From: an uncultured delta proteobacterium
Lineage (GTDB): Bacteria; Myxococcota_A; UBA9160
Direction: 5' to 3'
NCBI GenBank assembly: GCA_963773895.1
Contig: CAVZDA010000009.1
Location: 2,814,933-2,878,932 of the forward strand
DNA: 64,000 nucleotides
In this document: positions 1 to 64,000 of the stretch, one piece after another
How the letters are laid out: each line of letters begins with the position of its first letter
How positions within the stretch are numbered: position 1 is the first letter of the stretch
Program-made: the position numbers and the translations under genes
Notes under the pieces: model-generated
Told to the model about the DNA's origin: nothing
The model's database searches: none
What the model saw: the letters and a program-made list of their open reading frames with translations, nothing else

Positions 1-1066
<1,066 letters not shown>

Positions 1067-1182
1067 CCGCGCTCGCGAAATCGCGCGACCCGCGGCGACA
1101 TTTCGCGAGTTCCTGGCACGCGATCCGCGCATCAGCGAAGAAGACATCCGGTCAGTCGCGGGTTTCCCCGCGTGTGACACAT

Positions 1183-1198
1183 TGGCTCGGCGGTTGCA
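1183..1198 (+). promoter_or_regulatory. Candidate sigma-54 (-24/-12) promoter, TGGCTC-N5-TTGCA, about 50 nt upstream of the sulfatase start codon
   Basis: The sequence ttGGctcggcggtTGCAtc matches the consensus TGGCAC-N5-TTGCA with one mismatch and correct spacing. It lies immediately downstream of a bEBP gene. Confidence 0.45.
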
Positions 1199-1249
1199 TC
1201 AAACTCTCTCCAGCGGCGCAAGACGCGCCGCAACGCGAGGGGGAGCGCC

Positions 1250-2986
1250 GTGCAAGAATGCAATGCGTCGTGGTTCGAGCGCCTGACGGTGGGACTGCTC
1301 GTCGCCATCGGCTCCGTGGTCGCGCTCGGCGCTGGAAGCGAGGCGCAGGCGGCCGACGCGAAGAAGCCCAACATCCTCTTCATCATGGCCGACGACATCG
1401 GCTGGATGCAGCCGAGCATCTACCACCGCGGCCTGATGGTCGGCGAGACGCCCAACATCGATCGCATCGGCAACGAGGGCGCGATCTTCATGCACTACTA
1501 CGCCGAGCAGAGCTGCACCGCCGGCCGCAACGCCTTCTTCACCGGCATGCACCCGCTCCGCACCGGCATGATCCCGCCGCAGCTCCCCGGCAGCCCATCC
1601 TATCTGCGACCCGGCACCCCGGCGCTCGCGAAGTTCCTGATCGACCTCGGGTACACCACGGGCGAGTTCGGCAAGAACCACCTGGGCGACCACACCGACG
1701 CGCTGCCGACGGCGCACGGCTTCCAGGAGTTCTGGGGCTACCTGTACCACCTCGACGCGATGCAGGGGGTCAGCTTCCCCGACATCAACAAGACCCCGAC
1801 CGTGCAGGGCATCGCCCCGCCGTGCAAGAACACGCCCGTGCCCGGCCTCGCAGAGGTGCCCGGCGCCGTCGACCCGAAGACGACGACCTGTCTCACCCCG
1901 CCGCGCCCGGTGATCGCGTGCACGTCCTCCGACGGCACGGCGAAGAACCAGACGTGCAAGGACGAGGGCCCGCTGACGCTCGAGCGTTCGAAGACCGTGG
2001 ACGAGGAGATCTCGGCCAAGGTCGTCGACTTCCTGGATCGCAACGACCCGAAGAAGACCAACAAGCCATTCTTCGTCTGGTACAACCCGGCGCGCATGCA
2101 CATCACGACGGTGTTCTCGCCGAAGTACGAGGCCATGCTGGGCGAGAAGGGCGGCAAGGACTGGGGCATCAACGAAGTCGGCATGAAGCAGCTGGACGAC
2201 AACGTCGGCGTCGTGCTCAAGAAGCTCGAGGACATGGGCCAGCTCGACAATACGATCGTCGTCTTCACCACCGACAACGGCGCCGAGGTGATCACCTTCC
2301 CGGATGGCGGCACCACCCCGTTCAAGGGCGGCAAGCTGACGACGTGGGAAGGCGGCATGCGCGCGCCGCTGGTCGTGCGCTGGGCCGGCCACATCAAGCC
2401 GGGCACGGTCAAGAAGGAGATCTTCGCGTCCCTCGACTGGGTGCCGACGTTCGTCGACATCGCCGGCGGACCGAAGGGAGACGGGCTGAAGCAGGAGATC
2501 GAGGGCGGAAAGTATCCCGGCATCGTCAAGACCACCCTCGACGGCTTCGACCAGCGCGACTACCTCGAAGGCAAGACGGACAAGTCGGCGCGCGACGTCT
2601 TCTTCTACTACACCGGCCCGCTGCCCTCCGCAGTCCGGTACAAGAACTGGAAGTTCTACTACACGATGGTGCCCGCCACGGCCTTCGGCGGGCTGATGGG
2701 AGCCAACACGTATCACTGGACCCAGCTGCAGAACATCCTGCGCGATCCGTTCGAGGTGACCGTCGGCGCCGACAGCGGATCGATCACGGGTTACGGGGGC
2801 AACCTGGCCGGTCCCACCACCGCCTACATCTACAACTGGAACATCCTGCCGATCGGCCAACAGCTGTGGCTGAAGGAGCTCGAGTCCTATGTCGACTTCC
2901 CGCCGATGCAGGATCCCGCGAGCTACAACCTTTCGCAGGTCCTGGAACAGGTGAAGCAAGAAGGTCGACACAACCCGAGCGAATAG
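1250..2986 (+). CDS. Arylsulfatase with a signal peptide
   Basis: A GTG start follows a GGGGGAG RBS. The N-terminus carries a signal peptide (LLVAIGSVVALGAGSEAQAAD). The sulfatase N-terminal signature is present: NILFIMADDIGW, SCTAGRNAFFTGMHP (the formylglycine motif, with Ala in place of Pro) and GKNHLGD. Confidence 0.85.
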   Translation: MQECNASWFERLTVGLLVAIGSVVALGAGSEAQAADAKKPNILFIMADDIGWMQPSIYHRGLMVGETPNIDRIGNEGAIFMHYYAEQSCTAGRNAFFTGMHPLRTGMIPPQLPGSPSYLRPGTPALAKFLIDLGYTTGEFGKNHLGDHTDALPTAHGFQEFWGYLYHLDAMQGVSFPDINKTPTVQGIAPPCKNTPVPGLAEVPGAVDPKTTTCLTPPRPVIACTSSDGTAKNQTCKDEGPLTLERSKTVDEEISAKVVDFLDRNDPKKTNKPFFVWYNPARMHITTVFSPKYEAMLGEKGGKDWGINEVGMKQLDDNVGVVLKKLEDMGQLDNTIVVFTTDNGAEVITFPDGGTTPFKGGKLTTWEGGMRAPLVVRWAGHIKPGTVKKEIFASLDWVPTFVDIAGGPKGDGLKQEIEGGKYPGIVKTTLDGFDQRDYLEGKTDKSARDVFFYYTGPLPSAVRYKNWKFYYTMVPATAFGGLMGANTYHWTQLQNILRDPFEVTVGADSGSITGYGGNLAGPTTAYIYNWNILPIGQQLWLKELESYVDFPPMQDPASYNLSQVLEQVKQEGRHNPSE

Positions 2987-3104
2987 GAATGGAAGAGCCA
3001 CGGGGCAGCTGACCAGCCCGCGCTGACGAGATAGGCAGCTTCCGGCGCGCGAACGAGAGTTTTCTTGCACAAAGGCCTCGGCTTGTGGTTGTGTACGCGC
3101 CGAA

Positions 3105-3779
3105 GTGGCCAACCAGCCCGTCTCCGACACCTCGCTCGTCGCCTGCCTCCACTGCGACCTGCTCCAGCGCCTGCCCGATCTGCCGCCGGGCGCGTCGGCG
3201 CGCTGTCCCCGGTGTGACAAGGAGCTGTGGCGGCGGCGCGAGGACTCGCTCGACCGGACGCTGGCGCTCACGCTCGCGGCCGCGGTGCTCTACCTGGTGG
3301 CGAACACGGTCCCCATGCTGGGCCTCCAGGCCGTCGGCCGTCAGGCCTCCACCACGGTCGTCGGCGGCGCGGACCAGCTCTGGAAGGACGGGCAGCAGCT
3401 CGTGGCGGGGCTGGTGCTGCTCACGGCGGTGGTGGCGCCGGCGCTCCAGATCTCGTTCCTGCTGGCGATCGTGCTCGGAGCGCGCCGGCCGACGCCGCAG
3501 GCGTGGGTCGGGATCCTCCTCCGGCACCATCCGACGACGCGGACGTGGAGCATGATCGAGGTCATGCTGCTCGGCGTGCTGGTGGCCCTTACGAAGATCG
3601 CGGACTACGCGACCGTGATTCCCGGTACGGCGCTCTTCGTGCTCGTCGCCCTCGTGTTCCTGCTCGCCGGCATGCAGTCCGCGTTCGATCCGCGGGAGGT
3701 CTGGCAGCGGATCGCGTGGGCGGAGCCGGAGGCGCAGCGCGCTCCCGCCGGCGACCCGCTCGTCGAGGGCGCCTCGTGA
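3105..3779 (+). CDS. pqiA: PqiA-family integral membrane protein, first half (single PqiA domain preceded by an N-terminal CxxC...CxxC zinc ribbon)
   Basis: The N-terminus has the Cys pairs CLHCDLL...CPRCDK. Hydrophobic TM segments follow, typical of paraquat-inducible protein A. It precedes a second PqiA-domain gene and pqiB, and starts with GTG. Confidence 0.7.
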   Translation: MANQPVSDTSLVACLHCDLLQRLPDLPPGASARCPRCDKELWRRREDSLDRTLALTLAAAVLYLVANTVPMLGLQAVGRQASTTVVGGADQLWKDGQQLVAGLVLLTAVVAPALQISFLLAIVLGARRPTPQAWVGILLRHHPTTRTWSMIEVMLLGVLVALTKIADYATVIPGTALFVLVALVFLLAGMQSAFDPREVWQRIAWAEPEAQRAPAGDPLVEGAS

Positions 3780-4417
3780 GCGCCGCGGCGCCGACGGCCC
3801 TGCAGTACGGCCTGCAGAACTGCGAGGTGTGCGGGCTGCTCTCGCGTCCGGAGCGGGGCGAGTCGGAGGGCCGCTGCCCGCGCTGCGACGAGGAGCTCAC
3901 GTTCCGCAAGCCCGGCAGCTTCCAACGCACCTGGGCGTACCTGATCGCGGCGGCGATCTGCTACGTGCCGGCCAACGTCCTCCCCGTGCTCACGACGACC
4001 ACGGCCGCGGGGGCGGAGTCCGACACGATCCTGCAGGGGGTGGTGCTGCTCTGGTCGCCGACGGGTTGGCCGCTGTCGCTCATCGTGCTGATCGCGAGCA
4101 TCATGATCCCCAGCGCGAAGATCCTCGCCCTCGGGTACCTGCTCGTGACGGCGCAGCGCGGCTCGGCGCGGAGCGACGCGCAGCGCATCAAGCTCTACCG
4201 CAGCGTGCACTTCATCGGACGCTGGTCGATGGTCGACGTGTTCGTCGACACGTTCACCGCCGCGCTCGTCCAGCTCCAGCCGCTGATGTCGGTGCAGCCC
4301 GCGCCCGGCCTGCTCTTCTTCGCGGCGGTGGTGGTCCTCACCATGCTCGCGGTCGAGTCCTTCGATCCGCGTCTGATCTGGGATTCCTCGACCGCGGGAG
4401 AGGTTCGACATGCCTGA
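3776..4417 (+). CDS. pqiA: PqiA-family integral membrane protein, second half (single PqiA domain with its own zinc ribbon)
   Basis: The GTG start overlaps the stop of the upstream gene (GTGA). The sequence CEVCGLL...CPRCDEEL is followed by TM helices, with a conserved RWSMVDVFVD segment. Confidence 0.7.
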   Translation: MSAAAPTALQYGLQNCEVCGLLSRPERGESEGRCPRCDEELTFRKPGSFQRTWAYLIAAAICYVPANVLPVLTTTTAAGAESDTILQGVVLLWSPTGWPLSLIVLIASIMIPSAKILALGYLLVTAQRGSARSDAQRIKLYRSVHFIGRWSMVDVFVDTFTAALVQLQPLMSVQPAPGLLFFAAVVVLTMLAVESFDPRLIWDSSTAGEVRHA

Positions 4418-5978
4418 CCACGATTCACGGCTCCCTTCCGTTCCGGAGTCGAAGGCCGTTCCGAAGAAGCAGACGCGGCTCTCGCTCGTCTGGGTGATCC
4501 CGATCCTCGCGGCCCTCGTCGGCGCCTGGGTCGCCGTGACGCGAATCCTCGCCGAGGGGCCGGAGATCACGATCACCTTCGAGACCGCGGAGGGGCTCGA
4601 GGCGGGCAAGACCAAGATCGAGTTCACCGGCGTCGAGGTCGGGACGGTCAAGACGGTGCGCCTCTCCGAGGACCACGAGCACGTGATCGTCACCGCCCAG
4701 ATGGCCCCGAAGACGGAGAATTTCCTGGTGGACGACACCCACTTCTGGGTGGTCCGACCGCGGATCTCCGGCGCGAACGTCTCCGGCCTCGGCACGCTCA
4801 TCTCGGGCGCCTACATCGGCATGGAGATCGGGAAGAGCCCGAACAAGCGACGCGACTTCGTGGCGCTCGAGAACCCTCCCGTCGTGGCGAGCGATGCGCC
4901 GGGCCGCTTCTTCGTGCTGAAGACACCGACGCTCGGGTCGCTCGACGTGGGCACGCCGCTCTTCTTCCGCCGCCTCGAGGTGGGCCAGGTCACCAAGTAC
5001 GGGCTCGACGAGGACGGGCAGGCCCTCAGCGTCCAGGTGTTCGTGAAGGCGCCGTACGACCAGTACGTGAACCCGGACACGCGGTTCTGGAACGCGAGCG
5101 GGATCGACGTCTCGCTCTCGGCGAACGGGCTCTCGGTGCAGACCCAGTCGCTCCTCTCCATCCTCGTCGGCGGCATCGCGTTCGAGACGCCGTCGACGGG
5201 CCCGGTCCTGCCGCCGGCCGAGCCCGACAGGGTCTTCCGGCTCGCGACCGACCGGGCCGACGCGTTCCGGCCGGCCGCGCACGACCCGCAGACCTACCTC
5301 CTGGTCTTCAAGGGCTCGGTTCGGGGGCTCGCCCCCGGCGCCCCCGTGGAGTTCCGGGGGATTCCGATCGGCGAGGTGGTGGAAGTGCGTGGCGAGATCG
5401 ACGTCAAGACCTTCCAGTTCTCCGCGCCCGTCCTCGTTCGTATCGAGCCCCAACGCTTCGGCGCGAAGGTCGTCGACCTTCCGCCGGGCACCGACCTCGA
5501 GAGCATGCGCCACAAGCTCATCGACGAGCTGGTGGCGCACGGGGTGCGCGCGCGGCTCGAGACGGGAAGCCTGCTCACGGGCGCGCTCTTCGTGGCGTTC
5601 GACTTCGTGCCCGATGCGCCGCGGGCGAGCGTGGACTGGTCGCAGAAGCCGGCGCAGCTGCCGACGGTCCCCGGCGAGATCCAGGCGCTCGAGGACAAGC
5701 TCGGCAGCGTCGTCAAGAAGATCGAGCAGATCGACTTCAAGGGCATCGGCGACGACCTCAAGAAGACGATCAACAATCTCGATGCGACGCTGACGAGCGC
5801 GCGCGGGACGCTCGACAACGCCGACAAGCTCATCGCGCCGGACTCCGTGCTGGGAGCGGAGCTGGGGAGCACGCTCCAGGAGGTGAACCGCGCCGCGCGC
5901 GCCCTGCGCGTGCTCGCGGACTACCTCGAGCGCCATCCCGAATCACTCATTCGCGGCAAGGAAGGGGACTCGAAGTGA
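4410..5978 (+). CDS. pqiB: PqiB-like protein of the MCE (mammalian cell entry) family with multiple MCE domains
   Basis: It has an N-terminal TM anchor (LSLVWVIPILAALVGAWVAV). Repeated MCE-domain blocks follow (GLEAGKTKIEFTGVEVGTV, FRRLEVGQV and similar). It overlaps the end of the upstream pqiA-like gene. Confidence 0.8.
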   Translation: MPDHDSRLPSVPESKAVPKKQTRLSLVWVIPILAALVGAWVAVTRILAEGPEITITFETAEGLEAGKTKIEFTGVEVGTVKTVRLSEDHEHVIVTAQMAPKTENFLVDDTHFWVVRPRISGANVSGLGTLISGAYIGMEIGKSPNKRRDFVALENPPVVASDAPGRFFVLKTPTLGSLDVGTPLFFRRLEVGQVTKYGLDEDGQALSVQVFVKAPYDQYVNPDTRFWNASGIDVSLSANGLSVQTQSLLSILVGGIAFETPSTGPVLPPAEPDRVFRLATDRADAFRPAAHDPQTYLLVFKGSVRGLAPGAPVEFRGIPIGEVVEVRGEIDVKTFQFSAPVLVRIEPQRFGAKVVDLPPGTDLESMRHKLIDELVAHGVRARLETGSLLTGALFVAFDFVPDAPRASVDWSQKPAQLPTVPGEIQALEDKLGSVVKKIEQIDFKGIGDDLKKTINNLDATLTSARGTLDNADKLIAPDSVLGAELGSTLQEVNRAARALRVLADYLERHPESLIRGKEGDSK

Positions 5979-6619
5979 AAGGCTGGCGTGTCGCAATCTG
6001 GCTCTGGGCCGCGGTCGCGCCGGCCCTGGCGACGGGCTGCGGGAGCACCGCACCGTCACGCTTCTACACCCTCGGTTCCACTGCCACGGCCGCCGACGCC
6101 GGGGGCGGCTCGGCTGGAGCGTACAGCGTCATCGTGGGCCCGGTGGCGATCCCGGCGTCCGTCGACCGGTCCGAGCTGGTGGTCCAGACCGCGCCGAACC
6201 GCGTCGACGTCGACGAGTTCAACCGCTGGGCGTCGCCGCTGGCCGACAGCATCGCGCGTACCGTCGCCGGCGACCTGGCGGTGATGCTCGGAACGCCGAG
6301 CGTCGCGGTGGCGCCGCTCGCGAACTTCGATCCCGACTACCGGGTGACGATCGACGTGCAGCGCTTCGACTCGATCCAGGGCGAAGCGGCGCTCGTCGAG
6401 GCGGTGTGGGTCGTCCGCTCGACCGCCAGCGGGACGACGCGGGCGGGCCGGACCGTGGCGCGCGAGGCGCTGGCCAGCTCCGACTTCGACGCGTTCGCCG
6501 CCGCGCACAGCCGCGCCCTGGCCCAGGTGAGCCGGGACATCGCGGCGGCGATCCGTTCCGTCGCGGACGCGCAGAAGAGCGCGCCTCCGCTCCGTCAGGG
6601 CGCGGGCACCACCCGGTAG
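5975..6619 (+). CDS. pqiC: PqiC/YmbA-like lipoprotein (ABC-type transport auxiliary component)
   Basis: There is a lipobox (ALATGC). Its size and position immediately after pqiB, overlapping by 4 nt, fit the third gene of a pqiABC operon. Confidence 0.6.
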   Translation: MKGWRVAIWLWAAVAPALATGCGSTAPSRFYTLGSTATAADAGGGSAGAYSVIVGPVAIPASVDRSELVVQTAPNRVDVDEFNRWASPLADSIARTVAGDLAVMLGTPSVAVAPLANFDPDYRVTIDVQRFDSIQGEAALVEAVWVVRSTASGTTRAGRTVAREALASSDFDAFAAAHSRALAQVSRDIAAAIRSVADAQKSAPPLRQGAGTTR

Positions 6620-6684
6620 TAGACGCCGTTCGCGCCGTAGAGTGTCGGCAGAAGGCTCGTCCGGGTGGCGCGAAAAGACAAGCG

Positions 6685-6717
6685 GGCCGGCGGACGATTC
6701 GTGATCGTCCGACCGGC
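6685..6717 (+). terminator. Hairpin (terminator-like) downstream of the pqi operon
   Basis: The inverted repeat gccgg-cggacgat-tcgtg-atcgtccg-a-ccggc forms a stem of about 13 bp with a 5-nt loop. No strong U-tract follows. Confidence 0.3.
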
Positions 6718-6759
6718 GTTCTCAGTCCGTCACCACCATCCATCCCGGAGGGCTCGCAC

Positions 6760-7098
6760 ATGCTCGGCAGGATCCAGCAGGCCACGGTCGCCTTGGGCGT
6801 CGGCATCGCCATCTTCGTCACCGGCTGCGCGATGGAGTTCAAGAAGGAGGAGGCGGGGGCGAAGCAGATGCCCGTGAACTGCAGCACGGCACGGGGCGAT
6901 CTGCGGGTCCTGCAGAGCGAGAAGGCCAACGTCGTCGAGCGGATCGGGATGGGCGTCACGATGATCTATCCCGCCAGCGCCGTCCTCAGCATCCTGACGG
7001 GCGTCGAGGACACGAAGTACCAGGTGGCGACGAACGAGTACAACGACGCGATCGACAAGAAGATCGCGCAGATCAAGAGCACCTGCGGGATCCAGTGA
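6760..7098 (+). CDS. Small lipoprotein, hypothetical
   Basis: An ATG follows a GGAGGG RBS. There is a signal peptide plus a lipobox (FVTGC). The remaining sequence is charged and coiled. Confidence 0.5.
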   Translation: MLGRIQQATVALGVGIAIFVTGCAMEFKKEEAGAKQMPVNCSTARGDLRVLQSEKANVVERIGMGVTMIYPASAVLSILTGVEDTKYQVATNEYNDAIDKKIAQIKSTCGIQ

Positions 7099-7166
7099 CG
7101 CTGCTGCGTGCCGCGCGTCTGCGAGACTCCGGGCTCGCGATCCATCGAGAGAGGAACCGAGACGCC

Positions 7167-8600
7167 ATGACGGCGCTGAGACTCACGACCGCCCTGCTTG
7201 CCGCCGCCTGGCTGGCCGCTTGCGCCTCGGGCACCGCGCGTGAAGCCGAAGGCGGCGCAGCCGCACCGCTCAGCGAGGCCGAGGCTCTCGACGTCGCGAC
7301 GCAGGCCTACATCTACGGGTACCCCCTCGTCACCATGGACATGACGCGGCGGGTGATGACGAACGTGGTCGAGCCCGAGGACGACCACGCGCCGATGGGC
7401 CGGTTCCACAACTCGGCGACGTACCCGAACGCGCAGTTCCGCGACGTCACGGCCCCGAACGCCGACACGCTCTACTCGACCGCATGGCTCGATCTCTCGA
7501 AGGAGCCCTACGTCCTCTCCCTGCCCGACGAGAGCGGCCGCTACTACCTGATGCCGATGCTCGACGGGTGGACCACGGTCTTCCAGGTTCCGGGCAAGCG
7601 CACCACGGGCACGAAGGCCCAGAAGTACCTGATCACGGGTCCCCACTGGAAGGGCACCGTTCCCAAGGGCCTCACCGAGTACAAGTCGCCGACGGCGATG
7701 GTGTGGATCCTCGGGCGCACCTACTGCACCGGCACGCCGGCGGACTACAAGGCCGTGCACGCACTCCAGGCGAAGTACGCGCTCGTTCCGCTGAGCGCGT
7801 ACGGCAAGCGCTACACGCCGCCGTCGGGCACGGTGGACCCGAGCATCGACGAGAAGACCCCCGTGCGCGATCAGGTGAACCGGATGGACGGCGCAGCGTA
7901 CTTCGAGCGGCTCGCGAAGCTGCTGAAGGACAACCCGCCCGTAGCCGCCGACGCGCCGGTGGTGGCCACGATGGCGAGGATCGGTCTCGTGCCCGGCCGC
8001 GATTTCGACGCCACGAAGCTCGATCCGGACGTGCGGCGCGGCATCGATCGCGCCCCCAGGGCCGCCATCGACGAGATCATGGGGCACGAGCGTGACAGCG
8101 GGAAGATCGAGAACGGCTGGGTCGTCACGACCGACACGGGCATCTACGGCACGAGTTATCTCCAACGCGCATTCGTCACCGCGATCGGCCTCGGCGCCAA
8201 TCGGCCCCAGGATGCGGTCTATCCGATGACCACCGTGGACAGCGAAGGCAAGAAGCTGAGCGGCGCGAACGAGTACGTGATGCACTTCGCCAAGGGCGAG
8301 CTGCCGCCGGTGAAGGGCTTCTGGTCGCTCACGATGTACGACGCCCAGTACTTCTTCGTCGACAACCCGCTCAACCGCTACACGCTCTCGCCGCGGGACA
8401 GGCTCTCGAAGAACAAGGACGGCTCGATCGACCTCTACCTGCAGCACGAGTCGCCGGGCGGAGCGAAGGAGGCGAACTGGCTGCCCGCCCCGGCCGGAGA
8501 CTTCGCGCTGATGCTCCGTCTCTACTGGCCCGTCGAGCCGCCGAAGCCGTCGATCCTCGACGGCACGTGGAAGCCGCCCGCAGTAGACCCGGCCAGATGA
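7167..8600 (+). CDS. DUF1254/DUF1214 family lipoprotein, hypothetical
   Basis: The N-terminus is a lipoprotein signal (LLAAAWLAACASG). Motifs typical of the DUF1254 N-terminus (YIYGYPLVTMD, TAWLDLSKEPYVLSLPD) and the DUF1214 C-terminus (ANWLPAPAGDFALMLRLYWP) are present. Confidence 0.6.
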   Translation: MTALRLTTALLAAAWLAACASGTAREAEGGAAAPLSEAEALDVATQAYIYGYPLVTMDMTRRVMTNVVEPEDDHAPMGRFHNSATYPNAQFRDVTAPNADTLYSTAWLDLSKEPYVLSLPDESGRYYLMPMLDGWTTVFQVPGKRTTGTKAQKYLITGPHWKGTVPKGLTEYKSPTAMVWILGRTYCTGTPADYKAVHALQAKYALVPLSAYGKRYTPPSGTVDPSIDEKTPVRDQVNRMDGAAYFERLAKLLKDNPPVAADAPVVATMARIGLVPGRDFDATKLDPDVRRGIDRAPRAAIDEIMGHERDSGKIENGWVVTTDTGIYGTSYLQRAFVTAIGLGANRPQDAVYPMTTVDSEGKKLSGANEYVMHFAKGELPPVKGFWSLTMYDAQYFFVDNPLNRYTLSPRDRLSKNKDGSIDLYLQHESPGGAKEANWLPAPAGDFALMLRLYWPVEPPKPSILDGTWKPPAVDPAR

Positions 8601-8618
8601 ACCCCGCGAGGTGACTCG

Positions 8619-9521
8619 ATGAGAATGCGATCGATCGCAGCGCTGTCGTGCCTGCTGTCCGTCCTGACCATGGCTCCGGCACGGGCAGCGGAAGACTCTG
8701 CGACGAGCGAAGCGGCGACGGACGATGACACGAAGGCGTCGCTCACCGAGATCAACAAGAAGCTGTCGAACCCGGTGAGCTCGATCTGGTCGCTCACGTT
8801 CCAGTACAACAACTTCCGCATCACGCCGGGAATGGACGACACGCAGCGGTGGAGCTCGAACCTCCTGTTCCAGCCCGTGCTGCCGATCGCGCTCACGCCG
8901 GACTGGAACCTGATCACGCGACCGGTGATCCCGACCTTCGTGTCCACGCCGCGGCCCGACGTGAACTCGCCGGGTCTCGAGCGCACGATGGCGTTCGGGG
9001 ACATCATCCTGGCGCAGTTTCTCTCGCCGAGTCCGAAGCTCGCGGGGAACTGGCTGCTCGGGCTCGGGCCGACCTGGATCCTCCCCACGGCCACGTCGAT
9101 CTGGACGGGACAGAAGAAGTGGCAGGTCGGCCCTGCTGCCATCGTCGGCTACCTCTCGGAGAAGTTCATCGTAGGCGCGCTGTTCCAGGACTGGTGGTCC
9201 TTCGGCGGGTCCGGACAGGCGCGCGCGGCCTCGATGAACCTCCAGCCGATCGCCTCGTACTTCCTCGCGGACGGCTGGAGCGTCGGCTACTCCGGCAGCA
9301 TCCTCGCCGACTGGAAGAACTCCGCGACGAACGTCTACACCGTCCCGATCGGGGTGGCCGTCGCCAAGGTCCAGAAGATGGGACCGCTGCCGGTCCGCTT
9401 CTCCCTGGGCCTCCAGTGGATGCCCGTGCATCCCCGGGATTTCGGACAGGTGTGGAACGTGCAGCTGATCGTCGCCCCGGTGATCCCGAAGCTCTACAAG
9501 GGCAACCTGATCAGCGACTGA
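8619..9521 (+). CDS. Putative outer-membrane beta-barrel protein (MetA-pathway / transporter-like family)
   Basis: There is a signal peptide (ALSCLLSVLTMAPARA). Amphipathic beta strands alternate throughout, and the C-terminus is aromatic. Confidence 0.4.
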   Translation: MRMRSIAALSCLLSVLTMAPARAAEDSATSEAATDDDTKASLTEINKKLSNPVSSIWSLTFQYNNFRITPGMDDTQRWSSNLLFQPVLPIALTPDWNLITRPVIPTFVSTPRPDVNSPGLERTMAFGDIILAQFLSPSPKLAGNWLLGLGPTWILPTATSIWTGQKKWQVGPAAIVGYLSEKFIVGALFQDWWSFGGSGQARAASMNLQPIASYFLADGWSVGYSGSILADWKNSATNVYTVPIGVAVAKVQKMGPLPVRFSLGLQWMPVHPRDFGQVWNVQLIVAPVIPKLYKGNLISD

Positions 9522-10551
9522 CGCGCTCCAGCCGGACGCCCTGCCACTCTCCGTTCGCCTTCCGGCGGAAGTCCCGCGGAGAGAGGCCCGTCCAGCGATG
9601 GAAGGCGTGGGTGAAGTTCGCGAGATCGGAGTAGCCGAGCTCGATCGCGACGTCGGTGATCTTCGCGCCGCGATCGGCGAGGAGGGCGACCGCGCGGCTG
9701 TAGCGCTCCTGCTCGACCAGCTGCGAGTAGCTCTGCTCGCCCTGCGCCAGACGGCGCTGGAGCGTCCGCACGGTGAGACCGACGGCGCTCGCGGTGGTCT
9801 CGATGTCGGGGTACCGGCCGAGCATCAGCGTCGCAACCACCTGTCGCATCGATCCCGGGAAGTCCATCGCCGGCGCCGACGCCAGCAGCTGCCGCTCGAG
9901 CTCAGCGCGCGTCGGGATGGCCGCTGCGACGCCGGGCATGCGGTGACCGAGGAGCCGGCGCGGGATGCCCACGGCGTTGGAGGCGCACCCGAGGCGCACG
10001 CGTGCGTTCGCGACGAGGCCGACGTCCTCCAGGCCCCGCGCGTGCGACGCCGTGAGGTGGAGGACGACGGGCGGGGGCTCACGCGTCGCGAGCCGGACGA
10101 TCTGGACCAGGAGGGCGATGGAGAACTGCTCGCCGTCGCTCCGCGCCACGCCGAGGCGCCGGTCGTGCACGTGGTGCAGCCAGAGCTGATCGCTGGCGGA
10201 GCTGAGCCAGAGCCGGCCTCCGGAGGCGAAGAGCGGATGGAGACACACCGCCGTGTGGAGTGCGTCGCGCAACGTCGCCGAAGCGAGGATGGCCAACCCG
10301 AAGGCGCCGAGCGACTCGATCGAGGTCCTCTCGCCCACCCGAAGTCCGATGTGCTCGATCCCGAGGTCGCGCCGGGCGGAATCGACGATGCGGAGCGCCT
10401 GGTGCGCCGGGACGAGGAGCGTCGGCCGCTCGAGGACGGCGACGGGCAGCCCGGCGTCTTCCAGCAGCCGCCGCGCGGAGACGCCGAGCTGCTCGAGGAA
10501 CGCAAGGAACGGGAGGAGACTGCTCGCCCGGAACAGGGGGACGCCCTTCAA
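9511..10551 (-). CDS. AraC-family transcriptional regulator
   Basis: The C-terminus has an AraC-type HTH (ITDVAIELGYSDLANFTHAFHRWTGLSPRDFRR). Confidence 0.8.
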   Translation of the reverse strand: MKGVPLFRASSLLPFLAFLEQLGVSARRLLEDAGLPVAVLERPTLLVPAHQALRIVDSARRDLGIEHIGLRVGERTSIESLGAFGLAILASATLRDALHTAVCLHPLFASGGRLWLSSASDQLWLHHVHDRRLGVARSDGEQFSIALLVQIVRLATREPPPVVLHLTASHARGLEDVGLVANARVRLGCASNAVGIPRRLLGHRMPGVAAAIPTRAELERQLLASAPAMDFPGSMRQVVATLMLGRYPDIETTASAVGLTVRTLQRRLAQGEQSYSQLVEQERYSRAVALLADRGAKITDVAIELGYSDLANFTHAFHRWTGLSPRDFRRKANGEWQGVRLERVSR

Positions 10552-10707
10552 GCCGGAAGCCCCTCCGTTCCTGCCGCCCCGGCCCCGGGGTGGCGCGAAA
10601 ACACAAGGGCATACTAGCCCGCGCGGCTAGGCTTCGGGTGAAGACCTGGAGGAGAAATCAGCGGACGCCCCCGGCGAAGGCGGGCGGCGCGGCCGCTCGG
10701 GGGGACG

Positions 10708-11442
10708 ATGCGGGGAATGCAATTGCGGCGGAGCGGCTCGATCGTTGCTGCGGCGCTCGTGCTGGGGGTCGCGGGGTGCGCGCCCACGTCGGTGGCGCCC
10801 ACCTACGAGCGGGTCGGCCCGATGCGCCGCCCGGAACGCATCCTGGTGTACGAGTTCGCGGTCGCTCCGGACGAGGTGCACCTCGAAAAGGGGCTCTCGG
10901 CGGAGGTGATCCAGGCGGTGCAGGGGACGCCGCGCTCGGTGGAGGAGCGCGAGATCGGCCGGACCGCGGCGCGCGCGCTCGCCGACGAGCTGGTGTCGAA
11001 GATCCAGGCGATGGGGATCCCGGCGGAGCACGCCTACGGCGCGCCCCTGCGATGGTCCCGCGCCGTCGTCATCGAAGGGCAGTTCCTGTCCATCGACCAG
11101 GGCAACCGGACGGAGCGCGTGGTGATCGGGCTCGGGCTGGGGCGCAGCGACGTCAAGACCGACGTGCAGGTCTACGCCACGACGTACGAAGGGCTGGAGC
11201 GGCTCGCGGACTTCGAGACGACGGCGTACAGCGGCTACAAGCCCGGCATGGCCGAGACGATGGGCGCGGGCGCCGCGGCGGGGCACCTCGCCGTGTCGGC
11301 GGCGGTGAGCACCGTTGGCGCGGTGGCCTCGGAGGCGTTGAGCGACACCGTGAAGGCCGACGCCGAGCGCACCGCGAGCGGGATCGCGAAGAAGCTCCAG
11401 GCGTACTTCGCGGAGCAGGGCTGGGTCCCGCCGGAGGAATAG
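10708..11442 (+). CDS. Lipoprotein, hypothetical
   Basis: Signal peptide plus lipobox (VLGVAGC). Confidence 0.45.
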   Translation: MRGMQLRRSGSIVAAALVLGVAGCAPTSVAPTYERVGPMRRPERILVYEFAVAPDEVHLEKGLSAEVIQAVQGTPRSVEEREIGRTAARALADELVSKIQAMGIPAEHAYGAPLRWSRAVVIEGQFLSIDQGNRTERVVIGLGLGRSDVKTDVQVYATTYEGLERLADFETTAYSGYKPGMAETMGAGAAAGHLAVSAAVSTVGAVASEALSDTVKADAERTASGIAKKLQAYFAEQGWVPPEE

Positions 11443-11444
11443 CG

Positions 11445-11918
11445 GTGAGCCCGCGCCGGGTCGCGCTCGCGCTCGTTCTCGCGGTCGCGTTGCCCGGGTG
11501 CGCCACCGGGTCGGCCTATCCGCAGCTCGCGTCGAGCTGGCCGCCGCTCGGACCCGGCCAGGCGCGGATCGTGCTCTACATGACCACCTACTCCGAGCTC
11601 CCGACCTACCGGCCGGTGCCCACGCTCGACGGCGCCGCCGCGGGAACGCTGCACGCCGGCACGTTCCTCGCGTTCGAGCGGCAGGCCGGGCCGCACACGA
11701 TCGGGATCCAGCCGGATCCCGATCTCACGGCCTTCGGCAACGAGGCGTCGACGCCGCCGCTCACGCTGACACTCGGCTCCGGCGCGACGGCCTACGTGCA
11801 GGTGAGCGCGCTCGCGGTCGGCTCGCAGGTGAGCGTCACGCTCACCCCGGAGGACGCGGCCACCGGCCTTCGCGACCTCTCGACGCTCACCGCGGCAGCG
11901 CCACGACCCCCGGACTGA
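11445..11918 (+). CDS. Lipoprotein, hypothetical
   Basis: A GTG start is followed by a lipobox (VALPGCATG). The ORF is in frame inside a longer spurious ORF. Confidence 0.4.
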   Translation: MSPRRVALALVLAVALPGCATGSAYPQLASSWPPLGPGQARIVLYMTTYSELPTYRPVPTLDGAAAGTLHAGTFLAFERQAGPHTIGIQPDPDLTAFGNEASTPPLTLTLGSGATAYVQVSALAVGSQVSVTLTPEDAATGLRDLSTLTAAAPRPPD

Positions 11919-13155
11919 GGGGCCGCCGGGATCGACGCAGGGAAGAGCTCGCCCGCTGCGAGCCGTCGCCGCGCAGGAAGGCCTCGAGCTCGTCGATCCG
12001 CTCGTTCGCGTCGCGCCAGCCGATGTCGACGAGCGCGCGCGTGTAGGCCCCGTCGAAGAGCAGGTAGCTCATCAGGTCGGCGCTCTGCGCATCGGGCGTA
12101 CCGAGCCCGTCGAGCACGTAGCGCACGACCCGCGGCATCCGGTGGGCGAAACGCTGCGCCACCATCGCGAGGTCCTCCGACGGGTTCACGACGAGCGGCG
12201 TCACCACGCGCATCGGCTCCTGCACGCTGGCGCCGCGCGCTTCCGCCGCGTCGGCGTGCGCGGCCACGAGCTCGTTCATGCGGCGCAGGTGCTCGAGGTC
12301 GGCGTCGAGGTGATCCAGGAAGATGGCATTCATGAACACGCCGCAGATCTGGGCGAGGGGCGGCGAGGGGAGGCGCGGGCCCTCGGGGCGAGCCTCCGCC
12401 GACGCGCCCGCCTCCTCCCGGGCCAGCGCGCTGGCCGCGCGCGTCGAGCGGATGCCGACGGCGAAGAGGCGCGTCGCGCCGAGCCGGATCGCGGGGCTGC
12501 ACGGCGCGACGAGGCGGAGGCCGCCGTCGCCGAACCAGAGATCGCCCGCGTCCGAGGCGACACGCACCGGCGGGAACACGATCGGAATCGACGAGGACGC
12601 GAGCACGTGCTCCGCAGTGAGTGTCACCGGGAGCACGAGACGCCGGCTCTTGGTCCAGACGGGATGGTCGGAGCGGCCCTGAACGAAGGTGAACGAGCGT
12701 CCCGAGTGATAGCTCGTGGCCGACACCGCCACGGCGTAGACGTGTCCGCGCCGGATCGACTCCGCGATGCCGCCGGGGGGGAAGACGCGCGCCACCAGCG
12801 CGTGCAGCGGCGAGGCGTCGAAGATCGAGCTCGTGACCGTGCGGCCGAGGAGGCCGCCCAGCGTGAAGTCGCGCGCCAGTCCCGCGGCGCCCCGCGCGAG
12901 CGACAGGAGGTCGCTGCGGATCACGTGCTCGACCGACAGCTCCGACCAGATCCGCGCGATCTCGCGCGTCGCCGCGCCGAACTGCTGGCCGTGCGCCGCG
13001 ACGAGGGTCCCGTTGATCGCGCCGGCCGACGCCCCCGCGACGATCTGGAAGGGGAGCGGTGCGTCGCGCAGCGCGGGCGCCTCGCCGAGGCGCTTCAGCA
13101 CCCCGGCCTGATAGGCGCCCCGCGCGCCACCGGCGGTGAGGACGAGTCCCAGCAC
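11887..13155 (-). CDS. Patatin-like phospholipase
   Basis: It has the glycine-rich oxyanion motif (LVLTAGGARGAYQAGVL) and a GxSxG serine (VAGASAGAING). Confidence 0.8.
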   Translation of the reverse strand: MLGLVLTAGGARGAYQAGVLKRLGEAPALRDAPLPFQIVAGASAGAINGTLVAAHGQQFGAATREIARIWSELSVEHVIRSDLLSLARGAAGLARDFTLGGLLGRTVTSSIFDASPLHALVARVFPPGGIAESIRRGHVYAVAVSATSYHSGRSFTFVQGRSDHPVWTKSRRLVLPVTLTAEHVLASSSIPIVFPPVRVASDAGDLWFGDGGLRLVAPCSPAIRLGATRLFAVGIRSTRAASALAREEAGASAEARPEGPRLPSPPLAQICGVFMNAIFLDHLDADLEHLRRMNELVAAHADAAEARGASVQEPMRVVTPLVVNPSEDLAMVAQRFAHRMPRVVRYVLDGLGTPDAQSADLMSYLLFDGAYTRALVDIGWRDANERIDELEAFLRGDGSQRASSSLRRSRRPLSPGVVALPR

Positions 13156-13446
13156 GGTCCTCGTTCACAGCAACTGCGGTGCCAGCGGCGCCGCCGGGCA
13201 GGCGGCGGCTCAGCTCGGCCCGCATCCGCCCGGATCGCCCGCGTCCTGCCGCCGCCGTCGGCAGCTCGTGCCCCACCGGCGGGCAGCGCGCACGCGGACG
13301 AGCGGGAGGTGAAGGCGACGGCCTCGAAGATCGCGGAGAAGGTCGCGGCGCGCGGGGAGGTGAGCGGCGGCCGGCCCCGTGTCGCTGGAGCGGACCCGCG
13401 TGGGCTGGTAGAGTGAACCCCTCGCGCCCACGAGGAGAAAAGCCGC

Positions 13447-14127
13447 ATGTCACTCGTCCTGCTCGGGGGCAGCGTGTCCCCCTTCGTCCGCAAGGTCCGC
13501 ATCGTCCTGGCAGAGAAGGGCATCGAGCACCAGCACGAACAGGTGAACCCGTTCGCCCCGCCCCCCGGTTATCGCGAGATCTCCCCGCTCGGTCGGATCC
13601 CCGCCCTGAAGGACGGCGATCGCACGCTGCCGGACTCGTCGGTGATCTGCGCATACCTCGAGAAGAAGCACCCGAAGCCCGCGCTCTATCCGTCGGATCC
13701 CTACGACTACGCCCGCGCCCTCTGGATCGAGGAGTTCATGGACGGCGGCGTGGTTCCCATCGTGGGGCCGAAGGTGTTCTTCCCGCTGGTCCTGAAGCCG
13801 CTCTTCTCGGGCGGCCAGGCGCCCGACGCCGCGACCGAGGCCGCGGCGAAGAAGTGCTGGGACGAGGAGGCGGCGCCGCTGATCGCCTATCTCGAGAAGG
13901 AGCTCGGCGATCGGGAGTGGTTCGTCGGCGACGGGATGACGATCGCGGACATCACCGTCGGCAGCATGTTCGTGAACCCGCGCCATGCGGGCTTTGCGCC
14001 CGAGCGCAAGCGGTTCCCGAAGCTGCGCGCGTTCCTCGATCGCATGTGGTCGCGTCCGTCGTACAAGAAGGTGATCGAGGAGGAGACGCCGATCTTCGGC
14101 AAGCGCGCCGCGAACATCACGGACTAG
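13447..14127 (+). CDS. Glutathione S-transferase
   Basis: The N-terminal thioredoxin-like GST domain (SPFVRKVRIVLAEKGI...GRIPAL) is followed by a C-terminal helical domain. Confidence 0.8.
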   Translation: MSLVLLGGSVSPFVRKVRIVLAEKGIEHQHEQVNPFAPPPGYREISPLGRIPALKDGDRTLPDSSVICAYLEKKHPKPALYPSDPYDYARALWIEEFMDGGVVPIVGPKVFFPLVLKPLFSGGQAPDAATEAAAKKCWDEEAAPLIAYLEKELGDREWFVGDGMTIADITVGSMFVNPRHAGFAPERKRFPKLRAFLDRMWSRPSYKKVIEEETPIFGKRAANITD

Positions 14128-14166
14128 GACCGCCCCGAGCCGACGGCTCTCGGCGAACCTCTGCGC

Positions 14167-15744
14167 GTGGAGCAGCTCCTTCCGACGGTGATCGGAGTGC
14201 TGGGCGTCATCGCGCTGACCTCGCTCCTCGCGCAGAGGATCGCGATCCCGGCGCCCGTGCTGCTCGCCGTCGCCGGGATGGCCTGGTCGCTGGTTCCGTC
14301 CGTTCCGGCGCCGCGGCTCGAGCCCGCGCTGATCCTCTCGGTGTTCCTTCCGCCGCTGCTCTACGCCGACGCCTGGGAAGCCTCGTGGCTCGACTTCCGG
14401 CGCTGGCTGCGGCCGATCCTCCAGCTCGCGATCGGGCTCGTGGCGTTCACAATAGTCGTGGTCGGGGCGGTGGCGCACTGGGCGATCCCGACCCTCCCGT
14501 GGGCCGCGTGCTTCCTGCTGGGTGCGATCGTCTCGCCGACCGACACCGTTGCGGTTCAGGCCGTGCTCGAGCGCCTGCGCATTCCCCGGCGTACGACGGC
14601 GATCCTCGGCGGCGAGAGCCTGGTGAACGACGCCACGGGGCTGCTCGGCACCGGGCTCGCGACGGTGGTGGTGCTGACGGGCGTGTTCGAGGCCGGCGCA
14701 GTCGGGCTCAGCTTCGTGCGGATCGTCGGCGCGGGTGTGGCGATCGGCGCTGGGGTCGGCTGGACCGCAGCGACGCTCAACTCCTACCTCCGCGGAACGC
14801 AGGTGCTCTTCGCGTTCTCGCTGGTTGCGCCGTACGTCGCCTACTTCCTGGCCGAGCACGCCGGCGCCTCGGGCGTGCTCGCGGTGGTGATCGCCGGCTT
14901 CGTCGCCTCGTGGCGCCTCACGAACATCGCGCCCGAGAGCCGGGTCGAGCTGTACTCCGCGTGGGACCAGCTTTCGTTCCTGCTCAACGCGGTCATGTTC
15001 CTGTTCGTCGGTCTGGAGACGCCGCCCCGCCTCCAGCAGGCGCTCGCAACCGTGCCCGGGATCGTCGGCATCGCGCTCCTCGTCAGCGCGGCCGTGATCG
15101 GGGCGCGCGTCGTCTGGATCTTCCCCTTCGCCTACGCGCCGCTCTGGCTCTCGCGACGCCTGCGCGAGCACGAGGGCGGCTATCCCGACCTCCGCTCCGT
15201 GATCCTCGGGGCCTGGTGCGGCGTCCGCGGCGCGGTCTCGCTCGCTGCCGCGCTGTCCGTGCCGATGCTGCTCGACGACGGGAAGCCGTTTCCCGGGCGC
15301 GCCGAGATCGTCGCCTGCACCCTGGTCGTCATCCTCGTGACGCTGATCGGCCAGGGCGTGACGCTCCTTCCGCTCGTGCGCCGTCTCGGCCTCTCGGACG
15401 CGGACCCGAGCGACACGGAAGTGCTGAGCGCGCGCGAGGCGATGCTCCGCGCCGGCATCGCGCGGCTCGACGCGTTCTGCTCGGAGGAGAGCTGCCCGAT
15501 CGCCGTCTACCGGCTGCGCGACGCGATGTCGGACCACCTCGCCTCGCTCCAGTCCGAGGACGCCACGCTTCGCTCCGAAGCGCTCCAGCGGCTGACGGTC
15601 GACGCCGACGTGCGGCGCGCGGTCTACCAGGCGAAGACCGACGCACTGCTGGCGCTGCGCGACCGGAGCGTGGTCAACGACCGGGTCTACCAGGAGCTCC
15701 AGCTCGAGCTCGACCGCGCGAACGCGGACCTGCGCGGGAGCTGA
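14167..15744 (+). CDS. Na+/H+ antiporter (CPA1/NhaP family)
   Basis: There are multiple TM helices. The CPA1 signature TDTVAVQAVLERL...GESLVNDATG is present. The start is GTG. Confidence 0.8.
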   Translation: MEQLLPTVIGVLGVIALTSLLAQRIAIPAPVLLAVAGMAWSLVPSVPAPRLEPALILSVFLPPLLYADAWEASWLDFRRWLRPILQLAIGLVAFTIVVVGAVAHWAIPTLPWAACFLLGAIVSPTDTVAVQAVLERLRIPRRTTAILGGESLVNDATGLLGTGLATVVVLTGVFEAGAVGLSFVRIVGAGVAIGAGVGWTAATLNSYLRGTQVLFAFSLVAPYVAYFLAEHAGASGVLAVVIAGFVASWRLTNIAPESRVELYSAWDQLSFLLNAVMFLFVGLETPPRLQQALATVPGIVGIALLVSAAVIGARVVWIFPFAYAPLWLSRRLREHEGGYPDLRSVILGAWCGVRGAVSLAAALSVPMLLDDGKPFPGRAEIVACTLVVILVTLIGQGVTLLPLVRRLGLSDADPSDTEVLSAREAMLRAGIARLDAFCSEESCPIAVYRLRDAMSDHLASLQSEDATLRSEALQRLTVDADVRRAVYQAKTDALLALRDRSVVNDRVYQELQLELDRANADLRGS

Positions 15745-15779
15745 TCTTCGAGCCGGGCGCGCTGCGACTTTGCGTTAGG

Positions 15780-16655
15780 ATGGACGCGATGACCGATCCC
15801 GATGCCGCGCGGTCGTTCCTCCAGGGCGAGGTCGAAGGCCTCGAGCCCTTCGAATTCCTCGGGGTCGTCCCGGCCGGGAACCCGCTCCACGTGGTGGAGG
15901 TGACGCGGCGGGAGGACGGGGGTCTCGAAGTGCGCGTGCCCGGCCGACCGCGGCCGGTGCCCGAGCTTCCGGTCCCGGTCCGCAGCGCCCTGCGGGAGCA
16001 GGGGTTCGCGTCCGCAGAGCCGGGCGATCGCACCATCCCCTGGGTGCATGCCGTCGCCGATGCCGCGACCGCAGTAGGGCTCGTGCAGCGCGTTCTCACC
16101 GAAGTCTTCGGCGAGAAGCCGAACGTCGTCCTCGACATCGGACATGGGAGCCACAAGGCCGAGCACGAGACGCAGCAGAAGCTCGCTGCAGCGCGTGAGC
16201 GCGTCGAGAGCGTCTTGAAGGAGATGCTCGGGCGACGCGCGGACCAGGACCCCGACGGCGACTTCGTGCTCCAGGTCGACAACGTGCACGTCATGATCGC
16301 TCCGCGTGCGGGCACCGTCGGGCCGGTGATCGTGCGCGTGTTCGCCGTCACCAACGTCGGCGTGACGGTGACCCCCGAGCTCGGGCTCTTCCTCGCGCGC
16401 CTCAACTTCGGGCTGATGTTCGGGCGCTTCACGTTGGACGCCGAGCACCGCTCGATCTGGTTCGACGAGACCCTGCTCGGCGACCAGTTCAGCGACGAGC
16501 TCCTCCGCTTCACCATCCGGGTGGTCGCCGCCACGGCCGACCAGTGGGACGATCGCCTGAAGCAGATGTTCGGCGGCGCCACGTACGAAGAGGTGCTGAA
16601 GGACACGCCCCACGAGGTACCGCGCATCAAGCCCGGTGAAGGGGGCTATCTCTAG
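15780..16655 (+). CDS. YbjN-like (T3SS-chaperone-like fold) domain protein, hypothetical
   Basis: The ATG is in frame within a spurious giant ORF. The composition is protein-like, with two repeated alpha/beta modules. Confidence 0.4.
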   Translation: MDAMTDPDAARSFLQGEVEGLEPFEFLGVVPAGNPLHVVEVTRREDGGLEVRVPGRPRPVPELPVPVRSALREQGFASAEPGDRTIPWVHAVADAATAVGLVQRVLTEVFGEKPNVVLDIGHGSHKAEHETQQKLAAARERVESVLKEMLGRRADQDPDGDFVLQVDNVHVMIAPRAGTVGPVIVRVFAVTNVGVTVTPELGLFLARLNFGLMFGRFTLDAEHRSIWFDETLLGDQFSDELLRFTIRVVAATADQWDDRLKQMFGGATYEEVLKDTPHEVPRIKPGEGGYL

Positions 16656-16695
16656 ACGGTCCGACCGGCGCAGAGCGCATCACCGTCGCACGTCA

Positions 16696-17805
16696 TCATC
16701 CGCCGAGCTGCATGAGCCACGCCGGGCGCACCGCGAGCAGGACGCCGAGCACGATCAGGAGCGCGCCCGAGACCGCGTCCAGCCAGCGCCCCTGGCGCTC
16801 CTGTATCCGGTGCCGGCCGAGGGTCACCACCGCGACCGCCAGCACCGTGACGTCGTCGAAGACGTACGCCGCATCGTAGAGGGCGAGATACCCGTAGTAG
16901 CGCCACGGCGGAAGCGCGTGCAGCGTGAGCACGCGCGTGTAGAGCGCGGGGAGCCCCGCGGTGCAGAGGAGCTCGACGGCGTTCACCAGGAAGGCCAACA
17001 CGGACACGGCAGCGAGCGCGGCTCCGAGGTTCTCGGCTTGGAGCACCCGACGCACTTGCGCGTAGATCCCCGGCTTCACCGATTCGGGGATGTGCAGCGA
17101 AGGACCACCTCCCGGTGCAAGCGCGTCCTTCAGGTGCACCGCCCCCATCCCCGCCGCGGCCACGCCGAGCCCCACTTGCACGACGCGCGCCAGGCCCACC
17201 CAGACGAAGAGGTTGAACCAGGCGGCGAGGAAGGCGAAGTAGACGAGGCCGCTCATGGCGACGAAGGTGCCGCCCACGAGAAGCATGCGGCCTCGGCTGC
17301 GCAGGTGGACGAGCAGCGAGAGCAGGAAGAGCAGCACCCACATCGCGCAGGGGTTGAAGCCGTCGAGCAGTCCCACGACCACGGTGAAGAGCGGGAGGCC
17401 GAGGTCGCTCGCCCGCAGGTGTCCCAGGAGCGGCGCTTCGATCACGTCCTCGGGCAGCGGGGGCGCCCCGCCGAAGAGCAGCGCCTCGACCTCGCGGCCG
17501 GTCGTCTCTGCGCTGCGGAAGCCGACCACGAGCTGGCCGCGCACGAAGAACGCAGGGACGGCGGGCTGCACGCGCATCGCTCCGGCGAGCGCGCGCAGTC
17601 GCGCGAGCGCGTCGGGATCGGCGGCGACGTCGCGCCTTTCGATGCGCAGCTCCGGATGCCGCACTGCGAGCGCGTCGAGGAAGGCCTCGGCCCGCTCGCA
17701 GTGCGGACAGCCAGCCCGGCCGAAGACCTCGAGCGGGACGGTCTCCGCGGCCGTCGCTCCGAAGGCGGTAAGCAACGCGCCGAGAACCAGCAGCGCGCGC
17801 GACAA
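16696..17805 (-). CDS. Thioredoxin/glutaredoxin-fold protein (CPHC) fused to a CcdA/DsbD-like polytopic membrane domain
   Basis: A signal peptide precedes a GCPHCERAEAFL redox motif. The membrane domain contains GFNPCAMWVLLFLLSLL. Confidence 0.5.
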   Translation of the reverse strand: MSRALLVLGALLTAFGATAAETVPLEVFGRAGCPHCERAEAFLDALAVRHPELRIERRDVAADPDALARLRALAGAMRVQPAVPAFFVRGQLVVGFRSAETTGREVEALLFGGAPPLPEDVIEAPLLGHLRASDLGLPLFTVVVGLLDGFNPCAMWVLLFLLSLLVHLRSRGRMLLVGGTFVAMSGLVYFAFLAAWFNLFVWVGLARVVQVGLGVAAAGMGAVHLKDALAPGGGPSLHIPESVKPGIYAQVRRVLQAENLGAALAAVSVLAFLVNAVELLCTAGLPALYTRVLTLHALPPWRYYGYLALYDAAYVFDDVTVLAVAVVTLGRHRIQERQGRWLDAVSGALLIVLGVLLAVRPAWLMQLGG

Positions 17806-17816
17806 CGGCGAGCGGG

Positions 17817-18299
17817 CTAGAGCCGGATCGGCTGCTTCTCGAGCAGTGCGATCAGGTCGAACGCCGAGACGATTCCGACGAGCCGGCCGTCCTCCGCGAC
17901 GAGCACCCGGTGGATGGAGTGGTCGCGCAGCGTCCGCGCGATCTCGGAGACCGGCGTGTCCAGACCGACCGTGAGCGCCCCTTCGGTCATCACCTCGCGC
18001 ACCGTCCGCGTCGCGAGGCGGTCCTGGAAGTCCTCCGGGCCGCTTGCCCAGTCGGGGCCCGAGAACTCCGAGAGGTCACGGTAGTAGTGCGACTCGGAGA
18101 GCACCGTGTCGTGCTCCTCGGAGACCGCGCGCAGCAGGTCGCGGCTCGACACGACCCCGAGCACCCGGCCGTCGCCATCGACCACGGGCGCTCCCTGGAT
18201 CTCCTCCTCGACGAAGAGACGGTACGCATCGACGAGCGACGCATCCGCGAGAACGGTGATGACGTGGCTCTGCATGACGTCGCGGGCTCGGGTAGGCAT
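17817..18299 (-). CDS. CBS-pair domain protein
   Basis: An ATG follows an AGGAGG RBS. Two CBS motifs are present (VMQSHVITV...GAPVVDGDGRVLGVVSSRDL and VMTEGALTV...RVLVAEDGRLVGIVSAFDL). Confidence 0.75.
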   Translation of the reverse strand: MPTRARDVMQSHVITVLADASLVDAYRLFVEEEIQGAPVVDGDGRVLGVVSSRDLLRAVSEEHDTVLSESHYYRDLSEFSGPDWASGPEDFQDRLATRTVREVMTEGALTVGLDTPVSEIARTLRDHSIHRVLVAEDGRLVGIVSAFDLIALLEKQPIRL

Positions 18300-18507
18300 G
18301 GGGATTCCTCCTGTCCCAGGAGGGTGCACGCACCGTGCCAGGCGGGGGCGGATCGCACGCCGGGCCGCCGCCCGGGTGTGGCGCAAGGGGACACGTCGCG
18401 AGCCCGGCCGCGTCAATCCGTCCCAGCCATCCTCCACGCCCGAGGGGATGGCTCGCGCATTCCACGACCGGGGCACGCGTGGCGTCCGCGGGAGTAGAGT
18501 CGCCTCG

Positions 18508-21039
18508 ATGATCTCGTCGCCCGCGTCGCCGCCCCGCGGTCCGCTCTCGCATCTGCGCGTCGTCGACCTGACCGACCTGCGCGGAGCGCTCGCGGGCCGC
18601 ATCCTCGCCGACCTCGGCGCGGACGTCGTGAAGGTCGAGCCGCCCGGCGGCGACGCCGACCGGCTGCGACCGCCCTTCGCCGGCGACGTGGCCGCCCCCG
18701 ACCGCTCCCTCCCGTTCCTCTTCCGTCACGCCAACAAGCGCGGCGTCGTGCTCGACGTCCACGCCGAAGCCGTGCCGCCTCGCCTCGTCGAGCTCTGCGA
18801 GCGTGCGGACGTGCTGGTCGAGAACCTCGCGCCGGCGGAGCCGCTGCGACACTGGCTGGCGTCGGAGGAGGCGCGCGAACGGCTGCCTCACCTGGTCCAC
18901 GTCACGATCTCCGACTTCGGGCTCTCGGGGCCTCGCGCGGACTGGCGGCTCGAGCCGCTGCCGGCGTTCGCGGCGTCGGGGGCCCTGCTCGCCTCGGGCT
19001 TCCCCGACCGCCCGCCGTGCTGGCTCCCGGGCCACGTGGCGCACGACTGCGCGGCGATCGCCGCGACGGTCGGAGCGCTCGCCGCGATCGGCGCTCGGGT
19101 GAGGCACGGCCTCGGGGACCGCGTGGAGGTCTCGGTCCAGGAGGCCGCCTGCGCCGGGCTCGATCCCTGGGCGGTCGCGCTGGCCGACTACGCGCGCGTG
19201 TATCCCGTCCTTCCGACATCGCTTCCGCGGGACGCGGAAGGTCCGGCGCTCGTCCTGCCGACGGAGGACGGCTTCGTCCGGATCCTCGCCGTCACGCCCC
19301 GCCACTGGCGGGCGTTCGCCGCCGTGCTCGCGAATCGCGACACGCCGGCGGTCCACGCCCCGGACGACGTCCTGGCTGCGCATCCGGGCGCGGGCGCCGT
19401 GGGTCTCGTCCGCGGCGGCCTCTCGGCGATGCTCGACGAGGCCGCGAGCGTGGCCCGGCGGGCGCTCCTCGGCGCCTCGCACCTCCCGCTCCCCGGAAGC
19501 TTCCTCGGCGTCTACCACGGCGCTCTGCGCGCGCTCCGGCGGCTCGGGAGCGAGCTGCTGCAAGGGCGGGCGCGCGCCGACGTGCTCGCCCACGCGCGGC
19601 GCGTCGGCCTGCCCATCACGCCCGTGAACAGCCTGGAGGAGTTCGTCGCGGAGGAGCAGACGCGGGTGCGGGGCACCTTTCTCCGGACGGGCTTCCCGCA
19701 CCTGGGCGATGCGCCCTTCGCGCCGTTCCCGTGTCGGCTGGAGCGGACTCCCGCCACGCTGCGCCGAGCCGCGCCGGCGCCGGGCGACGACGACCGCGCC
19801 GGCTTCCCCCCGGCCGCGCCTCCCGCGCAGAGCCCCGGCGCCGCGGGGCCTCCGCTCGACGGAGTGCGCGTGGTGACCTTCGGTGTCGGCGCGGTCGTGC
19901 CCGGGCTCTGCCGGACGCTCGCGGAGCTCGGCGCCGAGGTGATCAAGATCGAGTCGCACGGGAGCCCGGACTTCCTGCGCCGCCTCACGTTCGAGCCCGA
20001 GTCCCCGAACCGTTCCTGGCCGTTCAACGACGAGAACCGCGGGCAGGCGAGCGTCTGCCTCGACCTGAAGACGCCGCGCGGCCGCGAGCTCGCCCTCGCG
20101 CTCTGCGCGCGCGCCGACGTCGTCGCGGAGAACCGTCAGGGCGGCGCGCTGCGCCGGCTCGGCCTCGCCTACGAGGACGTCCGGCGCGTCCGTCCCGACG
20201 TGATCCATCTGAGCTCCCAGGGCTTCGGGGAGGGCGGGCCGCTCGCGGAAGCGCCGGCGTTCGGGCAGCTGAACGCCGCATTCTGCGGCATCGCATTCCT
20301 GTGGAACCCTCCCGACGCTCCCTATCCCGCAGGCTCGGCGCTGGAGCATCCCGACCACGTCGCGGGCCAGCTGGCAGCGGTCGCGGTGCTGGCCGCGCTC
20401 GAGCATCGGCGTCGCACCCACGAGGGGCAGCGCATCGAGCTCGCGCAGACCGAGGCGGCCGCGTTCCTCCACGGCGAGCTCTACCTGCAACGGGCGTGCA
20501 CGGGGCGGCCGGTCGTTCCCTGCGGAAACGCGGTCGACTACGCCTGTCCCCATGGTGTGTACCCGGCCGCGGGAACGGACCGTTGGATCGCGCTCGCCGT
20601 CGTGGGCGACGATGCCTGGGAGCGCTTCCGGGCGCGGCTGCGCTGGGGTCGCGATCCGGTGCTCGCGACGCTTCCGGGGCGCCTCTCGGCGCGCGCCGGG
20701 ATCGACGCGCGCGTGGCGGAGTGGACGCGGCGTCGCAACGCCGAGCGCATGGCGGAGGCGCTCCAGGCGATCGGCGTGTCGGCGATGCCGGTGCAGGGGC
20801 CGGAGGATCACCGTCGGGACCCCCATCTCCGCGCGCGCGGCGCGCTCGTCACGCTCGACGATCCCGAGATCGGACCCGTGCAGCACATCGCCAATCCGAT
20901 CCGGCTGACACGCGCCCCGCTCGTCACCGCCGGGCCCGCGCCGCGGCTCGGCGGCGACACCGGCGCAGTGCTCGCGCGCTGGCTCGGGCTCGATCGGCGG
21001 GAGATCGAGCGGCTGATCGGAGCGGGCGTCTGCGCGTGA
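18508..21039 (+). CDS. Tandem-fused family III CoA-transferase (two CaiB/BaiF domains in one 843-aa polypeptide)
   Basis: Domain 1 carries LRVVDLTDLRGALAGRILADLGADVVKVEPPGGD. Domain 2 carries GVRVVTFGVGAVVPGLCRTLAELGAEVIKIESHGSPD. Both show the characteristic N-terminal nucleotide-fold signature. Confidence 0.8.
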   Translation: MISSPASPPRGPLSHLRVVDLTDLRGALAGRILADLGADVVKVEPPGGDADRLRPPFAGDVAAPDRSLPFLFRHANKRGVVLDVHAEAVPPRLVELCERADVLVENLAPAEPLRHWLASEEARERLPHLVHVTISDFGLSGPRADWRLEPLPAFAASGALLASGFPDRPPCWLPGHVAHDCAAIAATVGALAAIGARVRHGLGDRVEVSVQEAACAGLDPWAVALADYARVYPVLPTSLPRDAEGPALVLPTEDGFVRILAVTPRHWRAFAAVLANRDTPAVHAPDDVLAAHPGAGAVGLVRGGLSAMLDEAASVARRALLGASHLPLPGSFLGVYHGALRALRRLGSELLQGRARADVLAHARRVGLPITPVNSLEEFVAEEQTRVRGTFLRTGFPHLGDAPFAPFPCRLERTPATLRRAAPAPGDDDRAGFPPAAPPAQSPGAAGPPLDGVRVVTFGVGAVVPGLCRTLAELGAEVIKIESHGSPDFLRRLTFEPESPNRSWPFNDENRGQASVCLDLKTPRGRELALALCARADVVAENRQGGALRRLGLAYEDVRRVRPDVIHLSSQGFGEGGPLAEAPAFGQLNAAFCGIAFLWNPPDAPYPAGSALEHPDHVAGQLAAVAVLAALEHRRRTHEGQRIELAQTEAAAFLHGELYLQRACTGRPVVPCGNAVDYACPHGVYPAAGTDRWIALAVVGDDAWERFRARLRWGRDPVLATLPGRLSARAGIDARVAEWTRRRNAERMAEALQAIGVSAMPVQGPEDHRRDPHLRARGALVTLDDPEIGPVQHIANPIRLTRAPLVTAGPAPRLGGDTGAVLARWLGLDRREIERLIGAGVCA

Positions 21040-21048
21040 CCCGGTCCT

Positions 21049-22080
21049 TCAGGTCTTCCGCTCGGGCGCGAGCCCATCCACGAAGCTGCGGAGTCGGAGC
21101 ACCGCGTCGGGCAGGTAGGGCAGGAAGCCCATGTGGCTGGTCGGATACCACTGGATCCTCGGCTTCCCCCAGCGCCGCCACATCGCGCGCATCACCGACG
21201 CACGGAAGAAGTGATCGTCCTTCGCGGCGAAGAGGTGGATGCGCTCGCTCGGAATCACCGGCCGGAGCTCGTCCCAGCCGATCCGCTTCGTGAACGCCGC
21301 GAAGTCGCGCGGCTTCCAGCCGAAGCGCGCGAGGTCGGCGCGCATCGCGCCGAGCACCGGCGCGTCGGCGACGAGGGCCCCGAGGTCCATGTGACCGATG
21401 AACGGCGCCGAGAACGCGAAGCCCGGCTCGAGACAGGTGAGCACGGCGGCGAGCGCTCCGCCGAGCGAGAGCCCCGCGACGCCGACCGGCCGCGTCGACC
21501 GCCTGCGCATCCAGGCGAGGAGCGTGCGCGCGTCGAGGAGCGTCTGGCGCAGCGACTCCACGCTCTGCACCAGGTCCGCGGTCCAGTAGAGCTCGCCGTC
21601 GAAGCGGGACGCGCGCGGCTTCCTGCGGCCGTGATACGGGGGCTGGAGCTGCACGACCTCCATCTGGAGCACCTGCGCCATCGTCGTCAGCAGCGCGAGC
21701 TCCTCGATCAGCGTCTCCGGCTGCATGTAGCCGTGGATGTAGAGGAGACGCGGCCGACGCGCCGCGGTGTCGGGCAGGATGCGCCGGACGTATACGGTGT
21801 GGATGCGGCGCCGGCGTGCGTGGTAGTAGCGGCGGAAGCCCGGCTCGAGCGGATCGTGGAGCGACTGGAAGCTGAGGTCCTCGCTCGCGAGCCCGGGCAG
21901 CCGCCAGCGCGCGCTGCGCTCGACCGCCGGGACGCGCGACGGCGCGGGAAACAGGACCTCGCGGTCCAGACCCTCGTAGACCCCGAGGCGGTCGAGCGTG
22001 TTGCGCGGCGCCGGACGGAGGACCTGCAGCGCGCGCGCGAGCACACCGGCCACGTCGTCGAGATGGGTGAGGTCCGGCAT
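21049..22080 (-). CDS. Alpha/beta hydrolase
   Basis: The nucleophile elbow GVAGLSLGG (GxSxG) is present, with a downstream His, and the length fits. Confidence 0.7.
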   Translation of the reverse strand: MPDLTHLDDVAGVLARALQVLRPAPRNTLDRLGVYEGLDREVLFPAPSRVPAVERSARWRLPGLASEDLSFQSLHDPLEPGFRRYYHARRRRIHTVYVRRILPDTAARRPRLLYIHGYMQPETLIEELALLTTMAQVLQMEVVQLQPPYHGRRKPRASRFDGELYWTADLVQSVESLRQTLLDARTLLAWMRRRSTRPVGVAGLSLGGALAAVLTCLEPGFAFSAPFIGHMDLGALVADAPVLGAMRADLARFGWKPRDFAAFTKRIGWDELRPVIPSERIHLFAAKDDHFFRASVMRAMWRRWGKPRIQWYPTSHMGFLPYLPDAVLRLRSFVDGLAPERKT

Positions 22081-22442
22081 GCGTGCGGCGATGTCCCTTT
22101 GGAGCAGCGGGTGCGGGGCAGGAGCGAGGATACTGCGGTTCGGGCAGAACCCGGCAGGTGCCGCGAGAGCGGGAGCGCGCGGCGCCTATCTCTTGGCGTT
22201 CGGGTCCTCGGCCAGGATCTGGTCGTCTGGGCGATCGACGCCGTTCTGTGTCGAATCCGATGAGGCGCCTTCCGCGGCTTCGCCCGTGAAGCGTCCGCGG
22301 AAGCACGCGTCGCAGATCCCGGAGCTCGTGCCGGTCAGGCCATGGCCGTCCTTCTCGGCGACGAGGCAGCCGCACCACGCGCACTCGACCCTCGTGGCGG
22401 GTCCTCCTGCGGGCGCAGGGAGCGCCCCACGCCGCCGGCCGC

Positions 22443-23003
22443 TCAGCCCGCGGTCGCGGCGGGCTTCGAGGCCAGGACGAGGTCGATGCGCCGGTTCCCG
22501 ACATGTGCACCGTCGCGCTTCACCGCGAGGCCATCGCGCTCCAGCGCCCGCGCGGCCCGTTCCGCTCTGCCGCGCACGGGGACCTCGGAGCCGACGATGA
22601 CGAGCCGACCCCCGGCGTTCAGCCGGTCGAAGAGCCGCGCGATCAGGCCGTCCGATCCGTCACCGGCCAGGCAGCGGTCTTCCATCAGGATCCGGTCGTA
22701 CTGCTGCGGGAACGTGGAGAAGCTCTGCGAATCCATCGAGACGACCCGGATCTTCGTCGCTCCGAGGAACGGTTCCAGCCGCTCCAGCGCCGGATCGACG
22801 ACGAGGATCTGGTATCGGAATGGAACGCGGTCGAGGAGCGCGAGCGTGCAGCGGGGCCAGGCCGCTCCCAGCTGGGCGATCAGTTGGTCGGGGTGCGGAT
22901 CGATCAGCGCCGCCAGGCGCTCGACGAGGTGCTCGATGCCCTCGACGCAATCCGCGGTCTTTGGCGTGCCGCGAGCCTCTGGACCGCGAACGGGGAGGGG
23001 GGA
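22443..23003 (-). CDS. Putative methyltransferase-like protein (weak support)
   Basis: The ORF has protein-like composition (IRVVSMD, YDRILMED and LNAGGRLVIVG resemble MTase motifs II and III). The start is uncertain (GTG chosen) and the N-terminal motif I is not evident. Confidence 0.3.
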   Translation of the reverse strand, partial: SPLPVRGPEARGTPKTADCVEGIEHLVERLAALIDPHPDQLIAQLGAAWPRCTLALLDRVPFRYQILVVDPALERLEPFLGATKIRVVSMDSQSFSTFPQQYDRILMEDRCLAGDGSDGLIARLFDRLNAGGRLVIVGSEVPVRGRAERAARALERDGLAVKRDGAHVGNRRIDLVLASKPAATAG

Positions 23004-23218
23004 CACGCCAGCATTCTCCGCTGGCGGCGGAGGGACGCGCCATCCACGGATCCGGGGATTCGTGCCCCCGCGAATCCGGGAACCCCGCCGTCGACCGAGG
23101 TGATTCCCTCTCGGCCGGCGAGCCGGGCCGCGATCGACACGAGCTGAGGCCCCCGGCTGCACGGCAGACCTGCGGCCGCGCGTCGAGGCGCCCACAGGTC
23201 ACGCAAGCGCTGGAAGGA

Positions 23219-23310
23219 TGGCGGAGAGGGAGGGATTCGAACCCCCGGTACCCTTGCGGGTACACCTGATTTCGAGTCAGGCCCGTTCAACCGGACTCCG
23301 GCACCTCTCC
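23219..23310 (-). tRNA. tRNA-Ser (anticodon CGA)
   Basis: The reverse complement reads GGAGAGG...CCTCTCCGCCA, giving a 7-bp acceptor stem. The anticodon stem CCTGA/TCAGG has the loop CTCGAAA. A long variable arm is present, a T-loop GGTTCGAATCC, and an encoded CCA. Confidence 0.85.
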
Positions 23311-23369
23311 GCGAGGGCGGCAACCTAGCACGCAGCCGAAGGCCACGGCCCGCCCCGAGACGCGCCTCG

Positions 23370-24296
23370 TCAGCCCGCCCGGCGCGCCGTCAGCACGGGG
23401 CACGGCGCGTGCTGCACCACCCGCTCGGCGGTGCTGCCGAGCAGGAAGTGCCGGATGCCCGACCGGCCGTGCGTCCCCATCGCGATCAGGTCGACGTTCG
23501 CTGCGCGCGCCTCCTCCTCGATCACCGTCGGCGGATAGCCCTCGCGCGTCACGACGTCGACGGTCAGCCCCAGCTTGCGCAGCGGTGTCGCGAGCTCCTC
23601 GAGCTGCCTCTGCGCCTGCTCCGCGGCGTCGGAGAAGAGGCGCGGCGTGACGGGCACCGTCCCGAGGGCGGTGAACTCGACGGGCAGGTGGTAGGCGTGC
23701 AGCAGCACGAGCCGCGCCTTGCCGTCGACGGCGTGCAGCACGCGGCGCGCCTCGCGGATCGCGTGCGCCGCGTCCTCGGAGAAGTCCGTCGGCACGAGGA
23801 TCGTGCGGAACTCGCGGTGCTTGTCGGCGTCTCCCGGGTGGACCGTCAGCACGGGCACGGCGGCGCCCTGCACGATCTTCTCCGCGGTGCTGCCGAGCAG
23901 CAGGTGCCGGAACCCGGTGAGCCCGTGCGTCCCGACGACGATCAGGTCCACCCCGTGCTTCGTGGCGAGATCGAGGATGGTCGGAGCGGAGGGACCGACG
24001 TCCAGATCCTGCGTCACGCTCACGCCGCGCGTGCGGACGCGCTCGGCCGTCTCGGTGAGGCGCTGGAGGGCGGCCAGCCGGTACTGCTCCTGGAAGTCGG
24101 GCGGAAGCGCGACGAAGTCCGGGCTCGCCGCCGGCGGGATCGGCGGCGCGAGCGCGTGCACCAGCACGATCGACGCGCCGTGGGTCTTCGCCAGCAGCGT
24201 CGCCCACTCGAGCGCGGCGGCGGAGGTGGGGGAGAAGTCGGTGGCGGTGAGGATCTTCCGGACCGGCTCGGACTTCGTGGTGGCTTCACTTCCCAT
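23370..24296 (-). CDS. Universal stress protein (tandem UspA domains)
   Basis: Two UspA modules are present (KILTATDFSP...VHAL and TILVPTDFSE...). G(x)2G(x)9G-like ATP-binding motifs are also present (GTHGRSGIRHFLLGSTAE). Confidence 0.85.
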   Translation of the reverse strand: MGSEATTKSEPVRKILTATDFSPTSAAALEWATLLAKTHGASIVLVHALAPPIPPAASPDFVALPPDFQEQYRLAALQRLTETAERVRTRGVSVTQDLDVGPSAPTILDLATKHGVDLIVVGTHGLTGFRHLLLGSTAEKIVQGAAVPVLTVHPGDADKHREFRTILVPTDFSEDAAHAIREARRVLHAVDGKARLVLLHAYHLPVEFTALGTVPVTPRLFSDAAEQAQRQLEELATPLRKLGLTVDVVTREGYPPTVIEEEARAANVDLIAMGTHGRSGIRHFLLGSTAERVVQHAPCPVLTARRAG

Positions 24297-24716
24297 CTTC
24301 TCTTACTCCTCCCATGGGCTCGCTGGACCCATCGGTACGGTGGATCGTGGGCCCGGGATCGCGCGGGTGACAGCCTACACGACCCCGGCGTGACACCGCC
24401 GGGCCGCCCGATCCTGGCGTTCGGTGCCCTCCGTCACAATTCCATGGAGAACGGCCTCGTCCGGCCCGGGTTGCCCATGGCCCTCGACATTCGCCGTGCT
24501 AGGGTTCGCGCCCGAGAGGCATCCTTGCGTGATCGGTTCGATGTGTCTGGGTTCGTCCCACCGCAGCGTGATCGTCTGATGGGAATGCCTGTCCCGGCCG
24601 GATCGAGAAGGCGTTCCCAATCTCCTCCTCACTGACCGGATAGAGCGGCGTCTCCGGGCACCGGACGGACCGGGTCGGAGCGCCACAAAGTGCGCTCGCA
24701 GAAATGCGGGCGTGGA

Positions 24717-25082
24717 GTGACTGGTTCCTTGGCAAAGAAGCTTTACGTCGGCAATCTGCCTTTCTCTGCGACGGAAGATGAAGTGCGCGAGCTGTTCTCG
24801 CGGCACGGCTCCGTCAACTCCGTGGCCCTGATCAACGACCGGGAGACCGGTCGTCCTCGCGGCTTCGGCTTCGTCGAGATGGATGACTCGGGCGCAGGCT
24901 CGGCGATCTCCGCTCTCGACGGCAAGGACTTCGGTGGACGCAGCCTGCGCGTCTCCGAGGCCCAGGATCGCCGGGGCGGCGGCGGTGGCGGCGGCGGCGG
25001 CGGTGGCCGCGGTGGCTACGGCGGAGGCGGCGGTGGCCGTGGCGGCTACGGAGGCGGCGGCGGCGGCCGCGGCGACTGGTAG
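24717..25082 (+). CDS. RRM-type RNA-binding protein with a glycine-rich (RGG/YGG) C-terminal tail
   Basis: RNP2 is KLYVGNL and RNP1 is RGFGFVEM. The tail reads RGGGGGGGGGGRGGYGGGGGGRGGYGGGGGGRGDW. The start is ambiguous: GTG 24690, GTG 24717 or TTG 24729 (the last gives MAKKLYVGNL). Confidence 0.8.
   Translation: MTGSLAKKLYVGNLPFSATEDEVRELFSRHGSVNSVALINDRETGRPRGFGFVEMDDSGAGSAISALDGKDFGGRSLRVSEAQDRRGGGGGGGGGGGRGGYGGGGGGRGGYGGGGGGRGDW
24968..25080 (+). repeat. GGC/GGT-rich low-complexity codon repeat that encodes the glycine tail of the RRM protein
   Basis: Visible tandem ggcggc(ggt) units. The repeat is coding, not CRISPR-like. Confidence 0.6.
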
Positions 25083-25108
25083 CAGGGCGCCCCTTCGCAG
25101 CGATTCGA

Positions 25109-25138
25109 GCCCGGGCCGCCGCACGCGGCGGCCCGGGC
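25109..25138 (+). terminator. Intrinsic terminator-like hairpin after the RRM gene
   Basis: A perfect 13-bp inverted repeat gcccgggccgccg-cacg-cggcggcccgggc lies 27 nt after the stop codon. Confidence 0.5.
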
Positions 25139-25220
25139 CATCCCTTCGATCCGTTTCGCGTGACACGCATCTGTGTGCCGCGCGGACCGTCTGACACACC
25201 AATGTCCCGGAGCACCCTGA

Positions 25221-25460
25221 TTGGCGCGTGACGACCTGATCCAGACCACCGGCACCGTCGAGAAGATTCTCGGCGGAGGGCGGTATCAGATCACGCTGGA
25301 GACCGGCCAGACCGTCACCGCGCAGCTCTCGGGCCGCATGCGTCGCTTCCGCATCCGCGTGATCCCTGGTGACCGCGTCCAGATCGGCCTCTCGCCCTAC
25401 GACCCCACCCACGGCTTCATCACCTTCCGGCTGCGCGACGGCGGTCCGCCGGAAGGCTAG
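25221..25460 (+). CDS. infA: Translation initiation factor IF-1
   Basis: The translation MARDDLIQTTGTVEKILGGGRYQITLETGQTVTAQLSGRMRRFRIRVIPGDRVQIGLSPYD matches the IF-1 S1-like fold consensus. The start codon is TTG. Confidence 0.85.
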   Translation: MARDDLIQTTGTVEKILGGGRYQITLETGQTVTAQLSGRMRRFRIRVIPGDRVQIGLSPYDPTHGFITFRLRDGGPPEG

Positions 25461-25463
25461 GCG

Positions 25464-26111
25464 TTGGCTCCGCTCGCCGGCCTCGTCCTCCGTGCGATCC
25501 AGGCCTGGGATCGCCTCCGCCTCCGTCGCCTCCAGCGCGCACACCCCGGTCTCGAGATCGATTCGACCGCGAGCTCGAACCTCGCCGTGGCGAGCATCGA
25601 GCTCGGGCCGGGCGCGCGTCTGCGCATCGGGCGGCGCGTGACGACCGAGCGCACGCCGGGCGCCCTGCGCATCGTCGTGGGGGCGGGGGCGTCGATCGAG
25701 ATCGGCGACGACACGTGGCTCCGTACGGAGCTCGCGCCGAACCATCTCGTGGCGTTCGCGGGCGCGCGCATCGTGCTCGGGCCCGGGAGCTGGCTGAACG
25801 GCGCCCATCTCTCCGCGAAGCAGGGCATCCTGTGCGGCCGGCGCGCGTGGATCGGGCCCGGCTGCCGCGTGATCGATTCGGACCAGCACGCCCTCGACGC
25901 GGAGCATCCCGAGCGCACCGCGGCGATCACCCTCGGCGACCACATCTGGATCACGTCCGACGTGACGGTGCTGCGCGGCGTGTCGATCGGCGATCACTGC
26001 GTCGTGGGCGCACGTTCGGTGGTCGCGCACGACCTGCCGCCGCACACCCTCGCGCACGGTGTCCCCGCGCACGCGCACGGCAAGGTGGGCGACCGCAGCA
26101 CGGCGGAGTGA
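25464..26111 (+). CDS. Hexapeptide-repeat (left-handed beta-helix) acyl/acetyltransferase
   Basis: Repeated [LIV]-G-x-x-x-x hexads (IGDHIWITSDVTVLRGVSIGDHCVVGARSVV) resemble maltose/galactoside O-acetyltransferase. The start is apparently TTG. Confidence 0.7.
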   Translation: MAPLAGLVLRAIQAWDRLRLRRLQRAHPGLEIDSTASSNLAVASIELGPGARLRIGRRVTTERTPGALRIVVGAGASIEIGDDTWLRTELAPNHLVAFAGARIVLGPGSWLNGAHLSAKQGILCGRRAWIGPGCRVIDSDQHALDAEHPERTAAITLGDHIWITSDVTVLRGVSIGDHCVVGARSVVAHDLPPHTLAHGVPAHAHGKVGDRSTAE

Positions 26112-26133
26112 GGCGGCGTGGTAGGGTAGGGCC

Positions 26134-27063
26134 ATGGCGCTCCGCATCGCGATCTTCGGACAGGCGCAGTTCGGCAGGGACGTGGCCGTGCGGCTCGCCG
26201 ACGCGGGACACCAGATCGTGGCGGTCTACGCGCCGCCCGATCGCGGCGGACGTCCGGACCCGCTGGCCGCCGAGGCCGAGGCGCGCGGCATCCGGCTCCT
26301 GCGTCCGGTGCGCTTCCGCAGGCAGGGCGTCGCGATCCCGGAGCTCGTCGCCGAGCACGCCGCGCTCGGCGCGGACCTGAACGTCCTGCCCTACACGACC
26401 GTGATCATCCCGCTCGAGCTCCTCGACGCGCCGCGGCTCGGCTCGCTCTGCTTCCATCCCTCGCTCTTGCCGCGTTTCCGCGGCGGCGCCGCGATCCCCT
26501 GGCAGATCATGCTCGGGGAGCGCGTGACGGGCGTGTCGGTCTTCCGGCCCGACGCCGGCGTCGACACCGGGCCGGTCGTGGTGCAGCGCGGCGGGATCGA
26601 GATCGCGGCCACGGACACCGCGGCCACGCTCTACTTCTCGAAGCTGTATCCGCTCGGTGTCGAGGCCGTGGTCGAGGCGGTGGACGCCGTGGGTCGCGGC
26701 GTCGCGAAGCCCGTCGCGCAGGACGAGTCGAAGGCCACCTTCCAGAGTCTGGTGGACGACGCGGTGGCGCGGCTCGACTTCGCGAAGCCCGCTGCCGAGC
26801 TCGACCGCTGGATCCGCGGCTGCGACCCGCAGCCCGGCGCGCACGCCCGCAAGGGCGACGAGATGGTGCGGCTCTTCGACGGCCGCCTCCTCGCAGGCGA
26901 GGCGCCGGAGCCGCCGGGGACGCTCGTCGCGTGGGACGGCGACGCGGCAGTGCTCGCCGCCCGCGGCGGCCGGCTGCGCGTGGGCCGCGTGCGCGCGGGG
27001 CAGGACGGCAAGAAGGTTCCGCCGCGCGAGGCCGGCCTCGAGGTCGGCGACCGGCTCGCGTAG
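26134..27063 (+). CDS. Formyltransferase-family protein (Fmt/ArnA-like)
   Basis: The N-terminal formyl-transferase domain carries SLCFHPSLLPRFRGGAAIPWQIM (the HxSLLPxxRG catalytic motif). A C-terminal Fmt-like beta-barrel domain follows. Confidence 0.75.
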   Translation: MALRIAIFGQAQFGRDVAVRLADAGHQIVAVYAPPDRGGRPDPLAAEAEARGIRLLRPVRFRRQGVAIPELVAEHAALGADLNVLPYTTVIIPLELLDAPRLGSLCFHPSLLPRFRGGAAIPWQIMLGERVTGVSVFRPDAGVDTGPVVVQRGGIEIAATDTAATLYFSKLYPLGVEAVVEAVDAVGRGVAKPVAQDESKATFQSLVDDAVARLDFAKPAAELDRWIRGCDPQPGAHARKGDEMVRLFDGRLLAGEAPEPPGTLVAWDGDAAVLAARGGRLRVGRVRAGQDGKKVPPREAGLEVGDRLA

Positions 27064-27073
27064 GACGCGGCGA

Positions 27074-27826
27074 ATGGAACCCGCGGCGGCCGCCGGCGGC
27101 GGCTCCCTTCCGGCGGGGCTCGGCGGGCTGCTCGAGCCCGCCGGCTTCAACGTCGTGGGCGTGCTCGGAGCGGCCGCCTACGACGCGCTCGTCCCGGATC
27201 CGTGGCGCAGCGCCCGTCTCCTCCCCGGGGCGCGCTCGGTCCTCCTCCTGGCCTCCGGCGGCCGCGCCTTCTGGGACGCGCTCCAGCGCGCGCCCGAGGC
27301 CCGGCTCGCGCGCGACCCCGTCGACGCCTACACCGCACGCGTCGCCGCGGAGTGCGCGTCGCGGCCGGAGCTGCGTCGCGCGCGCGCGGCGCTCGCGTTC
27401 GAACGACATGGCGGGGTGTATGCCGACTTCGTGGCACTCGGACGGGCGGCGGGGCTCGGCGCGCCGAGCCGGCTCGGCCTCCTGCTCCACCCGCGCTTCG
27501 GTCCGTGGCTCTCCCTCCGGGCGGTCGTGCTGTGCGGGCGCGCGCTCGGGCCCACCCCGGCGCTCGCCGGCTTCGCGCCGTGCGAGGGGTGCCCCGCGCC
27601 GTGCGCGGCGGCGTGCCACGGCTCGGCAGTTTCTCCCACGGGGTTCGACACGCGCGCGTGTGGCGACACCCGCGCGCGCCAGCCTGCCTGCGCGGAGCGC
27701 TGCGACGCCCGCCGCGCCTGCGTCGTCGGGCGGGAGCACGCGTACGATCCGCGCGCGGAGGCGCACCACATGCGCGGTGCGTCCGCGCTCTCCGTGTGGG
27801 ACCCCCTCGCACCCGTGCGCACGTGA
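27074..27826 (+). CDS. Putative Fe-S protein resembling the epoxyqueuosine reductase (QueG) C-terminal region
   Basis: LLLHPRFGPWLSLRAVVL resembles the QueG motif HPxFGSWxFLG. Cysteine clusters follow (CEGCPAPCAAACHG...CGDTRARQPACAERCDARRAC). The protein is shorter than QueG. Confidence 0.4.
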   Translation: MEPAAAAGGGSLPAGLGGLLEPAGFNVVGVLGAAAYDALVPDPWRSARLLPGARSVLLLASGGRAFWDALQRAPEARLARDPVDAYTARVAAECASRPELRRARAALAFERHGGVYADFVALGRAAGLGAPSRLGLLLHPRFGPWLSLRAVVLCGRALGPTPALAGFAPCEGCPAPCAAACHGSAVSPTGFDTRACGDTRARQPACAERCDARRACVVGREHAYDPRAEAHHMRGASALSVWDPLAPVRT

Positions 27827-27880
27827 AGGGGACGCTCGCGCCGGCGGGCAGCGGGTTGCCGGACGGCAGCGGGCCGGGCC

Positions 27881-28735
27881 GTGGCTGAGCCCCCCGCGGC
27901 GCAGAGCGCGGCCGCACGCATCGACGCGCTCCTCGCCCGAGCGGCGCGCCAGCTGGCCGCCGGCGAAGCCATCGCCGCGCCGATCCTCGGCGACGACGCC
28001 TCGCTCGGCGCCGAGGCCAAGCGCCTGCGACCCGAGCTCGAGGCGCTCGTCGGGCGCCCCTATGGCCCGCTCCCGCGCATCCGCTACCGGCACGGCCTCG
28101 AGGCGCGCCTCGCGGGGCCCTGGAGCCAGTACCTGACGCTCGGCGTCGGCGCGACGCGCACCGTGCGGATGACCTCCTGGGAGGTGTCGCGGCCCGCGAT
28201 CCCGACGATCCTCGCGCACGAGCTCGCGCACCGGTACTCGTTCGACGAGTCCGTGACGACGCTGCGCGGGCTCGAGGTGTCGGCGCGGCTCGGGGAGCGC
28301 GGCGACGCGCTGCATGCCCGCAGCGCCCGGCTCGAGCTCGCGCGGCTCGCCCTCGGTGCGGCGATGGCCGAGGTCCTGCGGGGCGGTCCGGCGGGCGCGG
28401 TCGAGGCGTTCTTCGCGGCGCACGCCGACCGGGCGGCGCTCGCCCGCGCAGGGGCGCACTGGGCGGCCGTGCGGCGCCGAGCCGCAGCGGGCCGCGGACC
28501 CGATTGCGTGACCCTCGTCTACGCCGACGTCCCGTGCCGCGCCCTCGAGGCCGCGTGCGCGGCGGGTCTCCCCGATTCGGCGCCCCTCCCGTTTCCCCGG
28601 TTCCCCGTCGATTCCGCGCAGGCCGCGCTCGTGGTCGGCTACACCGCCGTCGACGCGCTCCTCGGCCGCCGCACGGCCCGGGTGCCCCTCGAAGCCACGC
28701 AGAGGCTCTGGAGGGGGCTCGCCGGATCGGTCTGA
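27881..28735 (+). CDS. Hypothetical protein with an HExxH zinc-metallopeptidase-like motif
   Basis: The only recognisable motif is ILAHELAHRY. The composition is coding-like. The start is GTG. Confidence 0.4.
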   Translation: MAEPPAAQSAAARIDALLARAARQLAAGEAIAAPILGDDASLGAEAKRLRPELEALVGRPYGPLPRIRYRHGLEARLAGPWSQYLTLGVGATRTVRMTSWEVSRPAIPTILAHELAHRYSFDESVTTLRGLEVSARLGERGDALHARSARLELARLALGAAMAEVLRGGPAGAVEAFFAAHADRAALARAGAHWAAVRRRAAAGRGPDCVTLVYADVPCRALEAACAAGLPDSAPLPFPRFPVDSAQAALVVGYTAVDALLGRRTARVPLEATQRLWRGLAGSV

Positions 28736-28756
28736 TGCGTTAACCTGCCCGGCCTC

Positions 28757-30847
28757 ATGGCCCAGGACATCTCCCGCATCCGCAACATCGGCATCAGCGC
28801 CCACATCGATTCGGGCAAGACCACGCTCACCGAGCGCGTCCTCTACTACACGAAGCGGATCCACCGGATCCACGAGGTGAAGGGCAAGGACAACGTCGGC
28901 GCGACGATGGACTTCATGGAGCTGGAGAAGGAGCGCGGCATCACGATCACGTCCGCCGCGACCTACTGCACCTGGAACGACCACCAGATCAACATCATCG
29001 ACACCCCCGGCCACGTGGACTTCACGATCGAGGTCGAGCGCTCCCTGCGGGTGCTCGACGGGGCGATCCTCGTGCTGTGCGGCGTCGCGGGCGTCCAGTC
29101 GCAGTCCATGACGGTCGACCGGCAGATGCGCCGGTACAAGGTCCCCCGCCTCGCGTTCATCAACAAGCTCGACCGCTCCGGCGCGAACCCCTACAAGGTC
29201 ACCGACCAGCTGCGCGAGAAGCTGAAGCTGAACGCGGTGATGCTGCAGCTCCCGATCGGCCTGGAGGCGGACCACGCGGGCGTGATCGACCTCGTGACGA
29301 TGAAGGCCGTCTACTTCGACGGCGACAACGGCGAGAACGTGCGCGAGGAGGAGATCCCCGCGGCGATGCAGGACGAGGCGAACGCGGCCCGCGAGAACAT
29401 GCTCGACGCGGTGTCGATGTTCTCCGACGAGCTCACCGAGGCGATCCTCGAGGGTCAGGTCACCGAGAAGCTGATCCACGAGGCCGTCCGGAAGGGCACG
29501 CTCGCGCTCGGGCTGGTCCCCGTGTTCATGGGCTCGGCCTACAAGAACCGCGGCGTCCAGAAGCTGCTCGACGCGGTGACCCTGTACCTTCCGTGCCCGA
29601 CCGACGTCGAGAACACGGGCGTGGATCTCTCGAACGACGAAGCGCCGCTCGTGCTCTCGAGCGACCCGCAGAAGCCGCTCGTCTCGCTCGCGTTCAAGCT
29701 CGACGAGGGCCGCTACGGCCAGCTCACGTACCTGCGCGTCTACCAGGGCACGATCGCGAAGGGCTCGAGCATCGTGAACAGCCGCACGAAGCGCCGGCAC
29801 AAGGTCGGCCGCCTCGTGCGCATGCACGCCGACTCGATGGAGGACATCACGGAGTCGCTGGCCGGCGACATCGTGGCCCTCTTCGGCATCGACTGCGCCT
29901 CGGGCGACACCTTCACCGACGAATCGGTGCAGATCGCGATGAGCTCGATGCACGTGCCCGCGCCCGTGATCTCGCTCTCGATCAAGCCGAAGGACAACGC
30001 GTCGTCGGACAACATGGGCAAGGCCCTCGGCCGCTTCACCCGCGAGGACCCGACCTTCCACGCCGGCGTGGACGACGAGAGCGGCGAGACCGTGATCTCC
30101 GGCATGGGCGAGCTGCACCTCGACGTGTACGTGGAGCGCATGAAGCGCGAGTACAACGTCGAGGTCGTCACGGGCGCGCCCCAGGTGGCCTACCGCGAGA
30201 CGATCTCCCAGCGCGCGGACTATCTGTACACGCACAAGAAGCAGACGGGCGGCTCGGGCCAGTACGCGAAGATCGGCGGCTACGTGGAGCCCCTGCCCGA
30301 CGGCGCGGACTTCGAGTTCGTGAACGAGGTGCGCGGCGGCGCGATCCCGACGGAGTTCATCCCGTCGGTGGAGAAGGGCTTCCGCTCGGCGATCGACAAG
30401 GGCCGGCTCATCGGGTTCCCGGTGATCGGCGTGCGCGCCGTGGTGAACGACGGCCAGTCGCACGCCGTCGACTCCTCGGACATGGCGTTCCAGATCTGCG
30501 CGCGGAGCGCCTTCCGCGAGGTCTATCCGCGGGCGAAGCCGATCATCCTCGAGCCCATGATGAAGGTGGCGATCGAGGGGCCGACGGAGTTCCAGGGCCA
30601 GTACCTGAAGACCGTGCTCCAGCGCCGCGGCATGGTCGTCGGCACCACCGAGGAGGACGGCTTCTGCCGCGTCGAGGCCGAGGTGCCCCTCGCCGAGATG
30701 TTCGGCTACGCCACCGACCTCCGGTCGGTGTCGCAGGGCAAGGCCGAGTTCACGATGGAGTTCGCGCGTTACGTCCCGGCGCCTGCCGAGGTGACGAAGG
30801 CGCTGATCGAGAAGTACGGCTCGAAGCTCAAGGCCGACGAGGAATAG
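28757..30847 (+). CDS. fusA: Elongation factor G (paralogous copy, EF-G2-like, outside the str operon)
   Basis: The G1 to G4 motifs are present ([21 protein letters not shown]). Domains II to V are clear. It is not flanked by rpsL, rpsG or tuf. Confidence 0.9.
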
Positions 30848-30890
30848 GCGCGCGCGCCGATCTCCCGCGGCAGGGAAGGCACCCGAGGCG

Positions 30891-31580
30891 ATGTATCGCA
30901 AGTTCGTGAACGCACGCAGCCCGCTCCGCCTGCTCGAGCAGGGCCTCCACGGAGGGCTCGGTCGGGGCAACCTCGGCGTCGTGCTCGCCGGCCACGGCGT
31001 GGGCAAGACGTCCTTCCTCGTCTGCGTGGCGCTCGACGAGCTGCTCCGCGACCAGGTCGTGCTGCACGTCTCGCTGGGGGACGGCGTCTCGCACGTGCGT
31101 GCCTACTACGACACGGTGTTCGACGAGCTCGCGGCGAGCACGCACCTCGAGAACCCGGCAGGGACGCGCGCCGAGATCGACCGCCGCCGCAGCATCCGCG
31201 CGTATCCCGCGTCGGCGTTCAGCGCGGCCAAGCTCCGGGAGGCGATCAAGATCGAGGGCGAGGCGGGAGCCCAGCCGGCGCTCGTGATCGTCGAGGGCTA
31301 CGAGCTGGGCGGCACCGACGCCGGCGAGCTCCGCGAGCTGAAGGCGCTGGCCCGCGAGCTCGACGCCGAGCTCTGGCTCTCCGTGGCCTGTCCGGACGAC
31401 CGCGTGCAGATCGTGCCGGCGTCCCTCCAGGCCGTCGGGGACACCGTGAGCGTCATCCTGTCGCTCGAGCCCTCGAACGGCACCGTGGCCCTGCGCGCCC
31501 TCAAGGACCACGACAACCGCGACGTGTCGGCCCTCCGCGTCTCCCTCGACCCGCGCACGCTGCTCCTCGTCCGGAGCTAG
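30891..31580 (+). CDS. RecA-superfamily ATPase (KaiC/GvpD/RAD55-like), hypothetical
   Basis: There is a Walker A (GHGVGKTSFL) and a Walker B-like LVIVEGYE. The protein is 229 aa. Confidence 0.45.
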   Translation: MYRKFVNARSPLRLLEQGLHGGLGRGNLGVVLAGHGVGKTSFLVCVALDELLRDQVVLHVSLGDGVSHVRAYYDTVFDELAASTHLENPAGTRAEIDRRRSIRAYPASAFSAAKLREAIKIEGEAGAQPALVIVEGYELGGTDAGELRELKALARELDAELWLSVACPDDRVQIVPASLQAVGDTVSVILSLEPSNGTVALRALKDHDNRDVSALRVSLDPRTLLLVRS

Positions 31581-32425
31581 CCCCGCCGCCTCCGCCCGCC
31601 GTCCGCGCGCGAATCGGCGTTGCGGTAGACCATCGCGACCGCGGCCTCGGGCGTCAGCACGCGGAAGGCGAGGCTCTCGATGAAGAAGAGCCGCACGCTG
31701 CGCTCCGAGTGGCCCGCGTATCCGATCGACAGGTCCTGCCCCACCGTCAGCTCGAAGTCGCTGCCGCGCGTGCTCATCACGAGCGCGCCGTTCACCGCCG
31801 GGGCCCAGACGAGCGGCCCGTCGACGGCGCGGCGGACGATCTCGAGGATCGGATAGCCGCCGCTCGCGGTCGCCTGGATCAGCCCCGCGTAGCAGCGTGG
31901 ACCGAGGGCGATGGCGTAGGGCCCGTCGACGCCCGCGTTGCGCAGCAGCCGGGTCGCGGAGGCGACCGCTCGCGGATAGAGCTCGAAGTCGTCCTCCAAC
32001 GCGACGGCGGCGTGCGGAGAGCGCTCGTCGATGCCCGAGATGCCGCCCGCGGCATAGCCGTGGAAGACCGCCGTGTCCTCGGCGCGGGCGATGCGCTTCG
32101 CGGCTTCCTGCAGGGCGCCCAGGTCGGGGTCCGCCGCGCCGCGGTCGATCGCGTCGAGCTCGGCGCGGGAGAGCTCGAACTCGGCGCGCAGCTCGACGAG
32201 CGCCAGCGCTTCGCGCCGGGTGGCGGCCACGCCCTCGAGCGGTGCGGTCCGGAGGGCCTCGACGCGCCCCGTGTTCACGCTCGCCGCCTCGAGGCCGAGG
32301 GGCCCCTCGAAGTCGACCAGCCTGCGCGCAGCGAGGTGCGTCTTCAGCACCCGGCGGGCCTCGTCGTCGAGGGCCTGCCAGCCGCGGGGCGAGATCGGCG
32401 CGAGGTCGCGGTGCAGGAGGCTCAC
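31577..32425 (-). CDS. Family 1 encapsulin nanocompartment shell protein (Linocin M18 / HK97 fold)
   Basis: The GTG start overlaps the stop of the cargo gene (GTGA). The N-terminus HRDLAPISPRGWQALDDEARRVLKTHLAARRLVDF and the C-terminus FRVLTPEAAVAMVY are both typical of encapsulins. Confidence 0.85.
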   Translation of the reverse strand: MSLLHRDLAPISPRGWQALDDEARRVLKTHLAARRLVDFEGPLGLEAASVNTGRVEALRTAPLEGVAATRREALALVELRAEFELSRAELDAIDRGAADPDLGALQEAAKRIARAEDTAVFHGYAAGGISGIDERSPHAAVALEDDFELYPRAVASATRLLRNAGVDGPYAIALGPRCYAGLIQATASGGYPILEIVRRAVDGPLVWAPAVNGALVMSTRGSDFELTVGQDLSIGYAGHSERSVRLFFIESLAFRVLTPEAAVAMVYRNADSRADGGRRRRG

Positions 32426-32802
32426 AGCGCGCTCCCTCCCTTCAAGCTCCCGATGCCCAGCGACGCGTCGGCCTGGGCCGCGGACGCCTCGCCGCCTGCC
32501 TTCGCGGCCTGCTCGCGCGCCACGATCGACCCGCTCGCGAACAGGCGCTCGCGCAGCTCGGCGTCGAACTTGGGATCGCGCCGGCGGATCCACTCGAGGG
32601 CCATCACGAAGTGCTCCTTCTCCTCGTCGCGGTTGTGGGCCAGGATCTCCCGCAGCTCGGGATCGGTCGCCGCGTCGACCCGCTGGTCGTACCAGTCGGC
32701 GGCCTCGAGCTCCTCCATCATCGACGCGAGCGCGCGATGGCGGTCCTTCGTCTCCTCGCGGAGCTTGTCCTCGTTCTCGTGGTATCCGGCCGAATTCGCC
32801 AT
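32422..32802 (-). CDS. Ferritin-like/rubrerythrin-like encapsulin cargo protein with a C-terminal targeting peptide
   Basis: The four-helix ferritin-like di-iron motifs are present (EEL...E..H, DEEKEHF). The C-terminus is SLGIGSLKGGSAL, matching the GSLKG-type encapsulin targeting peptide. It lies directly upstream of the shell gene. Confidence 0.8.
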   Translation of the reverse strand: MANSAGYHENEDKLREETKDRHRALASMMEELEAADWYDQRVDAATDPELREILAHNRDEEKEHFVMALEWIRRRDPKFDAELRERLFASGSIVAREQAAKAGGEASAAQADASLGIGSLKGGSAL

Positions 32803-32814
32803 GGCAGCTCCCTC

Positions 32815-33012
32815 CTACCGGTGGCCCAGCCGGCGCGCGATCATCTCCCGCAACGCCGACGCGTACACCAGCCCCGTCGTCACCGGAGCGGGCTTCGGCT
32901 TCTTCGGTGTGGCCGTCCGCTTCGACGTCGTGGTCTTCGTCTTGCGCGCCGTCGTGGCCGTCTGCTTCTTCACCGCCGCCTTCTTCTTCGCCGTCTTCTT
33001 CCTGGCCGCCAT
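32815..33012 (-). CDS. Small Lys/Thr/Ala-rich (histone H1-like) protein, first gene of the encapsulin operon
   Basis: An ATG follows a GGGAGGG RBS. The 65-aa product is MAARKKTAKKKAAVKKQTATTARKTKTTTSKRTATPKKPKPAPVTTGLVYASALREMIARRLGHR. There is a 12-nt gap to the cargo gene. Confidence 0.45.
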   Translation of the reverse strand: MAARKKTAKKKAAVKKQTATTARKTKTTTSKRTATPKKPKPAPVTTGLVYASALREMIARRLGHR

Positions 33013-33067
33013 CGAGCCCTCCCTTGGATGATTCGTCCTCCGAACGTTCGTAGCGTAGCCTTCCCGC

Positions 33068-34525
33068 ATGTCGGAAGCGCAGGGGGGGGCGGGGCCGCCG
33101 CGCGGCGTGAAGATCGTGTGCACGCTGGGACCCGCCACGTCCGACGCCGCTGCGATCGGCGCGCTCGTGAGGGCGGGCATGAACGTCGCGCGGCTCAACT
33201 TCTCGCACGGGACGTATGCGGAGCACGCGGAGCGCGCGCGCCTCGTGCGCGAGGCCGCGCGCGCCGAAGGGCGCCCCGTCGCGCTGCTCCAGGACCTGCG
33301 CGGGCCCAAGGTGCGGATCGGGCCGATGGCGGAGGACACCGTCGTCGTCACCGATGCTCCGTTCGACCTGGTTCGCGGGCCGGGGGAGGGCGACGCGCAG
33401 CGGGCGTACGTGGACGACGGGCTCTTCTTCGAGGAGGTGCGCGCGGGCGATCCGCTGCTCCTCGCCGACGGCGCGGTCTCGCTCGCGGTCGAGACGGTCG
33501 ACGCGGTGGGCGCGCGCTGCCGCGTCGTCGCGGGGGGAGCGCTCTCGTCGAGGAAGGGCATCAACGTGCCCCGCGGCCTGCTGCGGCGGCCGGTGCTGGG
33601 CGACGCCGACCGCGCGGCGCTCGCGTTCGGCACGCGCATCGGCGTCGATCTCGTGGGCGTGTCCTACGTCCGGAGCCCGGACGACCTGCGGAGCGTGCGC
33701 CGGGCGCTGCGCGAGCTCGACGCTGCCACGCCGCTCGTCGCGAAGATCGAGACCGCGGCGGCGATCGCGGGGCTCGACGCGATTCTCGAGGTGACGGACG
33801 CGGTGCTCGTGGCGCGCGGCGACCTCTCGCTCGAGACCCCGTTCGAGCGCGTCCCGCTCGAGCAGAAGCGCATCCTCGAGGCCGCGCGGCGGCGCGGCCG
33901 CCCGTCCATCACCGCGACGCAGATGCTGATGTCGATGGTGCGCGACCCGCTGCCGACGCGCGCCGAGGTGAACGACGTCGCGAACGCCGTGCTCGACGGA
34001 ACGGACGCCGTGATGCTCTCCGAGGAGACGGCCGTGGGCGCCCACCCCGCGCATGTGGTCGAGACGATGGCGCGCATCGCGTCCTATACCGAGCGAGGTC
34101 ATTCGCACCCCCTCCGCGGGTCGGCCGGGCTCTCGGCGGACCTCGCCGAGCTCGGCGTCGTGGCGGAGGCAGCCGCCCGGACGGCGCGCGAGGTGTCGGC
34201 GCGGGCCGTGATCGCGTGGTCGCGCGGCGGGCTCGCGGCGCGGCTCCTCTCGCGCGCGGGACCGGGCGTCCCGATCGTGGCGCCGACGCCGAGCCCGGCG
34301 ACGGCGCGCACCCTGGCGCTGGTGCGCGACGTGACGCCGATCGAGGTCGAGGCCGACACCGTCGACCCCGCCGCGGTGCGCGCCGTGCTCGGCGCCGCGG
34401 CCGGCGATGAGGGGAACGTCGTGGTGTTCGGACACGACCTCGACGGCGCCGGGCGGCGGATGGCGTGGCTGCGGGTCGCGCGGCTCGACGAGCCTTCGGG
34501 CTGGGCGCGCGATCCGAAGGTCTAG
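33068..34525 (+). CDS. pyk: Pyruvate kinase
   Basis: KIVCTLGPAT, NVARLNFSHG, the conserved MVARGDLS motif and the K+/Mg sites are all present. Confidence 0.9.
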   Translation: MSEAQGGAGPPRGVKIVCTLGPATSDAAAIGALVRAGMNVARLNFSHGTYAEHAERARLVREAARAEGRPVALLQDLRGPKVRIGPMAEDTVVVTDAPFDLVRGPGEGDAQRAYVDDGLFFEEVRAGDPLLLADGAVSLAVETVDAVGARCRVVAGGALSSRKGINVPRGLLRRPVLGDADRAALAFGTRIGVDLVGVSYVRSPDDLRSVRRALRELDAATPLVAKIETAAAIAGLDAILEVTDAVLVARGDLSLETPFERVPLEQKRILEAARRRGRPSITATQMLMSMVRDPLPTRAEVNDVANAVLDGTDAVMLSEETAVGAHPAHVVETMARIASYTERGHSHPLRGSAGLSADLAELGVVAEAAARTAREVSARAVIAWSRGGLAARLLSRAGPGVPIVAPTPSPATARTLALVRDVTPIEVEADTVDPAAVRAVLGAAAGDEGNVVVFGHDLDGAGRRMAWLRVARLDEPSGWARDPKV

Positions 34526-34583
34526 TCGCGGATCGAAGCTCGGGCTCCTCGCGGATGACGCGCTCGCCGCGAGCGACGGCCCG

Positions 34584-35129
34584 CTACTTCCCGACCGGCT
34601 TCTGGAGGACCGCGAGCTTGTCGCGCCAGGCGGCGCGCTCGGCGATCACGTGCTCGCGTGGGAAGCCGAGCTCCTCGCCGATCGCGACCACCTCGGCGCT
34701 CTCCTGCGAGGAGATCGATCCGTCGGCAGCGGCGACGGCGAAGAGGCAGCGCAGCAGCTGGAGGCGCTGCTCCGGCGTCGAGATCCTGTGGAACTCGCGC
34801 GTGACGACGTAGTTCTCGGTGGCGCCGAGTATGCGGGCCTGCGACTTCGCGATCTCGACCGCGAGCGCCGCGACGGCGGGGGGCAGCTGGCCGACCTCGC
34901 CCACGAGTCGCTCCATCTCCGCCGTCTCCGAGTCGGCGATGACGAGATCGCTCGACGCGACGCGCGCGAGCACGTACGCGAAGGCGGCCACGAAGCGCGC
35001 GTTCTCCGGCGGCAGGGCGTCGAGGCGCGCTGCGATGCGGCGCACGGTCGCGGTGTCCCCGGCGTCGTCGCGCGCGCCGGACCCGAGGCCGAGGAAGCGG
35101 AGGAAGGACACGCGCGCAGGATCCCGCAT
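34584..35129 (-). CDS. TerB-family (tellurite-resistance-like / DjlA N-domain-like) protein
   Basis: It has repeated helical modules with ISSQESAEVVAIGEELGF-type acidic motifs. The start ATG is MRDPARV. Confidence 0.5.
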   Translation of the reverse strand: MRDPARVSFLRFLGLGSGARDDAGDTATVRRIAARLDALPPENARFVAAFAYVLARVASSDLVIADSETAEMERLVGEVGQLPPAVAALAVEIAKSQARILGATENYVVTREFHRISTPEQRLQLLRCLFAVAAADGSISSQESAEVVAIGEELGFPREHVIAERAAWRDKLAVLQKPVGK

Positions 35130-35223
35130 CGCCGCGCGCGCGGCCAGACGCCCCTTCGGACCCTCGGATGCCGGGGGCCGCGCTCCGTGGCATCGTCCCC
35201 GGGATCCAACCGACGAGGACCCC

Positions 35224-36207
35224 ATGGAGACCGAGACCCTGCCCCGCGTGATCGCCTGGGAGACGCTCACCAAGAAGGCCTTCGACGCGCTCGACCGCTC
35301 GCAATGCGTCGTGCTGGCCACGTGCTCGCCCATGGAGGTGCACGGACCGCACCTTCCGTTCGGGACCGACGCCTTCGAGGGCGAGGCGCTCGCGCGCCGC
35401 GTGGTGCGCTTCCTGCCGGACCGGCACCGGGGCCGGACGTTCCTCGAGCTGCCGTTCGTCTTCGCCGCCGCCGACGTCGTGCCGCAGCCGGGCTCGCTCT
35501 CGTTCCGGCCGTCCACCATCACGCGCTTCCTGGAGGACATGGGCGGCTCGCTCGCGGCGCAGGGCTTCCGCGACGTCCTCGTGTCCAACTTCCACGGCGG
35601 CCCGCGACACTTCGTCGCGATCGAGCAGGCGTGTCATCGCGTGTCGCAGCGGCGCGGCATCCGGATGGTGTCGGTCTTCTCGCTGATGCTGTCGCGCCTC
35701 ACCGGCCCGGGCGAGAACCTGGAGGCGCTGATCGGCGCGCTCCCCGGCGTCCGGAAGGGGGACCTCGAGGGCGACACGCACGGCGGTCTCCTCGAGACGT
35801 CGCAGCTGCTCGCGCTCCACGGCGACCTCGTCGACCCCGAGTACAAGACGCTGCCGCGTCAGACCTTCGAGAGCTGGCTGGCGAAAGCGCAGGGCGGGCG
35901 CGCAGAGGCGCCGAAGGGCCGGCTCGCGGGCCTCGTCGCGATGATCCGCGCGTTCCGCGGCAACGTCCGCTTCTTCCAGGAGCAGACCTACTCGGGCGCC
36001 CCGGCGGGCGCCTCCGCGGAGCTCGGCGAGCGCATTCTCGACACGCTCGGCGGGAAGGCCGCCGACGCCGTGGCCGAGATCCTCGACGGCCGGCTCTCGC
36101 CGCTGGCCTGCCATTCACCGCTCTGGCCGTACCGCTTCTTCCTGCTCAATCCGGCCACGATCCGCCTGGCGGACCGCCTCCTCTCCTTCCGCAATCCGAT
36201 CGCTTGA
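35224..36207 (+). CDS. Creatininase-family amidohydrolase
   Basis: PMEVHGPHLPFGTDAFEGE metal-binding motifs of the creatinine amidohydrolase fold are present, with a downstream GDTHGG. Confidence 0.65.
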   Translation: METETLPRVIAWETLTKKAFDALDRSQCVVLATCSPMEVHGPHLPFGTDAFEGEALARRVVRFLPDRHRGRTFLELPFVFAAADVVPQPGSLSFRPSTITRFLEDMGGSLAAQGFRDVLVSNFHGGPRHFVAIEQACHRVSQRRGIRMVSVFSLMLSRLTGPGENLEALIGALPGVRKGDLEGDTHGGLLETSQLLALHGDLVDPEYKTLPRQTFESWLAKAQGGRAEAPKGRLAGLVAMIRAFRGNVRFFQEQTYSGAPAGASAELGERILDTLGGKAADAVAEILDGRLSPLACHSPLWPYRFFLLNPATIRLADRLLSFRNPIA

Positions 36208-36213
36208 TCGGGG

Positions 36214-36531
36214 GTGCAACCCGGCCCGATCTCCGGCATCCCAGACCCCGGGAAGGAGCACACGCTGCCGCCGGCAACCGACCGACCCCTGCTGACCTGC
36301 CGCGAGGTCCTCGACTTCCTGGCCGCCTATCTCGGCGAGGAGCTTCCCGAGGCCGAACGCGCGGAGTTCGATCGACACCTGCGCGTGTGCCGGGCGTGCG
36401 TGGACTACGTGGAGGGCTACCGGACGACCGTTGCGCTCGCCCGGGGCGAGACGCGAGAGGAGGAGCCGGCGGAGGCCGTGCCGGAGGAGCTCGTCGCGGC
36501 GATCCTCGCGAGCCGCCGTTCGCGCGCGTGA
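36214..36531 (+). CDS. ZAS-type zinc-finger anti-sigma factor (RsrA-like)
   Basis: An upstream Cys (LTCREVL) and FDRHLRVCRACVDYV give the C...H-x3-C-x2-C ZAS motif. The protein is 105 aa and acidic. Confidence 0.55.
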   Translation: MQPGPISGIPDPGKEHTLPPATDRPLLTCREVLDFLAAYLGEELPEAERAEFDRHLRVCRACVDYVEGYRTTVALARGETREEEPAEAVPEELVAAILASRRSRA

Positions 36532-36579
36532 CGGCCCGGCGCCGCGCCGAGCGGCGTCCCAGCCAGCGATCGCGCCCGC

Positions 36580-37437
36580 TCAGACGTCGAAGGAGTAGCC
36601 CTCGAGCGCAGGCAGCGCGTCCATCTCGCGGCGCACGCGCTCCAGCAGGGCGGGCGTCCACGGCACGTCCTTCCGGGTCTTGCGCGGCGAATCGAACACG
36701 ATGCTCGCGCAGGCGCGCAGGTAGTCCTCGCCCGGCTCGAGGCCGAGAAACCCGCAGAGCTCGGCGAGGCGCGCCTTCGGCTCCGCGATCAGGTCCTCGT
36801 GGCGCAGCTCGAAGAGCTCGCCCGGCGCGAGCTCGCCCGAGAGCGCGTGGATCGCGCGCGCCATCGAGAAGTAGTGCCCGATGGTGTAGTCGAGGGGCCT
36901 CCCGCGCCCGCTCTTCACGTGCATCGTGCTCATGTTGTCGAACGGGTTCCGCACCACGTGGATGAACTTCACCGGCACGCCGACGAGGCGGCGTAACCGA
37001 CCGAGCAGGTGGGGCTGCTTCTGGAGCTTGCGGATCGACGTGCCGCCCCGCTTGTCGCCGATCACGCGCAGCTCCGAGAACCGCCCGTGCCACTGGTCGG
37101 GGACGTGGTACGAGTAGCCCGTCCACTCGCGGCCGCGGGCGGTGAACTCGCGCGAGTTCTCGAGCAGGAGCCAGAAGAGCTGGTCGCGGCTGAAGTGGTA
37201 TCGCACGTAGCGGAGCGCGTGCTGCTCGTGCGCGATGATCGCGTGGGGGTGCGCGTCGAGGAGCGAGCCCACGAGGCTGTGGCCGCTGCGCGGGTAGCCC
37301 AGGAACATGCAGTACGTCCGCACCTTCGCGAACGCCTCCCGCTGGTCCGCGGCGCCGACGTACGAACGCAGGAATGTGTGGGCCAGGCGGGCCTTGGCCG
37401 AGATCGATTTCGGGATAGCCTTCGGGGCGAGCGCCAT
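36580..37437 (-). CDS. Sulfotransferase-family protein
   Basis: A PAPS-binding 5-PSB-like loop (LGYPRSGHSLVGSLL) and a 3-PB region (IHVVRNPFDNMST) are present. Confidence 0.65.
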   Translation of the reverse strand: MALAPKAIPKSISAKARLAHTFLRSYVGAADQREAFAKVRTYCMFLGYPRSGHSLVGSLLDAHPHAIIAHEQHALRYVRYHFSRDQLFWLLLENSREFTARGREWTGYSYHVPDQWHGRFSELRVIGDKRGGTSIRKLQKQPHLLGRLRRLVGVPVKFIHVVRNPFDNMSTMHVKSGRGRPLDYTIGHYFSMARAIHALSGELAPGELFELRHEDLIAEPKARLAELCGFLGLEPGEDYLRACASIVFDSPRKTRKDVPWTPALLERVRREMDALPALEGYSFDV

Positions 37438-37461
37438 TGCTGCCTCCGGGTCGGAGTGTAC

Positions 37462-38988
37462 TCAGCCGGTGAACGCCAGCCAGCGCCGGAACAGCGCCTT
37501 CACGAGCGGCGTGAGCCGCGTGCGGTTGTACTGGTCGCCGAGCTGGCGGATCGCCTCGGCCTGCGTGGGATACGGATGGATCACGTTCGCGAGGGCGCCC
37601 AGGCCGAGCTTCCCCGCCATCGCAACGCTCACCTCGGAGATCAGGTCGCCCGCGTGCCGCGCGACGATCGTCGCCCCCACGATCTGGTCGCTCCCCTTGC
37701 GCACCAGGAGCTTCACGAAGCCCTCCTCCTCGCCGTCGAGCAGCGCGCGGTCCACGTCGGCCAGCGGCCGCACGAAGCTCGCGACCTCGATCCCCCTCGC
37801 CTGCGCCTCGCGCTCGTAGAGCCCGACGTGGGCGATCTCCGGCTCGGTGTAGGTACACCACGGCATGGTCAGGCTCGAGAGGCTGGCGCGGCCGAGGGGG
37901 AAGAGCGCGTTCCGGATCACGATCCGCGCCGCGAAGTCGGCGGCGTGGGTGAACTTCCAGTCCATGCAGACGTCCCCCGCGGCGAAGATCGCCGGGTTGG
38001 TCGTCCGCAGGTGGTCATCCACGCGCACCCCGCGGCGGGCGTCGTGCGCGACGCCCGCCGCCTCGAGCCCGAGCCCGTCCACGTTCGGGATGCGGCCGGC
38101 GCCGACCAGGATCTCGTCGACCACGCACTCGCCGCCGCCCTCCGCGGCGGCGTAGGCGAGGCTCTTCTCGTCGCCCTTCCGCGCGACGCGCGAGAGCTGC
38201 GCGTTCAGCACGAGGCGGACGCCATCCCGCACGAGCGCGCGCTGCACGATCTCGGCCGCGTCGGCGTCCTCGCGGTCGAGGAGGTGGCCCCGGTCGTGGA
38301 ACAGCGTCACCTGCGAGCCGAGGCGCTGGAACGCCTGCGCGAGCTCGCAGCCGATCGGCCCTCCGCCGATCACCGCGAGGCGTCCCGGCCGCTCCGTGAG
38401 CGAGAACACCGTTTCGTTGGTCAGGAAGCCGGCCTCGGCGAGACCGGGCAGGGACGGATGCGCCGCGCGCGCGCCGGTCGCGATCACCGCGCGTCTGAAG
38501 CGCAGCTTCGCCCCGTCCACCTCGGCCGTGTCGCCCGAGAGGAAGCGCGCGTCGCCGAGGAAGACGTCGACCCCCAGCTCCTTCGTGAAGCGCTCGGCCG
38601 AGTCGTGCGGACTGATGTGCGCGCGGATCGCACGCATGCGCTCCATGGCGCGACCGAAGTCGATCGTCACGCCGGGCGGCACGCGGACGCCCAGTTCGCC
38701 CGCGTCCCGCACCTCCGCGGCCGTGCGCGCCGCGCGCAGCACGGCCTTCGACGGCACGCAGCCGACGTTCAGGCAGTCGCCTCCGAGGAAGGCGCGCTCG
38801 ACGAGGGCGACCCGCGCGCCGAGCCCCGCGGCGCCCGCGGCCGTGACGAGGCCCGCAGTGCCCGCGCCGATGACGACGAGGTGGTAGCGGGTCGCGGGCG
38901 TCGGGTTGCGCCAGTCGGGCGGCGCGACGTTCTCGAGCAGCTTGCGGTTGTGGCCGTCGAGCGGCTCGAGCGACGGGGCGTGTCGCAT
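37462..38988 (-). CDS. FAD-dependent pyridine nucleotide-disulfide oxidoreductase (dihydrolipoamide dehydrogenase / mercuric reductase family)
   Basis: VVIGAGTAGLVTA marks the FAD-binding fold. The redox-active GGDCLNVGCVPSK is present. A second GxGxxG (VIGGGPIGCELA) and a C-terminal dimerisation HPYPT motif follow. An ATG follows a GAGGAG RBS. Confidence 0.8.
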   Translation of the reverse strand: MRHAPSLEPLDGHNRKLLENVAPPDWRNPTPATRYHLVVIGAGTAGLVTAAGAAGLGARVALVERAFLGGDCLNVGCVPSKAVLRAARTAAEVRDAGELGVRVPPGVTIDFGRAMERMRAIRAHISPHDSAERFTKELGVDVFLGDARFLSGDTAEVDGAKLRFRRAVIATGARAAHPSLPGLAEAGFLTNETVFSLTERPGRLAVIGGGPIGCELAQAFQRLGSQVTLFHDRGHLLDREDADAAEIVQRALVRDGVRLVLNAQLSRVARKGDEKSLAYAAAEGGGECVVDEILVGAGRIPNVDGLGLEAAGVAHDARRGVRVDDHLRTTNPAIFAAGDVCMDWKFTHAADFAARIVIRNALFPLGRASLSSLTMPWCTYTEPEIAHVGLYEREAQARGIEVASFVRPLADVDRALLDGEEEGFVKLLVRKGSDQIVGATIVARHAGDLISEVSVAMAGKLGLGALANVIHPYPTQAEAIRQLGDQYNRTRLTPLVKALFRRWLAFTG

Positions 38989-39043
38989 GCGTCTCCTCGG
39001 CGGGGGCACCCGCCCTCGATTCGATGCCGCCGCGCGGCGCAGG

Positions 39044-41776
39044 TCACCGCCCGGGCAGGGAGCAGGTGCCCGTGCGGGCGTGCGCGGCGTCCTCGAGGCA
39101 GCGCACGACGAGCGCGGTCCAGCCGGTCTGGTGGTTCGCACCGAGACCGCGGCCCTCGTCGCCGTGGAAGTACTCGTGGAAGAGGTGCAGACCCTGCCAG
39201 CGCGGATCGTCGCGGAAGCGCCAGCCCGCGCCCCGATACGGCTGGACGCCGGCGGCGTCCGGCAGGAAGATCGACGAGAGCCGCCGCGCGAGCTCGTGCG
39301 CGACCTCGCCGAGGTTCCGCAGCGTGCCCGATCCGACCGGACACTCGACGCGGAAGTCGTCCCCGTAGAAGTGGTGGTAGCGCTCCAGCGCCTCGATCAG
39401 GAGGTAGTTGAGCGGGAACCACACGGGTCCGCGCCAATTCGAGTTCCCGCCGAAGGACGCGGTACGGGACTCCGCCGGCGCGTAGTCGATGCGGAACTCC
39501 TGTCCGCGCGCCCGGAAGACGTACGGCTGCGTCACGTGCACGCGCGAGAGCGACCGGATGCCGTGGGGCGAGAGGAACTCCTCGGGGTCGAGCAGGTAGC
39601 GCAGCATCCGCGTCAGGCGCTCGCGCGTGGGGATCGCGAGCAGGCGGTGCGGTACGCCGTTGCCGTCCTCGTCCTTCGTCTCGAGATAGGAGAGCGTGCG
39701 TGCGAGGTCCTTCCGGTTCTCGAGGAACCACTCCATGCGCTTCCGGAAGCCGGGCAGGGCGTCGAGCACCGTGTCCTCGAGCACGGAGACGGCGATCAGC
39801 GGGACGATCCCCACGAGCGAGCGCACGCGCAGCTGCACCGGCGCCCCGCCGTCCACCACGAGGTGGTCGTAGTAGAACCCGTCCTCCTCGTTCCACAGGC
39901 CGGTGCCGCCGAGGTGGTTCATCGCGTCGCAGATCCCGATGAAGTGCTCGAAGAATTTCGAGGCGAGGTCCTCGCAGGCCGGATCCTCCTTCGAGAGCTC
40001 GATCGCCATCGCGAGCATCGTGATGCAGTAGAAGGCCATCCACGCCGTTCCGTCGGCCTGCTCGAGCACGACGCCGGAGAGGACCGGCTGGGAGCGGTCG
40101 AACACGCCGATGTTGTCGAGACCGAGGAAGCCGCCGGCGAAGAGGCCCTTGCCGCGCGGGTCCTTGCGGTTCACCCACCACGTGAAGCTCAGGAGGTGCT
40201 TCTGGAAGCAGCGCGAGAGGAACACGCGGTCCCGCTTCCCGCGCTCTCCCGTGAGCTTGTACACGCGCCACGCCGCCCACGCGCCCACGGGAGGGTTCAC
40301 GTCGTCGAACGAGAACTCGTACGCCGGAAGCTGACCCTTCGGGTGCATGTACCACTCGCGCAGGAAGAGCACGAGCTGCTCCTTCGCGAACTCAGGGTCG
40401 ATCCGCGCGAAGGGGATCATGTGGAAGGCATGGTCCCACGCCGCGTACCATGGGTACTCCCACTTGTCGGGCATCGAGATCACGTCGCGGTTGTAGAGGT
40501 GCTCCCAGTCCGTGTTGCGCACCAGGCGGCGCTCGGGCGGCGGCTGCGGCTGCGACGGGTCGCCGTCGAGCCAGGCCTTCACGTCGTAGTGGTAGAACTG
40601 CTTCGTCCACAGGAGTCCCGCGTACGCCTGACGCGTCACCGCGCGCTCCGCCGGATCGAGCTCGATCGCGATGCGGGCGTCGTAGAACGCGTCTGCTTCC
40701 CGGATCCGGCGCTCGAAGATCGCGTCGAACTCGGGGCCGAACGGACGGAGCGGCGACTGGGAGGCGGCGTGGAGCCGGAGCTTCACCACCTCTCGGGCTC
40801 CCGGTGCGAGCGCGAGCGTGTAGTGCGCCGCCGCCTTCGTGCCGACCGGCTCCGGGCTCACCGCGTCCGCGCGTCCGCCGACGACGCGCTCGTGGAAGGC
40901 GTCCTTCACGAACGGGCTCGCGTTCGGGAACTGGAAGAGCCGTGCCGCGTTCGTCTCGTTCTCCGTGAAGTAGAGCGGCGGGGGCGCGCCGGCGGCGGGC
41001 GGATGCAGCTCGAGCCGGTACGCGCCGAGCGACGTGTGCTCCGCGAGGATCGTCTGGTCCCGCACGCGCGAGAGGCGGGGCTTCGGCCAGTAGCCCTCGC
41101 CGGCGCGTCCCCACGACCACGTGTTGCGGAACCAGAGCGTCGGCAGGAGATGGAGCGTCTCGGGCGTGGGCCCCTGGTTCGTCACCGTGATCCGGATCGC
41201 GAGGTCGTCGGTGTCGTCCTTCGCGTACTCGACCAGCACGTCGAAGAACCGGCCGTCGTCCAGCAGGCCGGTGTCCTCGAGCTCGAACTCCGGGTCGTCC
41301 CGTGTGCGGCTGCGGTTCTCCTCCGCCAGCCGCGCGTACGGGAACTCCGCCGTCGGGTAGCGGTAGAGCCCCTTGAGATAGGAGTGGGTCGGCGTCGCGT
41401 CGAGATAGAACCAACACTCCTTCGCGTCTTCGCCGTGGTTGCCCTCCCCGTTGGTGAGACCGAAGAGGCGTTCCTTCAGGATCGGATCCCGTCCGTTCCA
41501 GAGCGCGATCGAGAAGCAGAGGCGCCCCTCGCGGTCGCAGATGCCGAGGAGGCCGTCCTCGCCCCAGCGGTACGCGCGGCTGCGCGCGTGGTCGTGGGGG
41601 AAGTACTCCCAGGCCGTGCCGCCCGGCGAGTAGTCCTCGCGGACCGTTCCCCACTGACGCTCGGAGAGGTAGGGACCCCAGCGCTTCCAGTTCCTGGTGC
41701 GCCGGGCGTCCTCGCGCAGTCGCAGGGACTCCGGGTCGCTCTCCCTCGGCAAGTACACCCCGCTTTCGCGGGCCAT
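39044..41776 (-). CDS. Glycoside hydrolase family 63-like enzyme (MGH/GgH-like glucosidase)
   Basis: The N-terminus RNWKRWGPYLSERQWGTVREDYS...HDHARSRAYRWGEDGLLG is typical of bacterial GH63. The C-terminal region is an (alpha/alpha)6 barrel. The product is 910 aa. Confidence 0.7.
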   Translation of the reverse strand: MARESGVYLPRESDPESLRLREDARRTRNWKRWGPYLSERQWGTVREDYSPGGTAWEYFPHDHARSRAYRWGEDGLLGICDREGRLCFSIALWNGRDPILKERLFGLTNGEGNHGEDAKECWFYLDATPTHSYLKGLYRYPTAEFPYARLAEENRSRTRDDPEFELEDTGLLDDGRFFDVLVEYAKDDTDDLAIRITVTNQGPTPETLHLLPTLWFRNTWSWGRAGEGYWPKPRLSRVRDQTILAEHTSLGAYRLELHPPAAGAPPPLYFTENETNAARLFQFPNASPFVKDAFHERVVGGRADAVSPEPVGTKAAAHYTLALAPGAREVVKLRLHAASQSPLRPFGPEFDAIFERRIREADAFYDARIAIELDPAERAVTRQAYAGLLWTKQFYHYDVKAWLDGDPSQPQPPPERRLVRNTDWEHLYNRDVISMPDKWEYPWYAAWDHAFHMIPFARIDPEFAKEQLVLFLREWYMHPKGQLPAYEFSFDDVNPPVGAWAAWRVYKLTGERGKRDRVFLSRCFQKHLLSFTWWVNRKDPRGKGLFAGGFLGLDNIGVFDRSQPVLSGVVLEQADGTAWMAFYCITMLAMAIELSKEDPACEDLASKFFEHFIGICDAMNHLGGTGLWNEEDGFYYDHLVVDGGAPVQLRVRSLVGIVPLIAVSVLEDTVLDALPGFRKRMEWFLENRKDLARTLSYLETKDEDGNGVPHRLLAIPTRERLTRMLRYLLDPEEFLSPHGIRSLSRVHVTQPYVFRARGQEFRIDYAPAESRTASFGGNSNWRGPVWFPLNYLLIEALERYHHFYGDDFRVECPVGSGTLRNLGEVAHELARRLSSIFLPDAAGVQPYRGAGWRFRDDPRWQGLHLFHEYFHGDEGRGLGANHQTGWTALVVRCLEDAAHARTGTCSLPGR

Positions 41777-41777
41777 C

Positions 41778-43718
41778 CTACGCGGCGCCGGCAGGCTCCG
41801 CGAGCACGACGTGGACGAGGCGCAGCAGCTCGCCCACGGACCAGGCCTGGAACGGGCAGCCGCCCGGCTCCTGCGGCAGGTCGCCGTCTGCGACCTCGGA
41901 CACGTGGCCGAGGCCCGCATCGTCGAGATGCGCCGTGAGCGGCGCGACGAACCGTTCGCGCGCCTCGCGCCTCGCGTCGCTCCCCCCGCCGTGGACGCGC
42001 ACCCACGCCTCGACGAACGGCCCGAGCAGCCACGGCCACGCCGTGCCCTGGTGGTAGGCCTCGTCGCGTTCGCGCGGTCCGCCGCGATAGCGCCCGCGGT
42101 AGCCGGGCCCGTCGGGAGCGAGGCTGCGCAGGCCGAGAGGCGTCCACAGCCGGCCTTCGACGACGTCCACCACGCGCCGCGCGCGCGCGGCTTCGAGCAC
42201 CGGGAAGGGGAGGCCGCCCACCGCGAGGATCTGGTTCGGGCGGAGCGTCCCGTCGGCGGCTCCGGCCCGATGATCCGGGTCGACGACGTCGTGGAGACAG
42301 CCGCGCTGCTCGTTCCAGAAGCGCGCCGCGAAGGAGGCCTGTGCGCGCTCCTTCAGCTCGCGCCAGCGCGGATCGAGCGTGCTGCCGATCGCGAGCGCGT
42401 TGATCCACAGCGCCTGCACCTCGACCGGCTTGCCGATCCGCGGGGTCACCACGTGGTCACCGATCTTCGCGTCCATCCAGGTGAGCTGGACGCCCGGCTC
42501 TCCCGCGGCGAGCAGCCCGTCCGCGTCGCCGCGGATGCCGTGCCGCGTGCCCTTGGCGTAGCCCTCGAGGATCGCGAGCACCGCGGCCTCGAGCCGGGAG
42601 CGGTCGCGTGCGGAGATGCGCCGGCGCGCGGCAGCGAGGGCGGCGAGCGTCTCGTGCACCGCGACGACGTACCAGAGCGACGCATCCACGGCGTTGAACT
42701 CGGGCGTGCTCCCCGCGTCGGCGAACCGGTTCGGGAGCATGCCCTCGGAGACGGCGCCCGACCATTCGAGGAGGATGTCCTTCGCGGCGTCGATGCGCCC
42801 GGTCGCGAGACAGAGTCCGCGCAGGGCGATGAAGGCGTCACGGCCCCAGTCGGTGAACCACGGGTAGCCGGCGATGATCGTCGTGCCCGCGCCGCGCTTC
42901 GCGAGGTAGGCGTCGGCGGCCCGGTGCAGCGGCGTCGCGAAGCGCGCCCTTCGCCGCCGCTCGGACGCCCGCAGCAGCTCGGCCGCCTCGCGTGCGCCGG
43001 CGGCCGCGCCGAGGACGGCGGCCTCGTGGCCCTCCGTCGCGAGCACGAGCACCGCGGGACCCGATGCGAGGTCGAACCGGAAGACGCCCGGTGACGCGAG
43101 GTCCTCGCTGCAGTCGAGGCCGCGGTCACGCTCCGCGGTGTAGAGGAAGTTCCGCCACCAGTCCGGCGCGTGCTCGTAGCCGCCGCTCGCGCACGCCACC
43201 ACGCCGGGCACGCCGGGGTACGGGCGGAACACGAGGCGGCCGTCGTTCCGGTGGGGCTCGAACCGGAAGGCCGGATTCTCGTGGTGCGTCGAGTGGTAGT
43301 CACGCCCCGAGAGGAAGGGGCGCACGCGCAGGACGCCGGCCCTGCCGGCCACGCGGCGCCACACCAGGACGACGGCGGACGCCCCGTGCGGAACGAAGAG
43401 CTCGTGCTCGATGCGCGTGCCCTCGGGAAGGGCGAAGGTCCAGTGCGGCCAGGGCTCGGAGTCGAACGCGGCGATGTGGCCCGCGCCGTCGGGGGCGATC
43501 ACGTCGCCGCCGTAGCGCTGGGACGAGAGCGCGTGGCTGCCGCCTGGACCGTCGACGAACGCGTCGAGCCCGTTGACGAGCACCATCCGGCCGGCGGGCG
43601 GCTGCGTCGCCGCGAGGAGCAGCGCGTGATAGCGCCGCGTGCGCAGACCCGATGCCGTGGCAGAGGCGAAGCCGCCGAGCCCGTCGGTCTCGATCCACTC
43701 GCGGCGGTCGTCAGGCAC
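41778..43718 (-). CDS. Glycogen-debranching-enzyme-like protein (GDE_N_bis + amylo-alpha-1,6-glucosidase GDE_C)
   Basis: The GTG start overlaps the last codons of the DedA gene. The N-terminus REWIETDGLGGFASATASG and the segment GYPWFTDWGRDAFIAL match the GDE family. Confidence 0.7.
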   Translation of the reverse strand: MPDDRREWIETDGLGGFASATASGLRTRRYHALLLAATQPPAGRMVLVNGLDAFVDGPGGSHALSSQRYGGDVIAPDGAGHIAAFDSEPWPHWTFALPEGTRIEHELFVPHGASAVVLVWRRVAGRAGVLRVRPFLSGRDYHSTHHENPAFRFEPHRNDGRLVFRPYPGVPGVVACASGGYEHAPDWWRNFLYTAERDRGLDCSEDLASPGVFRFDLASGPAVLVLATEGHEAAVLGAAAGAREAAELLRASERRRRARFATPLHRAADAYLAKRGAGTTIIAGYPWFTDWGRDAFIALRGLCLATGRIDAAKDILLEWSGAVSEGMLPNRFADAGSTPEFNAVDASLWYVVAVHETLAALAAARRRISARDRSRLEAAVLAILEGYAKGTRHGIRGDADGLLAAGEPGVQLTWMDAKIGDHVVTPRIGKPVEVQALWINALAIGSTLDPRWRELKERAQASFAARFWNEQRGCLHDVVDPDHRAGAADGTLRPNQILAVGGLPFPVLEAARARRVVDVVEGRLWTPLGLRSLAPDGPGYRGRYRGGPRERDEAYHQGTAWPWLLGPFVEAWVRVHGGGSDARREARERFVAPLTAHLDDAGLGHVSEVADGDLPQEPGGCPFQAWSVGELLRLVHVVLAEPAGAA

Positions 43719-44451
43719 GTTCGCCCGTGGCTTCGGCCAGCGCGCGCCGCGCGAGGCGCGTGACGAGCGTCGTGACGACGATCGTGGCGACGAGCCCGAG
43801 CCCGAGCAGCGCCCAGTCGGCGACCCCCTTCTCGCGCCCCGCGCCGCCGGCGACGGCCGCGGCGAGGCCGAGCACCTGCCCGTAGTAGACGTACAGGAAC
43901 GTGCCGGGGAGCATGCCCGCCGACGCCACGAGGTAGTCGCCGAAGCGCACCCGCGTGAGCCCGAGCGCATAGTTGAGCAGGGTGAACGGGAACGCGGGCG
44001 AGAGCCGGAGCAGGAACACGATCCTGCGTCCCTGCTCCTCGACCGCGCGGTCGATCGCGGCGAAGCGCGGGTTGCCGGCGATCCGGCGCTCGACGGCGCC
44101 GCGCGCGAGGTAGCGCGCGACGAGGAAGGCCAGCCCGGCGCCGAGCGTGGCGGCGAGGAGCACGAGCGCGACGCCCTTCCACAGGCCGAAGATGGCGCCC
44201 GCGCCGAGCGTCAGGATGGAGGCGGGCACGAAGGCCACGACGGCGAGCGCGTAACCCACCACGAAGACGACCGGGCCGAGGGGGCCGAGCGATCCGACCC
44301 AGGCCGCGAACCGCGGGACCTGGCCGCCCGCGGCCCGGCCCAGCAGGACGAGCAGCGCGAGCGCGACCGCAGCGACTCCGATGCGGGCCCAGGAGACGCC
44401 GCGGCTCTCGGGCGCGGGAGCGGACGTCATGTGGAGCTCCCCCTGGGCCAT
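43711..44451 (-). CDS. DedA/TVP38-family membrane protein
   Basis: Polytopic TM helices are present with the DedA core (FLLRLSPAFPFTLLNYALGLTRV). Confidence 0.8.
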   Translation of the reverse strand: MAQGELHMTSAPAPESRGVSWARIGVAAVALALLVLLGRAAGGQVPRFAAWVGSLGPLGPVVFVVGYALAVVAFVPASILTLGAGAIFGLWKGVALVLLAATLGAGLAFLVARYLARGAVERRIAGNPRFAAIDRAVEEQGRRIVFLLRLSPAFPFTLLNYALGLTRVRFGDYLVASAGMLPGTFLYVYYGQVLGLAAAVAGGAGREKGVADWALLGLGLVATIVVTTLVTRLARRALAEATGERA

Positions 44452-44605
44452 CGCTCGCTCCCGTCTCGTTCCGTCGTCACGAGATGGATGCCGCGGACGG
44501 CCTCTGGTGACGCGAGTCTACGCGACCCACGACGTTTCCGAGCGCGTGTGCGATCTTCGCGGGGCTCCGCGCCGCTCCCACCGCAGATGCGAAGGAGGAT
44601 CCCCG

Positions 44606-45418
44606 ATGGCCGAGCCCAGCCTGTCGTCCAGCCCCGGTCCGCGCCGCCGCGCGCTCGTGACCGGCGCGTCCTCCGGCATCGGCGAGGCGTTCGCCGAGCG
44701 GCTGGCGCGCGACCAGTACGACCTGATCCTCGTCGCGCGGACGCGCGAGCGGCTCGACGCGGTCGCGAAGCGCCTCGTCGAGAGCCGCGGCATCGGCGTC
44801 GAGGTGCACCCGGCGGACCTCGGCAGGGCCGAAGAGCTGCGCACCGTCGAGGAGCGGCTCGCGTCGGACCCCACCCTCGATCTGCTCGTGAACAACGCCG
44901 GCTTCGGCAACTACGGCACGGTCGCGGAGATCGACCCGGACCGGCTCGAGGCCGAGATCCTGCTGAACGTCGTCGCGCTGGTGCGTCTCACGCGCGCGGC
45001 GCTGCCCCCGATGATCCAGCGCGCCTCGGGCGCGATCATCAACGTGTCGTCGATGGCCGGGCTCCAGCCGACGCCGTTCAACGCGAACTACGGCGCCACC
45101 AAGTCCTTCGTCAACAGCTTCACCGAGGCGATCCACGAGGAGGTGCGGGGGACGGGCGTGCGGATGCAGGTGCTCCAGCCGGGCTTCACCCGCACCGAGT
45201 TCCAGGCGCGCGCGGGCATGGAGACGTCCGCCATCCCGGACGCCGCCTGGATGGACGCGGGAGAGGTCGTGGAGGCGTCGCTGGCCGCCCTGGCCCGCGG
45301 CGATCTCGTGTGCGTGCCGGGCGGGGTGAACAAGGCCGTGGCGGCGTTCGCGTCCGCGCTGCCGCGCGCGCTCATGCGGCGCGTCACCGGCGCGGCGGCG
45401 CGTCGCTTCGGTCACTGA
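44606..45418 (+). CDS. Short-chain dehydrogenase/reductase (SDR)
   Basis: TGASSGIG, NNAG and the catalytic YGATK are all present. Confidence 0.85.
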   Translation: MAEPSLSSSPGPRRRALVTGASSGIGEAFAERLARDQYDLILVARTRERLDAVAKRLVESRGIGVEVHPADLGRAEELRTVEERLASDPTLDLLVNNAGFGNYGTVAEIDPDRLEAEILLNVVALVRLTRAALPPMIQRASGAIINVSSMAGLQPTPFNANYGATKSFVNSFTEAIHEEVRGTGVRMQVLQPGFTRTEFQARAGMETSAIPDAAWMDAGEVVEASLAALARGDLVCVPGGVNKAVAAFASALPRALMRRVTGAAARRFGH

Positions 45419-46286
45419 GGCCTCCGGCGAGCCGGACCAGGAGACCCGCCGCGAGCCACGCTTCCAGGAAGGCGGCCGCGCACGGGGCCGCCTCCGCGTC
45501 GCCCACGCTTCCGGCGATCCGCTCGCACAACGCGCCGAAGGGCTCGCCCCGCTGAACCGCAGCGAGCGCGTCGGCCTCGAGGGCCGAGATCGCGCGGTAG
45601 CGCACGCGCTCCTCGTTCCGCCATACACGAATGTGAGTCGATTCCGGCCCGAGGACGGGCGGACCGGCCCAGACGGCGTCGTCCTCATCGCCGTCGTAGC
45701 GCTCGCGGACCGCGTGCACCGGCCAGGCGAGGCCGAGGAGCGAGAGCGACGGCGTCGCCTCGAAGCGGAGCTCGCCCCAGGCATCATGAGGCACGGCCGC
45801 GAGCGTCTCGCGCTCGAGCACCGGAGCGTCCGCGGCGTCGAACGCTTCGAGGACCGCCCACTCGAGGCGCGCGAGGTCGGCCGCGTAGGCGCAGCGGCGG
45901 CCGAAGATCGAGGCGAAGGGAGCGGTGTCCAGGTGCTCCGCGAGCCGGGCGCCCGCGTGGCGCAGGGAGGGCCGCGTCGGCGGGTGCGCCATCAGGTACG
46001 TCTTCACGAGATCGTGGAATGCGTCGGGTCCGAGCGCGCGCGCGAGGGCGCCGAAGTCGTCTCGCAGGCAATCGTGGATCCGCACGAAGTACGCGTTCGC
46101 GTAGACGGCGACGCGCTCCCCGGGCGCGAGCCCGCGATCGCCGCGCAGCAGCGTCGCGAGCGCCGCGCCGGAGGCGTCGCCCTCGGCCGCGAGCGCGGCC
46201 TGCACGCCTTCAGGCCCGGTGATCAGCCGCCAGAGCCGGCGCTGCACCGCGCCCAGCGAGCCGGGCTCCGCCGTCGCTTCCTTCAC
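45384..46286 (-). CDS. DUF2063-family protein (MbnC/BufC-like partner of the DUF692 enzyme)
   Basis: It lies downstream of, and overlapping, the DUF692 gene. The N-terminal LQRRLWRLI helix is conserved in DUF2063. The start (ATG 46286, with GTG 46247 or 46205 possible) overlaps the upstream gene. Confidence 0.6.
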   Translation of the reverse strand: MKEATAEPGSLGAVQRRLWRLITGPEGVQAALAAEGDASGAALATLLRGDRGLAPGERVAVYANAYFVRIHDCLRDDFGALARALGPDAFHDLVKTYLMAHPPTRPSLRHAGARLAEHLDTAPFASIFGRRCAYAADLARLEWAVLEAFDAADAPVLERETLAAVPHDAWGELRFEATPSLSLLGLAWPVHAVRERYDGDEDDAVWAGPPVLGPESTHIRVWRNEERVRYRAISALEADALAAVQRGEPFGALCERIAGSVGDAEAAPCAAAFLEAWLAAGLLVRLAGGLSDRSDAPPRR

Positions 46287-47157
46287 GCGTCTCCTCCGCC
46301 GTCACCCGCCGCAGGATCTCCCGCGCGCGCGCGGCCTCCGCCACCAGCGTCTCGAGCTCGGGGATCTCGTCGTCCCACTCGATCAGCGTCGAGACCGGCC
46401 CGAGCCGAAGGATCGTCGCCTCGTAGAGCGACCACACTTCGTCGCGTACGGGATGGTCGTGGGTGTCGATGAGGAGCGGGCCCTCCTGGCGGTGGCCCGC
46501 GAGATGGATCTGGAACACGCGATCGCCCGGGATCGCTCCGAGGTAGCGCAGCGGGTCGAAGCCGTGGTTGTGCGCGCTGACGAAGACGTTGTTCACGTCG
46601 AGGAGGATCCCGCAGTCCGCGGCCTCGGCAACGCGCGTCAGGAACTCCCACTCCGGCATCGCGTCCGCCCGATAGGCGAAGTAGGAGGACACGTTCTCGA
46701 GCGCGATGCGCCGGCCGAGCCGGTCCTGCACCTCGCGCACGCGTACGGCGACGTGGCGGAGCGCCGCTTCGGTGTAGGGGAGCGGCACGAGGTCGTGCAG
46801 GTTCCGGCCGGCGATGCCGGTCCAGCACAGATGGTCCGAAAGCCAGGCCGGCTCGAAGCGCCCTGCGAGCGCGGCGAGGTCGCCGAGATAGAGTCCGTCG
46901 AGCGGATCGTCCGAGCCCACGTTGAGCGACACGCCGTGCAGCACGAGCGGGAAGCGCGCACGCACCTCCGCGAGCACGCGCGGGGGCCGGCCTCCCGGCA
47001 CCAGAAAGTTCTCGGAGATCGCCTCGAAGAAGTCGACGCCGAGCTCCCCGGCCTCCGACTCGAGGATCCGGGGATAGTGCTTCGGGCGCAGGCCCACCCC
47101 GACGCCCAGGAAGGGCGCGTCGCCCGGACGCGCTCGCGTTGAAGTCGGAGCCTGCAT
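46210..47157 (-). CDS. DUF692/UPF0276-family TIM-barrel protein (MbnB/BufB-like RiPP-modifying enzyme)
   Basis: LGVGVGLRPKHY, FFEAISENF, HGVSLNVGS and a HLAGH-type metal-binding motif are present, typical of MbnB-like di/tri-iron enzymes. Confidence 0.75.
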   Translation of the reverse strand: MQAPTSTRARPGDAPFLGVGVGLRPKHYPRILESEAGELGVDFFEAISENFLVPGGRPPRVLAEVRARFPLVLHGVSLNVGSDDPLDGLYLGDLAALAGRFEPAWLSDHLCWTGIAGRNLHDLVPLPYTEAALRHVAVRVREVQDRLGRRIALENVSSYFAYRADAMPEWEFLTRVAEAADCGILLDVNNVFVSAHNHGFDPLRYLGAIPGDRVFQIHLAGHRQEGPLLIDTHDHPVRDEVWSLYEATILRLGPVSTLIEWDDEIPELETLVAEAARAREILRRVTAEETREGSDGGARLAGRGAAPALAADHRA

Positions 47158-47206
47158 TGCGCGACGCGGTGTGGGCGGGCCGCGGGACGCGGCCCGCCCG
47201 CGTCCG

Positions 47207-47464
47207 CTAGCTCTTCTTCGCCTTGGCCGCCTTGGCGGCGTCGCACTCGGCCTGGGTCAGGTTCTTGAAGCCGTGGCCGCCGCAGCCGTTCTTCCCGGCG
47301 CAGCTGTTCGAGGCCGACTTGCAGTCGCTTTGGCCCTTGCACGAGTTCACGCCCTCGCACTTCACCTTCGCGTCCTTGTCCGTATCCGCCGCGAAGGCGC
47401 TGTGCGCCCCCGCGACGAACAGACCTGCGACGGCGGACGCCAAGGCGACGTTCTTCCAGCTCAT
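47207..47464 (-). CDS. Bufferin-like RiPP precursor (DUF2282-like): a small secreted Cys-rich peptide
   Basis: An ATG follows a GGAGGA RBS. The signal peptide is [26 protein letters not shown] 60-aa core with 6 Cys follows ([29 protein letters not shown]...AECD). The NSCAG and KCEG blocks resemble the DUF2282 consensus. It lies immediately upstream of the DUF692/DUF2063 pair. Confidence 0.6.
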
Positions 47465-47528
47465 TCGGATCCTCCAATGGCCTCTCGCTGGAGGCCGGCC
47501 ATTTCGATGCCGCTCGCCCGGGGTGGTT

Positions 47529-47860
47529 TCAGCCTGCTCCAGGCCCCGGGTCCGCGCTCCCCTGCCCGACGAGGATGCGCCGGATTGCGGCCGTGCGGTA
47601 GCGGAAGATGCGGTCCAGCTCCCGCTGTACGAGGGGCCGCACGAGCTCACCGAGGGGCGGAAGCGGAAGGGCCCAGCGCACCTCGTCGGCGGGTAGTCGA
47701 TCCGCGCGCCCTCGCGCAGGTCGAGCGGGAGCGGCGTCAGGATGCGGAAGCGCAGCTCGGGCGGCGTGATGCGCTCGAGGTTCGCGGCATCGGCGAAGAA
47801 CGCGAACACGTCCTTGCGCGGCAGCGGCAGCTCGAGCCGCGCGCGGAGCACGTGCTCCAC
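47529..47860 (-). pseudogene. SRPBCC-family (polyketide cyclase/dehydrase-like) gene remnant with an internal deletion and frameshift
   Basis: One frame gives the N-terminal part [56 protein letters not shown]. The C-terminal part [31 protein letters not shown] is in a different frame, and about 50 codons are missing between them. The total length is not a multiple of three. Confidence 0.4.
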
Positions 47861-47868
47861 CTCGCGCC

Positions 47869-49278
47869 TCAGCGGCCGCGCGCACGCGCCCGTGCGGCCT
47901 CGTAGCGGCGGAGCGCGAGGATGCGCCGCTCCGGGTGGCTCACGATCGGCTCCGGATAGGACTTCGGCGGACGTGCGGCCTCCCACGGCGCGTGCACGAA
48001 ACGGTCCTCCACCCCCGCGAGCTCTGGGACGAAGCGGCGCACGAAGGCGCCTTCGGGATCGAACCGGGCGCCCTGCGACACCGGGTTGAAGATCCTGAAG
48101 TAGGGCTGCGCGTCCGTCCCGGTGGACGCCGCCCACTGCCAGCCGCCGTTGTTGCTCGCCGGTTCGCCGTCGACGAGCCGCCGGAAGAAGAAGTCCTCGC
48201 CGAGCCGCCAGTCGAGGAGGAGGTCCTTCGTGAGGAAGCTGGCGACGATCATGCGCAGGCGGTTGTGCATCCAGCCGGTCGTCGCGAGCTGACGCATCGC
48301 CGCGTCGACGATGGGGTAGCCCGTGCGGCCCTCGCGCCACGCCGCGAACCCTTCCGGATCTTCGTTCCACTGGAGCGTCTCGAGCTCGCGCCGATACGGT
48401 GCGCGCTGCACGCGCGGGTGCTCCGCGAGGACGGCGTGATAGAAGTCGCGCCACACGAGCTCGTCGATCCACTTGCGCGCGCCCTCGGCCGCCGACCGGT
48501 CGTCGCGCGCGCAGGCCTGAGCTGCGGCGACGCAGATGCGGACCGAGATCGCGCCGAACCTCAGGTACGGCGAGAGACGCGACGTGCCGTCGACCGCCGG
48601 GACGTCGCGGTCCCGCGCGTATGCCCGGACCGGGCCCGAGAGGAACCGCGCGAGGCGCCCGCGCGCCGCCTCCTCGCCAGCGGGCGGGAGCTCGGTGTCG
48701 TCGCCTCCGAAGCCGAGGGCCTTCGCGTCGGGGAGGCCGTCCGACGGCAGATCCGCGACGGGCGGGGGGAGGCGCGATACGCCGGCCGGCCGCTGCGGCT
48801 CGCTGGCGAGGCGCCGGTGCCACGCGTTGCGGTAGGGCGTGTAGACGGCGTAGGGGCCGCCCGCGGCCGAGCGGACCTCGGTGCTCTCGAAGATCACGTG
48901 GTCGCGGCAGTCGGCGACGCGCCTGCCCGCGCGTTCGAGCGCGGCGCGCACTCGGGCATCGCGCCGCCGTCCGAGCGGCGTGTCGCTGCGGTTCCACGTC
49001 ACGAGGCCCGCATGGGCTTCGGCCGCGAGCTGCGGGATCTCGGCTGCCGGGTCGCCGCGGCGCAGCACGAGCTTCGACCCGCGGCGTGCGAGCGCCTCGT
49101 CGAGCCGGGCGAGGCCGTCGAGCAGGAACCGCACGCGCGGAGCGCCGGTCCGCGGGCTCGCGAGGATCGCGTCGTCGAGCACGAACACGGGGACCAGCGC
49201 GTCCGCGCCGGCCGCCCGGGCGAGCGCGGTGTTGTCCTCGAGGCGCAGGTCGTTGCGGAACCAGTGCAGCGCGCGCAT
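47869..49278 (-). CDS. phr: Deoxyribodipyrimidine photolyase
   Basis: The N-terminal photolyase domain ([13 protein letters not shown]) is present. The FAD-binding domain carries WREFYY-like, GWMHNRLRM and [11 protein letters not shown] motifs. Confidence 0.9.
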
Positions 49279-49691
49279 CAGACCGCCGTCGAGCGTCCTT
49301 CCTTCGGAACGGCGCAGGTCCCGTGGGCGCACCCACCTTCGACCGCTCCCTCCCGGCCCGTCCAGCGGAGGCGGTTCCGCGCGAAGGTGCGATAGGCGGC
49401 GTCGAAGATCGGACGGAGGACGGGCCAGCGCGTCGGCGCCACGAGCCAGCCGAGGCCCACCGCGCCGTAGAGGCGCCGGAAGACCTCGACGCCCTCGATC
49501 CGCGCGCCGTCCGGGAGGACGCCGTGGATGCGCGCCATCAGCTCGGCGTGCGCGACGCCGTAGCGGGTCGCGTCGAAGCCGGGCGCCGCGATGTCCTCGA
49601 AGTCGATCCGGCCCCGCCCCCGATCGAGCCGGCGGAGCGTCGCGATCTCGCGCGCGCACAGCGGGCAGTCCCCGTCGTAGAGGACGCGCAC
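49278..49691 (-). CDS. DCC-family thiol-disulfide oxidoreductase (DUF393)
   Basis: The [10 protein letters not shown] motif lies near the N-terminus. The GTG start was chosen because the upstream 49 codons look non-coding. It overlaps the photolyase start. Confidence 0.6.
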
Positions 49692-49759
49692 GAGCCAGGT
49701 CGGGGCGGGCGTCGTCGGCCCCGTTTGCGTGTGGAGGCTCCTTCCGTCCTGCACGGCGT

Positions 49760-50632
49760 TCAGACCGCCGCCGACAGGCTGCGCGAGGCGCCGCGCAAGT
49801 GCTCGGCGAGCCGCTGGAGCTCGCGCATCGAGCGACACCAGGAGGTGGCGCCGAGCTCGCCGACCAGCTCCGGACGCATCCCGCGGCCGCCGAGGATCAG
49901 CGCGGAGCCTGCCTCGCGGACGGCCTCCGCGAGCCGCGCGCGCAGGGCGGCCGGGCTGGCCGCCGAAGGCGGGATCGAGAGCGAGAGCGCCACGAGAGCG
50001 GGAGCGTCGCGCTCCACCGCGTTCCCGAGCGAGTCGAGCGGGGTGTCCGCGCCGAAGTTCACGGCGCGATAGCCGACCTCGCAGAGCGTCAGCTCGGCGC
50101 AGAGGCCGGCGAGCACGTACGGGTCGCCGGACAGTCCCGCCACGAACGCGAGCGGCCGGTCCGAGCCGGGTCCGTAGGTGCGGAGCAGCGCGTGCAGCGC
50201 GCGGATCGCGATCGCGGTCGCGGAGTGCTCGCGCGTCACCGGGATCTCACCGGCCTCCCACCCGTGCCCGATGGACTCCATCGCGGGAGCGATCCAATCG
50301 TCGGCGAGCTCCGCAGCGCTCATCCCTCCGGCGTAGACCCGCTCGAGCAGCGAAATCGCCGCGTGCGGCCGTCCCTGAGCCAGCAGGTCGCGCAGGGCCG
50401 CGGGCGTCGCTTCGCCGCCGAGGAGGAGCCCGAGGGCGATCGGGTCGACCAGGGTCAGGCCCGCCTCCCGGACGTACCCGAGGGCCGCGTGCAGCGGGAT
50501 GCGGCGATGCCCGCCCGGGGTCTTCCGGGCCGGAACCCGACCCTGGTCGATCCACCGCTTCACGGTCGACTCCCCGAGCCCGAGAGCGCGCGCGAGCTGG
50601 AGCGGCGAGACGTACTTCTCCGAGTCGGTCAA
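49760..50632 (-). CDS. HTH (excisionase/MerR-like) transcriptional regulator with a C-terminal B12-binding-like Rossmann domain (CarH/LitR-like)
   Basis: The N-terminal HTH is [21 protein letters not shown]. The C-terminal domain has B12-binding-domain topology ([21 protein letters not shown]...LVALSLSI...LILGG). DPY replaces the canonical DxHxxG His ligand. Confidence 0.5.
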
Positions 50633-50740
50633 AAGAGCCCTTGCCTCCGAGGAACGAACCGGACCTTAGGGGGTGATCTGAAATCGTCAAGAATTTCGGC
50701 GAGATCACGCCAGCGCTCTCGGCCTCCTCCATACCGTCAG

Positions 50741-50793
50741 TTGACACCGCCGCGGAATCCGGGATGATTGTGAACGTTTTGAACGATTAATCG
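50741..50793 (+). promoter_or_regulatory. Divergent promoter/operator region: a -35-like TTGACA plus TGAACG direct repeats and a CGATTAATCG palindrome
   Basis: This is an unusually AT-rich intergenic stretch between the regulator at 49760..50632 and the sigma-factor gene. A perfect 10-bp palindrome lies at 50784..50793. Confidence 0.3.
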
Positions 50794-50813
50794 AATCGAG
50801 GGGACTCCAGAAG

Positions 50814-52241
50814 ATGAGCGACGACCCCCAACACGATGCCGCCTCGAGCCCGACCGATGAGTTCGCTCCTCGCCGCCCGGACGCGGGCCTCGGCCTCGAC
50901 TCGGCGGCGCTGCTGCGCCGCTACCTGCGCGAGATCGCGCCGCTGCCCACGTTGACGCGCGACCAGGAGGGAGCGCTCGCGCGCGCGCTCGAGCGCGAGA
51001 CGGCGGCGTGGGCCGCGGCGGTGCGCGCGATTCCGTTCGCTGCGCGGTTCGTGGTGGAGCGGTGGCGCAGGATCCGCGACGAGGCGCGGGTGACGGCCAC
51101 GCTCTCCGCGCTCCACCGCGACGGGAGCGGGCAGGACTACAGCGGGCGGATCGACGCGGCCCTCGCGCGGGTCGAGCGCGCACTCCGGCGATTCGACGCC
51201 GCGGCCGCCGGGACCGGGGCCGCCCCGGCTGGACCTCGGCTGCTGGCGCTTCGCCGGTCGCTCGCCCGCTCGCTCGCCGCGGCGGACGTGTCGCTCGAGA
51301 TCGCGCGCGAGGCGCACGTCGAGCTCTGCCGCCGGGTCGCGGAGCTGGAGGGCGCGCGCGCGTCCGCACTGCGCGCCGCCCTCGAGCGCGAGGCGGGCCT
51401 TTCCGTCCGCGAGCTGAGGCCGGCGGTGCGCGAGCTGGACGCGCTCCACGCGGCGCTATCGCGCACCAAGAACACGTTCGTGCGTCACAACCTGAAGCTC
51501 GTCGTCGCCGTGGCCAAGGACTTCCGCGGCATGGGCATCTCGTTCCTCGACCTGATCCAGGAGGGGAACCTCGGCCTCATCCGCGCGGTGGAGAAGTTCG
51601 ATCATCGCCGTGGCTTCAAGTTCTCCACCTACGCAGTCTGGTGGATCCGTCAGTCGTTCATCCGGGTGGTGCAGAACCACTCGCGGACCGTGCGGCTCCC
51701 CTCCCACGTCTACGACCTCATGCTCCGCTACGAGCGCGCGAACCGGAGCCTCGCCCGCAGGTTCGGCCGCGATCCGTCGCCGACCGAGCTGCGCGAGGCG
51801 CTCGGGATCGACTCCGAGGAGATGGACCTGCTGCTCGAGGTCCGGCAGAAGACGATCTCGATGGAGGCACTGGTGCCCGGCACGGAGTCGAAGCGCGTGA
51901 AGGACGCGTTGCCCGACCCGCGCGCCGACCGCCCGGGCCTCGCCCTCGATGGAGTGAAGCTGCAGCGGGAGCTGGAGGCGCTCCTCGGGGGGCTCGACAC
52001 GCGGGAGCAGAAGGTCCTCATCTGGCGCTTCGGGCTGCGCGGCGAGGAGGACCACACCCTCCAGGAGATCGGCGAGAAGCTCGGGATCTCCCGGGAGCGC
52101 GTCCGCCAGATCGAGGCCGGCGCGCTCTCGAAGCTGCGCCCCACGGTCGCCCAGCTCGGGCTCCGCACGCTGGTCGAGGCGCCGGACCACGAGCCGGGCG
52201 TCACCGGGACGCGTTACGCGGCCACGGCAGGGCACGCGTGA
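50814..52241 (+). CDS. RNA polymerase sigma-70 family factor (RpoD-like, regions 1.2 to 4)
   Basis: Region 2 reads [40 protein letters not shown]. Regions 3 and 4 are present, with the 4.2 HTH ([20 protein letters not shown]). Confidence 0.85.
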
Positions 52242-52273
52242 GCGCCCCCGGCCGGTCGGACGGTTCACTGGCT

Positions 52274-53338
52274 ATGCTGGAGGGCGTGAGCGTGCCCCGG
52301 AGGTTGCCGGCGGAGCGCGCGGCCACGTGGGGCCGCCGCGTGCTGACCATCTCCGGTGTGACGCTCGCCTGGCTCGCCGTGCTCGGCTCGCTCCCCATGC
52401 TGCTTCCGCTGGCGGCGCTCCACGACGTCCTGCGACGCACGCGCTTCACCGCGTCGCGCGTGGCGCTGTTCGTCGCGCTCTTCCTCACTTGCGAGGCGGT
52501 CGGCCTCGCCGCCGCGAGCTTCCTCTTCCTGTACGAAGCGCTCGCGCGCCCCGTGGGCCGCGCGCGCGCCCGCGCGGACGATCGCTTCCATGCGCTCGAG
52601 CGGCGCTGGGCGGAGGCGATCTTCCGGGGCGCGCAGGCGATCTTCGGCTTCCGCGTCGTCCTGGAGCCGGGCAGCGACACGGGCCTCGGCCCGATGCTCG
52701 CGTTCGTGAGGCACGCGAGCATGGGCGACACCCTGCTCCCGGTGGTGCTGCTGACGCCGCGCGGTCTGCGACTCCGGTACGTGCTCAAGCACGAGCTCCG
52801 TTTCGACCCGTGCATGGACGTCGTGGGGCATCGGCTTCCCAACACGTTCGTGCGTCGGGGCTCGGGGGACGCTCCGCGCGAGATCGCGGACATCGCACGC
52901 CTCGCCGAGGGGCTGGGTCCGCGTGACGCCGTCGTGATCTACCCGGAGGGAACGCGGTTCACGCAGGCCAAGCGCGAGCGCGTCCTCGCCAAGCTCGAGG
53001 CGGCGGGCGACCCGGAGGCGGCTGCGCGCGCCCGCCGCCTGTCCAACGTCCTCCCGCCGCACCTCGGCGGTCCCCTCGGCCTGCTGGAGCGGAGCACGGC
53101 GGCGGACGTCGTGTTCCTGGCGCATGCGGGCTTCGAGGGCATCGCGACGTTCTGGGACCTCTGGGCCGGGGCGCTCGTGGGCGCGACGATCCGGGTCGGG
53201 ATGTGGCGCGTGCCGTTCGCGGAGATCCCCAAGGACCGGGAGGGCCGCATCGAGTGGCTCCACGCGAACTGGCGCCGGATGGACGCCTGGGTGGGCGCGC
53301 AGCATGCGGACCCGAAGGTCGGATGGCAGCCTTCCTGA
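52274..53338 (+). CDS. Lysophospholipid acyltransferase-like protein (PlsC/LPLAT family)
   Basis: The N-terminus has TM helices. HxxxxD (FVRHASMGDTLL) and IYPEGTR motifs are present. An alternative GTG start at 52238 is possible. Confidence 0.65.
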   Translation: MLEGVSVPRRLPAERAATWGRRVLTISGVTLAWLAVLGSLPMLLPLAALHDVLRRTRFTASRVALFVALFLTCEAVGLAAASFLFLYEALARPVGRARARADDRFHALERRWAEAIFRGAQAIFGFRVVLEPGSDTGLGPMLAFVRHASMGDTLLPVVLLTPRGLRLRYVLKHELRFDPCMDVVGHRLPNTFVRRGSGDAPREIADIARLAEGLGPRDAVVIYPEGTRFTQAKRERVLAKLEAAGDPEAAARARRLSNVLPPHLGGPLGLLERSTAADVVFLAHAGFEGIATFWDLWAGALVGATIRVGMWRVPFAEIPKDREGRIEWLHANWRRMDAWVGAQHADPKVGWQPS

Positions 53339-54114
53339 ACGTCCTGCCCGTCACGGCCGCGGCGCTCGTCGCCGGCTTCCTCGTGGTCTGGGCGATCTCG
53401 GTGGCGAGGCGAGACGCCAGCATCGTCGACATCCTGTGGGGTCTCGGCTTCGTCCTCGTCGCCGGCGCGGCCTTCGCGGCGGGCGGGCCCTCTACGCCGC
53501 GCGCCCGGCTCGCGCTGCTGCTCACCGGGCTCTGGGGCGTGCGTCTCGCCGGCTATCTCGCCTGGCGCAACCACGGCCAGGGCGAGGACTTCCGCTATCG
53601 CGCGATGCGCAAGCGTCACGGCGACCGGTTTCCAGTCGTGAGTCTCTACAGCGTGTTCGGGCTCCAGGCCGCGCTGTGCTGGCTGATCTCCTGGCCCGTC
53701 CAGGCCGCGATCGCGTCCCCCGGTCCGGCTGCTTGGACCGCGCTCGACGGGGTCGGCGTTGCGCTCTTCGTCGTGGGCTTCGTCTTCGAGAGCGTGGGTG
53801 ACCTGCAGCTCGCGCGCTTCAAGGCCGATCCCGCAAATCGCGGCCGCGTGATGGACCGGGGGCTCTGGGCGTGGACGCGCCATCCGAACTACTTCGGCGA
53901 CGCCGTCGTCTGGTGGGGGCTCTTCGCGCTCGCACTCTCGACGCCGGCGGGCTGGATCACGCTGCCCGCCCCGGCGCTGATGACCTTCCTGCTGCTCCGG
54001 GTATCCGGGGTGGCGCTCCTCGAGCGCTCGCTCCGGAAGACGCGACCGGGGTACGCGGACTACGTGGCGCGCACGAGCGCGTTCGTGCCGCTCCCGCCGC
54101 GCCGCCGGAGCTGA
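53323..54114 (+). CDS. DUF1295-family membrane protein (steroid 5-alpha-reductase / ICMT-like fold)
   Basis: It is polytopic and carries GLWAWTRHPNYFGD, the conserved C-terminal motif of the family. Confidence 0.6.
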   Translation: MAAFLNVLPVTAAALVAGFLVVWAISVARRDASIVDILWGLGFVLVAGAAFAAGGPSTPRARLALLLTGLWGVRLAGYLAWRNHGQGEDFRYRAMRKRHGDRFPVVSLYSVFGLQAALCWLISWPVQAAIASPGPAAWTALDGVGVALFVVGFVFESVGDLQLARFKADPANRGRVMDRGLWAWTRHPNYFGDAVVWWGLFALALSTPAGWITLPAPALMTFLLLRVSGVALLERSLRKTRPGYADYVARTSAFVPLPPRRRS

Positions 54115-54139
54115 AGGCCTTCGCTCGGGTGCCGGGGGC

Positions 54140-54634
54140 TCAGCCGTCGAACAGCTCTTCGAGCGCGGGCCAGTCGATCGCGCTCTGCGCGGCGAACGCG
54201 CGGAGGAGAAGCTCGCGATCGGAGGCGTCCTCGCCCTTCCGGAAGGTCGCCACGGCCTTCGCGAGCACGTCCGCCGGAGGCGACGCCGGCGCGTCCCCCT
54301 TCAATGCGCCGTCTTCGTGCTCGAGCCCGATGATGTCGAGCCACTCGATCAGGAGCGGCTTCTTGCACTGGAGGAAGTAGACGGCGAGCAGCTCCTCGGC
54401 GAGGTCGCTCGCCGCCACGCGGGACAGCGTGCGGCGCACGGCGTCGGCGCGCTTCTCGAACGGCTGGCGCATCAGGAAGACGGGCCGCGCGCGGAGGGCC
54501 GCGCTCGCGATCGCCACGGCCTGCACGAAGGCGCCCGGCGACGCGTCGGCGATCGCCTTCAGCACCTCGCGCGCCCGCTCGGGCGGAAGCGATGCGAACA
54601 CCTGGTACGAACGCATGGCGCCGTTGTCTAGCAC
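54140..54634 (-). CDS. Hypothetical protein
   Basis: A 164-aa ORF with coding-like composition. No recognisable motif was found. Confidence 0.4.
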   Translation of the reverse strand: MLDNGAMRSYQVFASLPPERAREVLKAIADASPGAFVQAVAIASAALRARPVFLMRQPFEKRADAVRRTLSRVAASDLAEELLAVYFLQCKKPLLIEWLDIIGLEHEDGALKGDAPASPPADVLAKAVATFRKGEDASDRELLLRAFAAQSAIDWPALEELFDG

Positions 54635-54656
54635 GGCGCCGCGGGTCCGTCGCGGT

Positions 54657-55964
54657 CTACGACCGCGGGTCCGTCGCGATCCACGACCGCGATTGCTCGT
54701 GCTCGCCCCCGGGCCGGCCGAACGGCGGCGGGGACGTCACGACGGCGCGCAGGCCGCGGTCGTAGGTGAAGAAGTTCCAAGCCCAGTTCAGCAGGACGGA
54801 CGCCCGGTTGCGGAATCCGACGAGGAAGACGATGTGGACGAGCAGCCACGCCCACCACGCCAGCCGGCCGGAGAGCTGGAGCCCGACGACGTGGGCCACC
54901 GCGCGGTTGCGGCCGATCGTCGCCATCGAGCCGCGATCGTGATAGCGGAAGGGGAACGGCGGGTGCCCCCGCAGCCGGCGGAGCACGTTCGTGGCGGCCG
55001 TCTCGCCCTGCTGCATGGCGACCGGCGCCACCTGCGGAAGCGTCTCCGCACCCTCCACGAGGGCGAGGTCGCCGATCACATACACATCTGGGTGTGTGGC
55101 GACCTCGAGCGTGGCCGCGACCGGGATCCGGCCCGCGCGCCCCGCCGCCAGGCCGAGCCATTCCCCGAGCCGCTCGCCCCGCACGCCCGCCGCCCACACC
55201 ACGGTGCGGGCGGGAATGTGCTCGCCGCCCCGCAGCCACACGCCCTCCGCGCCGACGCGCTCGACCTGCGCGGAGAACCGGACCTCGACACCCAGCTCGG
55301 TCACCTGTTCGAGCGCGCGCTTGCGCAGCCGCTCGGGCATGCCGCCGAGGAGCGCATCCCGCCCCTCGAGCAACAGGACGCGAATCTCCGGTGCGAGCCC
55401 GGGGAAGTCGTGGGGCGCGACGTGGCGCTTCAGCTCGGCGAGCGCGCCCGCCAGCTCGACGCCGGTCGGGCCGCCGCCCACGACGACGAAGCCCAGCAGC
55501 TCGCGCCTGCGCTCGGGATCGTCGGTCGCATCGGCGAGCTCGAGACAGGAGAGGGCGCGGTTGCGCACGGCGAGCGCGTCCTCGAGGTCGTGCAAGCCGA
55601 GCGCGTACCGGTCGACGCTCTCGTTGCCCCACGTCTCGGTGCGGCTCCCACCTGCGAGGATCAGGTGGTCGAACGGGACGCGCGCGCCGTCGTCGAGCTC
55701 GACGAAGCGGGCGGCGAAGTCGGCACCGCGCACCTCCCCGAGCCGGAACCTCGCGTTCGGAACGCGCCGAAGGATCGAGCGCACGGCGTGCGCGACGTCC
55801 TGGGACGTGAGCCCCGACGTCGCGACCTGGTAGAGCAGCGGGAGGAACGCATGGTAGTTGTGACGGTCGATCAGGGTGACGTCGACGGGCGCACGCCGCA
55901 GGGTCCGCGCGGCCGCCAGGCCGCCGAATCCCGCTCCGACGATCACGACGTGCGGGCGGGTCAC
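54657..55964 (-). CDS. ndh: Type II NADH dehydrogenase (NDH-2)
   Basis: VVIVGAGFGGLAAA (FAD) and a second GGGPTGVELAGAL (NADH) Rossmann motif are present, with a C-terminal membrane-anchoring amphipathic region. The GTG start overlaps the ctaA stop. Confidence 0.8.
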   Translation of the reverse strand: MTRPHVVIVGAGFGGLAAARTLRRAPVDVTLIDRHNYHAFLPLLYQVATSGLTSQDVAHAVRSILRRVPNARFRLGEVRGADFAARFVELDDGARVPFDHLILAGGSRTETWGNESVDRYALGLHDLEDALAVRNRALSCLELADATDDPERRRELLGFVVVGGGPTGVELAGALAELKRHVAPHDFPGLAPEIRVLLLEGRDALLGGMPERLRKRALEQVTELGVEVRFSAQVERVGAEGVWLRGGEHIPARTVVWAAGVRGERLGEWLGLAAGRAGRIPVAATLEVATHPDVYVIGDLALVEGAETLPQVAPVAMQQGETAATNVLRRLRGHPPFPFRYHDRGSMATIGRNRAVAHVVGLQLSGRLAWWAWLLVHIVFLVGFRNRASVLLNWAWNFFTYDRGLRAVVTSPPPFGRPGGEHEQSRSWIATDPRS

Positions 55965-56944
55965 CGCTCGGGGGCCGCCCGCGTGAGCGCGCGGCTCGCG
56001 TGGCCCTCCGCGGTCGCAGCGACGGGGGCGAGCACGGTCTCGCGTACGACGAGCGTCCAGAGCAGCACGAGCCCGGCCGCCGCCGCGGAGTGCAGCGCGG
56101 TGACCTCGACGGGAAGGCGCAGCAGGACGTTCGCCACGCCGAGCGCGAGCTGCGCGAGCCCGAGCGCCACCGCGAAGGCGGCGAGCTTCGCGATCCGCGG
56201 TGCGCCGCGCGCGAGCGCGGCGCACGCCGCCAGCGCCGCGAAGAGGGCATAGGCGTTCGTGCGGTGCGCGAGCTGCAGGCCGAACGCGCCGTCCCAGGAT
56301 GGGTAGAAGACGCCCCCTTCGCAGGCCGGCCAGTCGGGGCAGACGAGACCTGCGTAGTGGGAGGACACGAGGCCGCCGAGCGCGACCTGGAGCACGAGCA
56401 GCGCCGCCGCCGTCAGCACGCCCCAGCGGACGCGGCGGGCGATCGGCGCCCGCGCGGGCGGTGTCGCGGCTTCGGCGAGGCGTCGCGCGGTCACCAGGAC
56501 GGCGGCGGCGAATGCGTTGCCGGTGAGGAGGTGCGCGGTGACCGTCCACGCTGCGAGGAGGTGGAGCACCGTGAGCCCGCCGAGCACGACCTGCGTGGCG
56601 AGCAGCGCCGCGGCCAGCGCGAGCCAGCGGCCGACGAGGGAGCGCGTCGCGGGATCCCGCAGCGTGGCGGCCGCGAGCACCGCGAACACGACCGAGACCG
56701 AGCCCGCCAGGAGCCGGTGACCCCATTCGAAGGCGACGTGGAAGTCGAACCGCGGCACCAGCTCGCCGAAGCAGAGCGGCCAGTCGGGGCACGCGAGGCC
56801 GGCGCCGTGCGCGCGCACGAGCGCGCCGAGCACGATGAGGCCGAACGTCAGCGCCGCGAGGGCGGCGTAGCCCCGGGCCAGGAGGTGCAGGCGATGCAGC
56901 GCGCGGCCGTCCGTCCGTCCGTCCGTTGCCTGCTCCGCGCGCAC
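55961..56944 (-). CDS. ctaA: Heme A synthase (COX15/CtaA)
   Basis: GAGLACPDWPLCFG and a second GLVCPDWPAC Cys pair are present. His residues sit in the TM helices. There are eight predicted TM segments. Confidence 0.8.
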   Translation of the reverse strand: MRAEQATDGRTDGRALHRLHLLARGYAALAALTFGLIVLGALVRAHGAGLACPDWPLCFGELVPRFDFHVAFEWGHRLLAGSVSVVFAVLAAATLRDPATRSLVGRWLALAAALLATQVVLGGLTVLHLLAAWTVTAHLLTGNAFAAAVLVTARRLAEAATPPARAPIARRVRWGVLTAAALLVLQVALGGLVSSHYAGLVCPDWPACEGGVFYPSWDGAFGLQLAHRTNAYALFAALAACAALARGAPRIAKLAAFAVALGLAQLALGVANVLLRLPVEVTALHSAAAAGLVLLWTLVVRETVLAPVAATAEGHASRALTRAAPER

Positions 56945-57081
56945 GCGAGAACGGTAGGAGACGCGCCGAGGGGGCGCTCGCTCGCCACCCCGCGGCCCGT
57001 TACGCTTTGGTGCGAGCGAGCGGCGCGACCGGCGTGGCGCTTGCGCTACAGCCCGGCCCGCGACGCGACGATAGGTGGGGC

Positions 57082-57510
57082 ATGACGCTGCTGCGACGGA
57101 CGCCTCTCGCGCAGGACGACCCGCGACGGCTGCGCGAGCTGCTGGAGCGGTGCTGCGATCTCGCGAACGAGCACACGCTCCCCTCCGTGGTGGTGGGCGT
57201 CGCGGGAGTCGAGGGCGACCTCCTGTTTCCGGAGCTCGTCGACTACATCGAGAGCGCGCTGCGCGTCGAAGACGCGGTGTTCCGCATGACCCGTGAGCGC
57301 GCCGTGCTCTTCGTCGCCGACGTGGACCGCGGCCGCGCGCTGGAGATCGTCGAGCGTCTGCTCGCGGATTTCCGCGAGCGCTTCCCCACGGCGCGCGCCC
57401 CGGACGTGAGCCTCGGCTTCTACCAGGTCGCCCCGGGCATGCAGCGTCCCGCGCTGAAGGAAGTGCTCCCCGCGGTGTTCGATCCGGTCGGATCCGCCGT
57501 CCGGAACTGA
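57082..57510 (+). CDS. Hypothetical protein
   Basis: The ATG is in frame. The 142-aa product has coding-like composition. Confidence 0.4.
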   Translation: MTLLRRTPLAQDDPRRLRELLERCCDLANEHTLPSVVVGVAGVEGDLLFPELVDYIESALRVEDAVFRMTRERAVLFVADVDRGRALEIVERLLADFRERFPTARAPDVSLGFYQVAPGMQRPALKEVLPAVFDPVGSAVRN

Positions 57511-57525
57511 CACCGCGCGCGGGCG

Positions 57526-58467
57526 CTAGAGCTCCTCCGCCAGGGCGCTCTCCAGCGACGGGTGCTCGAATCCGAACCCCGCAGCGAGCGCACGCCGCGG
57601 CACGCAGCGGCGGCTGCCGAGCACCTCGAGCGCGAGGTCTCCGAGCGCCGCGCGCAACACGAACGCCGGCACCCGCAGGAACGCCGGGCGGCGCAGGCGG
57701 CGTGCGATCGCCGCGATGAGGTCCGCGTTGCGGGCTGGGGCGGGTGCGACCGCGTTCACCGGCCCGGCGAGCGCCGCGTCGTCGAGCGCGCGCAGGATCA
57801 GACCGACCAGGTCGTCGAGCTGGATCCACGGCACCCACTGGCGGCCGTCGCCGAGGGGCCCACCCAGCCCGAATCGCACCGGAAGCGCCATCTGCGGGAG
57901 CGCGCCGCCCTCGCGGGCGAGCACGATCCCGATCCGCGGGCTCACCACCCGCACACCGAGCGGTGTTGCCATCGAGGCTGCCGCCTCCCACGCGACGCAC
58001 ACCTCGGCCAGGAAGCCGTCGCCCGGCGGCTGGTCCTCGTCGAGCTCCCGTTCGCCGCGGTCCCCGTAGTACCCGACCGCGGACGCGCACACGAGGGTGC
58101 GCGGCCGCGCCGCCGGCTCGAGCGCGGCGAGCGTCTCGACGAGCGCCTCGGTCGAGCGCACGCGGCTCTCGCGGATGCGGGCGCGCCGCGCGCCCGAGAG
58201 GATGCCCCCGAAGACCGGCTCGCCCGCGAGGTGGACCACCGCCGAGGCGCCGGCGAGCGCGTCCGGAGGCGGATGCACGCCGTCCCAGGCGACGGGATCG
58301 ACGGCGGGCCCGCGGCGGGTCGCGCCGCCGGGGAGGCGTGCGCGCCCCGGATCGCGCGTCAGCGCGCGCACGCCGCGTCCCGCGCGGAGCAGGGCGGGGA
58401 GCAGGCGGCCGCCGACGAGGCCCGTGGCGCCGCTCACGACGACCGGACCCGTTTCGGGCGCGCTCAC
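57526..58467 (-). CDS. TIGR01777/YfcH-family NAD-dependent epimerase-like protein (DUF1731 C-terminus)
   Basis: The GTG start precedes VVVSGATGLVGGRL (Rossmann). The C-terminal part resembles DUF1731. Confidence 0.65.
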   Translation of the reverse strand: MSAPETGPVVVSGATGLVGGRLLPALLRAGRGVRALTRDPGRARLPGGATRRGPAVDPVAWDGVHPPPDALAGASAVVHLAGEPVFGGILSGARRARIRESRVRSTEALVETLAALEPAARPRTLVCASAVGYYGDRGERELDEDQPPGDGFLAEVCVAWEAAASMATPLGVRVVSPRIGIVLAREGGALPQMALPVRFGLGGPLGDGRQWVPWIQLDDLVGLILRALDDAALAGPVNAVAPAPARNADLIAAIARRLRRPAFLRVPAFVLRAALGDLALEVLGSRRCVPRRALAAGFGFEHPSLESALAEEL

Positions 58468-58480
58468 CGGCGGCGCCGCG

Positions 58481-59251
58481 CTACTTCGGCGCCATCCGCA
58501 GCGCGCCGTCGAGCCGGATGGTCTCACCGTTCAGCATGGGGTTCTCGACGATGTGGCAGGCGAGGGCGGCGTACTCCGCGGGATCGCCGAGCCGCGAGGG
58601 AAACGGGACGGTGTCACCGAGCGCCTTCAGCGCCGGCTCCGGCATCATCATGAGCATCGGCGTGCGGAAGAGACCGGGCGCGATCGTCATGACGCGGATC
58701 CCGGTCTTCGAGAGGTCGCGGGCGATCGGCAGCGTCATCGAGACGACCCCGCCCTTCGAGGCCGAGTAGGCGGCCTGCCCGATCTGGCCGTCGAAGGCCG
58801 CGACCGAGGCCGTGTTCACGACGACGCCCCGCTCGCCGCCGGCGTTCGGCGCGTTCTTCGCCATCCGTGCGGCGGCGAGCCGGATGACGTTGAAGGTTCC
58901 GATCAGGTTCACCTGGATCGTGCGCGTGAACCAGCCGAGATCGAACGGGCGGCCGTCCTTGTCGACGGTGCGGCCAGCGGTTCCGATGCCCGCGCAGTTC
59001 ACGGCGACCTGGAGGCCGCCGAGCCCGGACACGGCGCGATCGAGCGCCGACTCGACCTGCTCGGGGCTCGACACGTCGGCAGGCGTGAAGAGCGCCTGCC
59101 CGCCGAGCGACCTTGCGACGTCCGCCCCCTTCGACTTCTCGAGATCCAGGATCGCGACCCGCGCGCCGCGCGCCGCGAGCGCCCGCGCGGTGGCCTCCCC
59201 GAGGCCCGAGCCGCCTCCGGTGACCACAGCTCCGATGCCTTCGATCTCCAT
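58481..59251 (-). CDS. SDR-family oxidoreductase (3-hydroxyacyl-CoA dehydrogenase type-2-like)
   Basis: [16 protein letters not shown] and the catalytic YSASK are present. Confidence 0.85.
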
Positions 59252-59329
59252 GCGTCCCTCCTGCGTGTTCCAGGGTCACGGTAGCAGCGGCGTCGTCGCA
59301 TGCTGGAGGCGCCGCGCTCCGCGCCGGGC

Positions 59330-60781
59330 TCAGGGAGCGGTCAGCTTCCGCACGTACGGCTCCTCGCGCGTGATCTTCACGAGCTCGCTGCCCGCGAAGC
59401 GCTGATTGGCGAAGACCCCGTTGTAGACCGCGGTGGTCTCGAGGTCCCACGCGTTGTGGGTTCGTCGATCGAGGCTCGCGATGTCTTCGCCAGCGTTCGC
59501 CTTGACGACACGAAGATGCGTCGATCGGATCGCAGCCCTCTCCTCGTCCGTGATCGGTCCGAAGCTCCGTATCGTGCTCTGGAACGCGGCCGCGCTCGAG
59601 GCCGCCGCGAACGGCGGCGCGAAACCGGTGATCACGTAGGTCGCGCCGGCGAACGGGATGAAGACCACGGTCGCGACGAGCGCTCCGCCGCGCCCGCCGA
59701 CCGAGAGGCGGAGGCGCCACGCATCGACGCCTCCGACCTTCACGGGGCCGGCCTCCTGGACGTCGATCGGCTGATCCTCGCGCTCCTTCGCGAGCCAGGC
59801 CTCCGCCGCGGCCTGCGCGGAGTCGGCCGGCGGCGCGCCCGCGAGGAACACCACGGCGTCGCCGCGCGGCGAGGTCGCGCCCACCATCTGGTTCGTGTTC
59901 TGCTGGGCCCAGCCCGGCGGGAATCGGAGCTGGAACCCGAGGTCGGGGTGCACGAACCGGTCGCCGAGGAAGACGCCGCTCTCGGGCCGTTGCCCGACGG
60001 GAAGGCCGTCGAGGTGCCGGAGCAGCGCGGCGCGCGTGTCCCCGAGCGTCTCGTCGCGCTTCGAGCGGATCTCTCGCGCGCGCACCGCCGTGGTGGCGAC
60101 GCGCTCCTCGGTACCCGGATGCGAATCGTAGAAGCCGGGCGATCGCCCGCTGCCCGTCTGGAGGCGCTCCGCCTGGAGCAGCGCGGTCAGGAAGGTCGAC
60201 ATCGCGGCCGGGTCGTAGCCCGCGGCGGCGCACAGGAGCTGCCCTCCCTGGTCGGCGTCACGCTCCATGTCGCGGCTGTAGGCCGCCATCTGAGCCGCGC
60301 GCACCCAGGGCATCGTGAGCGGGTTCCCGCCCTCGCCGACCGCCTGCTGCGCTGCGGCGTGCCGGTGCGCGGCGTGGGTGATCTCGTGTCCGATCACGCA
60401 CGCGAGCTCGTCCTCGGTGTTCGCGAGCGCGAGCAGGCCGCGCGATACGAAGATGTATCCGCCGGGCAGCGTGAACGCGTTCGGCTCGACCTGGTCGACC
60501 ACCTCGAACTGGTAGTCGAAGCCGCGCGTGGGCACTCCGCGCAGCAGCTTCTTCCCGATGCCCTGGACGTAGGCGTCGAGCTGCGGATCCTGCAGGAGGC
60601 CCACCTGCGCAGCGACCTCCTGGCTGGCCTCCTTGCCCGCGCGCGCGTCGTCGTACTCGGTCATCAGCACCGTACGCTTCGGCGGCCCCTTCGCCTTGGG
60701 GGGGCCGCTGCACGAAGTGAGCGCGAGCGCTGCGGCGCAGACGAGGAGAGGGAAGGGAGAGCGACGGCGGCCGGTGGACAT
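59330..60781 (-). CDS. M48-family zinc metallopeptidase lipoprotein
   Basis: The lipobox is ALALTSC. HEITHAAHRH gives the HExxH motif, with a downstream E. Confidence 0.8.
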   Translation of the reverse strand: MSTGRRRSPFPLLVCAAALALTSCSGPPKAKGPPKRTVLMTEYDDARAGKEASQEVAAQVGLLQDPQLDAYVQGIGKKLLRGVPTRGFDYQFEVVDQVEPNAFTLPGGYIFVSRGLLALANTEDELACVIGHEITHAAHRHAAAQQAVGEGGNPLTMPWVRAAQMAAYSRDMERDADQGGQLLCAAAGYDPAAMSTFLTALLQAERLQTGSGRSPGFYDSHPGTEERVATTAVRAREIRSKRDETLGDTRAALLRHLDGLPVGQRPESGVFLGDRFVHPDLGFQLRFPPGWAQQNTNQMVGATSPRGDAVVFLAGAPPADSAQAAAEAWLAKEREDQPIDVQEAGPVKVGGVDAWRLRLSVGGRGGALVATVVFIPFAGATYVITGFAPPFAAASSAAAFQSTIRSFGPITDEERAAIRSTHLRVVKANAGEDIASLDRRTHNAWDLETTAVYNGVFANQRFAGSELVKITREEPYVRKLTAP

Positions 60782-60787
60782 GCGGCG

Positions 60788-61618
60788 TCAGGGAAGCTCG
60801 GACACCCAGGGCCCGTCGGAGAACCAGTGCGCTTTCAGCTGGCTGAGCACACCGGTGTACTCGAGCGTGTCGAGGTAGTTGTCGACGAGGTTCACGAGCA
60901 GCGGCGAGTCCGGCGGGAGCGCGATGCCGAGCGGTTCGATCGTGAGCGGCGTCGCGATCGCGGCGAGCCCCGCGTTCGGATAGCGCAGGACCGTCAGGAG
61001 ACAGACGGGATAGTCGGCGACCAGGCCGTCCACCTTGCCGTCCAGCACCTGCTTCACCCCCGTGTCGTAGTCCGGCACGGGAACGAGCTTCGTGTGCGGC
61101 AGCAGCGCCGTCACGAAGGCCTCGCTGGTCGAGGCCGCGAGCGCCGCGTAGCTGCGGCCCGGCTGGTCGAGGGCCGCGACCGTCCGGGCGTTCGCAATCT
61201 CGGCCGACTTCGAGAGGACCGACTTCCCGGAGACGAAATACGGCCCTGCGAACGCGACGCGCGCGTTGCGCTCGGGCGTGATCGACAGCCCCGAGATCAC
61301 GAGGTCCACGTCGCCCCGCTCCAGCGCGGGAAGGAGGTCCGCGAAGGGCCTCTCGACGAGCCGGAGCTGGAGCCCCATGGAGCTCGCGAGCGTCGTCACG
61401 ATGTCCACCTCGAATCCCACCGTCTCGCCGCGCTTGTTCCGCATGTTGAGCGGCGGCTGGTCGCCCGTGAGGCCGACGCGGAGCTCCCCGGCGTCGATGA
61501 TGCGCTGCAGCCGATCCGGCGCTGCCGGGCGCGCGCCGCCGCTCGCGCCGGACAGCGACTGGCACGAGGCGAGCCCCAGCGCGAGCGCGCCGAGGAGCAG
61601 GCGGGAAAGGGTGCGCAT
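60788..61618 (-). CDS. ABC transporter substrate-binding protein (family 3, amino-acid binding), lipoprotein
   Basis: The lipobox is LALGLASC. The SBP_bac_3 fold carries the GFEVDIV motif. Confidence 0.75.
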   Translation of the reverse strand: MRTLSRLLLGALALGLASCQSLSGASGGARPAAPDRLQRIIDAGELRVGLTGDQPPLNMRNKRGETVGFEVDIVTTLASSMGLQLRLVERPFADLLPALERGDVDLVISGLSITPERNARVAFAGPYFVSGKSVLSKSAEIANARTVAALDQPGRSYAALAASTSEAFVTALLPHTKLVPVPDYDTGVKQVLDGKVDGLVADYPVCLLTVLRYPNAGLAAIATPLTIEPLGIALPPDSPLLVNLVDNYLDTLEYTGVLSQLKAHWFSDGPWVSELP

Positions 61619-61719
61619 CGCGTGGGATCTCCATGGCTCCGGGGCGTAGTGGCGAGGGGTGTAGCACGCTCGGCGTTCCCGCAGAGCACGCTCGGCGTTC
61701 CTGCCGGCCCTCGGGCCAA

Positions 61720-62463
61720 TCAGTCCCCGGCTTCGAGCGCCGCGGCCAGCCGGCGCGCGACCGGTCCCGGCACCGCGCCGCCGAGCGGGGCGCCGTCGAG
61801 GTGTCCGGCGGCGACGGCGCCGCGCACGGCGTTCGCGAGCACGAGCTCGCGCAGCGCCCCCAGCTCGGCGGAGGAGACGTCGCGCTCGGCGATCCCGGGC
61901 TCGCGCTCGAGCAGGACCTCGCGCGCGATGCTCGCCACGCCACCGCGGGAGAGCGGCGGCGTCACCAGGGCGCCGCTCTCCAGCACGGCGAAGGCGCACG
62001 TCCGAGCAGCCTCCACGAGGCGGCCAGCGCGGTCGAAGAGGAGCGCGTCATCGGCGCTCGCGGCGCGCGCGGCCTCGCGCGCGGCGGCGATCTCGGGATG
62101 GTGCGCAAGCTTCGCGCCGGGGTACGCGCCCCTGCCGGGGTGTGCGACACGGGCACGGATCACGGACCAGGTGGGGCGCGAGGCGCCGAGCGGGCGCGTC
62201 GTCCCTTCGAGGCGCAGCGCGCCGTCCTCGCGCCAGGCGTCGAGCCGCACGATCCCCGTCGCGGAACCGAAGGCCGCACGGCCGAGCTCGCCGATGCGCT
62301 CGAGGCACGCTTCGACGTCCACGGAGCCGAGGCCGGCGGCATGGGCGTCGCGGGCGAGTCGCCGTGCGTGACGCAGGCCGAAGCGGGCGCGGCCGCCCGC
62401 CCACAGGGCCGTGGTGTAGCAGCGACGAGCGTCCGGGCTCAGCGCTCCGCCACGGGGATCCAC
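61720..62463 (-). CDS. Class IV aminotransferase (PabC/IlvE-like fold)
   Basis: Its size and alternating pattern fit the D-aminotransferase-like fold. It overlaps the end of gltA by 25 nt. Confidence 0.6.
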   Translation of the reverse strand: MDPRGGALSPDARRCYTTALWAGGRARFGLRHARRLARDAHAAGLGSVDVEACLERIGELGRAAFGSATGIVRLDAWREDGALRLEGTTRPLGASRPTWSVIRARVAHPGRGAYPGAKLAHHPEIAAAREAARAASADDALLFDRAGRLVEAARTCAFAVLESGALVTPPLSRGGVASIAREVLLEREPGIAERDVSSAELGALRELVLANAVRGAVAAGHLDGAPLGGAVPGPVARRLAAALEAGD

Positions 62464-63725
62464 GAACGTTGCTTCTCGCCCACGTACACCTGCCGCGGCC
62501 GACCGATCTTGGTGTCATGATCCGCGTGCATCTCGGACCAGTGGGCGATCCACCCCGGGAGGCGGCCGATCGCGAAGATCACGGTGAACATGTTCGCCGG
62601 CGTCCCGATCGCGTTGTAGATCACGCCGGAGTAGAAGTCGACGTTCGGATAGAGCTTGCGCTCGATGAAGTACTCGTCCTTCAGCGCGATCTCCTCGAGC
62701 TCCTTCGCGATCTCGAGCAGCTTGTTGTTCACGCCGAGCTTCTGGAGCACGTCGTCGCAGGCCTGCTTGATGATCTTCATGCGCGGATCGAAGTTCTTGT
62801 AGATCCGGTGCCCGAAGCCCATCAGCCGGGCGGTGTCGTTCTTGTCCTTCGCACGATCCACGAACTCGCGCGCGGAGATCCCTTCGTCGCGGATCCGCTC
62901 GAGCATCTCGATCACGGCCTGATTGGCCCCCCCGTGCAGCGGGCCCCAGAGCGCGTTGATGCCCGCGGAGATCGCGGCGAAGAGGTTCGCGTTCGACGAG
63001 CCGACGAGGCGCACCGTGCTCGTCGAGCAGTTCTGCTCGTGGTCCGCGTGCAGGATCAGGAGCAGGTCGATCGCCTTCTCGATCACCGGGTCGACCGCGT
63101 ACTCCTCGCACGGCGTAGCGAACATCATGTGCAGGAAGCTCCCGACGTACTCGAGCTCGTTCTTCGGGTACATGAACGGCTGGCCGATCGAGTGCTTGAA
63201 GGCGTACGCGGCGATGGTCGGGAGCTTCGCGATCAGCCGGTGCACCGAGATCTCGACCTGGCGCGGGTCGCGGTGATCGAGCTTGTCCGGGTAGAACGTC
63301 GCAAGCGCACCGACGGCGGCGGAGCAAGCGGCCATCGGGTGCGCGTCCTTGGGGAGCGCGCTGTAGAACCGCTTCATGTCCTCGTGCAGCATCGAGTGCC
63401 GCCGGATCGACTCCACGAAGCGATGGAGCTCCTGCCGTTGGGGCAGGTTTCCGTGGATCAGGAGGTAGGCCACCTCCAGGAACGTGCTCTTCTCCGCGAG
63501 CTCTTCGATCGGGATGCCGCGGTAGCGCAGGATGCCCTGGTCGCCGTCGATGAAGGTGATCGCGCTGCGGCAGGATCCCGTGTTCGCGTAGCCCGGATCG
63601 AGCGTGATGAGGCCGGTCGCGTCGCGGAGCTTGCGGATGTCGATCGCGCGCTCGCCTTCGCTGCCGGTGATCACCTCGAGGTCGAGCGTCTCGTCGCCCA
63701 GACGGAGCTGCGCCGGTCCTGACAT
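62439..63725 (-). CDS. gltA: Citrate synthase (type II)
   Basis: The full-length sequence carries GFGHRIYK and the catalytic His and Asp contexts (HADHEQN). Confidence 0.9.
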   Translation of the reverse strand: MSGPAQLRLGDETLDLEVITGSEGERAIDIRKLRDATGLITLDPGYANTGSCRSAITFIDGDQGILRYRGIPIEELAEKSTFLEVAYLLIHGNLPQRQELHRFVESIRRHSMLHEDMKRFYSALPKDAHPMAACSAAVGALATFYPDKLDHRDPRQVEISVHRLIAKLPTIAAYAFKHSIGQPFMYPKNELEYVGSFLHMMFATPCEEYAVDPVIEKAIDLLLILHADHEQNCSTSTVRLVGSSNANLFAAISAGINALWGPLHGGANQAVIEMLERIRDEGISAREFVDRAKDKNDTARLMGFGHRIYKNFDPRMKIIKQACDDVLQKLGVNNKLLEIAKELEEIALKDEYFIERKLYPNVDFYSGVIYNAIGTPANMFTVIFAIGRLPGWIAHWSEMHADHDTKIGRPRQVYVGEKQRSWIPVAER

Positions 63726-63814
63726 GGGGGCCTCCTCCGCTGCAGTCTGGTGTCGTGCTGAACGAGGGCAGGTTAGCCGACGGCTGCCGCCCGGGACAGG
63801 CTTGCGGTCCGCCT

Positions 63815-64000
63815 TCAGCGCTGCGGCGCGTCCGCGGGAGCAGCCCGGTGCGTGACCACCACCAGTGCGCGGTCGCCGGCACGCGCGCGCGCTTCGACGC
63901 GAACCGGGATTGCGGCGGAGAGCGCGTCCAGCCTGCGTGCCTCCAGGACGACTGCGCCTCCGCCGGACTCCAGGAACGCACGCGCTTCGTCCGGCGAATC
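63815..64000 (-). CDS. Partial CDS (C-terminal end only), hypothetical
   Basis: The reading frame is open to the window edge and ends in TGA at 63815. The translated tail ...VVLEARRLDALSAAIPVRVEARARAGDRALVVVTH was not recognised. Confidence 0.25.
   Translation of the reverse strand, partial: DSPDEARAFLESGGGAVVLEARRLDALSAAIPVRVEARARAGDRALVVVTHRAAPADAPQR

Follow-up and report, generated by a model that had tools for sequence, protein, structure and literature searches.

A predicted EncFtn-type family 1 encapsulin gene pair lying behind a lineage-restricted Lys-rich gene in an uncultured delta proteobacterium

We propose, with a probability of about 0.93, that positions 31577–32802 on the minus strand of the window (the whole 64,000-nucleotide stretch of DNA analysed here) code for an iron-storage nanocompartment built on a classical family 1 encapsulin, of the type known from R. 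rubrum and H. ochraceum. On its sequence relationships, the locus would be one more EncFtn-type family 1 encapsulin, an ordinary textbook two-gene iron-storage pair in a family of which thousands of members have been catalogued and several structures solved. A small Lys-rich gene stands immediately upstream of the pair, and its distribution marks it as a resident gene of the lineage rather than a conserved third component. The features of the locus are as follows:

33012..32815, minus strand: Lys-rich ORF, with ATG at 33012 and TAG stop at 32815–32817, 65 aa
32802..32422, minus strand: predicted EncFtn cargo gene, with ATG at 32802 and TGA stop at 32422–32424, 126 aa
32437..32463, minus strand: putative targeting peptide SLGIGSLKG at the cargo C-terminus, followed by GSAL before the stop
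32422..32425, minus strand: GTGA overlap of the cargo stop with the shell start, read directly from the sequence
32425..31577, minus strand: predicted family 1 encapsulin shell gene, with GTG start at 32425 and TAG stop at 31577–31579, 282 aa
31592..32801, minus strand: presence/absence block of 1,210 bp, covering EncFtn and nearly all of the shell gene, from blastn against a sister population

All three ORFs are read from the sequence on the minus strand at these coordinates. With GC3 values in the named frames of 0.95 for the shell, 0.94 for the cargo and 0.97 for the Lys-rich gene, and with homologues found for all three proteins alike, they are no chance artefact of a 72% GC genome. The gap between the Lys-rich ORF and the cargo ATG is exactly 12 nt (GAGGGAGCTGCC), as the first-pass annotation had it, and contains a Shine-Dalgarno-like ribosome-binding site, GGAGGGAG, ahead of the cargo ATG; AAGGGAGGG precedes the Lys-rich ATG by 5 nt. 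The called neighbours are housekeeping genes, namely those for EF-G, a 229-aa P-loop-like protein, pyruvate kinase, TerB and creatininase. A convergent gene has its stop codon overlapped by the encapsulin pair. A consensus scan of 31300–33400 found no promoter or terminator, such consensus being uninformative in DNA of 72% GC that is probably myxobacterial.

The shell gene is predicted to encode a family 1 encapsulin with the HK97 fold. Its product matches the NCBIfam equivalog NF041155 (encap_f1) at 6.3e-92 with 307.7 bits (cutoff 100) across profile positions 1–261 of 261, and Pfam PF04454 at 4.8e-86 with 288.6 bits (cutoff 24.3) across positions 1–253 of 253; these full-length matches bear out the earlier assignment to family 1, which had named an HK97 or encapsulin profile as its check. 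The termini on which that assignment was built are likewise both present—the protein begins with MSLLHRDLAPISPRGWQALDDE and reaches the conserved end FRVLTPEAAV, which is followed by the tail AMVYRNADSRADGGRRRRG. A PDB search recovered 37 solved encapsulin chains, led by 9ry4 at 3.4e-79, with further matches to the H. ochraceum shell (7odw, 2e-77), Cfp29 (~1e-68) and T. maritima (3dkt, 5e-47), and distant ones to M. xanthus EncA (2e-16) and 6nj8 (7e-11). Because the closest solved relatives, including the H. ochraceum shell, are T=1, we infer a T=1 60-mer for the present shell. A full-length match to the family 1 profile, which describes HK97-fold proteins lacking the extended N-arm, an adjacent cargo gene with a targeting peptide and a neighbourhood free of phage morphogenesis genes are all found here, as in members of family 1. 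The basic C-terminal tail of 17 residues (MVYRNADSRADGGRRRRG) extends beyond the family profile; it is unusual in being Arg-rich (GGRRRRG), and its final four codons fall within DNA that derives from the flank. Basic C-terminal tails are recurrent among the shells of the same clade.

The product of the cargo gene is predicted to be an encapsulated ferritin (EncFtn). It is matched by Pfam PF22277 (EncFtn-like; 7.3e-38, 128.7 bits, cutoff 27) and TIGR04535 (3.1e-40, 136.7 bits, cutoff 125), and in the PDB by R. rubrum EncFtn (33bf at 4.7e-41 and 5da5 at 3.7e-34) and its H. ochraceum counterpart (7oe2 at 5e-32). The alignment to R. rubrum EncFtn runs over residues 4–126, tail SLGIGSLKG included. 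The predicted ferroxidase domain spans residues 7–89, and a flexible Ala/Gly-rich linker follows at ~93–113. The di-iron ferroxidase ligands of R. rubrum are Glu32, Glu62 and His65, which were mutated by He et al., and the site is formed between subunits of the decamer (PMC5012862). The equivalent residues in the present cargo, E31, E61 and H64, are invariant in 77/77 aligned sequences, and the entry-site residues E31/E34/W38 (R. rubrum numbering) are identical, occurring as E30/E33/W37. An AlphaFold2 single-sequence model (mean pLDDT 70, with a low-confidence tail) places helices at 3–44, 48–75 and 77–89; this predicted fold, two long helices and a short one, agrees with the description of the R. 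rubrum crystal structure (PMC5012862). Hence, of the four-helix ferritin-like cargo first proposed, the ferritin-like relationship holds, and the self-contained four-helix form gives way to a pair of long helices with a third, short one.

The cargo protein ends in ...ADASLGIGSLKGGSAL, and its C-terminus, SLGIGSLKGGSAL, nearly matches the end of R. rubrum EncFtn, SLGIGSLKGEAAL; the published targeting consensus of family 1 is SDGSLGIGSLKRS (PMC8346489). Adjacent EncFtn orthologues carry the pattern L-x-[IVL]-G-x-L-[KRHC] within their last 30 residues in 76/76 cases, 41 of the 76 having the exact form SLGIGSL[KR], and the C-terminal cargo-loading peptide claimed at the outset is thereby upheld. 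Within the 64-kb window this is the sole targeting motif near a stop codon: the remaining two matches to the motif are 47 and 982 codons away from a stop, and no further targeting-peptide ORF was found there. EncFtn sits directly upstream of the shell gene in 76/80 related genome loci; a 4-nt start/stop overlap joins the two genes in 32/76 of these, and other overlaps do so in 11 more. The GTGA overlap described for the present pair was confirmed at 32425–32422, and such an arrangement argues for translational coupling of cargo and shell.

Among characterized systems, that of R. rubrum (Rru_A0973/Rru_A0974; the PDB 5da5, 33bf, 9ry4 group) is alike in its two-gene order, cargo then shell, in the alignments of EncFtn (5e-41 over residues 4–126) and shell (3e-79 over 263 residues), and in its ferroxidase ligands, entry-site residues and near-matching tail. 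The present locus differs in the shorter linker between its ferroxidase domain and targeting peptide, in the different, Arg-rich tail of its shell, and in its context, with the pair abutting the Lys-rich gene and overlapping the stop codon of the convergent gene. The Enc:EncFtn system of H. ochraceum (7odw, 7oe2), also from Myxococcota, gives a full-length shell alignment at 2e-77 and an EncFtn alignment at 5e-32. Its T=1 shell is built from 60 subunits and holds four EncFtn decamers (Ross et al. 2022; PMC8791618), and it offers the best structural model for the present locus.

On the basis of these homologues, we posit that EncFtn subunits of two long helices would, with Fe(II), form ring-shaped decamers having a di-iron ferroxidase centre, with E31, E61 and H64 as its ligands, at each dimer interface. 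The SLGIGSLKG peptide at the end of the flexible linker would dock in a pocket of the shell protein's inner surface, such that EncFtn decamers become enclosed during assembly of a shell of probably 60 subunits (T=1, ~24 nm). Fe(II) would then enter via the shell pores, be oxidised by EncFtn and be kept as an Fe(III) mineral in the shell lumen. The GTGA overlap would couple translation of cargo and shell, and the two-gene block would most likely be transcribed from, or through, the Lys-rich gene, because 12 nt are too few to hold a separate promoter for it. All functional steps are drawn from homologues at ~55–70% identity, so that the T number, the assembly of decamers, the mineralisation of iron, the shared transcript and the role of the Lys-rich protein stand here as predictions rather than observations.

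The Lys-rich protein consists of 44 disordered, Lys/Thr/Ala-rich N-terminal residues and a single conserved C-terminal helix (TGLVYASALREMIARRLGHR), which AlphaFold2 predicts at 45–62. Compared with its orthologue on L081, a contig of a sister population, the last 21 codons, which specify this helix, show 7 synonymous and 0 nonsynonymous differences, a pattern that points to purifying selection on a real gene. Its relatives differ in how many copies of a pentapeptide repeat (TAKTK) they contain. It has no match in Pfam, NCBIfam, PHROG or the PDB (the last at E <= 10). A word-indexed search of 5.8 billion proteins returned one homologue, and phmmer, run in full against 1.84 billion representatives, returned the same one together with a low-complexity match, amounting to one real homologue cluster. 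Its resemblance to histone H1-like Lys/Ala-rich proteins, such as chlamydial Hc1/Hc2 and those with AlgP-type repeats, is one of composition only: it has no detectable sequence homology to any family in Pfam or NCBIfam or to any PDB chain, and its conserved C-terminal helix is unique. This composition nonetheless suggests nucleic-acid binding.

By tblastn and a composition scan, the gene was recovered at 0/80 related encapsulin loci; the composition scan, which took in 81 loci, picked up the L081 orthologue and otherwise just two longer proteins that are unrelated. Conversely, it occurs without any encapsulin in the closest syntenic relatives, the contigs L081/L085, L084, L086 and L087, where it likewise stands between pyruvate kinase and the 229-aa gene. 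From its absence at 80/80 loci and its presence without encapsulin in the sister population, the Lys-rich gene is thus resident and lineage-restricted, and no conserved component of the encapsulin system. As for transcription, the 12-nt gap and the lack of a terminator-like site make it probable that the Lys-rich gene comes first in a transcript shared with the pair. The suggestion that it may be a further operon member therefore survives in the sense of a probable common transcript and fails in the sense of conserved membership in the system.

The sister population also delimits the encapsulin genes themselves. By blastn, L081 1–6211 aligns with window positions 39063–32802 at 85.5% identity and L081 6323–9200 with window positions 31591–28718 at 92.5%, and these contigs carry 111 bp of unrelated sequence in place of the 1,210-bp block of EncFtn and shell, with identical breakpoints in L084, L086, L087 and L089. 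The 145-nt spacer of a cassette-less relative, folded as RNA in a terminator test, did no better than shuffles (z = -0.19). The closest genome, the Myxococcota MAG L001 (shell identity 77%), has the same two-gene block in a different neighbourhood, where the gene before EncFtn is unrelated to the Lys-rich gene. Read from these comparisons, EncFtn and shell make up an apparently mobile two-gene block; because the cassette-less contigs are all from one sister population, they leave its gain versus loss unpolarised.

No result runs counter to the core assignment. Other readings of the locus have to be weighed against an EncFtn-type system of the R. rubrum and H. ochraceum kind. Encapsulins and HK97 capsids share a common fold, and phage capsids are known false positives in encapsulin searches (PMC8346489), so the shell gene could in principle represent a prophage HK97-type major capsid protein or its remnant. 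We regard this as having a negligible probability: the shell matches the family 1 equivalog model in full and far above its cutoff, it has no match among PHROG phage families at E <= 0.01, a cargo gene with a targeting peptide lies immediately upstream of it, and the called neighbours (EF-G, pyruvate kinase, TerB, creatininase) include no terminase, portal or protease gene. Profile, PHROG, cargo and neighbour evidence together effectively refute a phage capsid. The system of M. xanthus, in which EncA is accompanied by EncB/EncC/EncD, is of the function class predicted for the present one, that of iron-mineralising encapsulins of family 1 whose cargo is EncFtn-like; it forms a larger T=3 shell and its cargo is encoded at dispersed loci. 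That the present locus is of this type, with a T=3 EncA shell, EncB/EncC-type cargo and more cargo encoded elsewhere, finds some encouragement in the probable Myxococcota origin of the window, as its closest shell (77% identity) is from a Myxococcota MAG, in the EncFtn-like nature of EncB and EncC, and in weak matches of the cargo to EncB_fam and EncC. However, the shell matches EncA at 2e-16 as against 3e-79 and 2e-77 for its best solved relatives, with the EncA chains 4pt2 and 7s20 falling far below the match to the T=1 H. ochraceum shell. The cargo reaches 82.4 bits with NCBIfam EncB_fam (cutoff 90), 30 bits with EncB (cutoff 210) and at best 2e-7 with M. xanthus EncC; an EncB/EncC-type cargo is rejected in that the EncB_fam and EncB scores are both under cutoff. 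Nor is there another targeting-peptide ORF in the 64 kb, a scan confined to the window within the genome. On shell and cargo scores we reject a T=3 system of the M. xanthus type as highly improbable. Accordingly, the first-pass comparison with the iron-mineralising nanocompartment of Myxococcus is retained, by homology, for the type of compartment and amended for its closest kin, which are those of R. rubrum and H. ochraceum, M. xanthus being more distant.

A different departure from the two-gene reading would make the Lys-rich protein a functional third component, one that might serve as nucleoid tether, as regulator, or as cargo or partner of a non-canonical sort linking iron storage to DNA protection. 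Its gene is real and under apparent purifying selection, has a strong ribosome-binding site of its own and sits on the same strand just 12 nt ahead of the pair, a spacing too tight for a separate promoter; the shell bears an Arg-rich tail in a clade where basic tails recur, and an encapsulin shell from M. xanthus has been shown to bind DNA and condense it in vitro (PMC9321382). Against this, the gene is missing at every one of the related encapsulin loci, the closest (L001) included, it holds the same position in syntenic contigs that have no encapsulin, and the protein has no targeting-peptide motif, which leaves such a role very unlikely. A related scenario, to which we give equally little weight, is that a promoterless EncFtn and shell block landed behind a probably nucleoid-associated basic gene and shares its transcript, and that the Arg-rich tail, exposed on the outside of the shell, and the Lys-rich protein might together place the compartments at the nucleoid for Dps-like DNA protection. 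If true, expression of the iron-storage compartment would be tied to that of a DNA-associated protein; the conservation data argue against an obligate partnership of the two.

For the preferred reading, a two-gene EncFtn-type encapsulin, the locus adds little of value beyond annotation. Two aspects of it are of modest value. It offers a caution for genome-neighbourhood mining of encapsulins, in that the tight spacing of an upstream gene does not amount to membership in the system. Together with its sister population, it also provides a natural presence/absence pair with base-level breakpoints at 85–92% nucleotide identity, which would fit cargo and shell moving as a compact unit that carries no space for a promoter.

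The locus belongs to the Flp/EncFtn class of family 1 encapsulin systems, the second largest cargo class across 2,383 catalogued systems of this family (PMC8346489), and its genes are laid out as follows:

GTG 32425 to TAG 31577-31579, minus strand: shell, 282 aa, carrying DLAPISPRGWQALDDE towards the N-terminus and FRVLTPEAAV towards the C-terminus
32802..32422, minus strand: EncFtn cargo, 126 aa, with the C-terminal end ...ADASLGIGSLKGGSAL
33012..32815, minus strand: Lys-rich ORF, 65 aa
30891-31580, plus strand: convergent 229-aa gene with a Walker-A-like GHGVGKTS motif

The shell is recognized end to end by the NCBIfam equivalog for family 1 encapsulin shells (NF041155; 6.3e-92, scoring 307.7 bits where the cutoff is 100) and by Pfam PF04454 (4.8e-86), bearing out its initial assignment, and the PHROG phage families returned no match for it. 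Among solved structures, its top match is the 9ry4 group, a shell deposited with an R. rubrum-type EncFtn (3.4e-79), with further matches to the Haliangium ochraceum shell 7odw (2e-77), mycobacterial Cfp29 (about 1e-68) and T. maritima (5e-47), whereas M. xanthus EncA (4pt2, 7s20) and chain 6nj8 are reached only at about 2e-16 and 7e-11, respectively. A 17-residue tail, MVYRNADSRADGGRRRRG (31577-31630, minus strand), extends past the family profile, and its final four codons lie in DNA that is homologous to flanking sequence in the cassette-less relatives. Short basic tails (KRAKRA, KKGEKKGR, GKGKAKK, KRAAPAKRRGR) recur on shells of the same EncFtn-type clade, at the 3′ ends of the shell genes in related loci L003, L006, L013, L019, L020, L022, L025, L027 and L067.

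The cargo is matched by PF22277 (EncFtn-like; 7.3e-38) and TIGR04535 (136.7 bits, cutoff 125) and scores below cutoff against the M. xanthus EncB models. As both proteins pass curated naming models, standard pipelines would label them correctly. R. rubrum EncFtn has two main helices and forms a metal-dependent decamer, with a di-iron ferroxidase centre of Glu32, Glu62 and His65 (He et al., PMC5012862). Its alignment covers residues 4-126 of the cargo, tail included (4.7e-41; SLGIGSLKGEAAL in R. rubrum versus SLGIGSLKGGSAL here), and equates these ligands with E31, E61 and H64, and the entry-site residues E31/E34/W38 with E30/E33/W37. In the single-sequence AlphaFold2 model, residues 3-44, 48-75 and 77-89 are helical, and the linker and tail beyond them are modelled with low confidence. 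Thus, of the earlier description as a four-helix ferritin-like protein, the ferritin-like affiliation stands but the helix count does not: the predicted subunit has two long helices and the EncFtn architecture, rather than a single-chain four-helix bundle. R. rubrum and H. ochraceum provide the nearest characterized models, rather than Myxococcus xanthus; the first-pass annotation had likened the locus to nanocompartments of Myxococcus.

A short C-terminal localization sequence with Gly-Ser-Leu-Lys directs R. rubrum EncFtn into its shell (PMC5012862), and for targeting peptides of family 1 the published consensus reads SDGSLGIGSLKRS (PMC8346489). The cargo C-terminus, previously read as such a peptide, indeed aligns with the R. 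rubrum tail; no other ORF in the whole 64-kb window has a targeting-like motif near its stop. With each species represented by a single genome, a scan recovered 80 related loci (shells 51-77% identical) spanning Alpha-, Beta- and Gammaproteobacteria, Binatia, Acidimicrobiia and Myxococcota. In 76 of the 80 an EncFtn homologue ends at most a few bases from the shell start, and the motif is conserved in every one: L-x-[IVL]-G-x-L-[KRHC] lies inside the last 30 residues of 76/76, with exact SLGIGSL[KR] in 41. The ferroxidase ligands are invariant (77/77 EncFtn sequences). The GTGA shared by the cargo TGA and shell GTG is confirmed, as are all the other sequence-level points of the first-pass annotation, and the same 4-nt overlap occurs in 32 of the 76 EncFtn loci. 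The core interpretation of the first-pass annotation, an encapsulin operon with a ferritin-like cargo, is accordingly supported. Three alphaproteobacterial EncFtn orthologues (L003, L015 and L027; C-termini at about 3940-3997) show a doubled targeting-like motif, SLAIGSLHGIGSLSVSGS. Four loci with Acidimicrobiales-type shells (L051, L065, L070, L079; 52-54% identical) have no upstream EncFtn homologue and may employ other cargo.

The Lys-rich ORF had been proposed as a further operon member. GC3 is 0.94-0.97 across the three minus-strand ORFs (window 72% GC), agreeing with expectation for real genes; for the Lys-rich ORF, a GC3 of 0.97 together with seven synonymous and no nonsynonymous differences from its sole homologue cluster over the last 21 codons indicates that it is real. 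It lies 12 nt from the cargo ATG, with GGAGGGAG inside those 12 nt, and has AAGGGAGGG of its own upstream; given this gap and no terminator-like site found in 31300-33400, it is likely co-transcribed with EncFtn and the shell. The predicted protein has 44 disordered basic residues and a single helix (45-62), and has no relative in Pfam, NCBIfam, PHROG or PDB. Searches spanning 5.8 billion clustered proteins and a set of 1.84 billion representatives gave a single true homologue cluster. It sits on contigs that keep synteny with the window (EF-G, 229-aa gene, Lys-rich gene, pyruvate kinase, TerB, creatininase) and carry no encapsulin; conversely, neither a homologue nor a compositionally similar small ORF occurs in any of the 80 encapsulin loci. 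Hence, the Lys-rich gene is a resident gene of a small lineage and not a conserved component of the encapsulin system.

In the cassette-less sister population (L084 3021-3233; L085 3372-3569; L086 3074-3286; L087 3317-3544) the Lys-rich orthologues are 65, 70 or 75 aa long, by TAKTK pentapeptide copy number, with an invariant C-terminal 21 residues; the window copy lacks the repeat. The exact 65-aa protein of the window is absent from a 15-billion-protein collection that includes the shell, cargo and 229-aa proteins of the same contig; in the source assembly, the gene was apparently uncalled or called from a different start. The divergent pyruvate kinase ATG (33068) is 55 bp from the Lys-rich ATG, so both promoters must sit in or overlap 33013-33067, which is ~87% identical in the sister population.

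Comparison by blastn with these contigs places breakpoints at 32802 and 31591, with flanks 85.5% and 92.5% identical, and 111 unrelated bases standing where the window has 1,210 bp of EncFtn and shell. The pair is thus a compact block present in one lineage and absent from its sister. Beyond it, one palindromic CTAG (31577-31580) serves the TAG stops of both the shell and the 229-aa gene, which is ~92% identical at the nucleotide level in the sister population, falls in no family by Pfam and NCBIfam profiles, and weakly matches the P-loop of DnaB-like helicases in PHROG (1.6e-5). As all cassette-less contigs come from one population, they do not polarize gain versus loss. The closest encapsulin locus, in a Myxococcota MAG (L001; shell 77% identical), has the same two-gene block in a different context, with an unrelated ORF 27 nt upstream on the same strand and a convergent 267-aa ORF without annotation downstream, which favors mobility of the pair.

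By analogy with characterized homologues, we propose that C-terminal peptides would anchor EncFtn decamers on the inside of a shell of probably 60 subunits (T=1), the H. ochraceum T=1 shell holding four decamers (PMC8791618). Fe(II) admitted by the shell pores would be oxidized at inter-subunit ferroxidase centres, with mineral building up in the lumen. In vitro, iron sequestration by the R. rubrum complex reached ~4,150 ions (PMC5012862).

Follow-up and report, generated by a model that had tools for sequence, protein, structure and literature searches.

The minus strand of a Myxococcota chromosome carries, at positions 45384-47464 of the window (by which we mean the whole 64-kb stretch of DNA that was analysed), three intact co-directional open reading frames, bufA2, bufB and bufC, which very probably make up a Buf2-type bufferin biosynthetic gene cluster (Table 1). 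A preliminary description made from the letters of the sequence had placed three co-directional minus-strand genes here and called them a bufferin-type RiPP cluster, and both statements hold: the ORFs are present at those positions, and family models identify a Sec-exported Cys-rich precursor, a multinuclear non-haem iron oxidase (MNIO) and a DUF2063 partner. Though the kind of cluster was correctly recognised, its novelty was overstated, as six cysteines and an absent DoxX gene are both part of the published description of Buf2.

Table 1. Features of the cluster and its upstream neighbourhood (positions in the window)
Feature	Position	Strand	Remarks
Buf2-type cluster bufA2-bufB-bufC	45384-47464	minus	three intact co-directional ORFs
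bufC, DUF2063 partner	45384..46286	minus	300 aa with the start at GTG 46286; 287 aa with GTG 46247
bufB, MNIO (DUF692) bufferin maturase	46210..47157	minus	315 aa; PF05114 and NF050167
GC-rich stem-loop just 3' of the bufA2 stop	47173..47199	minus	12-bp perfect stem GGGCGGGCCGCG / CGCGGCCCGCCC, 3-nt loop, no T-run
bufA2, bufferin-2 precursor	47207..47464	minus	85 aa; NF050166 match, conserved Cys
bufA2 stop codon	47207-47209	minus	
bufA2 core, 60 aa	47210-47389	minus	begins ADTDKD
bufA2 signal peptide, residues 1-25	47390-47464	minus	predicted
Shine-Dalgarno GGAGGA	47470..47475	minus	5 nt before the bufA2 ATG; read from sequence
SRPBCC (Polyketide_cyc) gene remnant	47529..47860	minus	148-nt internal frameshifting deletion
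Photolyase (phr)	47869-49278	minus	Pfam and NCBIfam matches
DCC1-like thiol-disulfide oxidoreductase (dcc)	about 49278-49754	minus	Pfam and NCBIfam matches
carH-like regulator	49760-50632	minus	Pfam and NCBIfam matches
Whole carH-like/DCC1/photolyase string	47869..50632	minus	directly upstream, co-directional

The three genes

The first gene had been described as a secreted peptide with a Sec signal ending in AFA and a 60-residue core with six cysteines, all of which we found, the contexts of the cysteines being exactly those given. The assignment of a Sec (SPase I) signal peptide draws on the family model and on sequence features, namely Lys4, a hydrophobic stretch (maximum Kyte-Doolittle 11-residue mean of 2.25), AFA at -3..-1 and no lipobox. 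The earlier label of DUF2282-like did not stand, as the precursor has no Pfam match, including none to PF10048 (DUF2282) at E<=0.01; it belongs instead to the BufA2, or Buf_6/12Cys, family, passing the NCBIfam equivalog model NF050166 Cu_RiPP_BufA2 at 80.8 bits (cutoff 60), with residues 6-78 aligned to positions 2-75 of 79. There are 310 homologues at E<=1e-3. The exact precursor sequence had no match in the assembly collection searched. The cysteines lie at core positions 11, 17, 23, 30, 36 and 49; in an alignment of 89 sequences no variation is seen at C36, C42, C48, C61 and C74 (numbered on the full precursor), and the conservation of C55 is at least 90%. Their spacing, C-x5-C-x5-C-x6-C-x5-C-x12-C, is shared by most precursors in a survey of 80 genome loci holding BufB relatives. 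When the precursor was modelled with AlphaFold from 89 homologues, Cys36 came to lie in a strand and Cys74 in a C-terminal helix, which fits the published description, but the mean pLDDT of 57 is too low to confirm the fold or the disulfide geometry. The GC content by codon position (0.52/0.52/0.95) fits a real gene in a genome of 72% GC. An antisense ORF on the plus strand (47211-47696), favoured by crude GC3 calling, was ruled out by this codon-position GC and by the HMM match of the precursor.

The second gene, separated from the first by 49 nt, had been identified as a DUF692/UPF0276 protein, in agreement with its score of 349.9 bits against Pfam PF05114. It also passes NF050167 MNIO_BufB (355 bits, cutoff 310) and matches PDB 3BWW at E=2e-45, as well as TglH and MbnB. 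Residues H74, H109, E154, D187, N190, H218, D231, H233 and E260 of BufB align with H54, H90, E133, D163, N166, H192, D208, H210 and E239 of MbnB, which we take to be the iron ligands in the MbnBC structures, and all nine positions are conserved.

The DUF2063 identity proposed for the third gene is borne out by PF09836 (63.1 bits, cutoff 27.2). As a single sequence BufC finds no PDB relative at E<0.1 and its C-terminal, RRE-like domain scores 24.1 bits with the NGO1945_C model, below the cutoff of 27, but a profile of 28 BufC homologues matches NGO1945 (PDB 3DEE) at E=4e-4, in an alignment that includes the C-terminal domain, and BufC is thereby shown to have the DUF2063/NGO1945 architecture. 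The gene begins inside the end of bufB: the shared stretch is 77 nt, the maximum noted before, if the GTG at 46286 is used, or 38 nt from the GTG at 46247, which is the start called in the closest relative (L081). Though the family norm is 4 nt, a sequencing error can be discarded as the cause, since long overlaps are common to other loci (68 nt in L001, L002 and L035; 38 nt in L081 to L085).

The order precursor, bufB, bufC is the usual one among the 80 loci, where bufB is in most cases immediately preceded by the precursor gene and immediately followed by bufC. None of the three genes is disrupted, and purifying selection acts on each: dN/dS with respect to L081 is 0.20-0.25 (0.25 for bufA2), similar to that of neighbouring genes in the same comparison (phr 0.21, SDR 0.16).

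The stem-loop and the upstream neighbourhood

The stem-loop that follows the precursor extends into a larger structure (47159-47207) with a minimum free energy of -42.8 kcal/mol (z = -3.6). Of 69 related loci, 52 have a comparable hairpin (z<-2) behind the stop codon of the precursor, versus 5 of 157 control segments taken within bufB. The element thus recurs across the bufferin family, and we found no mention of it in the bufferin literature searched. By analogy with other RiPP operons, it probably favours the precursor over the enzymes at the level of mRNA or protein. A second hairpin, immediately upstream of the bufA2 Shine-Dalgarno, was dropped as not significant (z = -0.5). Rfam and tRNA scans gave no match near the cluster.

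The cluster had been said to lie downstream of a putative light-response module, and indeed genes for a carH-like regulator, a DCC1-like protein and a photolyase are found directly upstream on the same strand, in an order kept in L081 to L084. Proteins that bind B12 carry a DxHxxG motif; the translated carH-like protein has GDPYVLAG in its place, and so may not be a B12 photoreceptor. Between this string and bufA2 lies what is left of an SRPBCC gene that is intact in L081 to L084 (157-160 aa, with a PF03364 match): a collinear blastn match skips positions 9624-9771 of L081 at about 47690 of the window. By three-frame translation, the N-terminal reading frame of the remnant is free of stops into bufA2, giving an ORF of 709 aa.

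Relation to known bufferins and the proposed product

The closest described system is buf2 of Caulobacter vibrioides (CCNA_03001-03000-02999, encoding BufA2, BufB2 and BufC2; PMC11626156), which has the same order of precursor, MNIO and DUF2063 protein, a Sec signal peptide, no DoxX, and a core some 60 residues long that contains six conserved cysteines; in addition, the precursor and enzyme studied here both score above the cutoffs of the NCBIfam equivalog models made for this family. The two differ in that ours comes from a different phylum, Myxococcota, with bufB and bufC overlapping by 38-77 nt, with the cluster directly behind the carH-like/photolyase string, and with neither sigF/nrsF in the 64-kb window nor GTAACC-N16-CGAA before bufA2.

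Two features had been singled out as unusual, and neither is. Six cysteines are also found in the 61-residue core of C. vibrioides buf2 (PMC11626156) and in 90% of Buf2 precursors (PMC12452194). DoxX is indeed absent, as stated: none was seen among the neighbouring genes scanned with Pfam, and an ad hoc DoxX HMM had no match when the six-frame ORFs of the whole 64-kb window were scanned. However, the C. vibrioides buf2 operon likewise 'lacks a bufD1-like gene' (PMC11626156), and among related loci DoxX accounts for only 4 of 55 ORFs downstream of bufC. Both are normal bufferin 2 traits, and the locus is an ordinary three-gene bufferin 2 cluster for a copper-binding modified peptide of a family already described. 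Clusters of the Buf1 type (DUF2282 BufA1, bufB, bufC and bufD/DoxX, also known from 'gig' operons) resemble it in the pairing of MNIO and DUF2063 proteins, in a Cys-rich precursor predicted to be Sec-exported and, by analogy, in thiooxazole chemistry and copper buffering. In contrast, Buf1 precursors have four cysteines and pass PF10048, and their clusters usually have DoxX and often sigma/NrsF genes. Some BufA2 homologues do have precomputed PF10048 matches, which indicates that the Buf1 and Buf2 families are related.

The likely course of maturation can be drawn by homology to the C. vibrioides system, where the Buf2 product is lighter by 18 Da, the central cysteines each show -4.03 Da, the first and last are unmodified and likely disulfide-bonded, and BufB with BufC is enough for modification, DoxX being dispensable (PMC11626156). 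BufA2 would be made with its Sec signal peptide and, in the cytoplasm, BufB and BufC would oxidise the central core residues C17, C23, C30 and C36 to 5-thiooxazoles, each conversion costing 4 Da. Export through Sec would follow, with cleavage after AFA25, and the outer residues C11 and C49 would form a disulfide, for an expected mass of about 6005.5 Da (6023.6 minus 18) for the mature 60-residue form. This would stay in the periplasm and chelate excess copper through its thiooxazoles.

Regulation and alternative readings

Expression of Buf2 in C. vibrioides is induced by copper (PMC11626156). For the present locus copper-responsive expression is unsupported, given that the 64-kb window showed no copper-homeostasis genes or regulators, that queries from the sister loci L001 and L069 detected no sigF or nrsF there, and that a strict N16 search found no canonical sigmaF promoter near bufA2. 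The sister loci themselves have an ECF sigma factor gene, an NrsF gene and, directly before bufA2, GTAACC-N16-CGTA, which matches the sigmaF motif of Caulobacter, GTAACC-N16-CGAA (PMC3511200), whereas no ECF sigma, NrsF or sigmaF-type motif at bufA2 is present in the window or in L081 to L086, the loci closest to it. A GAAACC-N18-CGAA sequence at 47503-47530 was considered as a relic sigmaF promoter and rejected: its spacer is 18 nt versus 16 nt in every other match, and the motif is not conserved in L081, which is 85% identical.

As an observation in its own right, some Myxococcota Buf2 clusters carry sigma/NrsF genes together with a sigmaF-type promoter; a 2025 survey reported such genes in Buf1 and not in Buf2 clusters.

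The difference between the sister loci and this clade could have another meaning, which we regard as unlikely: the product would be the same, but the clade would have lost an ancestral sigmaF/NrsF control of the CarQ/CarR kind, the bufferin genes would be co-transcribed with the carH-like/photolyase string as the distal portion of its operon, and the peptide would serve under light or photo-oxidative stress and not in a dedicated copper response. The window and its relatives share the one-strand order carH-like, dcc, phr, SRPBCC, bufA2, bufB, bufC, with gaps of <=66 nt and no terminator predicted (none was found in 45000-51000), and purifying selection on the buf genes persists. Moreover, the light-inducible carQRS operon of Myxococcus xanthus is switched on by copper, and its anti-sigma factor CarR is a member of the DUF1109/NrsF family (PMC8156234). 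Adjacency is not co-transcription, however, and the latter is here suggested by gene order; among the 80 genome loci a photolyase lies within 8 kb of the cluster only in L069, which makes the photolyase link lineage-specific. In addition, the stem-loops and a 64-nt gap could conceal an unrecognised promoter, and sigF and nrsF may lie elsewhere in the genome.

Still less probable, and in our judgement very unlikely, is that the locus is a relic, decaying or already silent, as might be signalled by the loss of the adjacent regulator pair and by the frameshifted neighbour. The SRPBCC gene directly upstream has indeed suffered its 148-nt deletion, and neither a local regulator nor a recognisable promoter was found in the window, but the three buf ORFs are intact and of lengths typical of the family, all six cysteines and all aligned iron-ligand positions are retained, the dN/dS values given above are low at 0.20-0.25, and the strong Shine-Dalgarno of bufA2 is kept, as it is in L081, L082 and L086.

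Oxazolin-type HvfABC systems (Buf_EGKCG; Haemophilus influenzae and relatives) share with the cluster an MNIO, a DUF2063-type partner and, by analogy, a Cys-rich copper-binding substrate with a signal peptide, and methanobactin MbnABC systems resemble it in an MNIO whose aligned iron-ligand positions agree and, again by analogy, in the oxidation of Cys to a copper-binding heterocycle or thioamide. That the locus encodes either of these is hardly credible, since BufB matches HvfB (252 bits, cutoff 360) and MbnB (61.5 bits, cutoff 325), and BufC matches HvfC (53.7 bits, cutoff 142), far under the cutoffs, whereas the scores with the BufB and BufA2 models lie above theirs, the precursor has none of the EGKCG repeats of HvfABC substrates, and its 85-aa Sec-type form, predicted to be exported, is unlike MbnA, which lacks a Sec signal and consists of a short leader and core. 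The methanobactin product is a secreted chalkophore, and MbnC, unlike BufC, is not a DUF2063 protein.

As an ordinary Buf2 cluster, the locus extends a family of thousands (PMC12452194) by one member, drawn from a Myxococcota lineage that is poorly sampled, and this matters little alone. Its modest value lies in the side observations, namely the regulator genes beside Buf2 clusters, the stem-loop that follows the precursor and the alternative regulatory context. In myxobacteria the responses to copper and to light are known to be connected, in a way not yet explained; if the bufferin genes of this clade had passed to the control of the light-response string, the two would be tied together in concrete molecular terms. 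A regulator pair replaced in one clade by a juxtaposed light-response string would offer a handle on how bufferin expression is controlled outside the Alphaproteobacteria.

Precursor and predicted modifying enzymes

The three tightly packed minus-strand reading frames between 45384 and 47464 were rendered accurately in the preliminary description, and its interpretation of them as a bufferin RiPP cluster is correct: the precursor and the first enzyme pass the equivalog models for BufA2 and BufB, and a DUF2063 partner is present. The precursor gene is preceded by a Shine-Dalgarno sequence (GGAGGA, 5 nt upstream of the ATG), and its codon-position GC (0.52/0.52/0.95) is that of a coding sequence here; the window has a GC content of about 72%. 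The product is the secreted six-cysteine peptide that had been proposed, with the hallmarks of a Sec/SPase I signal peptide (Lys4, a hydrophobic segment, AFA at -3 to -1 and, on inspection of the sequence, no lipobox) and with cysteines at core positions 11, 17, 23, 30, 36 and 49. It had also been called DUF2282-like, which does not hold, as no Pfam family matches at E<=0.01; it belongs instead to NCBIfam NF050166, "BufA2 family periplasmic bufferin-type metallophore", with a score of 80.8 bits where the curated cutoff is 60. Searching proteins at E<=1e-3 brought up 310 homologues, the best of them 87% identical. When 89 sequences are aligned, C55 is conserved to at least 90% and the other five cysteines never vary; the precursor is an entirely typical member of its family.

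Coordinates of the features discussed (window positions unless a locus is named)
Feature	Position	Strand	Description
EncFtn-like gene	32422-32802	minus	encapsulated-ferritin-like, 128.7 bits
zf-HC2 gene	36214-36531	plus	anti-sigma-like
bufC	45384-46286	minus	300 aa when read from GTG 46286, the farthest upstream
bufB	46210-47157	minus	315 aa, MNIO; 49-nt gap after bufA2
Stem-loop	47173-47199	minus	12-bp perfect GC stem, 3-nt loop, directly after bufA2 stop codon
bufA2	47207-47464	minus	85 aa: 25-residue signal peptide, 60-residue core
SRPBCC/Polyketide_cyc remnant	47529-47860	minus	between photolyase gene and bufA2; compare L081 9461-9934
carH-like/DCC1/photolyase unit	47869-50632	minus	
carH-like regulator	49760-50632	minus	HTH_17/MerR N-terminus, B12-binding_2
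sigma-70/DUF1295 unit	50814-54114	plus	divergent, beyond carH-like unit; 475-aa group-1-like sigma-70 and DUF1295
ECF sigma + NrsF (DUF1109) pair	L001 6252-7462		beside Buf2-type cluster
ECF sigma + NrsF (DUF1109) pair	L069 6286-7448		beside Buf2-type cluster
ECF sigma + NrsF (DUF1109) pair	L006 1682-2862	reverse	beside Buf2-type cluster

Both enzyme assignments were borne out. BufB matches DUF692 (PF05114, 349.9 bits) and exceeds the cutoff of the bufferin maturase model (355 bits against 310), and it falls below those of the HvfB (252 against 360), ApyH, MbnB and ChrH equivalog models. It aligns to 3BWW, a DUF692 protein of solved structure (E=2e-45), and also to TglH and MbnB; H74, H109, E154, D187, N190, H218, D231, H233 and E260 face MbnB H54, H90, E133, D163, N166, H192, D208, H210 and E239, the iron ligands of that enzyme in the published MbnBC structures. 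BufC scores 63.1 bits for the N-terminal DUF2063 domain (cutoff 27.2); its match to NGO1945_C is sub-threshold, and a profile built from 28 of its homologues finds the founding structure NGO1945 (3DEE) at E=4e-4, in an alignment that takes in the C-terminal domain.

Organisation of related loci

When one genome was scanned for each species, 566 stretches encoding BufB relatives came up, and the best 80 of these loci were surveyed (L001 and L069 among them). The closest among these 80 are Myxococcota MAGs at 75-80% identity, and in most of the 80 bufB is immediately preceded by a BufA2-type precursor and immediately followed by a BufC homologue. DoxX accounted for only 4 of the 55 same-strand ORFs found just after bufC among the 80 loci. 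With one of these four as the query, phmmer found DoxX-like ORFs in Acidobacteriota (L052, L070, L076) and Porticoccaceae (L018, L019) and none in the window, which has a single copy of each buf gene.

The reported overlap of up to 77 nt between bufB and bufC is obtained with the GTG at 46286 and shrinks to 38 nt with the GTG at 46247, the start called in the nearest relative, metagenome contig L081. The overlap is 68 nt in L001, L002 and L035 and the usual 4 nt in most of the family; being common to relatives, the long overlap characterises the clade and does not stem from an error. In four MAG loci (L003, L007, L050, L073) no stop codon closes the bufB frame for hundreds of nucleotides into and across bufC, probably by chance in high-GC DNA or through a frameshift error and not as an established BufB-BufC fusion.

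The stem-loop after bufA2 has a free energy of -42.8 kcal/mol (z = -3.6) and is not followed by a T-run. When the 70 nt after the precursor stop were compared across 69 loci, comparable structures (z<-2) occurred in 52, against 5 of 157 control segments taken inside bufB, and helices of 9 bp or more without interruption in 53 of 69 against 16 of 157. The stem-loops of Buf2-type loci differ in sequence and keep a constant position, across phyla and in roughly three quarters of loci. We infer that the structure would stabilise or partly terminate the precursor transcript, a role common for such stem-loops in RiPP operons. Two bufferin papers (PMC11626156, PMC12452194) make no mention of it in their main text.

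Upstream genes and putative control

On its downstream side the cluster meets a convergent SDR gene, after which come VTT, glycogen-debranching and GH63 genes. The same-strand genes on the upstream side encode a carH-like regulator with HTH and B12-binding_2 domains, a DCC1-like oxidoreductase and a photolyase (phr), and are followed, also on this strand, by the remnant of an SRPBCC gene; this agrees with the earlier placement of the cluster downstream of a putative light-response module. The carH-like and sigma-70 units diverge from a common 181-nt intergenic region, and the combined set resembles known photo-oxidative stress gene sets. This divergent arrangement is conserved in metagenome contigs L081 and L083; L081 has an acyltransferase gene between the sigma-70 and DUF1295 genes, where the window has an unannotated gap. 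The EncFtn-like and zf-HC2 genes lie 9-15 kb from the cluster, with no evident link to the bufferin genes, and no copper-homeostasis gene was found in the 64-kb window.

Could the peptide be made under light control? A link between light and copper has a myxobacterial precedent in Myxococcus xanthus carQRS, which is light-induced, has an anti-sigma factor (CarR) of the DUF1109/NrsF family, and, by a route still unknown, is turned on by copper in darkness (PMC8156234). The window's carH-like protein scores 63 bits against a CarH equivalog cutoff of 400; it keeps the Wx9EH motif within a 13-residue segment and has GDPYVLAG in place of DxHxxG. The latter is the motif of cobalamin (B12)-binding domains, and the regulator seems to lack the His lower ligand. 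This replacement makes its status as a B12 photoreceptor uncertain, and we regard light-controlled production of the peptide as conceivable but unsupported and very unlikely.

The 87%-identical precursor is found on metagenome contigs L081 to L086, which align collinearly with window 38000-56000 (about 85% DNA identity) and share its gene order (carH-like, dcc, phr, SRPBCC, bufA2, bufB, bufC), so the position beside the light module is conserved. The SRPBCC gene is intact in L081 to L084 (157-160 aa). The window lacks 148 nt of it (L081 9624-9771, unmatched at about window 47690), leaving the N-terminal 56 codons and then a frameshift; the gene may be a genuine pseudogene or the gap an artefact of assembly. 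The N-terminal frame continues stop-free into bufA2, which is in the same frame, a read-through fusion on paper that explains the 709-aa ORF at 47207-49336.

The two closest genome relatives, L001 and L069, have an ECF sigma factor and an NrsF anti-sigma gene (PF06532, 61 bits) directly before bufA2. The 2025 MNIO survey places sigma/NrsF genes in Buf1 clusters (DUF2282 bufferins with four cysteines) and not in Buf2 clusters (PMC12452194); these Myxococcota loci run counter to that statement. About 93 nt upstream of the bufA2 ATG both carry GTAACC-N16-CGTA, which matches the Caulobacter sigmaF site (GTAACC-N16-CGAA; PMC3511200). Of 69 loci, 8 have the pattern GTAACC/GAAACC-N16-CG(T/A)A ahead of their first precursor gene, 39-125 nt from the start and always with a 16-nt spacer, against about 1.2 expected from a background of 0.018 per 250 nt; seven loci are Buf2-type (L001, L069, L007, L008, L026, L037, L061), and L040 has a four-Cys precursor. 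Searching with the L001 and L069 proteins (tblastn) found no ECF sigma or NrsF in the 64-kb window, and neither gene lies between the shared genes in L081 to L086, so the pair is absent from the whole window clade. A GAAACC-N18-CGAA sequence at window 47503-47530, considered as a promoter, is not conserved in L081 and is taken as chance. The cluster could be transcribed by read-through from the upstream string, since no terminator-like site is predicted in window 45000-51000, from an unrecognised promoter, or by a sigmaF encoded elsewhere in the genome.

Relation to the characterised Buf2 system

Against L081, dN/dS is 0.20-0.25 for the three buf genes, similar to phr (0.21) and SDR (0.16), and the buf genes are thus still under selection. 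The six cysteines and the missing DoxX gene had been singled out as peculiarities; both are present, but together they are the published definition of Buf2 (PMC11626156, PMC12452194), and so are normal features of an already characterised subfamily. The buf2 cluster of C. vibrioides (CCNA_02999-03001) has no bufD1-like gene, and its precursor, of the second-largest precursor cluster (BUF_6/12Cys), is Sec-exported with six cysteines in a 61-residue core (PMC11626156, Leprevost et al.). The window cluster is alike in its six-Cys Sec-type precursor, core of about 60 residues and lack of DoxX. A follow-up survey gathered thousands of Buf1 and Buf2 precursors, with six cysteines in 90% of Buf2 (PMC12452194). 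BufB and BufC suffice for bufferin modification and DoxX is dispensable; the mature Buf2 product is 18 Da lighter, with the central cysteines each losing 4.03 Da and the first and last unmodified and likely disulfide-bonded (PMC11626156). By homology, the window cluster would share this chemistry and the copper role of its family.

Follow-up and report, generated by a model that had tools for sequence, protein, structure and literature searches.

Gene content of the locus

The locus described here lies in a 64-kb window (the whole stretch of DNA that was analyzed) and contains a minus-strand array of three genes for a putative regulator, here called REG, a DCC1-like protein and a photolyase, with the gene for a sigma factor in divergent orientation (Table 1). 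The suggestion in the initial annotation that the three genes constitute a module was borne out by related genomes, in which the array is conserved and the DCC gene is an optional member, present in L001, L003, L005, L083 and L084 and absent from L006, L008 and L009. The photolyase gene is located directly downstream of REG in seven of nine Myxococcota genome loci and also in L083; such adjacency is rare outside the Myxococcota (about 5 of 71 loci).

Table 1. Genes, protein segments and regulatory features of the REG locus and its surroundings.
Feature	Position	Strand	Remarks
Bufferin-type operon	45384..47464	minus	Pfam
DUF2063 gene	45384-46286	minus	Pfam
MbnB/DUF692 gene	46210-47157	minus	Pfam
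Bufferin precursor	47207-47464	minus	85 aa, 6 Cys
SRPBCC/Polyketide_cyc gene remnant	47529..47860	minus	151-bp internal deletion and frameshift relative to the intact L083 gene
Class-I-type CPD photolyase	47869..49278	minus	469 aa; start overlaps DCC stop by 1 nt (TGATG)
DCC1-like (DUF393) thiol-disulfide oxidoreductase-family gene	49278..49754	minus	158 aa; GTG start at 49754
REG	49760..50632	minus	TTG start, 290 aa; Pfam, NCBIfam and PDB searches
REG, N-terminus	aa ~8-56		HTH_17/BldC-like winged helix
REG, middle			Four-helix bundle with GHGW(122-125)-x9-E135-H136
REG, C-terminal half			Rossmann B12-binding-like domain: G169-D-P-Y172, G194xxxP198, S217xS219, G248G249
Shine-Dalgarno sequence	50644-50648		GGAGG, before REG
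Candidate REG-DCC-photolyase promoter	50663..50690	minus	TTGACG-N17-TAAGGT; "-10" CCTAAGGT conserved
Predicted sigma-70-type promoter of the sigma gene	50741..50768	plus	TTGACA-N16-GATGAT
Candidate operator	50771..50785		Direct repeat TGAACG-N3-TGAACG, 9-bp period; TGAACGTTTTGAACG on the plus strand
Palindrome	50784..50793		CGATTAATCG; overlaps the second repeat and the AT-rich flank
Alternative sigma-70 family factor	50814..52241	plus	475 aa; regions 1.2, 2, 3 and 4, without region 1.1; Pfam
Acyltransferase	52274-53338	plus	Pfam
DUF1295 gene	53323-54114	plus	Pfam

The three genes had been described as overlapping. This holds for the photolyase and DCC genes; the regulator and DCC genes are probably separate, since the most likely DCC start is the GTG codon 5 nt past the regulator stop, and gene callers likewise arrive at 158 aa for the DCC protein, both on L081, the identical contig, and in the relatives L083 and L084. 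The photolyase begins at the ATG at 49278 and not further upstream.

The earlier identification of a DUF393 protein and a class I photolyase agrees with the profile searches. The DCC protein matches Pfam PF04134 over the full length of the profile (positions 1-113 of 113, E=1.7e-29, 103.7 bits against a cut-off of 27.8), and the DxxCxxC motif of the DCC1-like/DUF393 proteins is present as YDGDCPLC, with the CxxC within DCPLC. We found no solved structures for it, and a literature search for DUF393 together with photolyase returned nothing relevant. The photolyase contains the DNA_photolyase (E=1.3e-48) and FAD_binding_7 (E=1.4e-82) domains. Its best models, the NCBIfam 8-HDF type TIGR03556 (E=3e-127, 425 bits; equivalog cut-off 885) and PRK10674 (E=3e-124, 415 bits; equivalog cut-off 506), stay below their equivalog cut-offs, so that these profiles assign the protein at the family/class level, as a class I CPD photolyase.

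Domain structure of the regulator

The same TTG-start REG protein was called on the identical contig L081. Its N-terminus scores above the cut-offs of Pfam HTH_17 (34.1 bits, cut-off 27) and TIGR01764 "excise" and slightly below that of Pfam MerR (26.7 bits, cut-off 28.2), and residues 10-44 match the NCBIfam BldC model NF033787 (E=4.6e-7, 29.6 bits, cut-off 77). By these scores, the DNA-binding domain belongs to the MerR-like superfamily and is nearer to HTH_17/BldC than to canonical MerR.

A profile search for the two halves of the B12-binding module, which had been proposed as a check, gave a divided answer: B12-binding_2 was found (E=9.2e-10), whereas PF02310, the Rossmann B12-binding profile, did not match REG even at E<=10. 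Despite this blank, homology of the Rossmann half is shown by pairwise and structural matches. Phmmer searches against the PDB recovered CtMerR (8JBS; E=1.7e-25, residues 3-257), CarH (E=8.5e-9) and methionine synthase (MetH, E=1e-5), the latter two in alignments that run to residue 262-278. The AF2 model (pLDDT 91.6, pTM 0.89) has strands at 161-167, 189-192, 213-217, 244-248 and 264-266, which make up a complete Rossmann domain, and its best Foldseek matches are TtCarH and the cobalamin-binding domain of CtMerR (TM 0.80-0.82, rmsd 2.4-2.5 A), in addition to photocobilins. Taken together, the profile, phmmer and fold matches uphold the earlier view of an excisionase/MerR-type helix-turn-helix joined, in the CarH/LitR architecture, to a C-terminal domain related to B12-binding domains. 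The NCBIfam CarH equivalog NF052513 was not reached (63.2 bits, cut-off 400).

A tyrosine at the position of the cobalt ligand

Residue Y172 of REG occupies the position of the cobalt-ligand histidine and aligns with H177 of TtCarH and H204 of CtMerR. Residue for residue, GDPY (169-172) corresponds to GDLH in CtMerR (8JBS), GERH in TtCarH and GEWH/GDWH in the photocobilins, in line with the initial observation that DPY replaces the histidine of DxHxxG. Two motifs have been defined for CarH, namely Wx9EH, which contacts the upper axial adenosyl group of AdoCbl, and D/ExHxxG/P...SxT/V...GG (PMC9304148). At the first part of the latter REG reads D170-P-Y172-V-L-A, without the axial histidine. The other signature elements of the photoreceptors (GxxW, Wx9EH, GxxxP, SxS and GG) are all retained: W125 is followed after nine residues by E135-H136, and S217-x-S219 and G248-G249 stand at the expected spacing. 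Likewise, three of the four parts of the SignatureFinder signature are present (GHGW, EH and GADTP), and GDPY takes the place of the fourth, GxxH.

The family is large, with at least 293 clusters at 50% identity matching at E<=1e-30, and spreads over the Myxococcota, Planctomycetota, Methylomirabilota and other phyla. Among 47 homologs, G122, W125, E135, H136, D170, G194, P198, G248 and G249 are invariant, and the same pocket residues vary little or not at all among 150 cluster representatives, which is also true of the wing residue His42 and of R26 and W27 of the recognition helix. The GG pair is invariant. In the representatives S217 is found in 131, and the positions of Wx9EH are occupied by W in 142, by E in 149 and by H in 114, the other 36 having R at this last position. 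Tyrosine stands at the histidine position in 76 of 80 genome loci and 130 of the 150 representatives. Judging from this distribution, the replacement of His by Tyr is a trait of the family and no local defect. Some members have Phe, Ser, Ala or Thr instead, and the residue at this position can therefore not be an obligatory metal ligand. No Tyr or His-off variant of CarH-like photoreceptors turned up in a literature search.

Comparison with characterized photoreceptors

The best sequence match of REG is CtMerR (8JBS/8JBT; "group 2" of SignatureFinder) from Chloracidobacterium thermophilum, an experimentally demonstrated AdoCbl green-light receptor with the elements GxxW, EH, GxxH and GxxxP (PMC11796333). 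The two proteins share the three-part architecture, the TPGGHRR wing of the helix-turn-helix, GxxW, EH, GxxxP and the fold. They differ in that the lower axial ligand of CtMerR, His204 in GDLH, is matched by the Tyr of GDPY, and the identity over the cobalamin-binding domain is only about 25-26%.

CarH and the class I LitR proteins of Thermus, Myxococcus, Bacillus and Streptomyces, which are AdoCbl-dependent repressors of photoprotection genes that are released by light (PMC9304148), resemble REG in having a winged-helix DNA-binding domain, a Wx9EH four-helix bundle and a Rossmann B12 domain. Unlike CarH, however, REG has no axial His and carries E126 rather than His after the Trp, so that a bis-His light state is not possible.

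Two other groups in the superfamily, CarA of Myxococcus and the class II LitR proteins of Pseudomonas (PplR/PmlR2), have given up canonical B12 ligation and still mediate light responses, which in Pseudomonas include the induction of photolyase (PMC9758184). CarA keeps DxH and has lost the Trp of Wx9EH (PMC9304148), whereas REG shows the converse pattern, with bundle and Rossmann pocket intact and only the His replaced; REG is thus not of the CarA type, being opposite in the feature that defines it. Class II LitR proteins keep only the four-helix-bundle B12-binding_2 domain (PMC9758184), and membership of REG in this group is ruled out by its complete modelled Rossmann domain and by the length of the CarH/MetH alignment.

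It is conceivable, though we consider it somewhat unlikely, that REG binds the same DNA repeats as in our preferred reading, is cofactor-free like CarA and class II LitR, and is freed by an oxidative signal or a partner protein, which could be an antirepressor or a photoreceptor in its own right (for example a LOV protein or a cryptochrome/photolyase). The missing axial His and the tolerance of Phe, Ser and Ala in its place would fit, CarA is a B12-independent precedent (PMC9304148), and PmlR2, a class II LitR, serves an adjacent short-LOV protein as its effector (PMC9758184). Directly downstream, the Myxococcota loci also encode a flavoprotein, namely the photolyase. However, the REG family keeps both the Trp and the Rossmann half that CarA and class II LitR have respectively lost, and the invariance across phyla of the pocket residues other than the His is hard to explain without a ligand. 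The neighborhoods of the family also show no conserved partner besides a sigma factor.

The sigma factor as a conserved partner

The protein encoded by the divergent sigma gene scores far below the cut-off of the NCBIfam RpoD models (270 bits against 555). The gene is kept in divergent orientation in L001-L009 and L082/L083, at 52-67% identity. A sigma-70-family gene adjoins REG in all nine Myxococcota loci, where it is divergent, and in about half of the other loci; outside the Myxococcota, 23 of 61 loci have it immediately downstream of REG, and about 11 of 67 have it upstream. The sigma factor is the most conserved partner of the REG family, and more than a mere neighbor. The pairing of REG with its sigma factor parallels that of LitR with the sigma factor LitS (PMC11519972). 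In the Myxococcota, the partner of REG is not an ECF sigma factor but a sigma-70 of full length and group-2/3-like type. The acyltransferase and DUF1295 genes (52274..54114), which follow the sigma gene tightly here and in the same order in L082/L083, probably belong to its transcription unit.

Other neighbors of the family include amine-oxidase (phytoene-desaturase-like), GTP cyclohydrolase I (folE) and photolyase-related genes; outside the Myxococcota, phosphoribosyltransferase-domain and fasciclin genes are the commonest. We also considered the possibility that REG senses a cue other than light, such as cobalamin availability, another tetrapyrrole (heme, for instance) or the redox state, and that the photolyase link is a lineage-specific arrangement. 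This would agree with most members outside the Myxococcota having no photolyase neighbors, and a cobalamin-binding domain with Arg at the His position bound OHCbl only and in a light-independent manner in the SignatureFinder study (PMC11796333). Nevertheless, we regard this explanation as improbable, in that GxxW and Wx9EH, which contact the light-labile adenosyl group, are conserved, the closest characterized homologs are all photoreceptors, and photolyase, carotenoid-type desaturase and folE neighbors recur across phyla.

A conserved direct repeat between the divergent genes

The spacer between REG and the sigma gene (50633-50813, 181 bp) has a GC content of 0.61 compared to about 0.74 in the flanks, in agreement with the AT-richer composition previously noted for it. 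The sequence elements reported there, TTGACA (50741-50746), TGAACG (50771 and 50780) and the palindrome, are all present, and it is the TGAACG repeats that emerge as a real, conserved cis-element. In the orientation of REG the repeat reads AATCGTTCA followed by AAACGTTCA. It stands out as a footprint when the relatives are aligned and was also recovered in a repeat search of the window, where the exact sequence TGAACGNNNTGAACG occurs once, with no one-mismatch copy. Across the family, CRTTCA-N3-CRTTCA has 21 matches between -400 and +30 of the REG start and 2 in the remaining 1.66 million strand-bases (both strands). When one mismatch is allowed, 44 of 80 loci, from the Myxococcota, Planctomycetota, Methylomirabilota and other phyla, have the CGTTCA repeat upstream of REG, with 61 matches in total, of which 59 are oriented as REG; the enrichment is 110-fold. 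REG is a member of a large and so far unstudied protein family with this conserved, repeated DNA site in common.

A direct repeat is a target of the kind that is bound by related proteins. The CarH oligomer binds direct repeats, of which there are three of 11 bp in Thermus, in contrast to the 9-bp period and CGTTCA core of the candidate repeat and to a REG DNA-binding domain that is nearer to HTH_17/BldC. BldC of Streptomyces binds head-to-tail to direct repeats of 9 bp, in which an AT-rich part precedes C/G, and places its wing His in the minor groove (PMC5859096). Both BldC and REG have a small MerR-like/excisionase-like winged helix-turn-helix and a direct-repeat target, predicted in the case of REG. 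Unlike REG, BldC is a 68-residue DNA-binding domain without a sensor domain, and the fused sensor domain, together with the sub-threshold score of REG against the BldC model, excludes REG from the BldC family.

The direct repeat TGAACG-N3-TGAACG is likely to be the operator, rather than the palindrome CGATTAATCG, which had been put forward for this role. The palindrome is missing from the 85% and 70% relatives, which keep the direct repeat; relatives carry TATAAA or TAAAAA at its position, and only the AT-rich flank is conserved. An inverted repeat around the -35 element of REG, GGGGTGATCT/AGATCACGCC, is not conserved in L083, L001 and L002 and was dismissed as a chance occurrence.

The candidate operator starts 2 nt after the -10 hexamer of the predicted sigma-gene promoter, the only promoter-like match in 47000-51000 (10 of 12 positions; 0.1 expected from shuffles), and the TTGAC of its -35 element is kept in all Myxococcota relatives. 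The repeat overlaps the predicted +1 in the window and in L001/L002, and the promoter spacer or -10 element in L003, L004, L007, L008 and L009. In L041 and L069 a photolyase gene is divergent, with the repeat in between. On the REG side, the candidate promoter pattern is unique in the window (0.03 expected) and is kept in L082/L083, L005, L006, L007 and L009. The sole window copy of the operator is situated about 75 bp upstream of the -35 element of REG, with no second copy in the spacer at up to two mismatches, so that there is no evident sign of the photolyase operon being autoregulated; some relatives (L003-L006 and L008) do have a second copy near the -35 element of REG. An Rfam scan of the window gave one tRNA only and no cobalamin riboswitch.

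A model for the regulation of the sigma factor

We consider it probable that the REG family serves as a switch responding to light or photo-stress; its light dependence and cofactor binding are what we infer from homology and gene context. Our preferred reading, to which we assign an even chance, is that REG is a one-component sensor-repressor of the CarH/LitR/CtMerR kind that would gate a sigma cascade for photoprotection. Its BldC-like winged helices may bind the 9-bp repeats head-to-tail, and since these lie just past the -10 element of a near-consensus promoter, the bound oligomer would block transcription of the sigma, acyltransferase and DUF1295 genes. We count in favor of repression that a promoter so close to consensus, with a 16-nt spacer, would need no activator. 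A signal at the C-terminal B12-binding-like module would free the repressor. Light is the most probable signal and would act on a corrinoid that is bound with no axial ligand from the protein ("His-off") and has Tyr172 under its ring. The sigma factor would then be made and drive photoprotective genes, plausibly including the regulator-DCC-photolyase operon through the conserved TTGAC-N17-CCTAAGGT promoter. A search of the window for other members of such a regulon, with the pattern TTGAC-N16-18-TARGKT, returned the copy of the REG gene alone. We infer the binding of DNA at the repeat, the repression, the ligand, the light response and the promoters used by the sigma factor, and we count against the model the missing axial His, the blank PF02310 search, the 63 bits against 400 for NF052513, the light-independent, OHCbl-only domain with Arg at the His position, the single operator copy in the window and the rarity of photolyase adjacency outside the Myxococcota.

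A more tentative hypothesis, which may well prove wrong, is that the "GDPY" proteins are widespread, unrecognized corrinoid photoreceptors that bind AdoCbl base-off/His-off with an aromatic residue under the ring and combine a CGTTCA operator with a dedicated sigma factor. The axial His is included in the current recognition of B12 photoreceptors, and searches of the SignatureFinder GxxH type miss the Tyr family by design. If the hypothesis is true, photochemistry and spectral tuning would differ from those of CarH. Should the Tyr-type proteins bind corrinoid and respond to light, protein-derived axial ligation would be dispensable for B12 photoreception, a large and phylogenetically broad group of light or photo-stress switches, including those of Planctomycetota and uncultured Myxococcota, would be added, and a new operator/repressor pair would become available for optogenetics; should they bind no B12, they would provide a clean natural case of a sensor domain left nearly intact after the loss of its cofactor ligand. 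In both cases an operator and a target, the sigma gene, are predicted for the family, which makes the question directly testable.

The bufferin operon and a gene remnant

The bufferin-type genes downstream of the photolyase had been thought to be possibly co-regulated with the array. They are syntenic with the photolyase in L003, L006, L009 and L083, and no terminator-like site was predicted between the photolyase and the bufferin genes. We consider it very improbable that they belong to the same light regulon and that the palindrome at 50784-50793, real as it is, serves as the operator of a symmetric MerR-type dimer, given the loss of the palindrome in relatives that keep the direct repeat and a DNA-binding domain of the BldC/HTH_17-like type, which binds direct repeats. 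Furthermore, an ECF-like promoter pattern is present at ~47500-47535, just 5' of the bufferin precursor gene bufA, and no TGAACG repeat was found nearby. This pattern, GAAyC-N16-CATCGA, is conserved in five genomes, and simple co-regulation of the bufferin operon is therefore not indicated. The SRPBCC/Polyketide_cyc gene, of which a remnant is left in the window, is intact in L083, L001 and L003.

Tyrosine at the position of the cobalt ligand

Searches with phmmer against PDB sequences aligned residues 3-257 of the 290-aa CarH-like regulator with CtMerR (8JBS; E = 1.7e-25) and also matched the regulator to photocobilins (about 1e-12), TtCarH (8.5e-9) and methionine synthase (1e-5). Likewise, an AlphaFold2 model built from 47 homologs (pLDDT 91.6, pTM 0.89) had full-length TtCarH, the cobalamin-binding domain of CtMerR (TM 0.80-0.82, rmsd 2.4-2.5 Å over about 205 residues) and photocobilins as its top PDB matches. 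The B12-binding-like domain proposed in the initial annotation is thus borne out by sequence and by fold. At the level of Pfam, HTH_17 and B12-binding_2 were matched and MerR was slightly under the cut-off, whereas the Rossmann model PF02310 gave no score.

Pairwise alignments place GDPY (residues 169-172) opposite GDLH in CtMerR, GERH (H177) in TtCarH and GEWH or GDWH in the photocobilins, which confirms the earlier reading that DPY stands in place of the cobalt-ligand His. The motifs of CarH are Wx9EH and D/ExHxxG/P...SxT/V...GG (PMC9304148), and the signature taken from the CtMerR structure is GxxW, EH, GxxH and GxxxP (PMC11796333). Apart from Y172, all defining elements of the AdoCbl pocket are present in the regulator (G122-H-G-W125, E135-H136, G194-A-D-T-P198, S217-x-S219 and G248-G249). 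Judged from the alignments and the model, it is a genuine homolog of CarH and CtMerR in which Tyr takes the place of the cobalt-ligand His.

In the 47 database homologs, W125, E135, H136, D170, G194, P198, G248 and G249 are invariant, and Y172 occurs in at least 90%. A genome scan with one genome per species yielded 364 confirmed loci; among the best 80 of these, which come from Myxococcota, Planctomycetota and Methylomirabilota with scattered assignments to other phyla, position 172 is Tyr in 76 and His in none. Cultivable carriers of such a locus include Singulisphaera sp. Ch08 (L014) and Tautonia sociabilis (L024). When 1.84 billion cluster representatives were searched exhaustively with HMMER, 293 clusters matched at E<=1e-30 and 1425 at E<=1e-10. 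The top 150 representatives have Tyr at this position in 130 cases, Ser in 7, Phe in 6, His in 5, and Ala and Thr in one each; none of them departs from G194, P198, G248, G249 or the wing His42. The His-type members are scattered among the Tyr-type, with 43-48% identity to the nearest Tyr-type relative. On this sampling, the His-to-Tyr change is a family character. Since Phe, Ser and Ala also occur at residue 172, these substitutions indicate that it cannot be an obligatory metal ligand.

The conservation pattern indicates strong purifying selection on the pocket, and some ligand or ligand-like interface is therefore probably retained in the family. An alternative, which we consider rather doubtful, is that the regulator is cofactor-free and is released by a partner. 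A caution comes from a cobalamin-binding domain with Arg at the ligand position, which bound OHCbl only and showed no light response (PMC11796333). We found no description of the Tyr variant of CarH-like regulators in the literature searched, and the SignatureFinder filter demands GxxH and would leave out Tyr-type regulators (PMC11796333). The regulator would work in a manner like CarH, LitR and CtMerR but lacks their defining His; it falls outside the definitions of class II LitR and of CarA, showing the converse pattern of losses. On its sequence, the description that fits best is a new and large class of variants in the B12-domain regulator superfamily.

Gene organization and neighborhoods

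The genes, the TTGACA, the TGAACG pair and the palindrome listed in the initial annotation are all present, with corrected gene boundaries (see table). A GGAGG lies 11 nt upstream of the regulator TTG start. The second gene of the array, DCC, matches Pfam DCC1-like (E = 1.7e-29), and its tight TGATG junction suggests that it is made together with the photolyase. As a member of the thiol-disulfide oxidoreductase family, it could serve redox maintenance in photo-oxidative stress. The photolyase matches DNA_photolyase and FAD_binding_7 in Pfam; in NCBIfam, it scores best against the models of the 8-HDF and E. coli types but stays under the equivalog threshold of each. The divergently encoded sigma-70 protein scored well under the NCBIfam equivalog cut-off for RpoD and is therefore an alternative sigma factor rather than the housekeeping one.

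Features of the locus (window coordinates unless a locus is named)
Feature	Position	Strand	Remarks
Regulator, 290 aa	49760-50632	-	TTG start; same start called on the identical metagenomic contig L081
DCC1-like/DUF393 gene, 158 aa	GTG 49754, likeliest start	-	5 nt past regulator stop; agrees with gene calls in L081 and the relatives L083 and L084
Photolyase, 469 aa	47869-49278	-	ATG has one base in common with DCC stop (TGATG)
Sigma-70 family protein, 475 aa	start 50814	+	Regions 1.2, 2, 3, 4 (Pfam)
Acyltransferase	52274-53338	+	Directly behind sigma gene, 32-nt gap
DUF1295 protein	53323-54114	+	16-nt overlap with acyltransferase
Predicted sigma gene promoter, TTGACA-N16-GATGAT	50741-50768	+	10/12 consensus positions; shuffles give 0.1
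Candidate regulator promoter, TTGACG-N17-TAAGGT	50690-50663	-	Unique in window; conserved non-consensus -10
TTGACA	50741		Spacer; from sequence
TGAACG, two copies	50771, 50780		Spacer; from sequence
Palindrome CGATTAATCG	50784-50793		Spacer; from sequence
ECF-type promoter-like pattern, TGAAAC...GGCATCGAA	~47500-47535	-	Upstream of bufferin precursor gene bufA (47207-47464)
Same bufA pattern in relatives	L083:6316-6414, L003:9223-9323, L006:8405-8505, L009:8289-8389		

The divergent sigma gene is found in all nine Myxococcota loci (52-67% identity), and the photolyase directly follows the regulator in seven, the contigs of the other two ending first. DCC is present in three Myxococcota loci and in L083 and L084. 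In the other phyla, 23 of 61 loci have a sigma-70 gene with regions 2 and 4 directly downstream of the regulator, and about 11 of 67 have one upstream; the upstream divergent neighbors include phosphoribosyltransferase-domain genes (PF00156; 18 of 67) and fasciclin genes (7). Rarer neighbors encode photolyase, the photolyase-related DPRP, amine-oxidase (phytoene-desaturase-like), GTP cyclohydrolase I and polyketide-cyclase/SRPBCC proteins. The sigma partnership is the most general neighborhood feature; the light theme is real but not universal. A signal other than light is unlikely in our estimation, and we give light itself an even chance.

The tight array of sigma, acyltransferase and DUF1295 genes (50814-54114, plus strand) is kept in the 85% relatives L082 and L083. 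The singlet-oxygen-induced, SAK1-dependent genes of Chlamydomonas include a DUF1295 gene (PMC4067076), and membrane-lipid remodeling may belong to the same response here. Beyond this array, a 164-aa ORF (54140-54634, minus strand) has no Pfam match; L082 has an equally long ORF in the corresponding place (3912-4406), so that a real conserved hypothetical gene is likely. An Rfam scan of the 64-kb window found no cobalamin riboswitch, the sole gathering-threshold match being a tRNA gene (23222-23310, minus strand).

A direct repeat as the predicted operator

The GC content is about 74% in the window and 0.61 in the 181-bp spacer between the regulator and sigma genes (50633-50813). Aligning this spacer with those of L082 and L083 and of the 70% relatives L001 and L002 revealed four footprint blocks. 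One is the direct repeat AAACGTTCAAAACGTTCA, and a second, TGTCAA, corresponds on the opposite strand to the -35 of the sigma promoter. The other two are the predicted promoter of the regulator (TTCTTGAC ... CCTAAGGT) and the Shine-Dalgarno sequence GGAGG. The palindrome CGATTAATCG, earlier proposed as the operator, is not conserved, relatives having TATAAA or TAAAAA there, whereas the direct repeat is. A 10-nt inverted repeat flanking the -35 of the regulator promoter (50670-50679 / 50702-50711; GGGGTGATCT / AGATCACGCC, 90% complementary) is not kept in the relatives either and is therefore probably due to chance.

The TGAACG repeats noted in the initial annotation proved to be a conserved cis-element enriched upstream of the regulator gene. 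Across the 80 loci, CRTTCA-N3-CRTTCA occurs in 21 copies within -400 to +30 of the regulator start, against 2 copies, likewise upstream, in the other 1.66 million strand-bases (both strands). With at most one mismatch, CGTTCA-N3-CGTTCA has 61 matches in 44 of the 80 loci, 59 of them in regulator orientation, and only 13 elsewhere, a 110-fold density ratio. The exact repeat occurs once in the window, which has no one-mismatch copy. This repeat is likely the binding site of the regulator.

The repeat unit is 9 bp long, an AT-rich triplet followed by CGTTCA. BldC binds head-to-tail on 9-bp direct repeats, AATTNNNN(C), with its wing His in a narrowed minor groove (PMC5859096). The N-terminus of the regulator matches the NCBIfam BldC model at 4.6e-7, and the 9-bp unit fits a BldC-type wHTH binding mode. 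In several Planctomycetota-type loci, the main repeat is accompanied, no more than about 130 bp away, by additional lone AAACGTTCA units or by another tandem pair (L024:5802-5960, L028:5827-5890, L076:1480-1560), which suggests that a higher oligomer binds several sites or forms a loop there.

Proposed control of the sigma factor

TTGACA-N16-GATGAT is the only consensus-type promoter in 47000-51000. The repeat begins 2 nt past its -10 and therefore overlies the point where transcription of the sigma gene is predicted to start, an arrangement also seen in L001 and L002. The overlap of a near-consensus promoter by the repeat site argues for repression, not MerR-style activation. Elsewhere in the Myxococcota, the element fills the -35/-10 spacer in L003, and half of it does so in L004, L007, L008 and L009. 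In several Planctomycetota, it lies downstream of a TATGAT-like -10 and ahead of the Shine-Dalgarno sequence of the regulator's own gene, which a sigma gene follows there. A sigma factor is among what the element gates in each of these arrangements, and we think it probable that the sigma gene is under regulator control. The pairing recalls LitR-LitS of Streptomyces. In L041 and L069, the element separates the regulator from a divergent photolyase. One may speculate that the regulator promoter could be read by the partner sigma.

We hypothesize that, without induction, a regulator oligomer sits head-to-tail on both repeats and blocks the sigma promoter, and that a signal at the B12-like module would free it. 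We favor light as that signal: it would photolyze, or change in some other way, a bound corrinoid that has no axial ligand from the protein and beneath whose ring Tyr172 is packed. The sigma factor could then build up and transcribe photoprotection genes, the regulator-DCC-photolyase operon being a plausible target. We consider this overall model, a light-released regulator gating a sigma factor for photoprotection genes, about as likely to be right as wrong. For the variant class, both an operator and a sigma-factor output can be predicted. The interest lies at the level of the family more than the single locus, in the question of whether B12 photoreception is possible without an axial ligand.

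The bufferin operon and a disrupted SRPBCC gene

Co-regulation of the bufferin cluster had also been suggested. The order of photolyase and then bufferin genes recurs in L003, L006, L009 and L083, and no terminator-like site is predicted between photolyase and bufA, which encodes an 85-aa, 6-Cys precursor without a Pfam match. However, GAAyC-N16-CATCGA, a pattern typical of ECF-sigma promoters, is common to five genomes 25-50 nt upstream of bufA, and no TGAACG repeat is found nearby. We therefore regard the operon as an independently promoted neighbor, with read-through possible. With the palindrome unconserved and bufA having its own ECF-like pattern, a scheme in which CGATTAATCG is the operator and the bufferin cluster part of the regulon is highly improbable.

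Between photolyase and bufA, an SRPBCC/Polyketide_cyc gene (47529-47860, minus strand) has a clean 151-bp internal deletion that shifts the frame, with the junction near 47690-47693, which reflects either pseudogene formation or an error of the assembly. The gene is intact after the photolyase in L083 (160 aa), L001 (156 aa) and L003 (178 aa), and in the window the shifted frame continues stop-free into the bufferin precursor ORF.
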